Below, piece by piece: positions 1-64,000 of a stretch of DNA of 64,000 nt. Under the pieces are notes generated by a model that ran no database searches, was not told where the DNA came from, and saw only the letters and a list, made by a program, of their open reading frames with translations. Source of the stretch: Heptranchias perlo (lineage: Eukaryota); the NCBI RefSeq assembly GCF_035084215.1, contig NC_090363.1, forward strand, positions 9,362,001 through 9,426,000, written 5' to 3'. Both the position numbers and the translations under genes were made by a program. Positions within the stretch are counted from its first letter, which is position 1; each line of letters starts with the position of its first letter.

Positions 1-245
1 GCACTGCACCGTGTCAGAGGGCAGCACAGTCGCACCAAAAACCGTCCACCCCCAGAGCTCCCTGGCACAAAATAGAGGCCGAGTGTTTCCTTTGCAGTGA
101 GTGAGAGTAACGTTGGGTCTCTCCTCCCCCCTCCCCCCACCTCTGCTCCCCTCCCCCCATCTCTCCTTCCCTCCTCCCGGCCCGCTCCAAAACTGCTCAC
201 CAAGTCCTGGGAGTGGGATGCCCGGCTCCTGACTGTGGGTGGTGT

Positions 246-638
246 TTGGGTTGCCAACCCTCCAGGATTGCCCTGGAGTCTCCAGGAATTAAAGACCAAT
301 CTCCAGGACACTGCTGTGAGCAAAGCACCCTAGGGAGAAAAATCATAGGGGCGGTTAAAAATTGTGTTTATTTTTAAATTGTCTTTGAACGCTTTTGTTT
401 ATTAGTTATAAAAATTTCGGACATGGGGAGAAAAGGCAGTTTGATTGACAGTCAAGAATCATCCAATCGGGTAATGAAGAGTCGTTTCGCTGTCCAATTG
501 GCCGTTGGAAGGTGGTGCGCTGGGAGAATGGGCATGTCGGGCGACCAATAAGAGGAGTGTGGGGGCGGGGCAGCCGGAGGCGGGAGGGTCATGTGATGAC
601 ACCTCCAGGAATATGTCCAACCAGAGTTGACAACCCTA
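246..638. mobile_element. Non-autonomous hAT-type DNA transposon (MITE)
   Basis: Terminal inverted repeats TTGGGTTGCCAAC (246-) and GTTGACAACCCTA (-638); flanking 8-bp near-duplication GGTGGTGT / GCTGGTGT (7/8), the hAT TSD length. Confidence 0.75.
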
Positions 639-879
639 GCTGGTGTGTGAGGCAAAGCAGCAAAGGGGAATGCGGAGAGAATGCTTTTAACAGTAGGGAG
701 TCTCGGTCTCACAATTAGCAAAACAAGCCTGGAAAGCAGGGTGGGCCTTGATTACAAGGAGGCGGAGCTTGGGATGACATCAGCGGGGAGGAGGCCCGGG
801 CAATGAATATGAATATTATGGTATAGGCAGTAACAAAGACGGTACAGTATGTGCTGCAGGCAGGCCAACTCATCTCAAC

Positions 880-1022
880 TGAATCACAAGGGAGTAAGAT
901 TATGCTTCAGTTGTACAGAGCCTTGGTCAAATCCCATCTGGAGTACTGCCTTCAGTTCTGGGCACCGCACCTCAGAAAGGCCTTGGAGAGGGTGCAACAC
1001 AGATTCACCAGAATGACACTGG
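880..1022 (+). mobile_element. CR1 LINE ORF2 fragment
   Basis: Translates as LQLYRALVKSHLEYCLQFWAPHLRK, homologous to the C-terminal part of the intact CR1 ORF2 at 55240-58188. Confidence 0.8.
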
Positions 1023-1034
1023 ATTTGACGATCT

Positions 1035-1410
1035 CATGACCTCCCAAAGCGCTTTACAGCCAATGAAGTACTTGTTTTTGAAGTGTAGTCACTGTTGTAA
1101 TGTAGAGAAACACCTCTACCAATTTGCGCACAGCAAGATCCCACAAACAGCAATGGCAATAATGATCAGATAATCTGATTTTTCGTGATGTTGGTTGAGG
1201 GATAAATATTGACCAGGACGCCGGGGAGAACTCCCCTGCTCTTCTTCGAAATAGCGGGCGTGGGATCTTTTACGTCCGCCTGAGAGGGCAGACGGGGCCT
1301 CGGTTTAACGTCTCATCCGAAAGACGGCACCTCCGACAATGCAGCACTCCCTCAGTACTGCATTGAAGTGTTGTCCTAGGTCATGTGCTCAGTCTCTGGA
1401 GTGGGACCCC
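1035..1410 (-). mobile_element. tRNA-derived Deu-domain SINE (SacSINE1/AmnSINE1-like)
   Basis: Reverse complement of the GATGAGACGTTAAACCGAGGCCCCGTCTGCCCTCTCAGG core and L2-like tail shared by at least six copies in the window. Confidence 0.8.
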
Positions 1411-1529
1411 TCCCCCCACCCCCAGTTGACCACTCATCTGCCGCAGTTTGCAGCTTCTAGAGCAAGGCGGGCCGCCCTAGCTGCACCCCTGTGGCGCAGG
1501 CATCCGCCGGTGGCATTGAAATGAAGGGA

Positions 1530-2005
1530 CTGCCCTCTGACCCCGTGAACTTTGGCGGGGTCGCCGATGAGGATCCCAGATTCATGCCTATGGGATCCCA
1601 ACGTTTATGCTGGGATATGTTGACGGTGAATTTATGGCCCCCTGGTGTGGACCTCGTACACCAAACCATCACTTGCGAACGTATTTGTGCCGTAATAGTG
1701 TCTCCCGATCGGCATTTCGGAAAACTTCTGCGGCAGATGAGATTCCAAAGTTCAGGAATTGTCGTGTGTGACGTCGGGTCAGGAGCAAGTTCTGGTTGAC
1801 GAGTCCCAGCGTTGAGAGGAATGTTGCACAACTTAAATCATGAATGACCCCCTCGACTATCAGTGAGATGTGCCATTATCTCCGTAGAGGGAGGTACATT
1901 CTTAGCTGTAGTAACATAATCATTACACCACTGTACCCGTTAATCTATTAGCTCCTTCAACGATATTCACCTTCTCCATATTTGAGAGTTCCCGGCTGCA
2001 CTTTA
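1530..2005 (-). pseudogene. Decayed Ty3/Gypsy reverse-transcriptase fragment
   Basis: Collinear motifs across shifting minus frames: RELSNMEKVNIVE, HISLIVEGVIHDLSCATF, PLNAGTRQPELAPD, LNFGISSAAEVFRNA.RETL, SDGLVY, DPAKV. These match the Gypsy RT order (LDLNAGYHQLEL...LNFGISSAAEVFQ...DDILV...DPAKV). Confidence 0.6.
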
Positions 2006-2024
2006 TTTCAGATATAGAATGACA

Positions 2025-2420
2025 GAATTTTAAGGCACAGAAGGAGACCATTCGGCCCATCGCGCCTGTGCCGGCTCTCTGAGAGAACGATCCAATCAGT
2101 CCCACTCCCCTGCCCTCTCCCTGTACCCTTTCAAATGCTTCTTCCTCAAATATTTATCCACTTGCCTTTTAAGCCATGATCTCATTGAATGGCAGAACAG
2201 GCTCGAGGGGCTGAATGGCCTACGCCTGCTCCTGTGTTCCTAATGGCCGTGATGGATTATACTTCTACCACTGTTTCTGATAGGGGACTGCATGTTCTAA
2301 CGACCTACTGTATTAAAACACACTCCTGACCTTTCCCTTTGTTCTTTTGGTGATGAAGCTAAATGTGTGTCCTCTAGTTAGCGACTAACCGACCAGTGAA
2401 TATAATTATTCCTGATTTCA
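2025..2420 (-). mobile_element. CR1 LINE 3' end fragments
   Basis: CR1 3' terminus (reverse complement of GGGCCGAATGGTCTCCTTCTGTGC), with a short opposite-strand CR1 tail at about 2175-2240. Confidence 0.65.
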
Positions 2421-2689
2421 ACTTTTCAGATTTCCGCTGAACCCCTTGCATTGGGATGAAATTGTTGCTACTGTGTGGTTCCACTGTGTGTATTCTTGTG
2501 TAAATCTGTAGTTGGACTTGGAAATCTGCCTATTCTCTGGAAGTCAGAACGGTCAGCACAGCGTACATCCACTGGGAAGATATTTTCCATCTTGAAACTG
2601 CCAAGCTCATTATCTGGCACAGTCCCCAGGTCTATTGGCGTCAGTTAATTCAGTAAACAACCAGTACTCCTTTCCTCTCCTCCCCTTAC

Positions 2690-5520
2690 AGTCACCCTAC
2701 TGCTTCCTCCCCCACCCCCCACAGTTCCTCTACTGTGCTCCTTCCTCCTCCCTCCCCTACTGTCCTTCTACCATCTCCTTCCCTCTCCCTCCCCAATATT
2801 CCCCCACTGCCTCCTTCCCCTCCCCCACATTCCCCCTACTACCTCCTTCACCCTCCCCCACATTCCCCCTACTGCTCCTTCCCCTCCCCTCCTCACAGTT
2901 CCACTACTGTCTCCTTCCCCCCTCCCCACATTCCCCCTACTGCTCCTTCCCCTCCTCACAGCTCCACTACTGTCTCCTTCCCCCCTCCCCACATTCCCCC
3001 TACTACCTCCTTCACCCTCCCCCACATTCCCCCTACTGCTCCTTCCCCTCCCCTCCTCACAGTTCCACTACTGTCTCCTTCCCCCCTCCCCCACATTCCC
3101 CTACTGCCTCCTTCCCCCTCCCCTGCCCACATTCCCCCTCCCCTCCCCACATTCCCCCGACTACCTCCTTCACCCTCCCCCACATTCCCCCTACTACCTC
3201 CTTCACCCTCCCCCACATTCCCCCTACTGCTCCTTCCCCTCCCCTCCTCACAGTTCCACTACTGTCTCCTTCCCCCCTCCCCCACATTCCCCTACTGCCT
3301 CTTTCCCCTCCTCACAGTCCCACTACTGTCTCCTTTCCCCTCCCCACATTCCCCGACTGCCACCTTCCCTCTCCCCTCCCCACATTCCCCCACTGCCTCC
3401 TTCCCCCTCCCCTCCCCACATTCCCCCACTGCCTCCTTCCCCCTCCCCTCCCCACATTCCCCCACTGCCTCCTTCCCTCTCCCCTCCCCACATTCCCCCA
3501 CTGCCTCCTTCCCCCTCCCCTCCCCACATTCCCCTACTGCCTCCTTCCCCCTCCCCTCCCCACGTTCCCCCAACTGCCTCCTTCCCCCTCCCTCCCCCAC
3601 ATTCCCCCTACTGCCCCCCAATCACCACCCTCTCACATTCCCCCTACTGCCCCCCAATCACCTCCCCCCACAGTCCCCCACTGCCTCCTTCCCCCTCCAC
3701 ACATTCCCCCAACCGCCTCCTTCCCCCTCCCCACATTCCCCCAACCGCCTCCTTCCCCCTCCCTCCCCACATTCCCCCTACTGTCTCCTTCCCCCTCCCC
3801 ACATTCCCCCGACCGCCTCCTTCCCCCTCCCTCCCCACATTCCCCCTACCACCTCCTTCCCCCTCCCCACATTCCCCCGACTGCCTCCTTCCCCCTCCCC
3901 ACATTCCCCCTACTACCTCCTTCACCCTCCCCCACATTCCCCCTACTGCTCCTTCCCCTCCCCTCCTCACAGTTCCACTACTGTCTCCTTCCCCCCTCCC
4001 CCACATTCCCCTACTGCCTCCTTCCCCCTCCCCTGCCCACATTCCACCTCCCCTCCCCACATTCCCCCTACTACCTCCTTCACCCTCCCCACATTCCCCC
4101 TACTACCTCCTTCACCCTCCCCCACATTCCCCCTACTACCTCCTTCCCCCCTCCCCCACATTCCCCTACTGCCTCCTTCCCCCTCCCCTGCCCACATTCC
4201 ACCTCCCCTCCCCACATTCCCCCTACTACCTCCTTCACCCTCCCCACATTCCCCCTACTACCTCCTTCACCCTCCCCCACATTCCCCCTACTACCTCCTT
4301 CACCCTCCCCCACATTCCCCCTACTGCCTCTGTCCCCTCCTCACAGTCCCACTACTGTCTCCTTCCCCCTCCCCACATTCCCCTACTGCCTCCTTCCCCC
4401 TCCCTCCCCACATTCCCCCACTGCCTCCTTCCCCCTCCCCTCCCCACATTCCCCTACTGCCTCCTTCCCCCTCCCCTCCCCACGTCCCCCAACTGCCTCC
4501 TTCCCCCTCCCTTCCCCACATTCCCCCTACTGCCCCCCAATCACCACCCTCTCACATTCCCCTACTGCCCCCCAATCACCTCCCCCCACAGTCCCCCACT
4601 GCCTCCTTCCCCCTCCACACATTCCCCCTACCGCCTCCTTCCCCCTCCCCACATTCCCCCTACCGCCTCCTTCCCCCTCCCCCACATTCCCCCGACCGTC
4701 ACCTTCCCCCTCCCCACATTCCCCCTACCGCCTCCTTCCCCCTCCCCCACATTCCCCCTACTGCCTCCTTCCCCTCTCACATTCCCCTACTGCCCCCCAA
4801 TCACCTCCCCCCACAGTCCCCCACTGCCTCCTTCCCCCTCCCCACATTCGCCCTACCGCCTCCTTCCCCCTCCCCACAGTCCCCCCACTGCCCCCCAATC
4901 ACCTCCCCCCACAGTCCCCTACTGCCTCCTTCCCCCTCTCACATTCCCCTACTGCCCCCCAATCACCTCCCCCCACAGTCCCCGACCGCCTCCTTCCCCC
5001 TCCCCACATTCGCCCTACCGCCTCCTTCCCCCTCCCCCACAGTCCCCCACTGCCTCCTTCCCCCTCCCCACATTCGCCCTACCGCCTCCTTCCCCCTCCC
5101 TCCCCACATTCCCCCCTACCCGCCTCCTTCCCCCTCCCTCCCCACATTCCCCCTACCGCCTCCTTCCCCCTCCCTCCCCACATTCCCCCTACCGCCTCCT
5201 TCCCCCTCCCTCCCCACATTCCCCCGACTGCCTCCTTCCCCCTCCCCACATTTCCCTACTGCCTCCTTCCCCCTCCCTCCCTCCCTCCCTCCCCCACATT
5301 CCCCCTACTGCCACCTAACCACCCCCTCACATTCCCCTACTGCCTCCTTCCCCCTCCCCACATTTCCCCTACCGCCTCCTTCTCCCTCCCTCCCCCACAT
5401 TCTCCCTACTGCCTTCTTCCCCCTCCCCCACATTCCTCCTACCGCCTCCTTCCCCCTCGTTCCCCCACATCCCCCCTACTGCCTCCTCCCTCCCCCCCCT
5501 CCCTCCCCCTCTTCCCCCTC
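2690..5520. repeat. C-rich minisatellite (core CCCCACATTCCCCCTACTGCCTCCTTCCCCCT)
   Basis: About 2.8 kb of degenerate ~30-bp units with higher-order blocks; the long Pro-rich ORFs are artefacts of this repeat. Confidence 0.95.
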
Positions 5521-6062
5521 CAACCAGGAGGGAGGAGGCAGTAGGCGGGATGTGGGGGGAAAGAGGCGGTAGGAGGAATGTGGGGGAGGGGGGAAGAAGG
5601 CAGTCGGGAGCCTATTGGCGCCTGGTAATTGAGTAAATAATGGTGCCTGCATGTCACAGGATGCTGCCTGCCAGAGTTTTGTTTTGAATTAACTTTGCAT
5701 CGGACTTCTCCATGCTAGGCACAAAACAATGAGAAGGAAAAGGGAGGGGCCCCTTTCGGTCGGTGTTTGGCCGTTTGGCCAAGGTGGTCTGCACTCTCGG
5801 TGTTGAGCTGCTTTATTCTTCTACCAGGTTCCTGGGCCGCTCGTGTCTCCTCTGCTTTGCCAGGTTTTCATGCTTCTATTTATAACTGCCTCACCCTTCA
5901 CCCCAAACGTCCTTCAGCTATTCGCAGAGTGAATTGGAAATGTATTTTATCCCTTTGATTTCCCTCATGCCTCCAACTGTCTCCTGTTAATATCACTTCT
6001 CCCAATTAACCATCTCTTGTTTTCTACTTAAGCGGCTTACAGCTCATTCTACCTTTTCTCTC

Positions 6063-6258
6063 GTGTGTGTGCATGTATGTGTGTGTGGCTGTGTCTGCCT
6101 GTGTGTGTATGTGTGTCTGTATCTGTATATGTGTGTGTATATGCGTCTGTTTGTATATGTGAATGTGTCTGCATGTCTATCTGTGTGTCTGTGTGTGTGT
6201 GTGTGTGTTTGTCTGTGCCTCTATGTGTGTGTGTGTGTCTGTGTGCCTGTGTGTGTGA
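6063..6258. repeat. Degenerate (GT)n microsatellite
   Basis: Interrupted GT/GTCT/GTAT dinucleotide run. Confidence 0.95.
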
Positions 6259-6361
6259 GATTCCTCCGGTCTGATGACGTCAATTGCAGTGCATGAGCAC
6301 AGCGCCTGGCTGTTGAGAATCAATGTCCTGGCTGCTGTTCCTGTGCACTTTCCAGGTATAC

Positions 6362-9300
6362 TGAGGTGGGGGTGGGGGGGGAGAATGATCCCTATCTAAT
6401 GGAGATGGGGTGGGGGGAGAGAGAATGTGGTCCAGGTCTAAGGGGGGGGAGAGAGAGAATGTGATCCAGGTCTAAGGGGGGGGGGGGGGGAGAGAGAGAA
6501 TGTGACCCAGGTCTAAGGTGGGGGGGGGAAGAGAGAGAATGTGACCCAGGTCGAAGGGGGGGGGGGGGAGAGAGAGAGAGAATGTGACCCAGGTCTAAGG
6601 GGGAGGGGGGAGAGAGAGAGAGAATGTGACCCAGGTCTAAGGGGGAGGGGGGAGAATGTGACCCAGGTCTAAGGAGGGGGGGGGGAAGAGAGAGAATGTG
6701 ACCCAGGTCAAAGGGGGGGGGGAGAGAGAGAGAGAATGTGACCCAGGTCTAAGGGGGAGGGGGGAGAATGTGATCCAGGTCAAAGGGGAGGGGGGAGAAT
6801 GTGATCCAGGTTTAAGGGGGAGGGGAGGAGAATGTGATCCAGGTCAAAGGGGGAGGGGGGGAGAATCTGATCCAGGTTTAAGGGGGAGGGGGGGGAGAAT
6901 GTGATCCAGGTTTAAGGGGAGGGGAGGGAGAATGTGATCCAGGTCTGGGGGAGGGGAAGGGGGAGAATATGATCCAGGTCTGGGGGGGAGGGGGGAGGGG
7001 GAGAATGTGATCCAGGTCTTGGGGGAGGGGGAAGGGGGAGAATGTGATCCAGGTTTAAGGGGGGGAAGAATGTAATCCAGGTCTAAGGGGGAGGGGGAGG
7101 GAGAATGTGATCCAGGTCTAAGGGGAGGGGAAGGGGGAGAATGTGATCCAGGTCTGGAGGGGGGAGAGAGAGAATGTGATCCAGGTCTGGAGGGGGGGAG
7201 AGAGAGAATGTGATCCAGGTCTGGAGGGGGGAGAGAGAGAATGTGATCCAGGTCTGGAGTGGGGAGAGAGAGAATGTGATCCAGGTCTGGGGGGGAAGGG
7301 GAAGGGAGAATGTGATCCAGGTCTAAGGGCGGGGGGGGGGAATGTGATCCAGGTCTAAGGGGGAGGGGGGAGAATGTGATCCAGGTTTAAGGGGGAGGAG
7401 GGGACAATGTGATCCAGGTTTAAGGGGGAGGGGGGAGAATGTGATCCAGGTCAAAGGGGAGGGGGGAGAATCTGATCCAGGTTTAAGGGGGAGGAGGGGA
7501 GAATGTGATCCAGGTTTAAGGGGGAGGGGGGAGAATGTGATCCAGGTTTAAGTGGGAGAGGGGAGAATGTGATCCAGGTTTATGGCAGGGGGAGAGGGGA
7601 GAATGTGATCCAGGTCTAAGGGGGAGGGGGGGGAGAATGTGATCCAGGTCTGGGGGGGAGGGGGGAGGGGGAGAATGTGATCCAGGTCTTGGGGGGAGGG
7701 GGAAGGGGGAGAATGTGATCCAGGTTTAAGGGGGGGGAGAATGTAATCCAGGTCTAAGGGGGAGGGGGAGGGAGAATGTGATCCAGGTCTAAGGGGAGGG
7801 GGAAGGGGGAGAATGTAATCCAGGTTTAAGGCAGGGGGAGAGAGAGAATGTGATCCAGGTCTAAGGGGGAGGGGGGGAGAATGTGATCCAGGTCTAAGGG
7901 GAGGGGAGGGAGAATGTGATCCAGGTCTGGGGGGGAGGGGGGAGGGGAGAATGTGATCCAGGTCTGGGGGGGGAGGGGGAGAATGTGATCCAGGTCTGGG
8001 GGGGGGAGGGGGAAGAGGGAGAATGTGATCCAGGTTTAAGGGGGGGGGGAATGTAATCCAGGTCTAAGGGGAGGGGGAGGGAGAATGTGTTCCAGGTCTA
8101 AGGGGGGGGAGGGGGAGAATGTGATCCAGGTTTAAGGGGGGGGGGGAGAGAGAATGTGATCCAGGTCTAAGGGGAGGGTGAAGGGGGAGAATGTGATCCA
8201 GGTCTGGAGGGGGGAAGAAAGAGAATGTGATCCAGGTCTAAGGGGAGGGAGGGAGAATGTGATCCAGGTCTAAAAGGAGGGGGAGAATGTGTTCCAGGTC
8301 TGGGGCGAGGGGGGAGGGAGAATGTGATCCAGGTCTCGGGGGGGAGGGGGAGGGGAGAATGTGATCCAGGTCTAAGCGGGGGGGGGAGGGAGAATGTGAT
8401 CCAGGTCTAAGGGGGAGGGGGAGAACGTGATCCAGGTCTGGGGGGGAGGGGAGGGAGAATGTGATCCAGGTCTAAGGGGGAGGGGGAGGAAGAATGTGAT
8501 CCAGGTCTAAGGGGGAGGGGGGAGAATGTGATCCAGGTCTAAGGAGGAGGGGGAGGGAGAATGTGATCCAGGTCTGGGCGAGGGGGGGGGGGAATGTGAT
8601 CCAGGTCTAAGGGGGGGGAGGGGGAGAATGTGATCCAGGTCTAAGGTGGGGGAGGGGGGATAATGTGATCCAGGTCTGGGGGGAGAAAGGGGGAGAATGT
8701 GATCCAGGTCTAAGGGAGGGGGAGAGGGAGAATGTGATCCAGATCTGGGGGGGGGGGAAGGAGGGGGGAGGGAGAATGTGATCCAGGTCTGGGGGGGGTG
8801 CGGGGGGGAGGGAGAGGGAGAATGTGATCCAGGTCTAAGGTGGGGGGGGAGGGAGAGGGAGAATGTGATCCAGGTCTAAAGTGGGGGAGGAGGGGCGGAG
8901 AATGTGATTCAGGTCTAAGGTGGGGGGGGAGGGAGAGGAGAATGTGATCCAGGTCTAAAGTGGGGGGGGGAGGGGGAGGAGAATGTGATTCAGGTCTAAG
9001 GTGGGGGGCGAGGGAGAGGGAGAATGTGATCCAGGTCTAAAGTGGGGGAGTAGGGGGAGGAGAATGTGATCCAGGTCTAAAGTGGGGGAGGAGGGGGCGG
9101 AGAATGTGATCCAGGTCTAAAGTGGGGGGGGAGGGGGCGGAGAATGTGATCCAGGTCTATGGTGGGGGGGGAGGGAGAGGAGAATGTGATCCAGGTCTAA
9201 GTTGGGGGGGGAGGGACAGGAGAATGTGATCCAGGTCTAAAGTGGGGGGGGGAGGGGGAGGAGAATGTGATCCAGGTCTAAGGTGTGGGGGGAGGGTGAG

Positions 9301-12290
9301 GAGAATGTGATCTAGGTCTAAAGTGGCAGGGGAGGGGGAGGAGAATGTGATTCAGGTCTAAGGTGGGGGGGAGGGAGAGGGAGAATGTGATCCAGGTCTA
9401 AGGTGGGGGAGGAGGGGGCGGAGAATGTGATCCAGGTCTAAAGTGGGGGGGGAGGGGGAGGAGAATGTGATCCAGGTCTAAGGTGTGGGGGGAGGGTGAG
9501 GAGAATGTGATCTAGGTCTAAAGTGGCAGGGGAGGGGGAGGAGAATGTGATTCAGGTCTAAGGTGGGGGGGAGGGAGAGGGAGAATGTGATTCAGATCTA
9601 AGGTGGGGGAGGAGGGGGAGGAGAATGTGATTCAGGTCTAAGGTGGGGGGCGAGGGAGAGGGAGAATGTGATCCAGGTCTAAAGTGGGGGAGGAAGGGGA
9701 GGAGAATGTGATCCAGGTCTGGGGGGGGGGGGTGCGGGGGGGAGGGAGAGGGAGAATGTGATCCAGGTCTGAGGTTGGGGGGGGAGGGAGAGGGAGAATG
9801 TGATCGAGGTCTAAGGTGGTGGGGGAGGGGGCGGAGAATGTGATCCAGGTCTAAGGTGGGGGGGGAGGGAGAGGAGAATGTGATCCAGGTCTAAGGTGGG
9901 GGAAGAGAATGTGATCCAGGTCTAAGGTGGGGGAAGAGAATGTGATCCAGGTCTAAGGTGGTGGGGGAGGGGGCGGAGAATGTGATCCAGGTCTAAGGTG
10001 GGGGGGGAGGGAGAGGAGAATGTGATCCAGGTCTCAGGTGGGGGAGGAGGGGGAGGAGAATGTGATCCAGGTCTGAGGTGGGGGAGGAGAATGTGATCCA
10101 GGTCTGCGGTGGGGGAGGACGGAGTGGGAGAATGTGATCCAGGTCTAAGGTGGGGGGGGAGGGGGAGGAGAATGTGATCCAGGTCTGAGGTGGGGGAGGA
10201 GGGGGAGGAGAATGTGATCCAGGTCTAAAGTGGGGGAGGAGGGGAAGGAGAATGTGATCCAGGTCTGAGGTGGGGGAGGAGGGGGAGGAGAATGTGATCC
10301 AGGTCTGAGGTGGGGGAGGACGGAGTGGGAGAATGTGATCCAGGTCTGAGGTGGCGGGGGGAGGGGGAGGAGAATGTGATCCAGGTCTGAGGTGGGGGGG
10401 TGGGAGAAGGAGAATGTGATCCAGGTCTAAGGTGGGGGGGAGGGGGAGGAGAATGTGATCCAGGTCTAAGGTGGGGGTGGCGCGAGAGGGAGAATGTGAT
10501 CCAGGTCTGAGGTGGCGGGGGGAGGGAGAGGGAGAATGTGATCCAGGTCTGAGGTGGCGGGGGGAGGGAGAGGGAGAATGTGATCCAGGTCTAAGGTGGG
10601 GGTGGCGCGAGAGGGAGAATGTGATCCAGGTCTAAAGTGGGGGAGGAGGGGGAGGAGAATGTGATCCAGGTCTAAGGTGGGGGAGGAGGGGGAGGGGGAG
10701 GAGAATGTGATCCAGGTCTGAGGTGGGGGTGGCGCGAGAGGGAGAATGTGATCCAGGTCTAAAGTGGGGGAGGAGAATGTGATCCAGTTCTGAGGTGGGG
10801 GGGGGAGGGAGAGGGAGAATGTGATCCAGGTCTAAAGTGGGGGAGGAGAATGTGATCCAGGTCTGAGGTGGGGGTGGCGCGAGAGGGAGAATGTGATCCA
10901 GGTCTAAAGTGGGGGAGGAGAATGTGATCCAGGTCTAAGATGGGGGAGGAGGGGGAGGAGAATGTGATCCAGGTCTAATGTGGGGGAGGAGGGGGAGGAG
11001 AATGTGATCCAGGTCTAATGTGGGGGAGGAGGGGGAGGAGAATGTGATCCAGGTCTAATGTGGGGGAGGAGGGGTCAGAGAATGTGATCCAGGTCTGGGG
11101 GGGGTGCGGGGGGGGAGGAGAATGTGATCCAGGTCTAAGGTGGGGGGGGAGGGAGAGGGAGAATGTGATCCAGGTCTAAGGTGGGGGAGGAGAATGTGAT
11201 CCAGGTCTGAGGTGGGGGAGGAGAATGTGATCCAGGTCTGGGGTGGGGGAGGAGAATGTGATCCAGGTCTGAGGTGGGGGGAGAGGGAGAGGGAGAATGT
11301 GATCCAGGTCTAAAGTGGGGGAGGAGAATGTGATCCAGGTCTGAGGTGGGGGGTGAGGGAGAGGGAGAATGTGATCCAGGTCTAAGGTGGGGGAGGAGGG
11401 GGAGGAGAATGTGATCCAGGTCTGAGGTGGGGGAGGAGAATGTGATTCAGGTCTAAGGTGGAGGGGGAGGGGAGGAGAATGTGATCCAGGTCTGAGATGG
11501 TGGGGGAGGGAGAGGGAGAATGTGATCCAGGTCTAAAGTGGGGGAGGAGAATGTGATCCAGGTCTGAGGTTGTGGGGGGAGGGAGAGGGAGAATGTGATC
11601 CAGGTCTAAGGTGGGGGGGGAGGGAGAGGGAGAATGTGATCCACGTCTAAGGTGGGGGAGGAGGGGGAGGAGAATGTGATCCAGGTCTAAAGTGGGGGAG
11701 GAGGGGGCGGAGAATGTGATCCAGGTCTGGGGGGGTGCGGGGGGCGGAGGGAGAGGGAGAATGTGATCCAGGTCTAAGGTGGAGGGGGAGGGGAGGAGAA
11801 TGTGATCCAGGTCTGAGGTGGGGGGGAGGGAGAGGGAGAGGGAGAATGTGATCCAGGTCTAAAGTGGGGGAGGAGAATGTGATCCAGGTCTGAGGTGGGG
11901 GGGGAGGGAGAGGGAGAATGTGATCCAGGTCTAAAGTGGGGGAGGAGGGGGAGGAGAATGTGATCCAGGTCTAAGGTGGGGGGGCGGGAGGGAGAGGGAG
12001 AATGTGATCCAGGTCTAAGGTGGGGGAGGAGGGGGAGGAGAATGTGATCCAGGTCTAAGGTGGGGGAGGAGGGAGAGGGAGAATGTGATCCACGTCTAAG
12101 GTGGGGGGGGAGGGGGAGGAGAATGTGATCCAGGTCTAAGTTGGGGGAGGAGGGAGAGGGAGAATGTGATCCAGGTCTAAGGTGGGGGAGGAGGGGGCGG
12201 AGAATGTGATCCAGGTCTGTGGGGGTGCGGGGGGTGGAGGGAGAGGGAGAATGTGATCCAGGTCTAAGGTGGGGGAGGAACATGGACCAG
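6362..12290. repeat. G-rich minisatellite, core GAGAATGTGATCCAGGTCT(A/G)AG plus variable G/A spacer
   Basis: About 5.9 kb with well over 100 units of ~30-50 bp; nearly invariant 19-22-bp core separated by G-run spacers. Confidence 0.97.
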
Positions 12291-12832
12291 GTGGGACACC
12301 CGATGACATCACTCTCAGCGCATGCTAAAAAGCTATGGCTCCGCTCGTGACCTCACCTCCGATGACATCACCCTCACCCGTTCTTGTTAAGTGAAATACG
12401 CCCTCACTAATCCAACCCCACACCTCAAATTATGTCAGATCGCTGTGCTTGTGAGAACATAAGGAAACAAATATAACTTTGCAAGATTACAGCTGTCAAA
12501 TGGAATGTTTTGATTGATAACTGAATAACACTCAATTGTTATGAGTCTCTTTGTCCATTCATTAATTTTACTTTTCAAATGTTTTATTCGGTAATCAGCC
12601 CAATGATTGGATTGGCAGATATAATCAAAGTCACATGGGCTGTACCCTTTTGGGGCATTGAATATAGGAACAGTTTGCAGCTTAGGTCGGAGGGCAGCCC
12701 AGGAAGAAGAAAGCTGAGGGCTACAGCCAAAGTAGTACATCTTATCGTGCCTCCCAAACTGGGCGATCACCAAATCCGATAATTTATGAATGTTAGTACA
12801 TAACAACATTTAGGTTAGGAAACTTAGTACAT

Positions 12833-13161
12833 AACAACAACTTGCATTTATATACCATCTTGAACGTAGTAAAATGTCACAAGGCACTTCACAGGTGTGT
12901 TATCAGGCAAAATTTGACACCGAGCCACACGGTGAGATATTAGAACAGGTGACCAAAAGCTTGGTCGAAGAGGTAGGTCTTAAGGAGAGTCTTAAAGGAG
13001 GAGAGAGAGGTGGAGAGGCGGAGAGGTTTCGGGAGGGAAATCCAGAGTGTAGAGCCTGGGCAGCTGAAGGCACGGCTGCCAATGGTGGAGCGATTAAAAT
13101 CTGGGGTGCACGAGGCAAGAATTGGAGGAGCGCAGAGATCCGGCAGGGTTGTAGGAGGTTA
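12833..13161 (-). mobile_element. L2 LINE 3' end fragment
   Basis: ACAACAACTTGCATTTATATA tail and L2 3' region, also seen at 17760-18030 and 36520. Confidence 0.7.
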
Positions 13162-13682
13162 CTATAATATTGTATAAATATTGCAATAGGTATTCCTTTG
13201 TAGAATCTTTTACATGAATAATTTGCGCTCATTAGTATACGAGCTGTATTATTGTGGAATCGACATATTAAAAAGAAAGTCTATCCTTAGTGGGGCTTAA
13301 GGTCTGTAGAGTTTCATTGAAGGTCTCAAACTAAAGTAGAAATAAGTGTAAAAGCTAATATTCCAACAAGTCAATTGTAGCCAACAAGCTCATCCATAGT
13401 TACCTTGTGATCTCTTTCTTTTGAATGAAGACGAGAAGGAGCAATGGAAGGAGGATAAGCAGCATTCACAGATACATATAACCCAACTGGCAGGGCAGCT
13501 GGAGGAGTGAAGAGGAGGCACTCTGCAGTTTATGTTGCCTGCAATTCCCAACCAACGAATGTCGCCTCTATTCCAAATGACACTGTGCATTATCTGTAGC
13601 TGTGGAGTAGAAGGCAATGCTGCTGTCTGTTGGCCCCATACCTGTCGGCCATCTTTCCCGCAACTCCACTTTTGAACCTCTC

Positions 13683-14245
13683 CGAACACGTTTCGGCCCT
13701 AATCAAAGTCAATAGTGACATTCTCTGTGACAGAGCACCATGGTCACATTCACTCCTCATCTCTCTGTTTGTAGCTTTTAACACAGTTGGCCACACCATC
13801 TTCCTCCAACGCCTCTCCTCTACTGTCCAGCTGTGTGGGACTGCCCTCGCCTGGTTCCATTTTTATCTATAGCCAGAGAATCTCCTGCAATGGCTTCTCT
13901 TCCCGCTCCCGCACCGTTACCTCTGGAGTCCCCCATGGATCTCTCCTCGATCCCATCCTATTTCTCATCTACATGCTGCCCCTTGGCGACATCATTCAAA
14001 GACGTGACGTCAAGTTCCACATGTAGATTGACGACACCCATCTCTACCTCACCACCTCTTGCCTCTTGTGCCGTCAGACTGCTTGTCCAGCATCCAGTCT
14101 TTGATGAGCTGCAAAGTCCTCCAATTAAACACTGGGAAGATCGAAGCCATTGTCTTCGGTCCCCACCACAAACTCCGTTCCCTCGCTGCTGATTCCATCC
14201 CCCTCCCTGGCCACTGTCTGAGGCTGAAACCTCACTGTCCTATTT
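13683..14245 (+). mobile_element. L2 LINE RT fragment (decayed)
   Basis: Broken frames ALIKVNSDIL..AFNTVGHTIFLQRL, VTSGVPHGSLLDPILFLIYMLPLGDII, LQLNTGKIEAIVFG are L2-type RT motifs. Confidence 0.8.
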
Positions 14246-14257
14246 GACCCTGCCTTG

Positions 14258-14361
14258 TCTGAACATTTACCTGATGAAGGAGGAAGCCTCCGAAAGCTTG
14301 TAGATTTCAAATAAAAATTGTTGGACTATAACTTGGTGTTGTAAAATTGTTTACAATTGTC
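14258..14361 (+). mobile_element. Penelope-like element terminal fragment
   Basis: Matches the terminal repeat of the Penelope element at 32948-35579. Confidence 0.85.
14266..14304 (+). ncRNA. Minimal type I hammerhead ribozyme motif (Penelope-associated)
   Basis: TTTAC-CTGATGA-A-GGAGG aag CCTCC-GAAA-GCTT-GTAGA: CUGANGA and GAAA core, stem I, stem II and palindromic stem III. Confidence 0.7.
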
Positions 14362-14514
14362 TGAACTCGGTAGTGTTAGTGCTATGCTGTGTTAAAGCTG
14401 TAAGGGAGTAGGTGCTCTGCAGCCTGCCTGGAAATGACTGGGTCAAATGACACATTCCAGGCTCGGAGTGGATGTCACTATACTTCTTCATTGGTTGTAA
14501 CCAAATGCAGCCAA

Positions 14515-14850
14515 TGTTAAAAGGATTTGACAGGGTAGATTCAGAGAAACTATTTCCTCTGGTGGGGGAATCAAGAACGAGGAGGCATAATCTTAAAATT
14601 AGAGCTAGGCCATTCAGGAGGGAAATCAGAAAGTACTCCTTCACACAAAGGGCAGTAGGAATCTGAAATTCTCTCCCCCCAACAGGTTGTGGACGCTGTG
14701 GAGTTTTCAAGACTGAGGTCCTTAGATTTTTGTTAGGGTGAGGGTATCAAGGGATATGGAGCTAAGGCGGGTGAATGGAGCCGAGTTACAGATCAGCAAT
14801 GATCTAATTGAATGGCGGAACAGGCCCGAGGGGCTGAATGGCCTCCTCCT
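14515..14850 (+). mobile_element. CR1 LINE 3' fragment
   Basis: KGFDRVDSEKLFPLVGESRTRRHNLKIRARPFRREIRK followed by the CR1 3' UTR. Confidence 0.8.
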
Positions 14851-14864
14851 GGTCCCAATGTTCC

Positions 14865-15140
14865 CCTGTAAAAGCAAAATCCTGTGGATGCTGGAAACCA
14901 GAAAAATGCTCAGCAGGTCAGGGCAGCATCTGTGGCGAGAGAGAGAGATAAACAGAGTTAACGTTTCAGGCCGAGGATCTGACAGTTCTAACTGGGTGAT
15001 GGGGCGCGGGGAGGGGCTGGTTGGTCGGAGCAGAGGGAATCTGACCACCCAGTCATCGCCCTCAAACGTTAACTCTGTTTATCTCTACGCACAGATGCTG
15101 CCCTGACCTGCTGAGTGCATTCTGGCATTTATCTGTTTCA
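14865..15140. mobile_element. Short fold-back element, probably the ends of a second Penelope family
   Basis: Inverted repeat CTCAGCAGGTCAGGGCAGCATCTGTG...AACAGAGTTAACGTTT (~14909-14966) versus AAACGTTAACTCTGTT...CACAGATGCTGCCCTGACCTGCTGAG (~15064-15115). Confidence 0.6.
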
Positions 15141-15719
15141 ATTTGTGACACGGTGCTATGGAGTCTGCAGTGTAAGGTGCTGATCTGAGGCTGGTTGATG
15201 TAACATTGCTAGCCGCTCGCTAAGTGAATGCAAGAGGCCACCGCTAACAGGCAAAAATGAATTTGGTCCCTGAAATAGTGCACTTCAGGAAGTTTCCGTT
15301 CTCTCATCTCACTGGAGACGGTACAGATTCTACCAATGCACTGAAAGCATGACAAGCTGAGGGGAATGTTGTTCCGTTTTGTTTCTCTGACACTTCCGAT
15401 AGTCCCGGCGGAATATTCCGGAAGCTCTGACAATCTGTTGGCAAAACACAACATTCAGCGAGTCAGGAAAAAAAAAGAGTATTAACCAGATGTTTCAGAG
15501 TTGCCTAGTCTTCAAACTTGTATTAGAGGTAAGGGATGTATGATAACATCCTATATAAACCCAACAATGGAAGGCCCTGGCTCCTGGATTTAAACCCGGA
15601 CTAACTCACGAACACTACCCAATTCCACAGTCGATTAACAACATACTATTTCGCAGGTGTAAACATGCCGAAATGAGGCCGAGTTCAGTCGATCCAGCAC
15701 TGAAAGGGTTAACTGTTAC

Positions 15720-15790
15720 TTGCCATTCTTCATTCATCTCATTAATCTGCTGGTTTCTCCGTCCCTCAAGATTTGAGGCTGGTTTTCTTC
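15720..15790 (-). CDS. Gene A probable first cytoplasmic exon (GRKPASNLEGRRNQQINEMNEEWQ)
   Basis: Strong acceptor TTTTATTTGTCTTCAG; in phase 1 it places basic RK right after the TM. The donor CAA|GTAACA is uncertain, and the frame stays open to a stop at 15615. Confidence 0.5.
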
Positions 15791-15931
15791 CTGAAGACAA
15801 ATAAAAGGATGAATTATCGGCTTCACCTCTGCTTCTGCTTTTTTTCTTAAAATTACCTTCTTTGCACTAATTTCAATAGGTAGTCTCCTATTTCTCATTG
15901 ATATACACCACGTGAAAGAAAGAAGGACCTT

Positions 15932-16738
15932 TTTTTTATTCGTTCATGGGATGTGGGCGTCGCTGTCAAGGCCAGCATTTATTGCCCATTCATAATTGCC
16001 CTTGAGAAGGTGGTGGTGAGCCGCCTTCTTGAACCGCTGCAGCCCGTGTGGTGAAGGTTCTCCCACAGTGCTGTTAGGAAGGGAGTTCCAGGATCTTGAC
16101 CCAGCGACGATGAAGGAACGGCAATATATTTCCAAGTTGGGATGGTGTGTGACTTGGAGTGGAATGTGCAGGTGGTGTTGATCCCATGTGCCTGCTGCCT
16201 TTGTCCTTCTAGGTGGTAGAGGTCACAGGTTTGTGAGATGCTGCCAAAGAAGCCTTGGCGAGTTGCTGCAGTACATCCTGTGGATGGTACACACTGCAGC
16301 CACGGTGCGTCAGTGGTGAAGGGAGTGAATGTTTAGGGTGGTGGATGGGGTGCCAAACAAGCGGGCTGCTTTGTCCTGGATGGTGTCGAGCTTCTTGAGT
16401 GTTGTTGGAGCTGCACTCATCCAGGCAAGTGGAGAGTATTCTATCACACTCCTGACATGTGCCTTGTCCCTGGTGGAAAGGCTTTGGGGAGTCAGAAGGT
16501 GAGTCACTCACCGCAGAATACCCAGCCTCTGACCTGCTCATGTAACCACAGTATTTATGTGGCTGGTCCAGTTAAGCTTCTGGTCAACCCCCAGGATGGT
16601 GATGGTGGGGAATTCAGCGATGGTAATGCTGTTGAATGTCAAGGGGAGGTGGTTAGACACTCTCGTTGGAGATGGTCATTGCCTGGCATTTGTTACTTGC
16701 TACTTGTTACATGTTACTTGCCACTTATCAACCCAACC
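15932..16738 (-). mobile_element. Non-LTR retrotransposon (CR1/L2-group family B) 3' fragment
   Basis: A-rich tail and C-terminus ...GLQRFKKAAHHHLLKGN shared with copies at 21498, 28322 and 36629. Confidence 0.85.
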
Positions 16739-16744
16739 TTGGGT

Positions 16745-17178
16745 TTATATAACTCCTTTCATGACCTCAGGATGTCCCAAAGCGCTTCACAACCAATGAA
16801 ATACTTTTGAAGTGTAGTCACTGTTGTAATGTAGGAAACGCAGCAGCCAATTTGCACACAGCAAGGTCCCACAAACAGCAATGAGATAAATGTCCAGATC
16901 ATCTGTTTAAGTGATGTTGGATAACTGTTAGCCAGGACACCAGGGAGAACTCCCCTGCTCTTCTTCAAAATAGTGCTGTGGCATCTTTTACGTCCTCCTG
17001 AAAGGCCAGACAGGTTTAAGGCTCATCCGAAAGACAGCACCTCCAACAGTGCAGCGCTCCCTCAGTACCACTCTGTCAGCCTAGATTATGTGCTCAAGTC
17101 TCTGGAGAGAGTTGGGACTTGAACCCATGGTCTTCTGATTCAGAGGTGAGAGTGCTTACCACCGAGCCATGGCTGACA
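16745..17178 (-). mobile_element. Deu-domain SINE
   Basis: Same family as 1035-1410, including the tRNA-like head. Confidence 0.8.
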
Positions 17179-17577
17179 ATGTGGTTTGCTCCTGAGCCGT
17201 ACAGATTAGCGAAGTCTCAGGTTGACTCCCTGGGGTGTATAAATAGGCTGCTCAATTGTGGGGCCATAAAAATATTAGTCTCCGTGGCTTAGGGAGGGTA
17301 ACTATTCAACCAGGGTGCGTACTGCTGATTGCAGACAAGTGACTGCTGACGGCCAGTACAATATGGACATGGAGTGAGGGCAGGACCAGGTCTAGGTGTG
17401 AGGCAACCCGCAGTCAAACAGCCCATCGGCACACACTGTCTAGGCTCACACATGGATAGCCTCACTTCGGTGAGCTCTGCGGGCAGCTACTCAGTGTGGA
17501 ACCAGACCGCAGCGAGAGTCAGCGACTTCTGCAGAGCAGGGAGAAACTTGGGGCAAATCATGATTAACAAGGGGGCG

Positions 17578-17760
17578 CAACTCCTCCCAGCCAGTGCCCA
17601 TCCTCCACTGACTCCTCCCAGTCGGTGTCCACCCCTAATAACTCCTCCCAGTCAGTGTCCACCCCTAATAACTCCTCCCAGTCAATGCCAACCTTCCAAT
17701 AATTCCTCCCAGCTAGTGCTAACCTTCCAATAACTCCTCCCAGCCAGTGCCCACCCTACA
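17578..17760. repeat. 30-bp tandem repeat (~6 copies, AACTCCTCCCAGYCAGTGYCCACCCCTAAT)
   Basis: Directly visible periodicity. Confidence 0.9.
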
Positions 17761-18030
17761 ATCTTCCGAGATCTGTGCGTTACTCCAATCCTGGTCTCTT
17801 GTACATCCCCGATTTTCATCGCCCCACCATTGGCGGCCGTGCCTTCAGGTGCCTAGGCCCTAAACTCTGGATTTCCCTCCGTAAACCTCTCTGCCTCTCT
17901 CTCCTCCTTTAAGACGCTCCTTAAAACCTACCTCTCACCTGTCCTAATATTGTTTGATAAAGGTTCCTGTAAAGCACCTTGGGAAATTTGTATTATGTTA
18001 AAGGCGCTATATAAATGCAAGTTGCTGTTG
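17760..18030 (+). mobile_element. L2 LINE 3' end
   Basis: Ends in AAGGCGCTATATAAATGCAAGTTGCTGTTG; homologous to 12833-13161. Confidence 0.7.
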
Positions 18031-18650
18031 ACCAGGTAGCCATTTTGGACTGCGGACCTCAAGCTGTTGGGCTGTCCCAGAATGGAGATAATTTCTCAGC
18101 ACGTTCCCTGCATTGTTTGTCTTCCTCTTTTGTCCCTGCTGACTGACGGTGCTGACTCGTGCTGCGGCTCAGTTCCATCACAGCTGTGACCACCTTGTGA
18201 CTTAGCCAAGTGACTGCTCTTCCGTACTGGGCCCAGACAGCAACAGGGACATTCGGGGAGTCTTCACACATTCAGGTGCCGGCCGGTGACTCCTTGAATA
18301 GCGAGGAGGAATGGGAACTCAAGGGCCGATTGCACGGCCCTTCTGTTGCTGTTCCGAGGTCAGAGGTTAAACCCCAGGTCTCCCTGGTCTGGCTCAGTGG
18401 CACGCAGTGCAGTGCACTGACTTACTGAACCATTTCAACCGTCCCGGCAAGGAAACTCAATTATTATTAATTTTGATTATTATCTCCAAGTTTAGAAAAA
18501 CCTGCAGGATTATTACTCCTGCCCTTCTCTCCCATTCAAACATTTAAAGGAGACGGGTGTAACTGATCAAAACATTGAGGAGAGGGACTTCAGAGCAGGA
18601 ATATTATTCCATATTTTTATACCTAGTGTCAGTATTGAGCTCTGGCTGGT

Positions 18651-18895
18651 CAGGTACAGCATGGGTTAGATACAGAGTAAAGCTCCCTCCAGACTGTCCT
18701 ATCAAACACTCCCAGGTCTGGTGCAGCACGGGTTAGATACAGAGTAAAGCTCCCTCTACACTGTCCCATCAAACACTCCCGGGGCAGGTACAGCACGGGT
18801 TAGATACAGAGTAAAGCTCCCTCTACACTGTCCCATCAAACACTCCGAAGGGAAGGTACAGCACGGGTTAGATACAGAGTAAAGCTCTAGACTGT
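18651..18895. repeat. 67-bp tandem repeat (~3.6 copies)
   Basis: Unit GGTACAGCACGGGTTAGATACAGAGTAAAGCTCCCTCTACACTGTCCCATCAAACACTCCC starts at 18653, 18720, 18787 and 18855. Confidence 0.92.
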
Positions 18896-19342
18896 TCCAA
18901 AATCATGCAGGAGCTCCTACTCAAGGGTAGCACCATGCTTCTGCTATCTTCCTACCAACCTGTATAAGGTATGTCACCTTCTGCTGTGCGTGAGACCCTT
19001 ACAGATAGCAGACAGAGGAGACTCATCCCATCAGCCTGAGATGGATTGGCCGTCAGAACATAGAGGTCAAAAGCAAGTGCCTCTAAAAACAGACCTTTTC
19101 AACCCATTGCTTCCATTTTGGTGGAAGAGAGAAGCGGGAGACAGAGGGTGGGTGTAAGATTTGATAAGCTCACCTATTTGCATATCACTGAAAGTTACAG
19201 CACAGAAACAGGCCTGCAGCCCATCGATATCATCCATCTCGGGCTGCATTAATAGAGGGCAAAGTTTCCTCAACTCTGACATGCTCAGACTTTGTTTACA
19301 GGATCCTTAGTGGGCAGTTTAACAGGATCACCGAATACTCAC

Positions 19343-19438
19343 CACCCGTGAGGAAAGAGCCTGACAGGATCACCAACGTGCCCACAAACAAAACAGCTGC
19401 AATTAACCCGTGTCGAGCTCTGGGCTTGGATTCAAGGC
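19343..19438 (-). CDS. Gene A transmembrane exon (CLESKPRARHGLIAAVLFVGTLVILSGSFLTG)
   Basis: Acceptor CATTTTTTAG, donor GTG|GTGAGT, 96 bp, phase 1-1, 21-residue hydrophobic stretch. Missed by the ORF track. Confidence 0.85.
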
Positions 19439-19617
19439 CTAAAAAATGAAATGATTTGTCTTCAGTTAGCCCCTGTTAGAAGGGAACACTTTTTATTATT
19501 TTAAATATAATTGAATATGGCACAGTGAGTTGGTGGGGGTAAAAGATCTCACGGCACTATTTCGAAGATGACCAGGGGTATTCTCCTGTATCCTACACCA
19601 GGATCTCCAACCATTAG

Positions 19618-19835
19618 GTATCAGCCATGGCTCAGTTGGTAGCGCACTCACCTCTAAGGTTGTGGCTCAAGCCCCACTTAAGCACAAAATCTAGGCTGAT
19701 GTTCCAGCACTGTACTGAGGGAGTGCCTCACTGTCGGGGGTGCTGTCTTTCGGATGAAACATTAAACTGAGGACTGATCTGTCCTCTCAGTTGGACACAA
19801 GTTATCCTGAGGCACTACTTTGAACAAGAGCTGGG
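19618..19835 (+). mobile_element. Deu-domain SINE 5' part
   Basis: tRNA-like A box TGGCTCAGTTGG and B-box-like sequence, followed by the Deu core. Confidence 0.7.
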
Positions 19836-20208
19836 ATGTGGTCCAGCTCCAAAAGCAAACCACCCGTCCTTGGAGCTTAAAATTTCCCCCTCCCCCATTC
19901 ACTTTCCACTAATTCCAACCGGGTGAGGACGTGAGCTTAGGGCAAGGTTGGGCTTGGTGTCATCAGGGTCGAACAGCCAGTTGCCTTCTCTGAAACACTA
20001 CGCCAGAATCAACCAGCTAAGCGGGGTCAGAAAAAATAAATTGCCAGGAAATCAAAATCGATATTCGACTAATAAAATTGTGGGGCAGTCACAATGACAC
20101 TACAGTAACTGCTTGGGTTTAGAAACACATTGAGGAGCAAAACAGGACACTTCACTATAAAGGACAACATCTCATTCCACACTAAACATAAAAACCTGAC
20201 AGACTAAC

Positions 20209-20478
20209 ATTTGATGGACAGCTGGTAGGAGGAGACGTTTCGACTGACTGGGTTTGCCACAGAGCAGGTGTAATAGCCAATGTCCGATTCCTTTGCGTTC
20301 CAAATGGTTAAAGTTCTGTTGCCGTCCGACAGCCAGTAATGCTGGTTGGCTGGGAGCTCGGCCCCTCTTCTGGTCCACAGAACGGAACTGGCTCTCCCTC
20401 TCTGCTCCATGCAGCTCAGCACAACAGTGCTGCTCTTGCTGCTGCAGTTACTGGAGATGGAGGGTGTGGAGAGAGGAT
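20209..20478 (-). CDS. Gene A Ig C2-set exon (CD2/SLAM family)
   Basis: DPLSTPSISSNC...VVLSC...W...LTI...DIGYYTCSVANPVS; acceptor TCTTTCTCCAG, donor T|GTTAGT, 270 bp, phase 1-1. Confidence 0.92.
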
Positions 20479-20521
20479 CTGGAGAAAGACACAAACAGAG
20501 GGTTTGTCACTTAAGGAATGA

Positions 20522-20828
20522 ACTTACATTTGCACAGTGCCCTTCACGACCTCAGGATGTCCCAAAGCGCTTTGCAGCCAATGGAGTGTAGTCACTGTTG
20601 TAATGTAGGCAACACGGCAACCAATTTGCGCACAGCAAGCTCCCACAAACAGCAATGAGATAATGACCAGTAAATCTGATTTAGGTATTGGTTGAGGGAT
20701 AAATATTGGCCCAGGATGCCAGGAAGAAACCCCCCCTTCCCCGCTCTTCTTTGGATTAGTGCCGTGGGATTTTTTACATCCACCTGAGAGGGTAGACGGG
20801 GCCTCGGTTTAACGTCTCATCCGAAAGA
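20522..20828 (-). mobile_element. Deu-domain SINE
   Basis: Homologous to 1035-1410. Confidence 0.8.
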
Positions 20829-21076
20829 GAACGTCTGCAGGTCAGAGAGATTCAGCGTTAACTCTCTGACTCATCCTTTGTCTTTCTCCCCCTAGTTTGC
20901 TTAACTCCACTGTTTAAGACCCCTCCTGCTCTGATAGCGGGTATATTTTGGCTCAATCTACAAGGTTCAAGCTACGAGTGTAAAGCTCCCTGCGCAGAGC
21001 ACATCGCTCTTCCCCTGACCATGCTTGTTCTGTTTTCATACCTGTGCTCTTTTCAATGGGTGGGGCTCTTCTCACA

Positions 21077-21402
21077 TCCACAGGATGCACTGCAGCAACT
21101 CACCAAAGCTTCTTCGACAAACCCGCAACCGTCACCACCTAGAAGGACAAGAGCAGCAGACGCATGGGGACACCATCATATTCAAGTTCCCCTCCGAGTC
21201 ACACACCATCCCGACTTGGACATATAGCGCCCGTTCCATCATTGTCGCTGGGTCAAAATCCTGGAACTCCCTACCTAACAGCATTGTGGGAGTGCCTTCA
21301 CCACACAGACTGCAGCGGTTCAAGAAGGCGGCTCACCACCACCTTCTCAAGGGCAACTAGGGATGGGCAATAAATGTCAGCCTTGCTCGCGATGCCCATG
21401 TC
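21077..21402 (+). mobile_element. LINE family B 3' fragment
   Basis: HRMHCSNSPKLL...KKAAHHHLLKGN. Confidence 0.85.
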
Positions 21403-21497
21403 CTCAGTGCTACCCACTGAGCCAAGTCTGAAACCTAAGTGCAATTAGCAGCTCACCACCACCTTCTCAAGGGCAATTAGGGATGGGCAATAAATGC

Positions 21498-24045
21498 GAG
21501 GCCAGCATTTAATGCACATCCCTAATTGCCCTTGAGAAGGTGGTGGTGAGCCGCCTTCTTGAACCGCTGCAGTCCGTGTGTTGAAAGTTCTCCCACAGTG
21601 CTGTTGGGAAGGGAGTTCCAGGATTTTGACCCAGCGATAATGAAGGAACGGCAATATATTTCCAAGTCAGGATGGTGTGTGACTTGGAGGGGATCGTGCA
21701 GGTGGTGTTGTTCCCATGTGCCTGCTGCCCTTGTCCTTCTAGGTGGTAGAGGTCGCGGGTTTGGGAGGTGCTGTCGAAGAAGCCTTGGCGAGTTGCTGCA
21801 GTGCATCTTGTGGATGGTACACACTGCAGCCACAGTGCGCCGGTGGTGAAGGGAGTGAATGTTTAGGGTGGTGGATGGGGTGCCAATCAAGCGGGCTGCT
21901 TTGTCCTGGATGGTGTCGAGCTTCTTAAGTGTTGTTGGAGCTGCACTCATCCAGGCAAGAGGAGAGTATTTCATCACACTCCTGACTTGTGCCTTGTAGA
22001 TGGTGGAAAGGCTTTGGGGAGTCAGGAGGTGAGTCACTCGCCGCAGAATACCCAGCCTCTGACCTGCTCTTGTAGCCACAGTATTTATATGGCTGATCCA
22101 GTTAAGTTTCTGGTCAATGGTGACCCCCAGGATATTGATGGTGGGGGATTCGGCGATGGTAATGCCGTTGAATGTCAAGGGGAGGTGGTTAGACTCTCTC
22201 TTGTTGGAGATGGTCATTGCCTGGCACTTGTCTGGCGCGAATGTTACTTGCCGCTTATCAGCCCAAGCCTGGATACTGTCCAGGTCTTGTGTAAGAATTC
22301 TGGGAATTCCACCTTTTCCCTGAGTAGGTAAAACTTTGGCCATTGACCAAAAATCCTAAGATGGAAGGATAGGTGAGAGGTCACCAGACGAATCAACAAC
22401 ACACACAGTTGAATGTGGGAGAATTACTGCTTCAGACATGTCTCTGTTTTAATGCAAAACCTACAGCAGGTGGTCAACGATCAGCACTAATTCGAGAGGC
22501 AGTAGGCCATTGAGAGAGGCAACTGCTCCAGACTAGGTTCTGATGCAAAACCAATCGATACCTAAGACGTAGGATGAAAAGGGAGCCTTGTGTGGCAAGT
22601 ACTCGACGATCGGAATGAATTTGTAGAACAATGGCCCATCGAGAGAAGCAGTTGCAACATGATGAGAGACCATCAAAAGCCATCAAGGACGCTTAAGGAA
22701 TTTGTAAGAACTGTTTAAACAGACATGAAGTGCCTCATTTAACGACGAAAACTATTGTAAGAGAGGGGTATGTAAGTGGAAGCTCGAAACCCCTCTCCCT
22801 CTTGTTTGCTCTCTTGCTTCTTAGCTCTTATCTCTTTTCCAGCTCTCTCTCTCTCTATCTCTCTCTTCCTCTTAGTTCCTGCTCGCTCTTTTTTTTCACC
22901 TGAGCTCTCCAGGGAGGAGAGCAGCTTCCAGCGAAACCAACAAACCCTCCGGGAGAGAATCGGTCAGCCAGGCCTGCAAGTGCAACGTATTGGTGAGCCT
23001 CGACCATACGGGTGTGTGTGTGTGTGTGTGTGTGTGATAGGTGTCTCCAGGGTCCCCACCAACCTCTTAATTTAGCGGGATAAAGTACTGTAGTGGGTGT
23101 GTGTAACTCAATGTTCTGTGTAGGACCGTTTTTATCGTTATTTTCTTCATGTTGACAGTATAATAAAACCTACATTCCAATTCAATTCAAACACCGAATT
23201 TGTGTGTTCTCTGTGCTATTCGGCTACGTGATCCATCACCGGGTGCATTAGCATAAGTCCCGTTTTCCTGAACCCCCGATCCGTGAGGTATAAGTGTTCC
23301 TTGGCTAGACCGGGGACCAGATATCTGCACGATCAATAGGGTGAGAACAATCCCAAAACACCCTACACTTGCTGCATGCGGGCACGGACTGATTCATTAT
23401 CTGAGGGATTGCGAATGGAACTGAACACTGTAAAATCATCAGTGAACATCCCCATTTCTGACCTTATGATGGAGGGAAGGTCATTGATGAAGCAACTGAA
23501 GATGGTTGGGCCTAGGACACTGCCCTGAGGAACTCCTGCAGCAATGTCCTGGGGCTGAAATGATTGGCCTCCAACAACCACTACCATCTTCCTTTGTGCT
23601 AAGTATGATTCCAGCCACTGGAGAGTTTTCCCCCTGATTCCCATTGACTTCAATTTTACGAGGGCTCCTTGGTGCCACACTCGGTCAAATGCTGCCTTGA
23701 TGTCAAGGGCAGTCACTCTCACCTCACCTCTGCAATTCAGCTCTTTTGTCCATGTTTGGACCAAGGCTGTAATGAGGTCTGGAGCCGCGTGGTCCTGGTG
23801 GAACCCAAACTGAACACCAGTGAGCAGGTTATTGGTGAGTCAGTGCTGCTTGATAGCACAGTCGACGACACCTTCCATCACTTTGCTGATGATTGAGAGT
23901 AGACTGATGGGGCGGTAATTGACCGGATTGGATTTGTCCTGCTTTTTGTGGACAGAACATACCTGGGCAATTTTCCACATTGTCGGGTAGATGCCAGTGT
24001 TGTAGCTGGACTGGAACAGTTTGGCTAGAGGTGCTGCTAGTTCTG
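21498..24045 (-). mobile_element. LINE family B RT fragment, split by a solo LTR
   Basis: 21498-22289 and 23368-24045 join seamlessly (CCAGGTCTTG|CTGCATG); RT motifs ALDIKAAFDRVWH, GVPQGSVLGP, FTDD. Confidence 0.88.
22290..23367. mobile_element. Solo LTR (1078 bp)
   Basis: TGTA...TACA termini, exact 4-bp TSD CTTG (22286-22289 and 23368-23371), internal AATAAA at ~23162, CT-rich and (GT)n tracts. Confidence 0.85.
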
Positions 24046-24194
24046 TGTATTCACTGTGCCATATTCATTTAAATTAAAAATAATGAAAGGCATGCCCTGC
24101 TAACAGGGGTTAATCGAAGACAAATTATTTGATTTTTTGTTAGGTCATCAACGCAATCCCAGGGCTCAACGGCACCTCCGACAGAGCAGCACTC

Positions 24195-24604
24195 CCCCAG
24201 CCTCTGAGTCAGAAAGTGGTGGGTTGAAGTCCTGCTCCAGAGACCTGAGCACAAAATCCAGGTTGCACTGTCGGAGGTTCTGTCTTTCTGATGAGACGTT
24301 AAACCGAGGCCCCGTCTGCCCTCTCAGGTGGACGTAAAAGATCCCCTGGCACTATTTCAAAGAAGAGCAGGGGAGTTCTCCCCGGTGTCCTGGCCAATAT
24401 TTATCCCTCAACCAACATAACTAAAAACAGATTATCTGGTCATTATCACATTGCTGTTTGTGGGACCTTGCTGTGCACAAATTGGCTGCCACGTTTCCTA
24501 CATTACTTCAGTGACTGCACTTCAAAATGTATTAATTGGCTGTAAAGCCCTTTGGGATGCTAAGATCTTGAAAGGCGCTATATAAATGCAAATTCTTTCT
24601 TTCT
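24195..24604 (+). mobile_element. Deu-domain SINE
   Basis: Full core plus AGGCGCTATATAAATGCAA-(TTTC)n tail. Confidence 0.85.
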
Positions 24605-25599
24605 TACTGCTCTGGGAGAGTCAGCCTTGATTTTGTACTCTACGCTCAAGTCTCTGGAGTGGGAGTTGAACTCATGACCTTCTGGTTCAGAAAGTGTGAT
24701 TCCTGACTCATGGAGCCATAAAGTCGCTGCAGAGCCTACAGGCTTCACTTCTTCAAATGATGCTGAACTGACAGTTTGATAGAGAGACTTTGATGAGTCA
24801 ACTGGTTAAAAAGCAGAAAAAAGGGACTTTCAACACGAGCTCAAAAATTCTGTTCTGCTATATTGAGAGAGGTTTCAGACAGACACAGGCCTCGGCACAG
24901 TCCGATCTAAAAATTCACTAATGGACAGGAGAAATCATGGGCCGTAATTTCCCCACATACCCAGGCAGTGGGTAAGGCTACCAATTGTTAGCGTGAGTTC
25001 ATCAATGCAGCACTTTCAAGGAAAACAAGTTCTTCCTTATATACGTTTACAATTTTTAGTACTGTAAATCCACTGAGCATTGTTGCGGGTTTACTTTATC
25101 TGTCAAATTTACTACTTTGACAAGTCTCCTTTACAAAAGATGGAGCATCTCTCCACATAGCTCACCCCACTTTGGCAGTGAGGTTTGTGTGTTTAATCTT
25201 AGGTTTTAATTCAAACTGGATAAAATACGAGTAGCATGAAAATCAATGAGGTTCACAATAACATCGCCATCTGTGCGTAATGATACTAAATTGGGTAGTT
25301 CCTTTAAAATTACCCTTGCACTTCCTCCCCCACATTCACAAATATTTACATACACACACACACAGAGCAATGTGTTAACATTAAACATACCTGCTCAGCC
25401 ACTGAAGAGGTAACACAAAAATCAAATGATTTCCACAGGAGCTTAATAAAACCCTAATGGGTTTAGATTTCCTTAGAGTTGGGAAAGATGGAGGCCCTGA
25501 TCACAAAATCAAACAGAAGATGCTCATGATTCCCCACCCAGCCCAATTCTTCCACCCAACACTGAAGAGGAAAATCTAACTTATAGTTAACGAAGCACT

Positions 25600-26000
25600 C
25601 AGTTCAAACCCCACCACAGGACTTCAACACATAATCCAGCCTGATAATGTGAGTGCTATACTGAGGGAGTGCTGCACTGTCGGGGCTTCTGGCCTACGAT
25701 TGAGACGTTAAACCGAGGCCCCGTTTGCCCATTTAGGTGGATGTAAAAGATCCCATGGCGTTAATCAAAAGAAAAGCAGGGAAGTTCTCCTCATGTCCTG
25801 TTCAATCAGCACCATGAAAACTGGATAAACTGGTCATTCATCTCAGTGGCTGTTTGTGGGAGCTCACTGTGCACAAACTGGCTGCCAGATTTGCCTACGA
25901 CAGTGACTGCACTTCAAAATGTACGTCATTGGTGTGTAAAGCACTTTGGGACGTCCTGAGGAAGTGAAATGCTGTATAAATGCAAGTTCTTTATTTCTTT
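25600..26000 (+). mobile_element. Deu-domain SINE (diverged)
   Basis: Homologous to 24195-24604. Confidence 0.75.
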
Positions 26001-26634
26001 AACTTTTGTTTTTAATACCAATTGTTGTGAAAACTGTTGGGAACTGGATCACAGTGCTTGAAAGTACAGGGTAATTGGTTTGATCACAGCTTTCCCGTTT
26101 AATCAATAGGCCATTAATTGGGGTGCATTCTCTGCTGGCTGGCCAAAAAGGACAGCTGTTTTGACTGAAATATTACAGTCCCCACCACTTATAGTGGGCG
26201 TGTTGGTGTTCACGTGATAAGTAGCAGACAGCAAAACTGCATCTGGTTAAGACAACAGCAACACTCTGGTAGCTCGAGAGAGGCACTGAGTCCAGTGCAT
26301 GTTCTGGGAAGCAGGGAGGAAACAAAAGAAAATTGGTGCCTGCAAGAGGGTCAAACATCGTATCCTGTGGCATCTCGTTCAAGAGCGGTCTGGTGACAGG
26401 CTCTCCTCTGAGGCAATAGGAATACTTTAAACCTAACCCACCGGGTGGTAAATCCACGGAATCGGGTGGAATGCCAATTTTACACCCCGCCAGGATATGC
26501 TCCCCTTGTTCTCGAGCCCCCACCCTCCTACCAGAGGAAATAATTTCTCTCTATCTACCCTATCGACTCCTTTAATCATCATAAACACTTCAATTAGATC
26601 ACCCCTTAATCTTCTACACTCGAGGGAACACAAA

Positions 26635-27613
26635 GGGCAGGATTTTAACAGGGAAAAACGGGTGGGTTGTGGGCGGGGGGGCAGTGAAAATTGCAACAAT
26701 TTCAGACCCGCCTCCAACCCACCCATTTCTGATTTTCACCGGGGCGGAACGAGAGGCGGGCGGCCAACCCGCTCTCAGGAGGTGGGTTGGTCACTAAAAC
26801 CCTTCAAGGAGGCTGCGGGCCTCCATTTTGAAAGGTTTCGTGATTTCAATCTTTGGGGGCTGGGATTTATGGGCCTTCTCCTTCACACTGCGTGAGAGGA
26901 GGCAAGAAGGCCCGAAACGGCAGGTAAATGCCTTTCTGGCACAGCTTGTGGGACCGGAGGTGCAGGAGTGTTTGCCCCAGACCCAAAAACCTACCTGCAG
27001 TGACCCCCCCCCCCACAATGATTGCGACGTCCCCGCCAACGATCGCGGACCACTCCTCGACGATCGCGGACACCCTCCGACAAACGCGAACACCCGCGAT
27101 AATCCCCGATCCCAACCCCCCCACCCCGGTGACTGACCCTCCCCGCGACTGACAGCCGATCGCCCCCCCCCATGACCCCCAACCACCCCACCCACATGAC
27201 TGACTTCCCAGTGTCTGACCTCTGATGACTGACTCCCCCCGATAACTGACCCTCCCCCGTGACCCCCATGCCCACCCATGCCTCCTATGCCCACATATGC
27301 AATCTAAGACTTACCTTTTCACGTCCTCTTCCTTGCTCATCGGTGCCCCCTTGCCATCGGTGTCCTCATGCCCATGTTCCCCCCCGCCTCTTCCATACAA
27401 CCTAAGACTTTGCTGAAGACTTAGCTTTTCTCGTCCCCTTCCTTGCCTGTCAATCAGGCCGGTCCGTCGGACGGGAAACTGACAAATAAAATAAAAGACG
27501 TCCTTACGTCAAAATCGTAAGGACGTCCGGGAGACCCGTACTTCCGGGTTTCCCATCCATGATTCAAACCCCTCCCTCCGCCCCCTTCCCAGCTCCGAGT
27601 CAAAATCCTGGCC
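26635..27613. mobile_element. Non-autonomous TIR element (Harbinger-like MITE) inserted in a minus-strand CR1 fragment
   Basis: Ends GGGCAGGATTTTAAC / GTCAAAATCCTGGCC; internal palindromes such as GACGTCCTTACG..CGTAAGGACGTC; CR1 sequence on both sides (~26520-26634 and 27614-27795). Confidence 0.7.
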
Positions 27614-28321
27614 GTAGTCTATGCAACCTGTCATCGTGGTCTAACCCTATTAGCCGCGGTATCATTCTGGTGAATCTACGCTGCGCCCCCTCCAAGGCCA
27701 ATATATCCTTCCTTAGGTGTGGCCCCCAGAATTGAAAGCAGTTCTCCAGATGGAGTCTAACCAGAGCTCTGTACTGCTGTAACATAACTTCCATCCCCAA
27801 TCCACACAGAATAGCTGCTGAATTTTAGTTTTCCAGCAACCACAATCATTGATTGTACTGCCACCACAGAATGACTGTTCAGTCGAACATAGCAACTAAT
27901 GAGTCTGCTGAGCGACATATGTCTTTTTCAAACACAGAGTGCATCAGAACATCTGCGCTGGGTCACTTTGCTACTGTTTGTATTGTAAATAAATGCAACT
28001 TAATTCAAGCAAGCACGGATTTGTTAAAGGCAAATCATGTTTAACCAACTTGATAGAGTTTTTTGATGGGGTAACAGAGAGGGTTGATGAGGGTAATGCA
28101 GTTGATTTGGCGTATATGGATTTTCAAAAAGCGTTTGATAAAGTGCCACATGGTAGGTTTGCTATTAAGATTGCGGTCCACAGAATAAAGAGAGCAAAAG
28201 CCACATGGATACAGAATTGGCTAAATGACGGGAAACAGAGAGTAATGGTGAACGGTTGTTTATTGGACTGGAGGGAGGTGTACAGTGGTGTTCCCCAGGG
28301 TCCGTGCTGGGACCATTGCTT

Positions 28322-29668
28322 TTTAAAAAATTGTTCATGGGATGTGGGCGTGGCTGGCGAGGCCAGCATTGATTGCCCATCCCTAATTGCCCTTGAGAAG
28401 GTGATGGTGAGCTGCCTTCTTGAACCGCTGCAGTCCGTGTGGTGAAGGTTCTCCCACAGTGCTGTTAGGAAGGGAGTTCCAGGATTTTGACCCAACGACG
28501 ATGAAGGAATGGCGATATATTTCCAAGTCGGGATGGTGTGTGACTTGGAAGGGGAACGTGCAGGTGGTGGTATTCCCATGTGCCTGCTGCCCTTGTCCTT
28601 CTAGGTGGTAGAGGTCGCGGGTTTGGGAGGTGCTGTCGAAGAAGCCTTGGCGAGTTGCTGCAGCGCATCCTGTGGACGGTACACGCTGCAGCCACAGTGC
28701 ACTGGTGGTGAAGGGAGTGAATGTTTAGGGTAGTGGATGGGTTTTTTTTTATTCGTTCATGGGATGTGGGCTTCGCTGGCGGGGCCAGCATTTATTGCCC
28801 ATCCCTAATTGCCCTTGAGAAGGTGGTGGTGAGCCGCCTTCTTGAACCGCTGCAGTCCGTGTGGTGACAGTTCTCCCACAGTGCTGTTAGGAAGGGAGTT
28901 CCGGGATTTTGACCCAGCGACGATGAAGGAATGGTGATATATTTCCAAGTCGGGATGGTGTGTGACTTGAAGGGCAATGTGCAGGCCGTGTTGTTCCCAT
29001 GTGCCTGCTGCCCTTATCCTTCTAGGAAGCAGAGGTCGTGGGTTTGGGAGGTGCTGTCGAAGAAGCCTTGGCGAGTTGCTGCAGTGCATCCTGTGGATGG
29101 TACACACTGCAGCCACAGTGCGCCGGTGATGAAGGGAATGAATGTTTAGGGTGCTGGATGGGGTGCCAATCAAGCGGGCTGCTTTGTCCTGGATGGTGTC
29201 GAGCTTCTTGAGTGTTGTTGGAGCTGCATTCATCCAGGCAAGTGGAGAGTATTCCATCACACTCCTGACTTGTGACATGTAGATGGTGGAAAGGCTTTGG
29301 GGAGTCAGGAGGTGAGTCACTCACCGCAGAATACCCAGCCTCTGACCTGCTTTTGTAGCCACAATATTTATATGGCTGGTCCAGTTAAATTTCTGGTCAA
29401 TGGTGACCCCCAGGATGTTGATGGTGGGGGATTCGGCGATGGTAATGTCGTTGAATGTCAAGGGCGGGTGGTTAGACTCTCACTTGTTGCAAATGGTCAT
29501 TGCCTGGCACTTGTCTGGCGCGAATGTTACTTGCCACTTATCAGCCCAAGCCTGGATGTTGTCCAGGTCTTGCTGCATGCGGGCTCAGACTGCTTCATTA
29601 TTTGAGGGGTTGCGAATGGAACTGAATACTGTGCAATTATCAGCAAACATCCCCATTTCTGACCTTAT
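28322..29668 (-). mobile_element. Two tandem LINE family B 3' fragments
   Basis: Two 3' ends, at ~28322 and at the poly-T at 28742, each followed by the HHHLLKGN-coding region. Confidence 0.85.
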
Positions 29669-30255
29669 GATACATATTAATGACTTGGACTTGGGAGTAC
29701 AGGGCACAATTTCAAGATTTGCGGATGACCTTGGAAGGGTAGTGAACAGTGAGGAGGATAGTGATAGATTTCAAGAGGACATCGACAGGCTGGTGGCATG
29801 GGCGGACACGTGGCAGATGAAATTTAACATGGAAAAAAGCGAGGTGATGCATTTCAGTAGGAAAAATGAGAGGCAATATAAACTAAAGGGCACAATTCTA
29901 AAACGGGTACAGGAACAGAGGGATCTGGGGGTATATGTGCACAAATCGTGGAAGGTGGTAGGGCAGGTTGAGAAAGCGGTTAAAAAAGCATACGGGATCC
30001 TGGGCTTTATAAATAGAGGCAGAGAGTACAAAAGCAAGGAAGTCATGATGAATCTTTATAAAACACTGGTTCGGCCACAACTGGAGTATTGTGTCCAGGT
30101 CTGGGCACCGCACTTTAGGAAAGATGTGAAGGCCTTAGAGAGGGTGCTGAAGAGATTTACTAGAATGATTCCAGGGATGAGGGACTTCAGTTATGTGGAT
30201 AGACTGGAGAAGCTGGGATTGTTTTCCTTAGAGCAGAGAAGGTTGAGAGGGGATT

Positions 30256-30546
30256 TGATGTGGAGATGCCGGTGATGGACTGGGGTGGACAAATGTAAGG
30301 AATCTTACAACACCAGGTTATAGTCCAACAGTTTTATTTGAAAATCACAAGCTTTCGGAGGCTTTCTCCTTCGTCAGGTGAAGTGTGGGATTCCATGAAG
30401 GTTTCCGCATATATAGTCAGAGAACACTGCCTGGTGATTACAGATAATCTTTCCAATTGCCCGTTGTCAAGGCAATCAAAGTGTTCAGACAGAGAGACAT
30501 TACATACAGGACTACTGAATATACAAACGGTCAGAACAAAAGACAT

Positions 30547-30577
<31 letters not shown>

Positions 30578-30678
30578 TCCGAAAGGAAGAGAAAGAGAGA
30601 GAATGACCCGTTGTATTAAAAACAGATAACTCTTTTTTCGCTGCTGGGGTTACGTGTAGCGTGACATGAACCCAAGAT
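30256..30678 (-). mobile_element. Penelope-like element terminal fragment (with hammerhead motif 30344-30382)
   Basis: Reverse complement of the Penelope end CCCCAGTCCATCACCGGCATCTCCACATCA and of the GIY-YIG C-terminus LGFMSRYT. Confidence 0.85.
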
Positions 30679-31051
30679 TCAAAATCATGAAGGGTCCCGA
30701 CAGAGTAGGTTGAGGGAAACTGTTCCCATTGGCAGAAGGGTCAAGGACCAGAGGACATAGGTTTAAGGTTATACCAAAGGTGATAGAAGGAAAAACATTT
30801 TTTACACAGCAAGTGGTTAGGACTTGGAATGCACTGCCCAAGGGGGTGGTGGAGCCAGATTCAATCTTGACCTTCAAAAGGGAACCGGATAAGTGCTTGA
30901 AACAAAAAAATGTGCAGGGCTACGGGGAAATGGCGGGGGAGTGGGACTAGCTGGATTGCTCTTGCATAAAGCTGGCCCGGTTTCGATGGGCTGAATGGCC
31001 TCCTTCCGCGCTGTAACCTTTCTATGATTCTATGATCCTCCGTGTACTTAC

Positions 31052-31354
31052 CAATCACTGTCAGAGATAGAATTTTGGTCTTTTTAGGGTCTAAGTCAAC
31101 AGCCATTTTGTAATTCCCAGTGTCCGCCTCGTGTACATCTTTTAGCATAAAGGATCCGTCTGTTCGGCTAAATTCAACTCGATTGACGTACTTTTCAAAT
31201 ATGGTGCTGTGAACATTTTTGGCGTACTCTATAATGAGAAAGGACTTGCTGGAATTAGAAAATTCCCAGTAGAAATCGGTGAATCCTTCATCGGTTCCGG
31301 AGAATTGAACAGAGGTGCCTGTAGCAGCAACCATGCTTTCCTTCAGCACCTGCA
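31052..31354 (-). CDS. Gene A N-terminal Ig V-set exon without the canonical disulfide
   Basis: VQVLKESMVAATGTSVQF...FYWEF...KYVNRVEFSRTDGSFMLKDVHEADTGNYKM...ILSLTVI; acceptor ATATTTTAG, donor G|GTAAGT, 303 bp, phase 1-1. Confidence 0.92.
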
Positions 31355-31894
31355 CTAAAATATAAATAAGTGAATTAGATAAGATTACACAGTAATACTG
31401 CACAGATGTAATCGTTACACAAACAGTGGCAGATACTGCCCATAAACTCAACTTCTCCCCGGCAACCCATGCTGCTAACAGCGGCCAATTACATTCCCTA
31501 CCTCCCACCCCCAACGCCCCCTCTCGCTTTCACTGTTTGAAGGGTGTCAGAGTCTCCCTGATAGACTTCAGGTTCTCTATAGCCGTTGCTCAGTCAATGT
31601 AGACCCAATTTAAATGACATTAAAATTATATAACTTTAGGCACTGCCAATGGATGCGCAGCTGCCTCAGTGCTAGACGGTCACATCCAATAGGAGGAGTG
31701 CCATCGGGACCCTCCATCGAGGCACTGAGGCAAAAAATCAAAAAAGAAAACAAAATATCTGCAGTACAAACAGAAAACAATGGGTTTACAGCAGGAAATC
31801 AGCACCTGGAAGAGAAAGTTGGGCTGTACTGGCATAGAAGCAGGGCTGTGGTAGTATAGTGCGAGGTGTAGAGCCTAGTTTCATATAATTGTCC

Positions 31895-32885
31895 AGCACA
31901 GGAGGAGGCCATTCGGCCCATCGTGCCTGTGCCGGCTCTTTGAAAGAGCTGTCCAATTAGTCACATTCCCCCGCTCTTTCCCTGTAGCCCTGCAATATTT
32001 TCCTTTTCAAGTATTTATCCAATTTGAAAGTTACTATTGAATCTGCTTCCACCGCCCTTTCAGGCAGTGCATTCCAGATCATTAGAACTCACTGAGTTAA
32101 AAAAAATTCTCCTCCTCTCCCCCCTGGTTCTTTTGACAATTACCTTAATTCTGTGTCCTCTGGTTATCGAGCAGGAGTAGGCCATACAGCCCCTAGAGCC
32201 TGCTCCGCCATTCAATAAGATCATGGCTGATCTTTGACCTCAACTCCGCTTTCCCGCCCTATCCCCATTTCCCTTGATTCCCTTAGAGTCCAAAAATCTA
32301 TCGATCTCAGTCTTGAATACACTCAACGACTGAGCATCCACATCCTTCTGGGGTAGAGAATTCCAAAGACTCACAATCCTCTGAATGAAGAAATTCCTCC
32401 TCACCTCAGACCTAAATGTCCAACCCATTATCCTGAGACTATGCCCCCTCGTTCTAGACTCTCCAGCCAGGGTAAACATCCTCTCAGCATCTACCCTGTC
32501 AAGCCCTCTTAGAATCTTGTATGTTTCAATGAGATCACCTTTCATTCTTCTAAACTCCAGGAGAGCATAGGCACATTTTACTCAATCTTTCCTCATAGGA
32601 CAACCCTCTCATCCCAGGAATTAATCTAGTGAACCTTCCTTGCACCGCCTCTAAAGCAAGTATATCCTTCCTTAGGTAAGGAGACCAAAACTGCACACAA
32701 TACTTCAGGCGTGGTCTTGCCAAAGCCCTGTACAATTGCAGCAAGACTTCCTCGCTCTCGTACTCCAACACCCTTGCAATAAAGGCCAACATACTATTTG
32801 CCTTCCTAATTGCTTTCTTTATCTGAATGTTAACCTTCTGTGTTTCAAGTACAAGGACACCCAAATCCCTCTGAGCACCAACATT
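31895..32885 (-). mobile_element. Two adjacent CR1 3' fragments
   Basis: ORF pieces LLQLYRALARPRLKYCVQFWSP and GDLIETYKILRGLDRVD, with CR1 3' UTRs. Confidence 0.8.
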
Positions 32886-33269
32886 TAAAAAACTCTTAAT
32901 AGATTTGCCAAACACAATTTTCATAAAACTGTGTTGACTCTGCCTAATTGTAAACAATTTTACAACACCAAGTTATAGTCCAGCAATTTTATTTTAAATT
33001 CACAAGCTTTCGGAGGCTACCTCCTTCCTCAGGTGAACGATGTGGAAATGAAATCCTCGAAATGAAGTCGCATTTATAATTCACAGAACAATGCTTGGTG
33101 AGTACAGACAGTTTTTTCAACTGCCCGTTGCCAAGGCAATCAGTGTGCAGACAGACAGGTGTTACCTGCCAGGTCTCACAGAATATACAAATCACCAAAA
33201 AAAACAACAAACAAAAAAAAAGAGATAGAGAGGTAGAAACATAGAAAAGACAGCAACTGACCCGTTATA

Positions 33270-34930
33270 TTAAAAACAGATAACATTTGTTCGCTGGTGG
33301 GGTAACGTGTATCGTGACATGAACCCAAGATCCCGGTTGAGGCCGTCCTCATGGGTGCGGAACTTGGCTATCAATTTCTGCTCGACGATTTTGCGTTGTC
33401 GTGTGTCTCGAAGGCCGCCTTGGAGTACGCTTACCCGAAGGTCGGTGGCTGAATGTCCTTGACTGCTGAAGTGTTCCCCGACTGGGAGAGAACCCTCCTG
33501 TCTGGCGATTGTTGCGCGGTGTCCGTTCATCCATTGTCGCAGCGTCTGCATGGTCTCGCCAATGTACCATGCTCTGGGGCATCCTTTCCTGCAACGTATG
33601 AGGTAGACAACGTTGGCCGAGTCACAGGAGTATGAACCATGCACCTGGTGGGTGGTGTCCTCTCGTGTGATGGTGGTATCTGTGTCGATGATCTGGCATG
33701 TCTTGCAGAGGTTACCGCGGCAGGGTTGTGTGGTGTCGTGGACGCTGTTCTCTTGAAAGCTAGGTAATTTGCTGCGAACGATGGTCTGTTTGAGGTTGGT
33801 GGCTGTTTAAAGGCGAGTAGTGGAGGTGTGGGGATGGCCATAGCGAGGTGTTCGTCGTCATTGATGACATGTTGAAGGCTGCGGAGAACATGGCGTACTT
33901 TCTCCGCTCCGGGGAAGTACTGGACGACAAAGGGTACTCTGTTGGTTGCGTCCCGTGTTAGTCTCCTGAGGAGGTCTATGCGATTTTTTGCTGTGGCCCG
34001 TCGGAACTGTCGATCGATGAGTCGAGCGTCATATCCCGTTCTTACTAGGGCGTCTTTCAGCGTCTGTAGGTGTCCATCGCGTTCCTCCTCGTCTGAGCAG
34101 ACCCTGTGTATTCGCAGGGCCTGTCCATAGGGGATGGCCTCTTTGACGTGGTTAGGGTGGAAGCTGGAAAAGTGGAGCATCGTGAGGTTGTCCGTGGGCT
34201 TGCGGTAGAGTGAGGTGCTGAGGTGCCCGTCTTTGATGGAGATTCGTGTGTCCAAGAAAGAAACTGATTCTGAGGAGAAGTCCATGGTGAGCTTGATGGT
34301 GGGATGGAACTTGTTGATGTTATCGTGTAGTCTCTTCAGTGATTCTTCGCCGTGGGTCCATAGAAAGAAAATGTCGTCGATGTATCTGGTGTATAGTGTT
34401 GGTTGGAGGTCTTGTGCAGTGAAGAAGTCCTGCTCGAACTTGTGCATGAAAATGTTGGCGTATTGGGGTGCGAATTTGGTCCCCATGGCTATTCCGTGTG
34501 TTTGGGTAAAGAACTGGTTATTGAAGGTGAAGACATTGTGATCCAGGATGAAGCGGATGAGTTGTAGGATGGCGTCCGGAGATTGGCTGTTGTTGGTGTT
34601 GAGTATTGATGCTGTCGCAGCGATGCCGTCATCGTGGGGGATACTGGTGTAGAGTGCCGAGACGTCCATCGTGGTGAGAAGTGTTCCTGGTTCAACTGGT
34701 CCGTGGGTACTGAGTTTTTGTAGGAAGTCTGTAGTGTCGCGACAGAAGCTGGGGGTTCCCTGTACGATGGGTTTCAGGATGCCCTCGATGTATCCAGAGA
34801 GGTTCTCACACAGGGTTCCGTTGCCTGATACGATAGGACGTCCGGGTGTGTTGGCTTTGTGTATCTTTGGGAGGCAGTAGAAGTCTCCCACGCGGGGAGT
34901 ACGTGGGATGAGAGTGCGTAGGATGCTTTG
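33270..34930 (-). pseudogene. Penelope RT + GIY-YIG endonuclease (5'-truncated, one frameshift near 33795)
   Basis: LPKIHK, GRPIVS, DVSALYT, GIAMG, YTRYIDDIF, FLD; after the frameshift NVVYLIRC...WYIGET...RQWMNGH. Confidence 0.92.
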
Positions 34931-35452
34931 AAGGCCATGCAGACACTGCGACAACGGATGAACGGACACCGCGCAACAATCGCCAAACAGGAGGGTTCCC
35001 TCCCAGTCGGGGAACACTTCAGCAGTCAAGGACATTCAGCCACCGACCTTCGGGTAAGCATACTCCAAGGCGGCCTTCGAGACACACGACAACGCAAAAT
35101 CGTCGAGCAGAAATTGATTGCCAAGTTCCGCACCATGAGGACGGCCTCAACCGGGATCTTGGGTTCATGTCACGCTACACGTTACCCCACCAGCGAACAA
35201 ATGTTATCTGTTTTTAATATAACGGGTCAGTTGCTGTCTTTTCGATGTTTCTACCTCTCTAACTCTGTTTTTTTTTTGTTTGTTGTTTTTTTTGGTGATT
35301 TGTATATTCTGTGAGACCTGGCAGGTAACACCTGTCTGTCTGCACACTGATTGCCTTGGCAACGGGCAGTTGAAAAAACTGTCTGTACTCACCAAGCATT
35401 GTTCTGTGAATTATAAATGCGACTTCATTTCGAGGATTTCATTTCCACATCG

Positions 35453-35491
35453 TTCACCTGAGGAAGGAGGTAGCCTCCGAAAGCTTGTGAA
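35453..35491 (+). ncRNA. Minimal hammerhead ribozyme motif (mirror copy at 32999-33037, minus)
   Basis: TTCAC-CTGAGGA-A-GGAGG tag CCTCC-GAAA-GCTT-GTGAA. Confidence 0.7.
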
Positions 35492-35779
35492 TTTAAAATA
35501 AAATTGCTGGACTATAACTTGGTGTTGTAAAATTGTTTACAATTGTCAACCCCAGTCCATCACCGGCATCTCCACATCATGACTCTGCCTAAGGGTGGGT
35601 AAATGCAAGTCCTGCGATAAGGGTAGATAAATGCAAGTCCTTGCCTTACTGCAAGGTGTTGCTTTCTCCTCTGTGAAGTCATTTGGGATTTTTTTCTGTG
35701 ACAAGGTCACTATATAAATGTGAGCGGTGGTTGTTGTGATTAAGAATATGGATAAAAACTTTAAAATATTGTGATATTG

Positions 35780-36425
35780 AGGCCTTGGATCGGGTGCAGA
35801 GAATGGCCATTGAACTAATTGTCAGTTTAAAGCATCTTAATTATCAAGATAAGCTAAAACATCTGGGACTCTACACTTTAAAGAAGCATAGACTTTGGGG
35901 TGATCTGATCGAGGTTTGTAAGATGATGAAGGGAATAGATTGTGTTTAAGTTGACAGTTTGTTCAAATTGAATAGGTTAGGGGGGACCAGGGGTCACAAT
36001 TTGAAGTTGCATGAGGCCAGATCGAGGTTAGATGTCAGGAGGTGGTTCTTTTCCCAGAGAATAGTGGACCTCTGGAACAGCTGCTGCCTCGTGCGGTGGA
36101 GGCCGATTCACTGAATTCCTTCAAGCGAGAGCTGGACCTGTTTCTGGCTGGGGTGGAGATCACCTCGTAAAAAAGGCAGTTAATAGAATTATCAGGGCCA
36201 GAGTGATCTCCTGGACTAGTTTCCATCATCCAGGTGGTTGGAGAGGAATTTCCCTGATTTTTTCCCCAAAATGGCCTGGGTCTTTATCTGGTTTTTCCCC
36301 TCTCTCAGGAGATCACATGGTTTCGGGTGAGGTGAGGAGTGTATATATTGTGATACACAAGGTATCACGATTGTGTGGGAGGGGCTGGATGGACCACGGG
36401 GTCTTTTCCTGTCCGTCATTGTTCA
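35780..36425 (+). mobile_element. CR1-like LINE 3' fragment (different subfamily)
   Basis: ALDRVQR...GDLIEVCKMMKGID...TRGH-type remnant with a distinct 3' UTR. Confidence 0.65.
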
Positions 36426-36628
36426 TGTATATTGACTGTTTAATTCAGATTCGGCTGCCCAGCCTCCATGAGCCAGCTCTCGATATTTACGTCATTACAG
36501 CCATATTCTATAGCCTGTTAACAACAACAACTTGCATTTATATAGTACCTGTAACGTAGTAAAATGTCCCAAAGCGCTTCATTGGAGCGTTATCAGATAA
36601 AATTTGTCACCGAAGCACGTAAGGAGAT

Positions 36629-38950
36629 TTTTTTTTTATTCCTTCATGGGATGTGGGAGTCGCTGGCGAGGCCAGCATTGATTGCCCATCCCTAATTGCC
36701 CTTGAGAAGGTGGTGGTGAGCCGCCTTCTTGAACCGCTGCAGTCCGTGTGGTGAAGGTTCTCCCACAGTGCTGTTAGGAAGGGAGTTCCAGGATTTTAAC
36801 CCTGCGACGATGAAGGAACGGCGATATATTTCCAAGTCGGGATGGTGTGTGACTTGGAGGGGAACGTGCAGGTGGTGTTGTTCCCATGTGCCTGTTGCTC
36901 TTGTCCTTCTAGGTGGTAGAGGTCGCGGGTTTAGGAGGTGCTGTCGAAGAAGCCTTGGCGAGTTGCTGCAGTGCATCCTGTGGATGGTACACACTGCAGC
37001 CACAGTGCGCCGGTGGTGAAGGGAGTGAATGTTTAGGGTGGTGGTTGGGGTGCCAATCAAGCGGGCTGCATTGTCCTGGATGGTGTCGAGCTTCTTGAGT
37101 GTTGTTGGAGCTGCACTCATCCAGGCAAGTGGAGAGTATTCCATCACACTCCTGACTTGTGCCATGTAGATGGTGGAAAGGTTTTGGGGAATCAGGAGGT
37201 GAGTCACTCGCCGCAGAATACCCAGCCTCTGACCTGCTCTTGTAGCCACAGTATTTATATGGCTGGTCCAGTTAAGTTTCTGGTCAATGGTGACCCCCAG
37301 GATGTTGATGGTGGGGGATTTGGCAATGGTAATGCCGTTGAATGTTAAGGGGAGGTGGTTAGACTCTCTCTTGTTGAAGATGGTCATTACCTGGCACTTG
37401 TCTGGCGCAAATGTTACTTGCCACTTATCAGCCCAAGCCTGGATGTTGTCCAGGTCTTGCTGCATGCGGGCTCAGACTGCTTCATTATCTGAGAGGTTGC
37501 GAATGGAACTGAACACTGTGCAATCATCAGCAAACATCCCCATTTCTGACTTTATGATGGAGGGAAGATCATTGATGAAGCAGCTGAAGATGGTTGGCCC
37601 TAGGGCACTGCCCTGAGGAACTCCTGCAGCAATGTCCTGGGACTGAGTTGATTGGCATCCAACAACCACTACCATCTTCCTTTGTGCTAGGTCTGACTCG
37701 AGCCACTGGAGAGTTTTCCCCGATCCCCATTGACTTCAATTTTACTCGGGCTCCTCGGTGCCACACTTGGTCAAATGCTGCCTTGATGTCAAGGGCAGTT
37801 ACTCTCACCTCACCTCTGGAATTCAACTCTTTTGTCCATGTTTGGACCAAGACTATAATGAGGTCTGGAGCTGAGTGGTCCTGGCGGAACCCAAACTGAG
37901 CCTCCGTGAGCAGGTTATTGGTGAGTAAGTGCCGCTTGATAGCACTGTCGATGACACCTTCCATCACTTTGCTGATGATTGAGAGTAGACTGATGAGCCG
38001 GTATTGGATTTGTCCTGCTTTTTGTGGACAGGACATATGTGAGCAATTTACCACATTGTCGGGTAGATGCCAGTGTTGTAGCTGTACTGGAACAGCTTGG
38101 CTAGAGGCGCAGCTAGTTCTGGAGCACAAGTCTTCAGCACTACAGCTGGGATGTTGTCGGGGCTCATAGCCTTTGCTGTATCCAGTGCACTCAGCCATTT
38201 CTTGATATCACGTGGAGTGAATCGAATTGGCTGAAGACTGGCTCTTGTGACGGTGGGGATATCGGGAGGAGGCCGAGATGGATCATCCACTTGGCTCTTC
38301 TGGCTGAAGATGGTTGCAAACGCTTCAGCCTTGTCTTTTACACTCATGCGTTGGACTCCGCCATCATTGAGGATGGGGATGTTTACAGAGCCTCCTCCCG
38401 TTAGTTCTTTAATTGTCCACCACCATTCACGACTGGATGTGGCAGGACTGGAGAGCTTTGATCTGGTCCATTGGTTGTGGAATCGCTTAGCTCTGTCTAT
38501 AGCATGTTGCTTCCTCTGTTTAGCATGCATGTAGTCCTGTGTTGTAACTTCACCAGGTTGGCACCTCATTTTTAGGTACGCCTGGTGCTGCTCCTGGCAT
38601 GCTCTTCTACACTCCTCATTGAACCAGGGTTGATCCCCTGGCTTGTTGGTAATGGTACAGTGAGGAATATGCCGGGCCATGAGGTTACAGATTGTGCTGG
38701 AATACAATTCTCCTGCTGCTGATGGTCCACAGCACCTCATGGATGCCCAGTTTTGAGCTGTTAGATCTGTTCTGAATCTATCCCATTTAGCACTGTGATA
38801 GTGCCACACAACACGTTGGATAGTGTCCTCAGTGCGAAGACGGGACTTCGTCTCCACGAGGACTGTGCGGTGATCACTCCTACCAATACTGTCATGGACA
38901 GGTGCATTTGCGACAGATAGATTGGTGAGGACGAGGTCAAGTAAGTTTTT
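36629..38950 (-). mobile_element. LINE family B, 2.3-kb 5'-truncated copy inserted in an L2 3' end
   Basis: ORFs 38048-38980, 37569-38198, 37472-37675 and 36692-37465 cover the APE end (SDH) to the RT and C-terminus. Poly-A tail at 36629; L2 remnant continues at 36520-36628 and 38950-39305. Confidence 0.9.
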
Positions 38951-39636
38951 ATTAGGACAGGTGACCAAAAGCTTTATCAAAGAGATAGGTTTTAAGGAGC
39001 ATCTGAAAGGAGAGAGAGGTGAAGAGGTTTAGGGAGGGAATTCCAGAGCTTAGGGCCTGGACAGATGAAGGCACAGCCGTCAACGGTGGATCAAAGGGAG
39101 TCGGGGATGTGCAAGAGACCAGAATCGTAGGAACACAGAGTTTTCGTAGGGTTGGAGGAGGTTACAGAGATAGGGAGGGGGGCGAGGCCATGGAGGGATT
39201 TGAACACAAGGATGAGAATTTGAAACTCGAGCCATTGCTGGACCAAGAGCCAATACAGGTCAGCGAGCACAAGGGTGATAGGAGAATAGGACTTGGTGCT
39301 AGTCAGCAGATTTATAGACCAAGGCTGGGCAGCAGAAAATGGATTTAACAGCATAAGCACGGGAAGCCAGATTAATTACGAGTATAAAAATAGGAACAGA
39401 TACAATGCAGTCATGGGATTTGGAAAAACTATACAGCCAGCAGCCAATTTGGCCACAATTAAACTAAATTAAATTAATTAAGAATATTGCAGAGTGAGGA
39501 AAATTTGCAAACATTTCCCAACTTCTAAAATGAACGGCCGGGGTAATTTATTAATCAACTTCCAGTGGCATATGCAAAGCAAATATGTTTTGCATTGAAT
39601 GCTGTTTTAAATAATGACTCTATTTTAACGAGGCAG

Positions 39637-39656
39637 GGAAGTGAAAAAAAGGAAGT
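39637..39656 (+). promoter_or_regulatory. Candidate ETS-IRF composite element plus adjacent PU.1/ETS site in gene A intron 1
   Basis: GGAAGTGAAA (GGAAnnGAAA) directly followed by AAAAGGAAGT, in a non-repeat segment. Confidence 0.3.
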
Positions 39657-39937
39657 AACTTTTTAACCCTTGAGTGTGCAGCCTCCTTTCCGTTCCCCCT
39701 TCTGAAACCTGTCACTGAGAGGTGTTCTGTCTTGGGCCAGGGTGAGCAAGTCTGCGCACCAACCTCTCTACAGGAACACCAGCGAGATGCAGAATTTAAT
39801 GGGTTGGGGAGTTCGCACTGATGGTCAGGAAGTCACACAGATCCGTGTACTTTCGCAGTGAGGCTCACAATGTAGGTGAAGAGCGAGCCCATTCAGCCTA
39901 TCTTAGTTCATCCATCCAAAAATAAACAAAAACTTAG

Positions 39938-40105
39938 GGAGTAATTTTAACCTAACCCACCCGGCGGGAAGCTGACGGGATCAGATCGAGCGCCCGTTTC
40001 ACAAATTCAAGTCAATGGAGAGTAAAATCAGGAGGGGGTGTTAATCGGGCATCTGACCCGATCCACTGAGTTCCCCGCCAGACGGGTCAGGTTAAAATTA
40101 CCCCC
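39938..40105. mobile_element. Palindromic MITE (Harbinger-like)
   Basis: GTAATTTTAACCTAACCC...GGGTCAGGTTAAAATTAC, TTA flanks; relatives at ~26425-26490 and 63390-63565. Confidence 0.7.
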
Positions 40106-40679
40106 TTTAATTTCTCCCATTGAGCCTCAGGATTCCCCACCCAGACACCATTCCAAGTAATTAGACTTGGAATAAACTGAGATCGATAGATTTTTGGGCT
40201 CTAGGGGAATCAAGGGATATGGGGATCCGGCGGGAAAGTGGAGTTGAGGTCAAAGATCAGCCATGATCTGACTGAATGATGGAACAGGCTTGAGGGGCCG
40301 TATGGCCTACTCCTGCTCCTATTTCTTATGTTCTTATGATCACTCTGCATGAAGACTCTTCTTGATTTGTGTGCTAAACTTTTCCTTTCGCCATCTATAA
40401 CCTATGCCTCTTGTCCTCTGGATTAATCTGCTGATTAATCTCTTCGATTCCTCTAGAAGCTTTGGTTTGAATATGTAACTTATTTCCTTGGGCCTCATTC
40501 TATAAACAAAAAAACCTCAGCTCCAGATTTTGGAGTTGTGTCAGCCTCTGTGTTTTTGACTATTAACCTCACTCTGCCCAAACGCTCCTCCCTGGGAGTC
40601 CCCTCACAGCCAATTCTGATCCAAGGCTACCATCCCAGCCACTGGGGCCCTCGCTCCAGAGGTGAAAGGCCGACATATT

Positions 40680-40925
40680 GAGGGTGAAATTCCAACTTCG
40701 GGCAGAACGTGGTGTACAAATCAGCACCGCCAGATTGTCCTTTCCATTGCAGTCAACGGAGTAGAAAGTTGTTCCGGGCGGTAGTGCAAAGCGGGAGGAA
40801 TCGCATCGGACGCCCGTTATACGCCCGGGGATAATCATTTCTATTGAAGTCAATGCAACGGACGGCCGATTCCATTTTGTGCTATCGCCACGAACGAATT
40901 TAACCCCCAAACGAATTTAACCCCC
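40680..40925. mobile_element. Palindromic MITE (Harbinger-like)
   Basis: GGGTGAAATTC...GAATTTAACCCCC ends, with the right end tandemly duplicated. Confidence 0.55.
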
Positions 40926-41172
40926 AAGTTGAAACTGCACCCCACTGTCGACAGAGTAAACATCCCAGGCTCCTCCCTGATACTGAACGGGTCCAATAAA
41001 GATCTAACAGGTCACGTACAGTTTGTGGGGCTGTCTCCCCCCCCCTAGAAGGGCGTCTGCTTTTCATTTTCCAGCTGTTGTTGTTTTAATTACGTTTTTA
41101 AAAACTGAAACAGCTCTCAGTTCCGAATCGCTGCCACAGTCGGGTTAAAGAGACTTGTAGAGATGGTTTTAC

Positions 41173-41233
41173 CTGAAGCCGATTCGGTGAGAAGCTGCAA
41201 AAGGCGAAGAAAAGACAGGACAAAGATCATCAT
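41173..41233 (-). CDS. Gene A leader (signal peptide) exon MMIFVLSFLRLLQLLTESAS
   Basis: ATG, 20 codons with a hydrophobic core and small-residue end, phase-1 donor CAG|GTAAAA that joins in frame to the V exon. Lies in a non-repeat island with an ETS site AGGAAGTG ~80 bp upstream. Confidence 0.8.
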
Positions 41234-41424
41234 TTGGCCGGAGAGCTGGCTGCTGATCCGATCATTTAACGGGAACTGTTGGAGGGACGTCAAACAGGAG
41301 GAGCTGAATTGTAGGAAGTGTGCCGAGGGGGATGGAGATAATTATTACAAGCATTTATTTTGGGTCTTTAAGTAGGAATTTCTCAGACATTTCAAAGAGG
41401 CTTATTAGAAAAAAACGGACCTGA

Positions 41425-43400
41425 TCCGAAGAAGGAGATATTACGAGGGGTGACTTAAAGGTTGGTTATAGTCATGGGCTTTAATGGGGTTCTTAAGGAG
41501 GAGAGGGTGGTTGAGAGGCGGAGAGGTTTAGGGAAGGAATTCTGGAGCCTGGGGTCTCGGTTGCTGAAAGCACAGCCGCCAATGGTGGGGGCAAAGGGAG
41601 GGAGGATGCACAAGAGGCCAGAGTCAGAGGAATGGAGAGTTCGATATGATTTGGGGCGGGCGTGGTGATTGTAGGGCTGGAGAAGGTTGCAAAGAGGGGC
41701 GTGGCCATGAGGGGATTTAAACGCAAGGATGAGCATTTCAAATTTGAGGTGTTGGGGGACCAATGTAGGTCAGTGAAGGCAGGGCTGATAGGTCAACAGG
41801 ACTTGTGCGGGATAGGATATGGGCAATGGAGTTTTGAATGAGCTGAAGTTTATGGAGGGTGGAGGATGGGAGGCTGATCAGGAGATCATTGGAATAGTCA
41901 CATCTGGACATTGGAGATGGGGGGATAGTTTGCAAGGACAGAGGGTTCAAAGTTCTTTTGAGGAGTGGGCTGATGACAGTGGTTTTGAAAGGGACAGTAC
42001 CTGAGGAGAGGGAACCATTTCCAATATCAACTAACATGGGGCAGGGAAGGATGGGTGGTCAGCAGTTTAGTAGGAATGGGGTCAAGGCAGAAGGAGGTGG
42101 GTCTCTTGGAGCTTGGAAAGGGCATGAGGGGACAAAAACTAGGCAGAGATGCAGGTTCAGGGATAGGGCAGTGGAGAGGTTTGGCTTGGTGGGCAAGGAA
42201 AGAGGGGGAAGCAGCAGAGGCTCAATCTCGATGACAAAGAAGTCCATGAGCTCCTCGCACTTGTTGAAGGTGAGGGTGGAGGGGACAGGGGCAAGGGGTT
42301 TAAGGAGACAATCGATAGAGGAGAAAAGATGGTTGTTTTCTTTCCTATTCCGTATGATCCTGAAGTAGAGGACAGTTTTGGCAGAGGCGAGTGAGTTCCA
42401 AAAGCACCTGATGCGACCCAACCGGGTCTGCTGATGGATGGCTAAACCAGTTGTTCACCAGATGTGCACATCTGTGCCCCTTGAACTTGATTGAGCAAAG
42501 TTGGAAGCTATACTGAGGGGACGATCGGGATGGGAAAGAGTACAGGTTTTAATGGGCACAAGGACATCAAAGCTGGCAGTGAGGGAAAGCCTGAGCAAAT
42601 CAATGGCTGCAGAAGTATTGTGGTGAATGGATAGTCAAAGGCTAGGCAGTCGGGATTTTGAAAGTGCAGTTGTAAGTGACTTGGAAGAGTTTTCTTTTCA
42701 AGGGGAGGATACAGAGAGAAGTGGGGTTTGGAAGGGTGTAAGATATGTAGGTGGTGAGGGATTCAAGGAAGTTCTCAGGGATGGCTTTGTCGGTGATTGA
42801 GACCAAGCGAGTGGAGAGGCTACGAGAGATGGCAAAGTTGTGGGGGTGGCTGTGAATATGAATAGGAGAGTTTCTATGGAGCGAGAGGTTTGGGGAGGGA
42901 AGGTGGACAGTGAACCCAGAGGAGAGAGGGCAAGGGGAGCTGAGAAGGAGAATTAAATCACTGAGGTTGAGAAGTTGCTCAGTTCAGAGGCTGAGAAATA
43001 AAGGAGGATAACTCAGGGTGGGGCTTGGGGGGTGGGAGGTAGACAATGAGGATTTTAAAGGAGAGATGAGTGGGATTGAACAAGGTGAGAGTCTTGTAGG
43101 AGGAGGTACCAGAGGAGTAGGAGGGGAGACCAAAGTGTGACTTGGTGATAAAGGCCACACCGTCACCACAGTGGTTTTGGTGAGGCAGGTGGTGGAAAGT
43201 ACAGGCAGGTGGGAAGGCTTTGGTACAGAACAAGGTGTTGCCACCCATGAGCCAAGTTTTGGTCAAAGCCAGGAGGTCAATGGAATCATCCAGAGTAAGG
43301 CTATGGATGGCAAGGGCCTTTTTTGCAAGTGAATGGACATTCTGGAGGGAAATGCAGAGAGATGCAGTGATTGTTAATCTGATGGCAGAGACCAAGGGGG
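41425..43400 (-). mobile_element. Decayed L2 LINE (APE and 3' remnants)
   Basis: LQNVHSL...DLLALTKTWL...GDGVAFI (APE), KLQLIQNSIAHIL, and L2 3' end. Confidence 0.75.
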
Positions 43401-43434
43401 AATGGTGGGTGGCGTGAACGGGTTGGGAAGGATC

Positions 43435-46400
43435 ACTTATGCTTTTTTAACAGCTTATCAACTTGTCCTGCCACCTTCAACGATTTTTGTATGTAAACTC
43501 CCAGATCTCCCTTTAAAATTATACTATTTAATTTATATTGCCTCTCCTCATTTTGCCTTCCAAAATATATCACTTCACACTTCTCTGCATTAAATTTCAT
43601 CTGCCATGTGTCTATCCAGTTCACCAGTCTGTCTATGTTCTGAAGTCTGCTACTATCCTCCTCACTGTTTACTACTTTTCCAAGCTTTGTGTCATCCGCA
43701 TACTTTGAAATTATGCCCTGTATACCCAAGTCCAGGTCATTGATATATATCAAAAATAGCAGAGGCGCAATACTGACCCCTGGGGAACACCACCGTATAC
43801 TTCCCTTCAGTCAGATAAACAACCATTCACCACTACTCTCTGCTTTCTGTCTCTTAACCAATTTCATATCCACGCTGCTGCTGTCAATGCCCCTTTAATC
43901 CCATGGGCTTGAATTTTACTAACAAGTCTGTTATGTGGCATTTTATCAAATACCTTCTGAAAGTCCATATACACAACACCAACCTTCATCAACCCTCTTT
44001 GTTATTTTATTGAAAAACACAATCAAGATTTTCAGACACGATTTGCCTTTAACAAATCCATGTTGGCTGTCATTTATTAACCCAGGTTCTTCCAAGTGAT
44101 AATTAATTTTTGTCCCGGATTATGGTCTCTAGAAGTTTCCCCACCGCCAACATTAGGCTAACTGGCCTGTAGTTACCTGGTTTATCTCTTTCCCCTTTTT
44201 TGAACATTTGCAACCCTCCAGTCCTCTGGCACCACACCCATATCCAAGGAGGATTGAAAGATTGTGGCCAAAGCCTCTGCTATTTCCACCCTTACTTCCC
44301 TCAGCAATCTAGGATGCCTCCCATCTGGACCAGGTGACTTTTCTACTTTGAGTGCTCCCAGTCATTTAAGTGCCTCCTCTTTATCTATTTTTATCCTGTC
44401 CAATTTCTCTAGCCCCACCTCCTTTACATTAGCAGCTTTGGCCACAATCTTTCAATCCTCCTTGGAGAGGACTGGAGTGTTGCAAATGTTCCAGCCCTGT
44501 TCAAAAAAGGGGAGGGAGATAAACCAGGTACCTCCTCTTCTTTAGTGAAGACAGATGCAAAGTACTCATTTAGTACCTCAGCCATGCCCTCTGCCTCCAC
44601 AGAAAGATTTCCTGTTAGGTCCATAATCAGCCCCACCCTTTATTTGACTATCCATTGACTCTTTATATGTTTATAAAATACTTTAGTGTTCACTTTTATA
44701 TTACATTATTATATTACAGATAGACTGGTGAAATGGGCAGACATATGGCAGGTGAAATTTAACGCAGAGAAGTGTGAAGTGATACATTTTGGTAGGAAGA
44801 ATGAGAAAAGGCAATATAAACTAAATTTAGAGGGAGTGCAGGAACAGGGAGACCCCGGGGTGTATGTACACAAATTTTTGAAGGAGGCAGGGCAAGTTGA
44901 GAAGGCCATTAAAAGATGGGATATGGGATCCTTGGTTTTATAAATAGAGGCATAGAGTAAAAAAGCAAGGAAGTTATGCTATATCTTTATAAAACACTGG
45001 TTAAGCCTCAGCTGGAGTATTGTGTTCAACTCTGGGCACCAGACTTTAGGAAGGATGTCAAGGCCTTAGAGAGGGTGCAGAAGAGATTTCTAGAATGGTA
45101 CCAGGGATGAAGGACTTCAATTAAGTGGAGAGACTGGAGAAGCTGGGATTTTTCTGCTTAGGGCAGAGAAGGTTAAGAGGAGATTTGATGGAGTAAATAA
45201 GGAAAAACTGTTTCCTGTGGCAGAAGGGTCGGTAACCAGAGGACACAGATTTAAGGCGATTGGCAAAAGAACCAGTGGCAACAAGAGGAAACATTTTTTT
45301 ACGCAACATGTTGTTATGATCGAGAATGCACTGCCTGAAAGGTGGTGGAAGCAGATTCAGTAATAACTTTAACAAGGGATTTGGATAAATACTTGAAGAG
45401 AAAAAATTTACAGGGCTATGGGGAAAGAGCAGGGGAGTGGGACTAATTGGATAGCTCTTTCAAAGAGCCGGCACAGGCACGATGGGCCAAATGGCCTCCC
45501 TCTGCTATACCCACTAATCTTTTCCCCTCTTTGCCCCTCTTATTTCCTTTTTCAGTTCTCCTCTACATTTTCTGTATTCTGCTTGATTCTCCACTGTATT
45601 ACAAACCTGGCATTTATCATAAGCCTCCTTTTTCTGTTTAATTTTATTCCCAATTCATTTAGTCATCTAGCTTTGGATGCCATTCCTTTCCCATTCTTGG
45701 GAATGTGTCTAATCTGTACCCGAACTATCTCCTCCTTGAAGATGTCCCATTGCTCATTTGCTGTTTTACCCGATAATCTTTGTTTCCATTCCACCTGGGC
45801 CAGATCCCTTTTCAACTCTCTGAAATTAGCCCTCTTCCAGTTGAGTACCTTCACCATCAATTGTTCCTTGTCCTTTTCCGTAACTACTCTAAGCCTAATG
45901 ATATTGTGATCACTGTTTCCCAAACGCTCTCACATTGAAACATGTTCCACTCGCCCGACTTCATTCCCCAGAGCTAGATCCAACATTGCTTCCTTCCTCA
46001 TTGGGCTGGAAACATTCTGATCAAAAAAAGTTCTCCTGTACAAATATCATTAATTCCTCACCTACTGTTTTTTTCCCCAGTCTATATTAGGATAATTGAA
46101 GTCCCCCATTATCACTGCTTTATTGTTTTTACATCTTTCTGAAATTTGCTTGCAAATTTGCTCCTCCATCTCCTTCCCACTATTTGGTAGTCTATAGTAC
46201 ACAGCCAGCAGCATAACAACCTCTGTTCTGCTTCTTAATTCTAACCAAATAGATTCTGTCTTAGAACCTTCAAGTACATCATCCCCTTCCAGTGCTGTAA
46301 CAGTATATTTGATCAATATTGCCTTCCTCAACCCTCTTTTTTTTTCCTTCCTTTTTGCTCCTGAATACATTGTAACCAGGAAGTTCCCATTCCTGCCCTT

Positions 46401-47560
46401 GTTTGAGCCAGGTCTCCGTTATTGCCACTATATCATAACCCCATGTGGCAACTTGTGCCTGCAGCTCACCAACCTTACTTCTCACGCTCCGTGCATTTAC
46501 ACACATGCACTCCAAACCCTCTTTAGCCTGCTTAGCACTGATCCCCTGTCTGATCCCTCCTATGTCTAGACTACTCTTTATTCTAATGCTGTTTGTCTCT
46601 CCCTGTCCTCTCTGCACCTTGTTTCTCCTCTCTGATGCTTCATCCTGGTTCTCCTCCCCCTACCACATTAGCTTAAACCCTCCACCACAGCACTAGTTAA
46701 CCTCCCTTCAAGGACATTGGTCCCAGCCCTGTTCAGATGCAACCTGTCCACCTTGTACAGGTCCAGAACTGGTCCCAAAGCCCCAGGAATCTGAAGCCCT
46801 CCCTCCTGCACTATTTCTGCAGCCGCGCATTCACCTGCACTATCTTCTTGTTCCTATACTCTCTAGCGTGTGGCACTAATAGTAATCTAGAGACTGCCAC
46901 CTTCAAGTTCCTGCTCTTCAGTTTCATCCCTAACTCCTGAAACTCTGTGTGTAGGACCTCAACCCTTTTCTTTCCTATGTCATTGGTTCCAACATGGACC
47001 ACGACTTCTGGCTGTTCCCCTTCCCTCACCCGCAGAATATTCTGCACTCGTTCCATGACATCCTTTGCCTTGGCACCAGTGAGGCAACACACCATACAAG
47101 ACTCATGTCAGCAGTTGCAGAAATGCCTGTCTATCCCCCTGACTATCGAATCCCCTATGACAACTGCATTTCTTCACTTCGCTGTGCAATCATTTTCACA
47201 GTGCTGTGAACTTGCTCTAGGCTGCGCTTGCCCGAGAGGTGCCGTCATCTGCACCCTGAAAACTGGTTTGTGAATACCACACTCCCCGAGGATTCCTGCA
47301 CTGTCTGTCCCCTCCTACCCTGCCGGATGGTCACCCACTTACTATTCTCCTGAACTCTGTGGCTGCGGGATGACCACATCCTGGAAAGTGCAATCCAAGA
47401 AACTTTCAGCCTCCCATATGCCCTGCAGTGACACCAGCCGCTCCTCAGGTTCAGAAACCCTCAGCTTGAGCTCGAGCAGTCGGAGGCACTACCTGAACAC
47501 GTGTTTGTCCAGGACACACGAAGCGTCCTGGGGTTCCCGCAGGCACAGGATGTGCATGCA
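43435..47560 (-). mobile_element. Older near-full-length CR1 (ORF1 esterase + ORF2), decayed
   Basis: VVVHVGTND (ORF1); CVNARS..AITETWL and GDFNYPNIDW (APE); YADDTK (RT). Interrupted by a plus-strand CR1 at ~44716-45505. Confidence 0.85.
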
Positions 47561-48169
47561 ACAAATAATTAAGTACCAAACATTTATATTCTTATGACTG
47601 TGATAGTATGAAAGGTTCTGGGGTATTGGAATGGCAGTCCCGCCAGTTGGAGATGCGAAGGTACAAACACAGCTCCTTGGCTGTTTGCAGCCCAATCATG
47701 GTAGATACTCAGCACCTGTTCTGATAGCCAGGGCGCTAAATTGGGCCCATTGTTTCGGTGCGACATGGCCTCTCCAACATCCAAGATGGCATCTTGGATG
47801 CGCACGCAAGTTTCCTGCGTGATATGCGCCAGACGCCATCTTGGTATAGGAGTTAGTGCAGGCGCAGATAACGAATGCTGGAATTACGTAAAGTAGGTAG
47901 AAAATGGCTTCAATCAGTGTACAACGCTGATTTAAAGTGATAGACACCACTTTGGGACTTAACGCTCAACTCAATGCACAGTCTTAACCCTGACCATCTG
48001 AACGTGTCTTAAAGTGCCTGGAGAGCCCCCCACCGGCGCTTTTAAAGGGACCATGCAGGATTTATAGGTTAGTGGCTGGATTATTGCTTCTGGCTGCCGA
48101 GACATTTATAACTGTTTTTGGAGGTCTCCTATACTTGAATACTAGGACTAGGGGACATAGCCTAACATT

Positions 48170-49932
48170 AAGGATCAACAAGGTCATCTATGTGCGGAAC
48201 CACAAGAGATGGGGGAGATCCTGAATGAATATTTCACATCGGTATTTACGGTTGAGAAAGGCATGGATGTTAGGGAACTTGGGGAAATAAATAGTGATGT
48301 CTTGAGGAGTGTACATATTACAGAGAGGGAGGTGCTGGAAGTCTTAACGCGCATCAAGGTAGATAAATCTCCGGGACCTGATTAAATGTATCCCAGGACG
48401 TTATGGGAGGTTAGGGAGGAAATTGCGGGTCCCCGAGCAGAGATATTTGAATCATCCACCGCTACAGGTGAGTTGCCTGAAGATTGGAGGGTAGCAAATG
48501 TTGTGCCTTTGTTTAAGAAGGGAGGCAGGGAAAAGCCTGGGAACTACAGACCGGTGAGCCTGACATCTGTAGTGGGTAAGTTGTTAGAGGGTATTCTGAG
48601 GGACAGGATCTACAGGCATTTGGAGAGGCAGGGACTAATTAGGAACAGTCAGCATGGTTTTGTGAGAGGAAAATCATGTCTCACGAATTTGATTGAGTTT
48701 TTTGAAGGGGTAACCAAGAAGATAGATGAGGGCTGTGCAGTAGACGTGGTCTACATGGACTTCAGCAAAGCCTTTGACAAGGTACCGCATGGTAGGTTAA
48801 ATCTCATGGGATCCAAGGTGAGGTAGCCAATTGGATTACAAAATTGGCTTGACGACAGAAGACAGAGGGTGGTTGTGGAGGGTTGTTTTTCAAACTGGAG
48901 GCCTGTGTCCAGCTGTGTGCCTCAGGGATCGGTGCTGAGTCCGCTGTTATTTGTTATTTATATTAATGATTTGGATGAGAATTTAGGAGGCATGGTTAGT
49001 AAGTTTGCAGATGACACCAAGATTGGTGGCATTGTGGACAGTGAAGAAGGTTATCTAGGATTGCAACGGGATCTTGATAAATTGGGCCAGTGGGCTGATG
49101 AATGGCAGATGGAGTTTAATTTAGATAAATGTGAGGTGATGCATTTTGGTAGATCGAATCGTTCCAGGACCTACTCCGTTAATGGTAGGGCGTTGGGGAG
49201 AGTTATAGAACAAAGAGATCTAGGAGTACAGGTTCATAGCTCCTTGAAAGTGGAGTCAAGGTGGATAGGGTGGTGAAGAAGGCATTCGGCATGCTTGGTT
49301 TCATTGGTCAGAACATTGAATGCAGGAGTTGGGATGTCTTGTTGAAGTTGTACAGGGCATTGGTGAGGCCACACTTGGAGTACTGTGTACAGTTCTGGTC
49401 ACCCTATTATAGAAAGGATATTATTAAACTAGAAAGAGTGCAAAAAAGATTTACTAGGATGCTACCGGGACTTGATGGTTTGACTTATAGGGAGAGGTTG
49501 GATAGACTGAGACTTTTTTCTCTGGAGAGTAGGAGGTTTAGGGGTGATCTTATAGAAGTCTATAAAATAATGAGGGGCATAGATAAGGTAGATAGTCAAA
49601 ATCTTTTCCCAAAGGTAGGGGAGTCTATAACGAGGGGGCATAGATTTAAGGTGAGAGGGGAGAGATACAGAAGGGTCCAGAGGGGCAATTTTTTCACTCA
49701 AAGGGTGGTGAGTGTCTGGAACGAGCTGCCAGAGGCAGTAGTAGAGGCGGGTACAATTTTGTCTTTTAAAAAGCATTTGGACAGTTACATGGGTAAGATG
49801 GGTATGGAGGGATATGGGCCAAGTGCAGGAAATTGGGACTAGCTTAGTGGTATAAACTGGGTGTCATGGACATGTTGGGCCGAAGGGCCTGTTTCCATGT
49901 TGTAACTTCTATGATTCTATGATATGATTCTA
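48170..49932 (+). mobile_element. Young 5'-truncated CR1 (same subfamily as 53840-58267)
   Basis: Nearly identical to ~56500-58267 with a few disabling indels; (ATTCTATG) tail. Confidence 0.93.
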
Positions 49933-50494
49933 TTTAGAGCAAGGACATGCAGGAGTGAAGTTAGGAAATGGTTCTACATGCAAAGGTTGGGAGAAGTTTG
50001 GGAAGCTCTTCTGCAAACGGCAGTTGATACTAGCTCAATTGTGAATTCTAAATCTGAGATTGATAGATTTCTGTGAACCAAAGGTTTTAAGGGATATGGG
50101 GCTAAGGCGTAAATATGGAATTAGGTCACAGGTCCACCATGACCTCATTGAATGGCGGAACAGGCTCAAGGGGCTGAATGCCACTGCCACTTGCTGCCTA
50201 CTGGTATGCGCTACCTTCTCCTGCAAGAAAGCGAGATGTATGTCTGGGCAATGTGCCTGTCATGTATGAATAGCTGCCAATGTGTGTGGCCAGTGAGCTG
50301 TGGTTCAGCGGCTTGCAACAGTGGTAATGTGTGAGGGTGAAAGGAAGCATCTGATTGGAAGAGTTGAGTACTGACGGAAAGAGTTTGTTGGTAGGTGAGT
50401 GTTGGGGGGTTTAGTGCCTGGAGGAGTGGATGCAGCTCGTGGTGCAGTTGTTAGGAGACGCCACTTGACAGTTGACCTGACTCACCTTGACCAT

Positions 50495-50715
50495 TCATGT
50501 CAAAGCATTGAACTTCTTCCTGTACTGCATCCATGCTCATAATGCTGTGCACCTGGCATTGACTTCATCCCCTACTGCCTCCCACTGCCTTTTGGGTGTA
50601 TGTCTGGAGGGCCTCTTGCTCCCCCCCTCCCCGGATATAGGATGTCCCTCATTCTGTCCACCTCTTGCACCAAGGCCTCTGGTGCATCAGCAGAGAACCT
50701 TGGTGCACAGACTCT
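50495..50715 (-). pseudogene. Myb/SANT-like (Harbinger ORF) remnant
   Basis: APRFSADAPEALVQEVDRMRDILYP, then after a frameshift PKRQWEAVGDEVNARC..*AWMQYRKKFNAL. Confidence 0.7.
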
Positions 50716-50943
50716 CAGATCAGCAGATTGGTGAGGTCTGGCATGCAGATTGGAGGATATGGGATTTAGTGGTGCGCAACCTTTATTCAATGTTTTAACA
50801 TAACTCATCAGTGTGTAAACATAGGGATGGGACCCGCATCTGTGCTTTACGTGTGTGATGTCTAATCTCCGTTCAGGCTCCGTGCAGACAGCAGGCTGTT
50901 ATATTCAGCAATTAACAGGTACCAGCTATCTTTAAGATATTTC

Positions 50944-51188
50944 TGTAAACAATTTTACAACACCAAGTTATAGTCCAACTATTTTATTTGAAAATCACAA
51001 GCTTTTGGAGGCTTCCTCCTTCCTCAGGTGAATGTGGAAATGTGGAATGTGGAAATTCCACATTCACCTGAGGAAGGAGGAAGCCTCCGAAAGCTTGTGA
51101 TTTTCAAATAAAATAGTTGGACTATAACTTGGTGTTGTAAAATTGTTTACAATTGTCAACCCCAGTCCATCACCGCATCTCCACATCA
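50944..51188. mobile_element. Miniature fold-back Penelope insertion
   Basis: ~95-bp inverted arms of the Penelope end; 11-bp TSD TAAGATATTTC (50933-50943 and 51189-51199); hammerhead motif at 51063-51101. Confidence 0.9.
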
Positions 51189-51852
51189 TAAGATATTTCG
51201 AACAGACTGCCTGCCTTGAAGGGATTGGAGCTCCCTCTGCTGGTGGAAAGTGCAAATTGCATGGAATCCTCGTTCAACGCTGATTTCCAACGCAGATTGC
51301 AAGTGAGTCCTCAGGCCTGACGAAAATCTCGTCCTGCCTACGCAGGGACCATTGGGCGTGGGGTAATAGCGGATCATGCTACTCCTGCCCAAAAACAGGC
51401 CCTATCTAATTTCCCCCCTCCGGTGTTTTCGCAGCAATTGTCCCAAGTCTCAGAGAATTTGTTCACCGGCTATATAACATGGTGCAGAGGTGCGAGCAGC
51501 TTGCACTGTGTACCAGACACTGTGTGATGGTCGAGATGTTCAGGGCTGTGTACTAGACTTAGTCAATATCACCAACTGCTTAAGCGAGGTCCTCTTAAGG
51601 GACTTTGGCACAGAGGTGTCTTGCTGTGAGGCTGACTTCTCTTCCAGGTTACTCAGGGATAGGTCAGAGTTGACTGGAGCAATGAAATGAATGAGTAGTT
51701 CATCTGTGCTTCACTTTCTTCACCCCAACATTGGCAGCCGTGCCTTCAGCCATCTAGGCCCTAAGCTCTGGAATTCTCTCCCCAAATCTCTCCTCTTCTC
51801 CACCTCTCTCTCCTCCTTTAAGATGCTGCTTAATACCTACCTCTTTAACCAA

Positions 51853-52018
51853 TGTAAGGAATCTTACAACACCAGGTTATAGTCCAACAAATTTATTTTA
51901 AAATCACAAGCTTTCGGAGATTATCCCCTTCATCAGGTGAATGAGTGAAAAGGTTCTCAAATCGCATATCTTATACTAGGCTGGGACAGCATCACACCAA
52001 TCAAAAGGTGTTGTTGCA
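51853..52018 (-). mobile_element. Penelope terminal fragment in an L2 remnant
   Basis: 15-bp TSD TACCTCTTTAACCAA (51838-51852 and 52019-52033); hammerhead motif at 51903-51941. Confidence 0.85.
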
Positions 52019-52566
52019 TACCTCTTTAACCAAGCATTTGGTCACCTGTCCGAATAGCTCCTTCATTCACAGCAATTGCATAAAAGTGACTGGGTGCATT
52101 CAATACATTTGCATCTCTGAAAAATAAACTCGCTTTGTTCATCTGTATTTTTTCACTCACAGTAATGATGTCTAGGAAATATTTACAAGTGTTTCTGTTT
52201 CTAAAGGGCAGCTACAGAACTGCTTAAGATAACTGAGATAGCAGCTTGGGTGTATGTTAACCACAAGCAAGTGGACTTCCTGTCCTCCACATAACCAGTG
52301 ACCAACGCAGGCTCCGAGGCCGTACCCAAAGCAACTGGGTCAAAAGTATGGAACAAACTGTTATTTATAGACAGGGGTCGGCCAGGTGGGGAAGAGCCTA
52401 ATAATTCTAATAACTTGATTAAACATTTCTCAATATTAAAGACACTTACACATATTAAAATTAAGAATCTGCAATATAAGCAGGTACTAAGAAGTCATAT
52501 TCAGGACAAGATTAGAACCCGTGAACAGGCATTAATGGACTAAAAATCTGCAAGGACAGACATGGT

Positions 52567-53455
52567 GGGCTAGAAATTGGGCCGTCCAGCGCCCATTGTT
52601 TCGGTGCTACGTGGGCCTTTTGAAGTGCCAAGATGGTGTCTTGGCTGCGCACGCACGTTTCTAGTGTGACGTGTGCCGGGCGCCACCTTGGTATAGGTAT
52701 TAGCGTGTGCGCAAAGACCAAACGCCAGCAGCATGTAAAGTAAGGAGAAAATGGATACAATCAGTGTGCAACGCTGATTTAAAGTGATAGACACCATTTT
52801 GGAACTTAATGCTCAATTCAACGCACAGTCTTAACCACAACCATCTGAACATGTCTTAGAGTGCCTGGAGGACCCCCATCCGTACTATTTAAAGGGACCG
52901 TGAAGGATTTACAGGTTAGTTATTGCTTTTGCCTACTGATGCATTTGTAACTGTTTTTGGAAGTCTCCTGGACTTCAATACTAGAACGCAGGGACATAGC
53001 CTAATGTTTAGAGCCAGAACGTGCAGGAGTGAAATTAGGAATCGCTTCTACAGGCAAAGGGCGATAAAAGTTTCGAACGCTCTTCTGCAAACGGCAATTG
53101 ATGCTAGCTCAATTGTGAATTCAAAATCTGAGATTGATAGATTTCTGTGAACCAAAGGTTTTAAGGGTATATGGGGCTAGGTCACAGATCAACCAAGATC
53201 TCGTTGAATGGCAGAATAGGCTCGAGCGGCTAAATGCCACTGCCACTTGCTGCCTCCTGTTATGCGCCACCTTCTGCAAGAAAGCGGGATGTGTGTCTGG
53301 GTGATGTGCCTGTCATGACTGAATAGCTGCCAGTGTGTGTGGCCTGTCAGTTGTGGGTGGGCGGCTTGCAACAGTGGTAATGTGTAAGGGAGAGAAGAAG
53401 CATCTGATTGGCAAAGTTGAGTACTGATTGAAAGAGTTTGTTGGTATGTGGGTGA
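52567..53455. mobile_element. Harbinger-derived non-autonomous element, copy 2 (truncated)
   Basis: Starts GGGCTAGAAATTGGGCC; collinear with 47730-48169 plus 49933-50400. Confidence 0.65.
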
Positions 53456-53841
53456 TCCTTGTAAATCTTTTTTGCACCTTCTCCAGTGCCTTTTTGTAAT
53501 ATGGAGACTTGAACTGTGCACAGTACTCTAAGTGTGATCTAACCAAGGATCTATAAAAGTTTAACATAACTTCTCTGCTTTTCATTTCTATTTTTCTAGA
53601 AATGAACCCCAGTGCTTTGTTTGCATTTTTATGGCCTTGTTAACTTGCATTGCTACTTTTAATGATTTGTGAATCTGTACCCCTAGATCCCTTTATGCCT
53701 CTACTGCATTCAGACTCTTATTTTCCAAGGAGTAGTTGGCCTCCTTATTCCTCTTGCTGAAATACAACACCTCACTTATCTATATTGAAATTCATTTGCC
53801 ATTTACATGCTCATTCTGCAATTTGTTAACATCTGTTGGTA

Positions 53842-54036
53842 GGTGAGCGGCGGGAAAGAGCGAGACCAGAGCGGGGATATAAACAGCACGGAGAAAGCGG
53901 AGTTCAGTCGGTGAGCGGCGGAAAAGAGCGAGACCAGAGCGGGGATATAAACAGCACGGAGAGAGTGGAGTTCAGTCGGTGAGCGGCGGAAAAGAGCGAG
54001 ACCAGAGCGGGGATATAAACAGCGCGGAGAAAGCGA
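53842..54036 (+). repeat. 68-bp tandem monomers in the CR1 5' UTR (~2.9 copies)
   Basis: Units start at 53842, 53910 and 53978; CpG-rich, each with GATATAAA. Confidence 0.9.
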
Positions 54037-54291
54037 GACTCTGAGACCAGCGGCAGAGTTCGGGGTGACGTCACCAGTCAGAAAGTGACGCGGCACAGGG
54101 GAGGCAGCTGATTGGTGAGTAGGTTCAGGTGAGTATTTCTACCATTTTACTGTAAGTAAAGTAATAAGAAAGGGAAGGTCTGCAGGTTTTATAGCAGGTA
54201 GTGGTTTTTTTAGTGAACCTAGGTCCCTAGTATAGTTAACATTTTCTAATTTCAACGTAATTTAAAAAGGGTAACTAAGCTAAGGCAAGTC

Positions 54292-55240
54292 ATGGCAGCA
54301 GACCTCGCACCCGTGATATGCCCTTCCTGCACACATGGTCGGCAGGGACACTACCAGTGTCCCTGCCGACCATGTGTGCAGGAAGTGTGTCCACCTGCAG
54401 CTACTGACCGATCGTATCTCGGAGCTGGAGCTGCGGGTGGATTCACTGTGGAGCATCCGCGATGCAGAGAAACTCGTGGATAGTACATTTAGCGAGTTGG
54501 TCACACCGCAGGTAAAGGGTGTACAGGCAGGAAGTGAATGGGTGACCACCAGGCAGAGTAAGAGGTGCAGGCAGGTAGTGCAGGGGTCCCCTGTGGCCAT
54601 CCCCCTCTCAAACAGGTATACCGTTTTGGATGCTGTTGGGGGAGATGGCTCACCAGGGGAAGGTGACAGCGGCCAGGTTCATGGCACCGTGGCTGGCTCT
54701 GCTGCACAGGAGGGCAGGAAAAAGAGTGGCAGAGCTATAGTGATAGGGGACTCGATTGTAAGGGGAATAGACAGGCGTTTCTGCGGACGCAACCGAGACT
54801 TCAGGATGGTATGTTGCCTCCCTGGTGCAAGGGTCAGGGATGTCTCGGAGCGGCTGCAGGACATTCTGGAGGGGGAGGGTGAACAGCCAGTTGTCGTGGT
54901 GCATATAGGTACCAACGATATAGGTAAAAAACGGGATGAGGTCCTACAAGCTGAATTTAGGGAGTTAGGAGTTAAACTAAAAAGTAGGACCTCAAAGGTA
55001 GTAATCTCAGGATTGCTACCAGTGCCACGGGCAAGTCAGAGTAGGAATGACAGGATAGTTAGGATGAATACGTGGCTTGAGAGATGGTGCAAGAGGGAGG
55101 GATTCAAATTCCTGGGCCATTGGAACCGGTTCTGGGGGAGGTGGGACCAGTACAAATTGGGTGGTTTGCATCTGGGCAGGACTGGAACCAACGTCCTAGG
55201 GGGAGTGTTTGCTAGTGCTGTTGGGGAGGCTTTAAACTAA
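54292..55240 (+). CDS. CR1 ORF1 (zinc finger/coiled coil + SGNH esterase), apparent +1 frameshift near 54333
   Basis: MAADLAPVICPSC then ...HVCRKC, leucine heptads, IVIGDSIVR, HIGTND, GGLHL. Confidence 0.85.
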
Positions 55241-58188
55241 TGTGGCAGGGGGATGGGAACCGATGCAGGAAGTCAGTGGGAAGTAAAGTGGTGACAGAAA
55301 CAAAAAGCAGTAAGGGAGAGTGTACAAAACATGACCGGACAGATGGTCTGAGAAAGCAGGGCAAAGACCAAGGGAAGTCTAGATTAAACTGCATTTATTT
55401 CAATGCAAGAAGTCTGATGGGCAAGGCAGATGAACTCAGGGCATGGATGGGTACATGGGACTGGGATGTTATAGCTATTACTGAAACATGGCTAAGGGAG
55501 GGGCAGGACTGGCAGCTCAATGTTCCAGGGTACAGATACTATAGGAAAGATAGAGCAGGAGGTAAGAGAGGAGGGGGAGTTGCGTTCTTGATTATGGAGA
55601 ACATCACGGCAGTAGTGAGAGGGGATATATCCGAGGGTTCGCCCACTGAGTCGATATGGGTAGAACTGAAAAATAAGAAGGGAGAGATCACTTTGATAGG
55701 ATTGTACTACAGACCCCCAAATAGTCAACGGGAAATTGAGGAGCAAATATGTAAGGAGATTACAGACAGCTGCAAGAAAAATAGGGTGGTAATAGTAGGG
55801 GACTTTAACTTTCCCAACATTGACTGGGACAGCCATAGCATCAAGGGCTTGGATGGAGAGAAATTTGTTGAGTGTATTCAGGAGGAATTTCTCATTCAGT
55901 ATGTGGATGGCCCGACTAGAGAGGAGGCAAAACTTGACCTCCTCTTGGGAAATAAGGAAGGGCAGGTGACAGAAGTGTTAGTGAGGGATCACTTTGGGAC
56001 CAGTGATCATAATTCCATTAGTTTTAAGATAGCTATGGAGAATGATAGGACTGGCCCAAAAGTTAAAATTCTAAATTGGGGAAAGGCCAATTTTGATGGT
56101 ATTAGACAAGAACTTTCAGAAGTTGATTGGGAGAGTCTGTTGGCAGGCAAAGGGACGTCTGGTAAGTGGGAGGCTTTCAAAAGTGTGTTAACCAGGGTTC
56201 AGGGTAAGCACATTCCTTATAAAGTGAAGGGCAAGGCTGGTAGAAGTAGGGAACCTTGGATGACTTGGGAGATTGAGGCCCTAGTCAAAAAGAAGAAGGA
56301 GGCATATGACATGCATAGGCAGCTGGGATCAAGTGGATCCCTTGAAGAGTATAGAGATTGCCGGAGTAGAGTTAAGGGAGAAATCAGGAGGGCAAAAAGG
56401 GGACATGAGATTGCTTTGGCAGATAAGGCAAAGAAGAATCCTAAGAGATTCTACAAATACATAAAGGGCAAAAGAGTAACTAGGGAGAGAGTAGGGCCTC
56501 TTAAGGATCAACAAGGTCATCTATGTGCGGAACCACAAGAGATGGGTGAGATCCGAAATGAATATTTCGCATCGGTATTTACGGTTGAGAAAGGCATGGA
56601 TGTTCGGGAACTTGGGGAAATAAATAGTGATGTCTTGAGGAGTGTACATATTACGGAGAGGGAGGTGCTGGAAGTCTTAACGCGCATCAAGGTAGATAAA
56701 TCTCCGGGACCTGATGAAATGTATCCCAGGACGTTATGGGAGGTTAGGGAGGAAATTGCGGGTCCCCTAGCAGAGATATTTGAATCATCGACAACTACAG
56801 GTGAGGTGCCTGAAGATTGGAGGGTAGCAAATGTTGTGCCTTTGTTTAAGAAGGGCGGCAGGGAAAAGCCTGGGAACTACAGACCGGTGAGCCTGACATC
56901 TGTAGTGGGTAAGTTGTTAGAGGGTATTCTGAGAGACAGGATCAACAGGCATTTGGAGAGGCAGGGACTGATTAGGAACAGTCAGCATGGTTTTGTGAGA
57001 GGAAAATCATGTCTCACGAATTTGACTGAGTTTTTTGAAGGGGTAACCAAGAAGATAGATGAGGGCTGTGCAGTAGACGTGGTCTACATGGACTTTAGCA
57101 AAGCCTTTGACAAGGTACCGCATGGTAGGTTGTTACATAAGGTTAAATCTCACGGGATCCAAGGTGAGGTAGCCAATTGGATACAAAATTGGATTGACGA
57201 CAGAAAACAGAGGGTGGTTGTAGAGGGTTGTTTTTCAAACTGGTGGCCTGTGACCAGCGGTGTGCCTCAGGGATCGGTGCTGGGTCCGCTGTTATTTGTT
57301 ATTTATATTAATGATTTGGATGAGAATTTAGGAGGCATGGTTAGTAAGTTTGCAGATGACACCAAGATTGGTGGTATAGTGGACAGTGAAGAAGGTTATC
57401 TAGGATTGCAACGGGATCTTGATAAATTGGGCCAGTGGGCCGATGAATGGCAGATGGAGTTTAATTTTGATAAATGTGAGGTGATGCATTTTGGTAGATC
57501 GAATCGGGCCAGGACCTACTCCGTTAATGGTGGGGCATTGGGGAGAGTTATAGAACAAAGAGATCTCGGAGTACAGGTTCATAGTTCCTTGAAAGTGGAG
57601 TCACAGGTGGATAGGGTGGTGAAGAAGGCATTCAGCATGCTTGGTTTCATTGGTCAGAACATTGAATACAGGAGTTGGGATGTCTTGTTGAAGTTGTACA
57701 AGACATTAGTAAGGCCACACTTTGAATACTGTGTACAGTTCTGGTCACCCTATTATAGAAAGGATATTATTAAACTAGAAAGAGTGCAGAAAAGATTTAC
57801 TAGGATGCTACCGGGACTTGATGCTTTGACTTATAGGGAGAGGTTGGATAGACTGAGACTTTTTCCCCTGGAGAGTAGGAGGTTTAGGGGTGATCTTATA
57901 GAAGTCTATAAAATAATGAGGGGCATAGATAAGGTAGATAGTCAAAATCTTTTCCCAACGGTAGAGGAGTCTATAACGAGGGGGCATAGATTTAAGGTGA
58001 GAGGGGAGAGATACAAAAGGGGCCAGAGGGGCAATTTTTTCACTCAAAGGGTGGTGAGTGTCTGGAACGAGTTGCCAGAGGCAGTAGTAGAGGCGGGTAC
58101 AATTTTGTCTTTTAAAAAGTATTTGGACAGTTACATGGGTAAGATGGGTATAGAGGGATATGGGCCAAGTGCAGGCAATTGGGACTAG
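55240..58188 (+). CDS. CR1 ORF2: AP endonuclease + reverse transcriptase (982 aa, uninterrupted)
   Basis: YFNARS, AITETWL, GDFN, SDH (APE); YRPVSL, QHGF, DFSKAFD, GVPQGSVLGP, FADD (RT). Confidence 0.97.
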   Translation: MWQGDGNRCRKSVGSKVVTETKSSKGECTKHDRTDGLRKQGKDQGKSRLNCIYFNARSLMGKADELRAWMGTWDWDVIAITETWLREGQDWQLNVPGYRYYRKDRAGGKRGGGVAFLIMENITAVVRGDISEGSPTESIWVELKNKKGEITLIGLYYRPPNSQREIEEQICKEITDSCKKNRVVIVGDFNFPNIDWDSHSIKGLDGEKFVECIQEEFLIQYVDGPTREEAKLDLLLGNKEGQVTEVLVRDHFGTSDHNSISFKIAMENDRTGPKVKILNWGKANFDGIRQELSEVDWESLLAGKGTSGKWEAFKSVLTRVQGKHIPYKVKGKAGRSREPWMTWEIEALVKKKKEAYDMHRQLGSSGSLEEYRDCRSRVKGEIRRAKRGHEIALADKAKKNPKRFYKYIKGKRVTRERVGPLKDQQGHLCAEPQEMGEIRNEYFASVFTVEKGMDVRELGEINSDVLRSVHITEREVLEVLTRIKVDKSPGPDEMYPRTLWEVREEIAGPLAEIFESSTTTGEVPEDWRVANVVPLFKKGGREKPGNYRPVSLTSVVGKLLEGILRDRINRHLERQGLIRNSQHGFVRGKSCLTNLTEFFEGVTKKIDEGCAVDVVYMDFSKAFDKVPHGRLLHKVKSHGIQGEVANWIQNWIDDRKQRVVVEGCFSNWWPVTSGVPQGSVLGPLLFVIYINDLDENLGGMVSKFADDTKIGGIVDSEEGYLGLQRDLDKLGQWADEWQMEFNFDKCEVMHFGRSNRARTYSVNGGALGRVIEQRDLGVQVHSSLKVESQVDRVVKKAFSMLGFIGQNIEYRSWDVLLKLYKTLVRPHFEYCVQFWSPYYRKDIIKLERVQKRFTRMLPGLDALTYRERLDRLRLFPLESRRFRGDLIEVYKIMRGIDKVDSQNLFPTVEESITRGHRFKVRGERYKRGQRGNFFTQRVVSVWNELPEAVVEAGTILSFKKYLDSYMGKMGIEGYGPSAGNWD

Positions 58189-58945
58189 CTTAGTGGTATA
58201 AACTGGGCGACATGGACATGTTGGGCCGAAGGGCCTGTTTCCATGTTGTAAACTTCTATGATTCTATCTTGTGTTTTCTTGCAGTCTTCCTCAGTATTAA
58301 CTATATCCCTCAATTTGGTGTCATCCGCAAATTTTGATATTGTACTTTAGATTTCCAAGTCCAAATTATTTATGTAAATGGTGAACAACAGTGGTCCCAG
58401 CACCAATCCCTGTGGGACACCAGTAGATTTCTGTTGGGTGTGAGTATTAAGGGATATGGAACCAAGGCAGGTAATTGGATTTGAGATGCAGATCAGCCAT
58501 GATCTAATTGAATGGTGGAACAGGCTCGAGGGGCTGAATGGCCTACTCCTGTTTCTATGTTCCAATGTTTTCGTATTTCAGCCGATCTTCCGCTGAAGTT
58601 ACAGTAGAAGATCAGGAGACCCCAGTGGTGATTCTACCCTCTGATGCCGAGACCCCATTTTGGAAACCTTTGGAGTAAGGCAACAATCAAGTCTTAAGGT
58701 CACCTTTCAAATAACAGGAAACAGATGTTATAATGCTATTGGTTTGGCTGTGAGGTTCACCACAGATTAAAACGAGGCCGATTTGTAAGTAAAGGGCTTC
58801 ATTTTGGTTTATTGCAACTGGACCTTATCACTTTCCCTGACAAGAGATTTGAATATTATTACTGTTGATGTTTCTACATTGACAGTGGCTGAACATTCCT
58901 TCCGATAAACTCAACGGGAAACAGTTAAACAGAATCTGTAACAAA

Positions 58946-59018
58946 ATGCAATTTAAAGGAAATGGGACTTCTAGATTGTGTGTCTATCTTTTCACTTTTA
59001 ATCTCTTTGCTCTGATCG
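58946..59018 (+). CDS. Gene B leader exon MQFKGNGTSRLCVYLFTFNLFALI
   Basis: ATG in AAAATGC context, hydrophobic core, phase-1 donor G|GTAAGA in frame with the V exon. Confidence 0.8.
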
Positions 59019-59809
59019 GTAAGAATTTGTTACAATTAATATATGAAAATGTGTGTTTTAACATTTATTTGGAATGTAATAAGAGTTGGAGGAATTATAT
59101 CTGGGATAATACATGTTTAGCGGAACTACTGTTTAACAAAATATACCCACACGCACCTCCGTTCCAATTCTTGCTGAATGAGAACTTCATTTGCTTTGTG
59201 TTTTGACAATTGTTGAGGTTGAGAAAAGGAAAAATTTGCAGGGGTATGGGGAAGGAGCGGGTGAGTGGGACTAATTGGATAGCTCTTTCAAAGAGCTGGC
59301 ACGGGCAAGATGGGCGGAATGGTCGCCTTCTGTGCTGTAAGATTCTAAATAGAATCCCAATTTGCCGAATCAAAACTAGTCAGAATAATTCCAGCGGGCA
59401 GGACTGGCGCTGGTTCAACCATTGTGTAGTCGATATTTTCTCCAACACCGGTGCTGTTTTCACCCATTAGTGTATAATGTGATGGAAAATTATAGAAACG
59501 CCATGTCAGTTAGTCCTTCCACAAATATTAGTGAAAAGTTACCATTATTTAGCGGTGGCCCATTAAATGTTGTTGGACTGTAACTGATGTTGGAGTTCAG
59601 TTCAGTTACAGTGAGCTGTAAAGCAGAATGTTCCCAATATTGTACCAAATGGATCTAGGACCATTATCGTGTCGTGTTGAAATATACTATATAAGACGCG
59701 GGGAATGTTTATTTCAATTAGTTCTACTCTGTAGTTTAAACAATGTTTGTATTTATTATTTAGATATTTTCACTTTTATATTAGAACAATTATTCCCTCT
59801 ACCTTTTAG

Positions 59810-60184
59810 CCGCTGTAACACTGAGAGTGCAACAGGACTGTCTGAATGGAACCGTTGCTCAGTCTGTGCTCCTACCTACCTCATACACAATCTCAGACTC
59901 ACATGGTTACCTTCGGATCAAATGGACGAGAGCCGGGACTAGAATTGTGGAACTTAAATGTACATCCAAGTCAGACAGCAACCTCACTGGATGCAGCCAT
60001 CGTGCATCTGTTCCTGATCGCTACAAACATCGGGCTGTGCTTTTTCCGGAGAATGCATCGTTGCTGCTGAAAGATTTGCAGCTGAACGACAGCGGGACTT
60101 ATGAATTATCCATTAGCCACTCAACAGGTACAGAAAAGGCCAGCTTAATGTTAACAGTCCAGCCCGACACCAGGCATAGAATGG
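59810..60184 (+). CDS. Gene B Ig V-set exon (HEPACAM/CEACAM-like, no B-F disulfide)
   Basis: AVTLRVQQDCLNGTVAQSVLLP...IKW...RYKHRAVLFPENASLLLKDLQLNDSGTYEL...LTV; acceptor CTACCTTTTAG, donor G|GTAGGT, 375 bp, phase 1-1. Confidence 0.92.
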
Positions 60185-60862
60185 GTAGGTACTTTCCCAC
60201 AGTGTGAATTAGCTTTGCTTAATTGTTAAGAACATTTCCAGTCACAATGTATTGAATGGATTAGTGTCAATTGCAGTAGTTTACATTAAGTCTGGGATTT
60301 ATTTTTAGAGCAGTGCAAGGCTTATCCTCTCCGTCACAAAAAGTTTTGATTTTTGAACTTTTCCAGAAGTAGGATTTTTTTAATATATGGCGGGAACATT
60401 TTTAATCTGTATCACTTCATATACCCCACGGAGCTGGATGGAAAACTATAGAAAACGTGTACCGAGTGGTAACCTCTTCACAAAATCATATACCTATTTC
60501 TGGCCCTATCACTAGATTGAAGTCACAATATTAATATGATATTCCTCCGTCCACCATTTTAACGTAATTATTGACCCATTCACTTTAACTGAAGGACAAG
60601 AGGACATAGGTACAAACTGGTAAAAGATAAGTTCACGTCTGATGTCAGGAAGCATTTCTTCATGCAAAGAGAGTGATTAAAGTGGAATTGTCTTGGGGTA
60701 GGGGTCATGGAGGAAAAACTCTGGACTCATTCGAGGGGCGGTTACATACTGTTATGGGGACTGTGGGCTTCTCTGGAAGGATAACGAGAATCGTCTACCT
60801 CACCTTGATGTATCTTCATGGTCACCATTATGTATAAATGCGTAGGCTTCAAGGAGCTCTTG

Positions 60863-60995
60863 AAACATTTGCCTGAGGAAGGAGGAAATCTCCGAAAGCT
60901 TGTGAATTTAAAATAAAATTGCTGGACTATAACTTGGTGTTGTAAAATTGTTTACAATTGTCAACCCCAGTCCATCACCGGCATCTCCACATCAT
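60863..60995 (+). mobile_element. Penelope terminal fragment (hammerhead motif 60868-60906)
   Basis: Nearly identical to 35458-35579. Confidence 0.85.
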
Positions 60996-61409
60996 GACCA
61001 TTAAAGTACAGAGCAGAGGAATGTCATAGGAATGCATTCAGCATTAGCCCACTAATATCGCCAAAAGTAACTTTTTAGTTAGTTCTAGGCTTTGGTTTCA
61101 AAATGAATCACTGATCAGATCATTCTATAGTATAAAAATAGCTCTTACAGTAATTGTCACAAAACCTTACAATCTTCATCAGAAAACAGCCGCCTGTATC
61201 ATTTGATTAAGTATCATTTGCCCTCTTGCGCTTTTGGAGCCAAGACCTGATGTACGTCTTCAGACCCCACAAGGGAAGCAGTGGTCTATTCAGGTTCACA
61301 ACATGAGACTTGCCATGTCTGAGATCAGGGATGGTGGTGTATTGTCACTTCTCTTTATTTTCCATCATGTCATAATTATTCGGTGCTTTCAAAACTGAGG
61401 TTCAATCAA

Positions 61410-62160
61410 AGTCATAGCATCTTACAGCACAGAAGGATCATTCGGCCCATCGCGCCTGTGTTGGCTCTTTGAAAGAGTTATCCAATTAGTCCCACTTCCC
61501 TGCTCATATACTTATCTAGCTTCCCCTTAAATGCTTCTATGCTATTCGCCTCAACTACTCCTTGGGGTAGAGATTTCCACATTCTAACTACTGAAGAGCC
61601 ATGCAATTAGTCCCCACTCTTCCCCCCTCCCCCCCACTCTTTCCCCCCACTCTTCTCCCCCCGTAGCCCTGGAAATGTTTCCTTTTCAAGTATATATACC
61701 GTACCATCCCTGCTGGGAGGGCAAGGTTCTCCTTTTGAAAGTTACTATTGAATTTGCTTCTACCACCCTTGCAGGCAGTGCATTCCAGATCATAACAACT
61801 CACTGCGTAAAAAAATCCTCCTCATCTCCCCTCTGGTTCTTTGGCCAATTATCTTAATCTATGTCCTCTGGTTACTGACCCTCCCGCCAGTCTCCTCATT
61901 TACTCTATCAAAACCCTTCATCATTTTTAACACCTCTGTTAAATCTCCCCTTAACCTTCTCTGCTCTGAGAACAATCCCAGTTTCTTTAGGCTCTCCACA
62001 TAATTGAAGTCCCTCATCCCTGGTACCATTCGAGTAAATCTCCCCTGCAACCTCTCCGAGGCCTTGACGTCCTTCCTAAAGTGTGGTGCACAGAATTGGA
62101 CACAATACTCCAGCTGAGGCCTAACCAGTGATTTATAAAGGTTTATCATAACTTTCTTAT
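61410..62160 (-). mobile_element. CR1 3' fragments
   Basis: INLYKSLVRPQLEYCVQFCAPHFRKDV...RRLRGDL and CR1 3' UTR. Confidence 0.8.
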
Positions 62161-63039
62161 TTAAGGGATCAGCTCACTGATCAATGCTCTGTAGTTCCAT
62201 TTGAAAAATCAAATCAAATGGAGAGCCCTGCCCTCCCAGCAGGGCTGGTACGGTCAAGGGTGAGATGCACCTAAAGTATTAATCAGAAGCCAAGTTGGAG
62301 CAATAGGTGAGGATAAATCAAATTATGGGCCACAAACCATTCAGAATTATCCCTGTAATAATAAGATAGGATTTCTTAACAGCCCACATGAATAATAATT
62401 CAGTTTATGGAGGAGAACATGTTTTATGTCATGCAAATATGTAATATGAATGAATAAGTATTGAGCATGCATGGAATGGTATTTGTGACTGTATATGAAT
62501 GTGGATTATGTATAGTATGTTCAATGCGGAGAAGATAAAGTGAGGATTAAGTTATGTATGTGCAAGTATCTTGATGAGGACTAACCTAACACCTATTGTC
62601 TTTACTGCCTGGATGTTAGGCATCCCTTGGGCGGAGATATTACAGATCAAGATTGAGAGCTAGTAAAGGAATCCATTTTGTCCATCTTATATTAAGCTCT
62701 AGAAATTAAAAGCCTAAAGTTAAAAGCATGCAGAACTTTGCAGTCTCTGCACAGAGTCAGAAGCAGCCTGCTTTCTAGCTCAGGTTAAAAGCTACAGTGA
62801 ATGGAAAAGACTAAGATTTCCACCTTTATTAACAGTAGTACAAATGATTAATTGGAAGCCTTTTACTTAGACATTACTGCAACCTAGGATGTATAAATCA
62901 AATCTAAGTAGTACTGTAGCCCATTCTCCCCACATCAGAGCTTCCTCCCTTCCTAACTGTATTTACTGTAATAACAATTAGTAGTGGCAAATGTTCCTAC
63001 TATTTCAGTGAAATTATTAAATCCTTACATATTGCACAG

Positions 63040-63141
63040 ATGCAGACAAGAAACGAACACCGGGAGTCGAAGCCAAAGTTCGATATGTTAGCCTTATTGT
63101 TATTTTGATCTTCTTGTGTTTTACTGTGAAAACGCGAAGAG
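63040..63141 (+). CDS. Gene B stalk/transmembrane exon DADKKRTPGVEAKVRYVSLIVILIFLCFTVKTRR
   Basis: Acceptor TTGCACAG, donor AG|GTAAGC, 102 bp, phase 1-1; hydrophobic run followed by KTRR stop-transfer. Confidence 0.82.
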
Positions 63142-63262
63142 GTAAGCGGTAATGGTATGACACCGACAATGGTGCCCTTATGTATGCTGTCTCTGTATTT
63201 GTTATTACTTTCCGAGTATATCATTAACTCCCAGTGATAATGTAAAAATGCTTTCTCTTTAG

Positions 63263-63279
63263 ATCATGAAAACCGATGA
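63263..63279 (+). CDS. Gene B terminal coding exon (DHENR-stop)
   Basis: Acceptor GCTTTCTCTTTAG after a 121-bp intron; phase 1 gives a stop after five codons; ATTAAA at ~63321. Confidence 0.55.
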
Positions 63280-63389
63280 AGGAGTTAATCCTTCGTTCAC
63301 AAACAGCTCAGTTCAGCCAAATTAAAATAATATGTTCGTTTTTGTAACGGTGCCCATTTTATTTCCACTCTTTGTTGCCTTTCATCCAA

Positions 63390-63565
63390 AGTTCTGCGCC
63401 CACTGGGTGGCAATCCCACAGGATCGGGTGGAACGCCGGTTTTACACCTCACCCAACATTACTCTCCGTTGAATTCAATGGAGAGTAAAATCAGGCGGGG
63501 TGTAAAACCAGCGTTGCACCCGATCCCGTCAGTTTCCGGATGAGCGAGTTAGGTTAAAATTTCCC
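63390..63565. mobile_element. Palindromic MITE (same family as 39938-40105)
   Basis: Imperfect palindrome centred on CTCTCCGTTGAATTCAATGGAGAG, ending GGTTAAAATTTCCC. Confidence 0.65.
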
Positions 63566-64000
63566 ATAAGAGTCAGAATTAAAGCAATCGATAAATGTGA
63601 ATGGGAAAATATTGTGTGTTTCCAATACATATAAAATGACAGAATTGTTATCAGGCTTGTTTGTTCTCATTTAGCACAGCTCGGGATTTATAAACCATGA
63701 AATAATTCCGACATAGTCCCCATTCTTCCAATTAACATCAAACTAACTGCTCGGTTTAAGAAAACAAACATTTGCCTAGCTCACAACACGGTTGACAGAC
63801 AGTGCTGCTGCTTAACCTGTGACATTCAATCAGTCAGATAAATAGCCTGTTAAAATGAATAGGATTGATAGATGTTCCACACTGTTCCACACATTTTTTT
63901 AATGTGTAATTATTTTAACATGAGGGCATTGATCTAGACTGTGGAGGTGATTTTAACCCCCAAGAACAGGTGGGTTGGGGGCGGGTGGAAGTTGAAAATA

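What the first reader, a model, noticed from the sequence alone, without database searches (positions are those of the whole stretch)
58946..63279. Single-V receptor with TM-edge arginine and 9-residue tail: candidate adaptor-coupled activating receptor
Seen: four exons splice in phase to a 188-aa type I protein. The TM reads AKV-R-YVSLIVILIFLCFTV-KTRR (Arg codon 63081-63083), and the tail KTRRDHENR has no tyrosine. Known: an Arg at the outer end of the TM followed by ~15-16 hydrophobic residues and a short tail is how LILRA, FcalphaRI, GPVI, OSCAR and NKp46 pair with FcRgamma/CD3zeta. Inference: this HEPACAM/CEACAM-like V domain may be wired as an activating immune receptor in a cartilaginous fish. 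HEPACAM itself is V+C2 with a long tail.
Basis: partly seen in the sequence, partly recalled or inferred. Interest (0 to 1): 0.7.

Follow-up and report, generated by a model that had tools for sequence, protein, structure and literature searches.

The report
Shark activating-type paired immune receptor
This shark gene encodes a one-domain cell-surface protein whose last two exons lie beyond the window, so its inner tail is 67 or 16 residues long rather than 9, and an arginine in its membrane helix, kept across sharks and rays, likely makes it an 'on-switch' member of a seemingly undescribed family of paired on/off immune receptors.

Summary
Exons 1-3 and the transmembrane (TM) Arg164 are real and spliced as described. 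Exon 3 joins an exon 253 bp past the window end (3 of 4 runs; 246 aa, 67-aa tail with one YxxM) or skips to the last exon (2 of 4; 195 aa, 16-aa tail). RefSeq lists both for Heptranchias perlo.

The activating reading survives on other evidence. Arg164 sits 16 residues before the cytoplasmic Lys, as does the Asp of this shark's CD3-zeta. The TM is the best-conserved part among shark orthologues. The V-only family (sharks, rays, amphibians, turtles, birds) splits into basic-TM members (4 of 36 with an ITIM/ITSM-like motif) and neutral-TM members (27 of 44). The distal tyrosine is lost in 8 of 9 shark Arg-type tails.

Against: no NxxR motif, no close inhibitory twin in this genome (46% best), no FcR-gamma gene found, and the association is not significant once kinship is allowed for. 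Verdict: a known design (CHIR-A/AB, KIR2DL4-like) in a family I found no paper on; adaptor binding untested.

The parts
58946..59018 (+). Exon 1 coding part: start codon and predicted signal peptide (residues 1-24), phase-1 donor
   Evidence: joint to exon 2 in 1 of 4 runs; identical to the N-terminus of RefSeq isoforms X1 and X3 (P0027, P0028)
59810..60184 (+). Exon 2: single V-set Ig domain without the B-F disulfide (no Cys on the F strand), C-strand Trp63 kept, extra Cys75/Cys86, four N-glycosylation sequons in the mature domain
   Evidence: covered by contigs in 4 of 4 runs
63040..63141 (+). Exon 3: stalk, TM helix (about residues 159-179) with Lys162 and Arg164, and the basic stop-transfer residues from Lys180
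   Evidence: joint from exon 2 in 4 of 4 runs; one match in the genome
63081..63083 (+). Arg164 codon (CGA), 16 residues before Lys180; position 6 of the best 21-residue hydrophobic window
   Evidence: invariant in 13 of 13 Arg-group proteins aligned, which were chosen for carrying it
63263..63279 (+).
   Evidence: joined in 0 of 4 runs; absent from the 3 RefSeq isoforms
63142..64000 (+). Start of intron 3, which runs off the window. Beyond the window lie the true exon 4 (56 nt, C42:9426253-9426308, 253 bp past the end; skipping it shifts the frame and gives the 16-aa tail) and the last coding exon (C42:9438039-9438173; Y213 YxxM, Phe238 in place of the distal Tyr; AATAAA at C42:9438175 and 9438220)
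   Evidence: exon 3-4 joint in 3 of 4 runs, exon 5 start as loose end behind exon 4 (3 runs) and behind exon 3 (2 runs)

Best explanation
The gene encodes a spliced single-V type I membrane protein (246 aa with a 67-aa tail, or 195 aa with a 16-aa tail) that is likely an activating-type member of a V-only paired receptor family of jawed vertebrates, predicted to signal by pairing Arg164 with the transmembrane Asp of the CD3-zeta dimer. Shown: exon structure, two tail forms, Arg position and conservation, a CD3-zeta gene with its Asp in the same register, and the basic/neutral split of the family. Inferred: ligand binding by the V domain would cluster receptor-zeta complexes, Src-family kinases would phosphorylate the zeta ITAMs and Syk/ZAP-70 would be recruited (established knowledge for Arg-TM receptors of other vertebrates). 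Also inferred: the tail descends from the two-tyrosine inhibitory tail of the neutral sister genes and has lost its distal tyrosine; the remaining YxxM would make the long form 'bifunctional' like CHIR-AB, while exon-4 skipping would give a plain activating form. Ligand and cell type are unknown.
For: (1) Register: Arg164 to Lys180 is 16 residues; Asp13 to Lys29 in this shark's CD3-zeta (P0048) is 16. (2) In neutral sisters the same position lies in an uncharged run of about 19 residues (Ile-Leu-Pro-Pro in place of Lys-Val-Arg-Tyr); in ray and amphibian members the residues before the Arg are mostly hydrophobic. (3) Among 10 shark Arg-type proteins mean identity is 81.9% in the TM, 69.8% in V, 49.8% in the stalk and 55-58% in the tail. 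(4) The distal tyrosine column reads F or H in 8 of 9 shark Arg-type tails and Y in 4 of 6 neutral shark/ray tails aligned there. (5) Of 80 family proteins with a TM, 4 of 36 basic-TM and 27 of 44 neutral-TM carry an ITIM/ITSM-like motif; two or more motifs: 0 of 36 and 15 of 44; median tail 30 and 72.5 aa; the basic residue is at window position 4-7 in 33 of 36. (6) V domains of opposite types intermix on the tree; two opposite-type pairs are 92% and 93% identical in V. (7) This genome holds both types on C42: neutral TM with tyrosine motifs at 9339336-9344363 and P0099 at about 1.05-1.07 Mb; an NxxR TM with a stop right behind it at 11622474. (8) A 16-aa-tail form is annotated for the Hemiscyllium orthologue too (P0034).
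Against: No NxxR motif (Ala at R-3), the feature tied to FcR-gamma association (PMC2413239, PMC4536121; passages). Glu160 and Lys162 precede the Arg in sharks; Glu160-Arg164 could form an i,i+4 salt bridge at the membrane surface (inference). No near-identical inhibitory twin in this genome: next V is 46% identical and the TM exon has one match; the gene looks like a stable orthologue, not a fast-turning pair member. The form seen in more runs has a long tail, and Y213 is kept in 4 of 9 shark orthologues; Mustelus keeps both tyrosines. The Fisher p of 3e-6 ignores kinship: only 5 independent pairs lie on well-supported branches (same way 2.6, other way 0.1, no difference 2.3; median p 0.5). 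The Arg group was selected on its motif, which inflates TM identity by three columns. Many tails come from automatic gene models. No expression data by tissue.
Confidence: 0.55

Rival explanations
1. Adaptor-independent adhesion or co-signalling molecule (VSTM5/HEPACAM/CD2-like): the Glu-Ala-Lys-Val-Arg stretch is the outer membrane interface of a short TM, and any signal goes through the protein's own YxxM tail (PI3K) or none.
For: Closest predicted structures in the Atlas are VSTM5 clusters (TM-score 0.50-0.53); no NxxR; charged residues before the Arg; single conserved orthologue without a close inhibitory twin; long tail in the form seen in 3 of 4 runs.
Against: The tyrosines are the least stable part of the tail (both sites lost in 5 of 9 shark orthologues, 4 of them close kin) while the TM is the most conserved part; the Arg stays when the Glu and Lys before it are replaced in rays; family-wide basic/neutral split.
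Confidence: 0.25
2. The Arg is functional but pairs with another partner (a diverged FcR-gamma, DAP10/DAP12-type adaptor, or another membrane protein), or the protein acts mainly as a non-signalling decoy of the inhibitory sisters, with soluble forms.
For: The TM differs from the NxxR type; exon-by-exon genome searches can miss short diverged adaptors; TM-less forms are annotated in relatives (P0001, P0004) and contigs run from exon 2 into intron 2, where a stop follows after 7 codons.
Against: Only CD3-zeta was found with the zeta/gamma profile and with a lizard FcR-gamma query; the Arg lies near the outer end, as the zeta Asp does.
Confidence: 0.15
3. One reading: a 188-aa protein with a 9-residue, tyrosine-free tail is the main product.
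For: The AG at 63261-63262 has a pyrimidine tract and gives an in-frame stop; contigs drop rare variants.
Against: Joined in 0 of 4 runs while two other joints from the same donor are seen; none of 3 RefSeq isoforms and no orthologue retrieved has such a tail.
Confidence: 0.03

Closest known systems
Chicken CHIR-A / CHIR-AB, turkey TILR-AB and human KIR2DL4 (PMC3601082, passages read)
   Same: Basic TM residue with either a short tail (CHIR-A; the 195-aa form here) or a long tail with a tyrosine motif that can be YxxM (CHIR-AB; the 246-aa form here); inhibitory sisters with neutral TM and two ITIMs.
   Different: CHIR have C2-type domains and CHIR-AB two motifs; here one V domain without B-F disulfide, one motif, and both tail types from one gene by exon skipping. 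No homology implied.
NxxR-TM, FcR-gamma-associating receptors: LILRA, NKp46, GPVI, OSCAR, FcalphaR, Xenopus XFL and CD2/SLAM-like genes (PMC2413239, PMC4536121, passages read)
   Same: Arg near the outer (N-terminal) end of the TM; that about 15-16 uncharged residues follow it in those receptors is recalled.
   Different: No Asn at R-3 in this gene (a distant paralogue at C42:11622474 has NxxR); V rather than C2 ectodomain; no FcR-gamma gene found in this genome, only CD3-zeta.
CEACAM paired receptors (PMC5112662, PMC13278318, passages read)
   Same: V-type N domain lacking the B-F disulfide (that CEACAM N domains lack it is recalled); weak sequence hits to CEACAM1/5/6/8; opposite-type members with near-identical V domains.
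   Different: Activating CEACAMs carry their own ITAM-like motif; the Xenopus locus is flanked by lipe and bcl3, whereas LIPE is on C45 here and this gene on C42.
VSTM5 / HEPACAM / A33 (automatic RefSeq names 'A33 antigen-like', 'HEPACAM family member 2-like')
   Same: Similar V fold; VSTM5 shares the single-V, TM, tail layout.
   Different: HEPACAM and A33 have further C2 domains (recalled; Atlas clusters of 264-421 aa); no VSTM5_C match seen; the names are best-hit labels, not orthology.

Membership tests
NxxR-TM / LRC-type FcR-gamma-coupled receptors | NxxR motif at the outer end of the TM | tested here: not met
   Ala161 at R-3 in 10 of 10 shark proteins; motif defined in PMC2413239
NxxR-TM / LRC-type FcR-gamma-coupled receptors | Arg in register with the adaptor's TM Asp | tested here: met
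   16 residues before the first cytoplasmic Lys in both the receptor and this shark's CD3-zeta; a count of residues, not a measured depth
NxxR-TM / LRC-type FcR-gamma-coupled receptors | C2-type Ig ectodomain | tested here: not met
   single V-set domain; exon 2 joins exon 3 directly in 4 of 4 runs
NxxR-TM / LRC-type FcR-gamma-coupled receptors | Short tail without signalling motif | tested here: not met
   67-aa tail with YxxM in 3 of 4 runs; met only by the 16-aa skip form seen in 2 of 4
NxxR-TM / LRC-type FcR-gamma-coupled receptors | FcR-gamma gene available in the genome | tested here: inconclusive
   PF11628 and a lizard FcR-gamma query found only CD3-zeta on C11 plus a weak 17-residue hit on C1; PMC4016189 reports none in sharks (passages); exon-wise searches can miss a diverged gene
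NxxR-TM / LRC-type FcR-gamma-coupled receptors | Physical, Arg-dependent association with the adaptor | not testable with these tools
   needs co-precipitation
Paired receptors (general) | Family holds basic-TM/motif-poor and neutral-TM/ITIM-bearing members with similar ectodomains | tested here: met
   4 of 36 versus 27 of 44 with a motif; opposite-type pairs 92% and 93% identical in V
Paired receptors (general) | This gene has a near-identical opposite-type partner in its own genome | tested here: not met
   next V domain 46% identical among 9 matches, 52 of 52 candidates scored; neutral sisters at 63-67% exist in catshark and sawfish
Bifunctional receptors (CHIR-AB / KIR2DL4 type) | Basic TM residue plus long tail with ITIM/ITSM/YxxM motifs | tested here: inconclusive
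   long form has the Arg and one YxxM; the second site is Phe; CHIR-AB have two motifs
HEPACAM / A33 (CTX-like) | V domain followed by C2 domain(s) | tested here: not met
   direct exon 2-3 joint in 4 of 4 runs; Pfam finds only the V domain in P0027
CEACAM | Locus next to LIPE/BCL3 | tested here: not met
   HSL_N exons on C45, gene on C42; BCL3 not searched; synteny from PMC5112662
CD28 family | F-strand YxC followed by a proline-rich CDR3 motif | tested here: not met
   F strand has Tyr-Glu-Leu, no Cys and no proline motif; motifs from PMC11599192 (passages); only the YxxM is shared
VSTM5 | VSTM5_C (PF28389) tail and orthology | tested here: inconclusive
   no such hit, but the Pfam copy may predate the model; Atlas structure neighbours at TM-score about 0.5 only
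MDIR / CD300 / TREM | CD300/TREM-type V domain | not tested
   no MDIR sequence was compared; they are recalled to keep the B-F disulfide that this V domain lacks

The most novel reading that the evidence does not exclude
An unnamed V-only paired receptor family present from sharks to birds, whose activating members in cartilaginous fish signal through CD3-zeta because FcR-gamma had not yet arisen, and whose conserved shark Arg-type gene switches between a bifunctional (YxxM) and a purely activating form by skipping one 56-nt exon.
Probability: 0.3. Interest if true: 0.65.

Novelty: new member of a known kind. Interest (0 to 1): 0.42.

Why it matters
If right, it adds a family of on/off leukocyte receptors that is at least as old as the shark-tetrapod split and carries only automatic names in the databases. 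It also gives a conserved gene for testing which adaptor sharks use for Arg-TM receptors when FcR-gamma seems absent. The design itself is well known from mammals, birds and frogs, and other windows of this genome hold several other Arg-TM families (unchecked notes), so the surprise is modest.

Tried and rejected
Complex prediction of the TM region (residues 150-190) with a CD3-zeta dimer: no answer (score 0.02, alignments not used, controls not folded); no evidence either way.

The look-up of sequencing runs listed no holder on record as RNA; the four runs are 'RNA?' by guess, though they show GT-AG joints.

A TM-like hit at window 26146-26211 was rejected as an exon: a stop follows it at once and I saw no fitting splice sites.

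The weak second zeta/gamma hit on C1 (E 0.03) lies in a short frame between stops and was not accepted as FcR-gamma.

DAP10 (PF07213) and TCR-alpha C (PF09291) profiles found nothing in the genome, so the planned TCR-alpha register control could not be run; these blanks do not show absence.

A gull cluster labelled TMLHE suggested synteny; TauD-family hits are on C12 and C15, not C42.

Fold searches gave only generic V-set neighbours (VCBP3 Z 16.2, rmsd 2.5, 122 aligned; PD-L1, TIGIT, CAR, CD48 at Z 14.0-14.8) and do not place the family.

The careful tree did not finish; the quick tree (79 rows, 127 columns, 29 of 76 forks open) was used. The independent-pairs test lacks power.

The shark NKp30/B7H6 paper was not held; what I know of NKp30's TM Arg is recall and is not used as evidence.

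Nine paper searches returned no description of this family in their listings; subscription journals are mostly not covered and no supplements were read. The search of earlier findings near this place, by sequence and by words returned nothing.
Full report
1. Observation. Exon 2 is one V-set domain (AlphaFold pLDDT above 90 in most strand blocks). It lacks the B-F disulfide, keeps Trp63 and the D-x-G-x-Y motif, and has an extra Cys75/Cys86 pair. The window is G000:C42:9362001-9426000, so the gene meets the window's edge.

2. The tail is wrong. Contigs of four runs (one sample, one study, RNA by guess) show the exon 1-2 joint in 1 of 4 and the exon 2-3 joint in 4 of 4, but no joint to 63263. A protein search returned RefSeq models 100% identical in V on a contig of C42's length: 246, 232 and 195 aa, named for Heptranchias perlo. 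Their extra exons map to C42:9426253-9426308 and 9438039-9438173. The V and TM exons each have one exact place in the assembly, which speaks against a processed copy as the source of the joints. The products are therefore a 67-aa tail with one tyrosine (Y213, YxxM) and, by frameshift, a 16-aa tail. Contigs cannot exclude a rare third form.

3. Relatives. Close relatives occur in sharks and rays. They share the V domain but have two main kinds of TM: Lys/His/Asn-Val/Ile/Leu-Arg-Tyr, or an uncharged Ile-Leu-Pro-Pro type. Among 10 shark Arg-type proteins the TM (residues 159-180) is 81.9% identical on average, against 69.8% for V, 49.8% for the stalk and 55-58% for the tail; three TM columns are fixed by my selection. 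The distal tyrosine column reads Phe here, His in 7 and Tyr in 1 of the 9 that have this exon, but Tyr in 4 of 6 neutral shark/ray tails and in both turtle-type tails aligned; the proximal tyrosine is kept in 4 of 9. A 16-aa skip form is annotated in Hemiscyllium.

4. The wider family. A profile of the 22-sequence alignment found 253 representatives at E 1e-10 or better; the best 150 were returned. Ten were looked up by name: duck, gull, three frogs, a newt, sawfish, a stingray, a skate and this shark, all with automatic names. I kept proteins of at most 1000 aa with a V score of at least 60 bits and a detectable TM, and dropped a list of 13 isoforms, near copies and a fused model; 80 remained. 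Of 36 with a basic residue in the outer half of the best 21-residue window, 4 have an ITIM/ITSM-like motif and none has two; of 44 scored neutral, 27 have at least one and 15 have two or more; median tails are 30 and 72.5 aa (Fisher p 3e-6). Two of the 44 (P0067, P0181) do carry an Arg that the script missed and were relabelled for the tree; two of the 4 motifs in the basic group (P0013, P0014) look like read-through artefacts of the gene models (my reading). On the V tree (79 rows, P0003 dropped for a partial V; quick method) the label needs 17 changes against 26.6 for shuffles, and the two types intermix within the shark/ray clade. Opposite-type pairs reach 92% and 93% V identity. With kinship allowed for, only 5 independent pairs stand on well-supported branches; they lean the expected way (2.6 against 0.1) but cannot reach significance.

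5. Own genome. C42 carries both types: a neutral-TM gene with tyrosine motifs about 77 kb upstream, a neutral-TM gene with YxxM plus ITSM (P0099) and an NxxR gene with almost no tail. All are distant from the gene studied (V 36-46% identical), so it has no close twin here. The zeta/gamma profile and a lizard FcR-gamma query found one clear gene, CD3-zeta on C11. Its Asp lies 16 residues before the first cytoplasmic Lys, as Arg164 does. PMC4016189 reports no FcR-gamma in the shark genomes then available (passages); PMC6795676 notes CD3 chains in sharks (passages).

6. Mechanism. Most likely (0.55) the protein is an activating-type member that pairs Arg164 with the CD3-zeta Asp and signals through zeta ITAMs. 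The long form would be bifunctional through its YxxM and the short form purely activating. Exon structure, isoforms, conservation and register are shown; membrane depth, adaptor binding, signalling, ligand and cell type are inferred. The main rival (0.25) is an adaptor-independent adhesion or co-signalling protein whose Glu-x-Lys-x-Arg stretch sits at the membrane surface.

7. Comparison. It likely works like CHIR-A/CHIR-AB and KIR2DL4 (PMC3601082, passages) and like NxxR receptors (PMC2413239, PMC4536121, passages), but is a member of none: no C2 domains, no NxxR. It is not HEPACAM (no C2), not at the CEACAM locus as marked by LIPE (PMC5112662 and PMC13278318, passages) and lacks the CD28-family V motifs (PMC11599192, passages). 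Sequence and fold searches give only weak or generic V-set neighbours. Nine paper searches showed no description of the family in their listings; coverage is limited and no supplements were read. Unchecked notes on other pieces of this genome list several other Arg-TM paired families; I did not test them, and they lower the surprise rather than support this case.

8. Verdict. Observation partly confirmed; interpretation partly supported, on different grounds. New member of a known kind; interest 0.42.

Noticed in passing
window 60185-60917: Contigs of 3 of 4 runs continue from exon 2 into intron 2 up to about 60857; the frame stops at 60205-60207 and an AATAAA lies at 60912. This could be a secreted V-only form (156 aa) or unspliced RNA.
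   Followed up: partly
window 31361-31047 and 20506-20207, minus strand: A V-set exon and a C2/I-set exon, probably of one other Ig-superfamily gene lying head-to-head with the gene studied; TM and tail not traced.
   Followed up: partly
G000:C42:9339336-9344363 (L013, L014), about 77 kb upstream, same strand: A distant paralogue (V 46% identical) with a neutral TM exon and a last exon holding an ITIM-like VxYxxL and a second tyrosine motif: likely inhibitory type.
   Followed up: yes
G000:C42:11619059-11622599 (L016, L017): A distant paralogue whose TM exon has a canonical NxxR motif and a stop right after the helix: a cleaner activating-type candidate than the gene studied.
   Followed up: partly
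G000:C42:9452441-9461127 (L012, L025): Two similar V exons and a C2 exon just downstream; similar sequence is fused to the orthologue in a bamboo-shark gene model (P0017), and a V-C2 unit is fused to a family V domain in P0070, so the neighbourhood seems conserved (by eye).
   Followed up: partly
window from 58644: Alternative first coding exon of RefSeq isoform X2 (P0009), without an evident signal peptide; its joint was not tested.
   Followed up: no
window 55216-58185 (+) and 33530-35035 (-): A 990-codon endonuclease/reverse-transcriptase frame (LINE) ends about 760 bp before the start codon; a second RT frame of 502 codons lies further up. Much of the window looks repeat-derived.
   Followed up: no
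window 2001-12000: GC-rich tract whose GC skew flips from about -0.69 to +0.7 near 6000: probably an inverted block of simple repeats.
   Followed up: no
P0062, P0063: Duck and frog family members built of 5-6 tandem V domains, one with a neutral TM and two tyrosine motifs, the other with a TM Arg and a 5-6 aa tail.
   Followed up: partly
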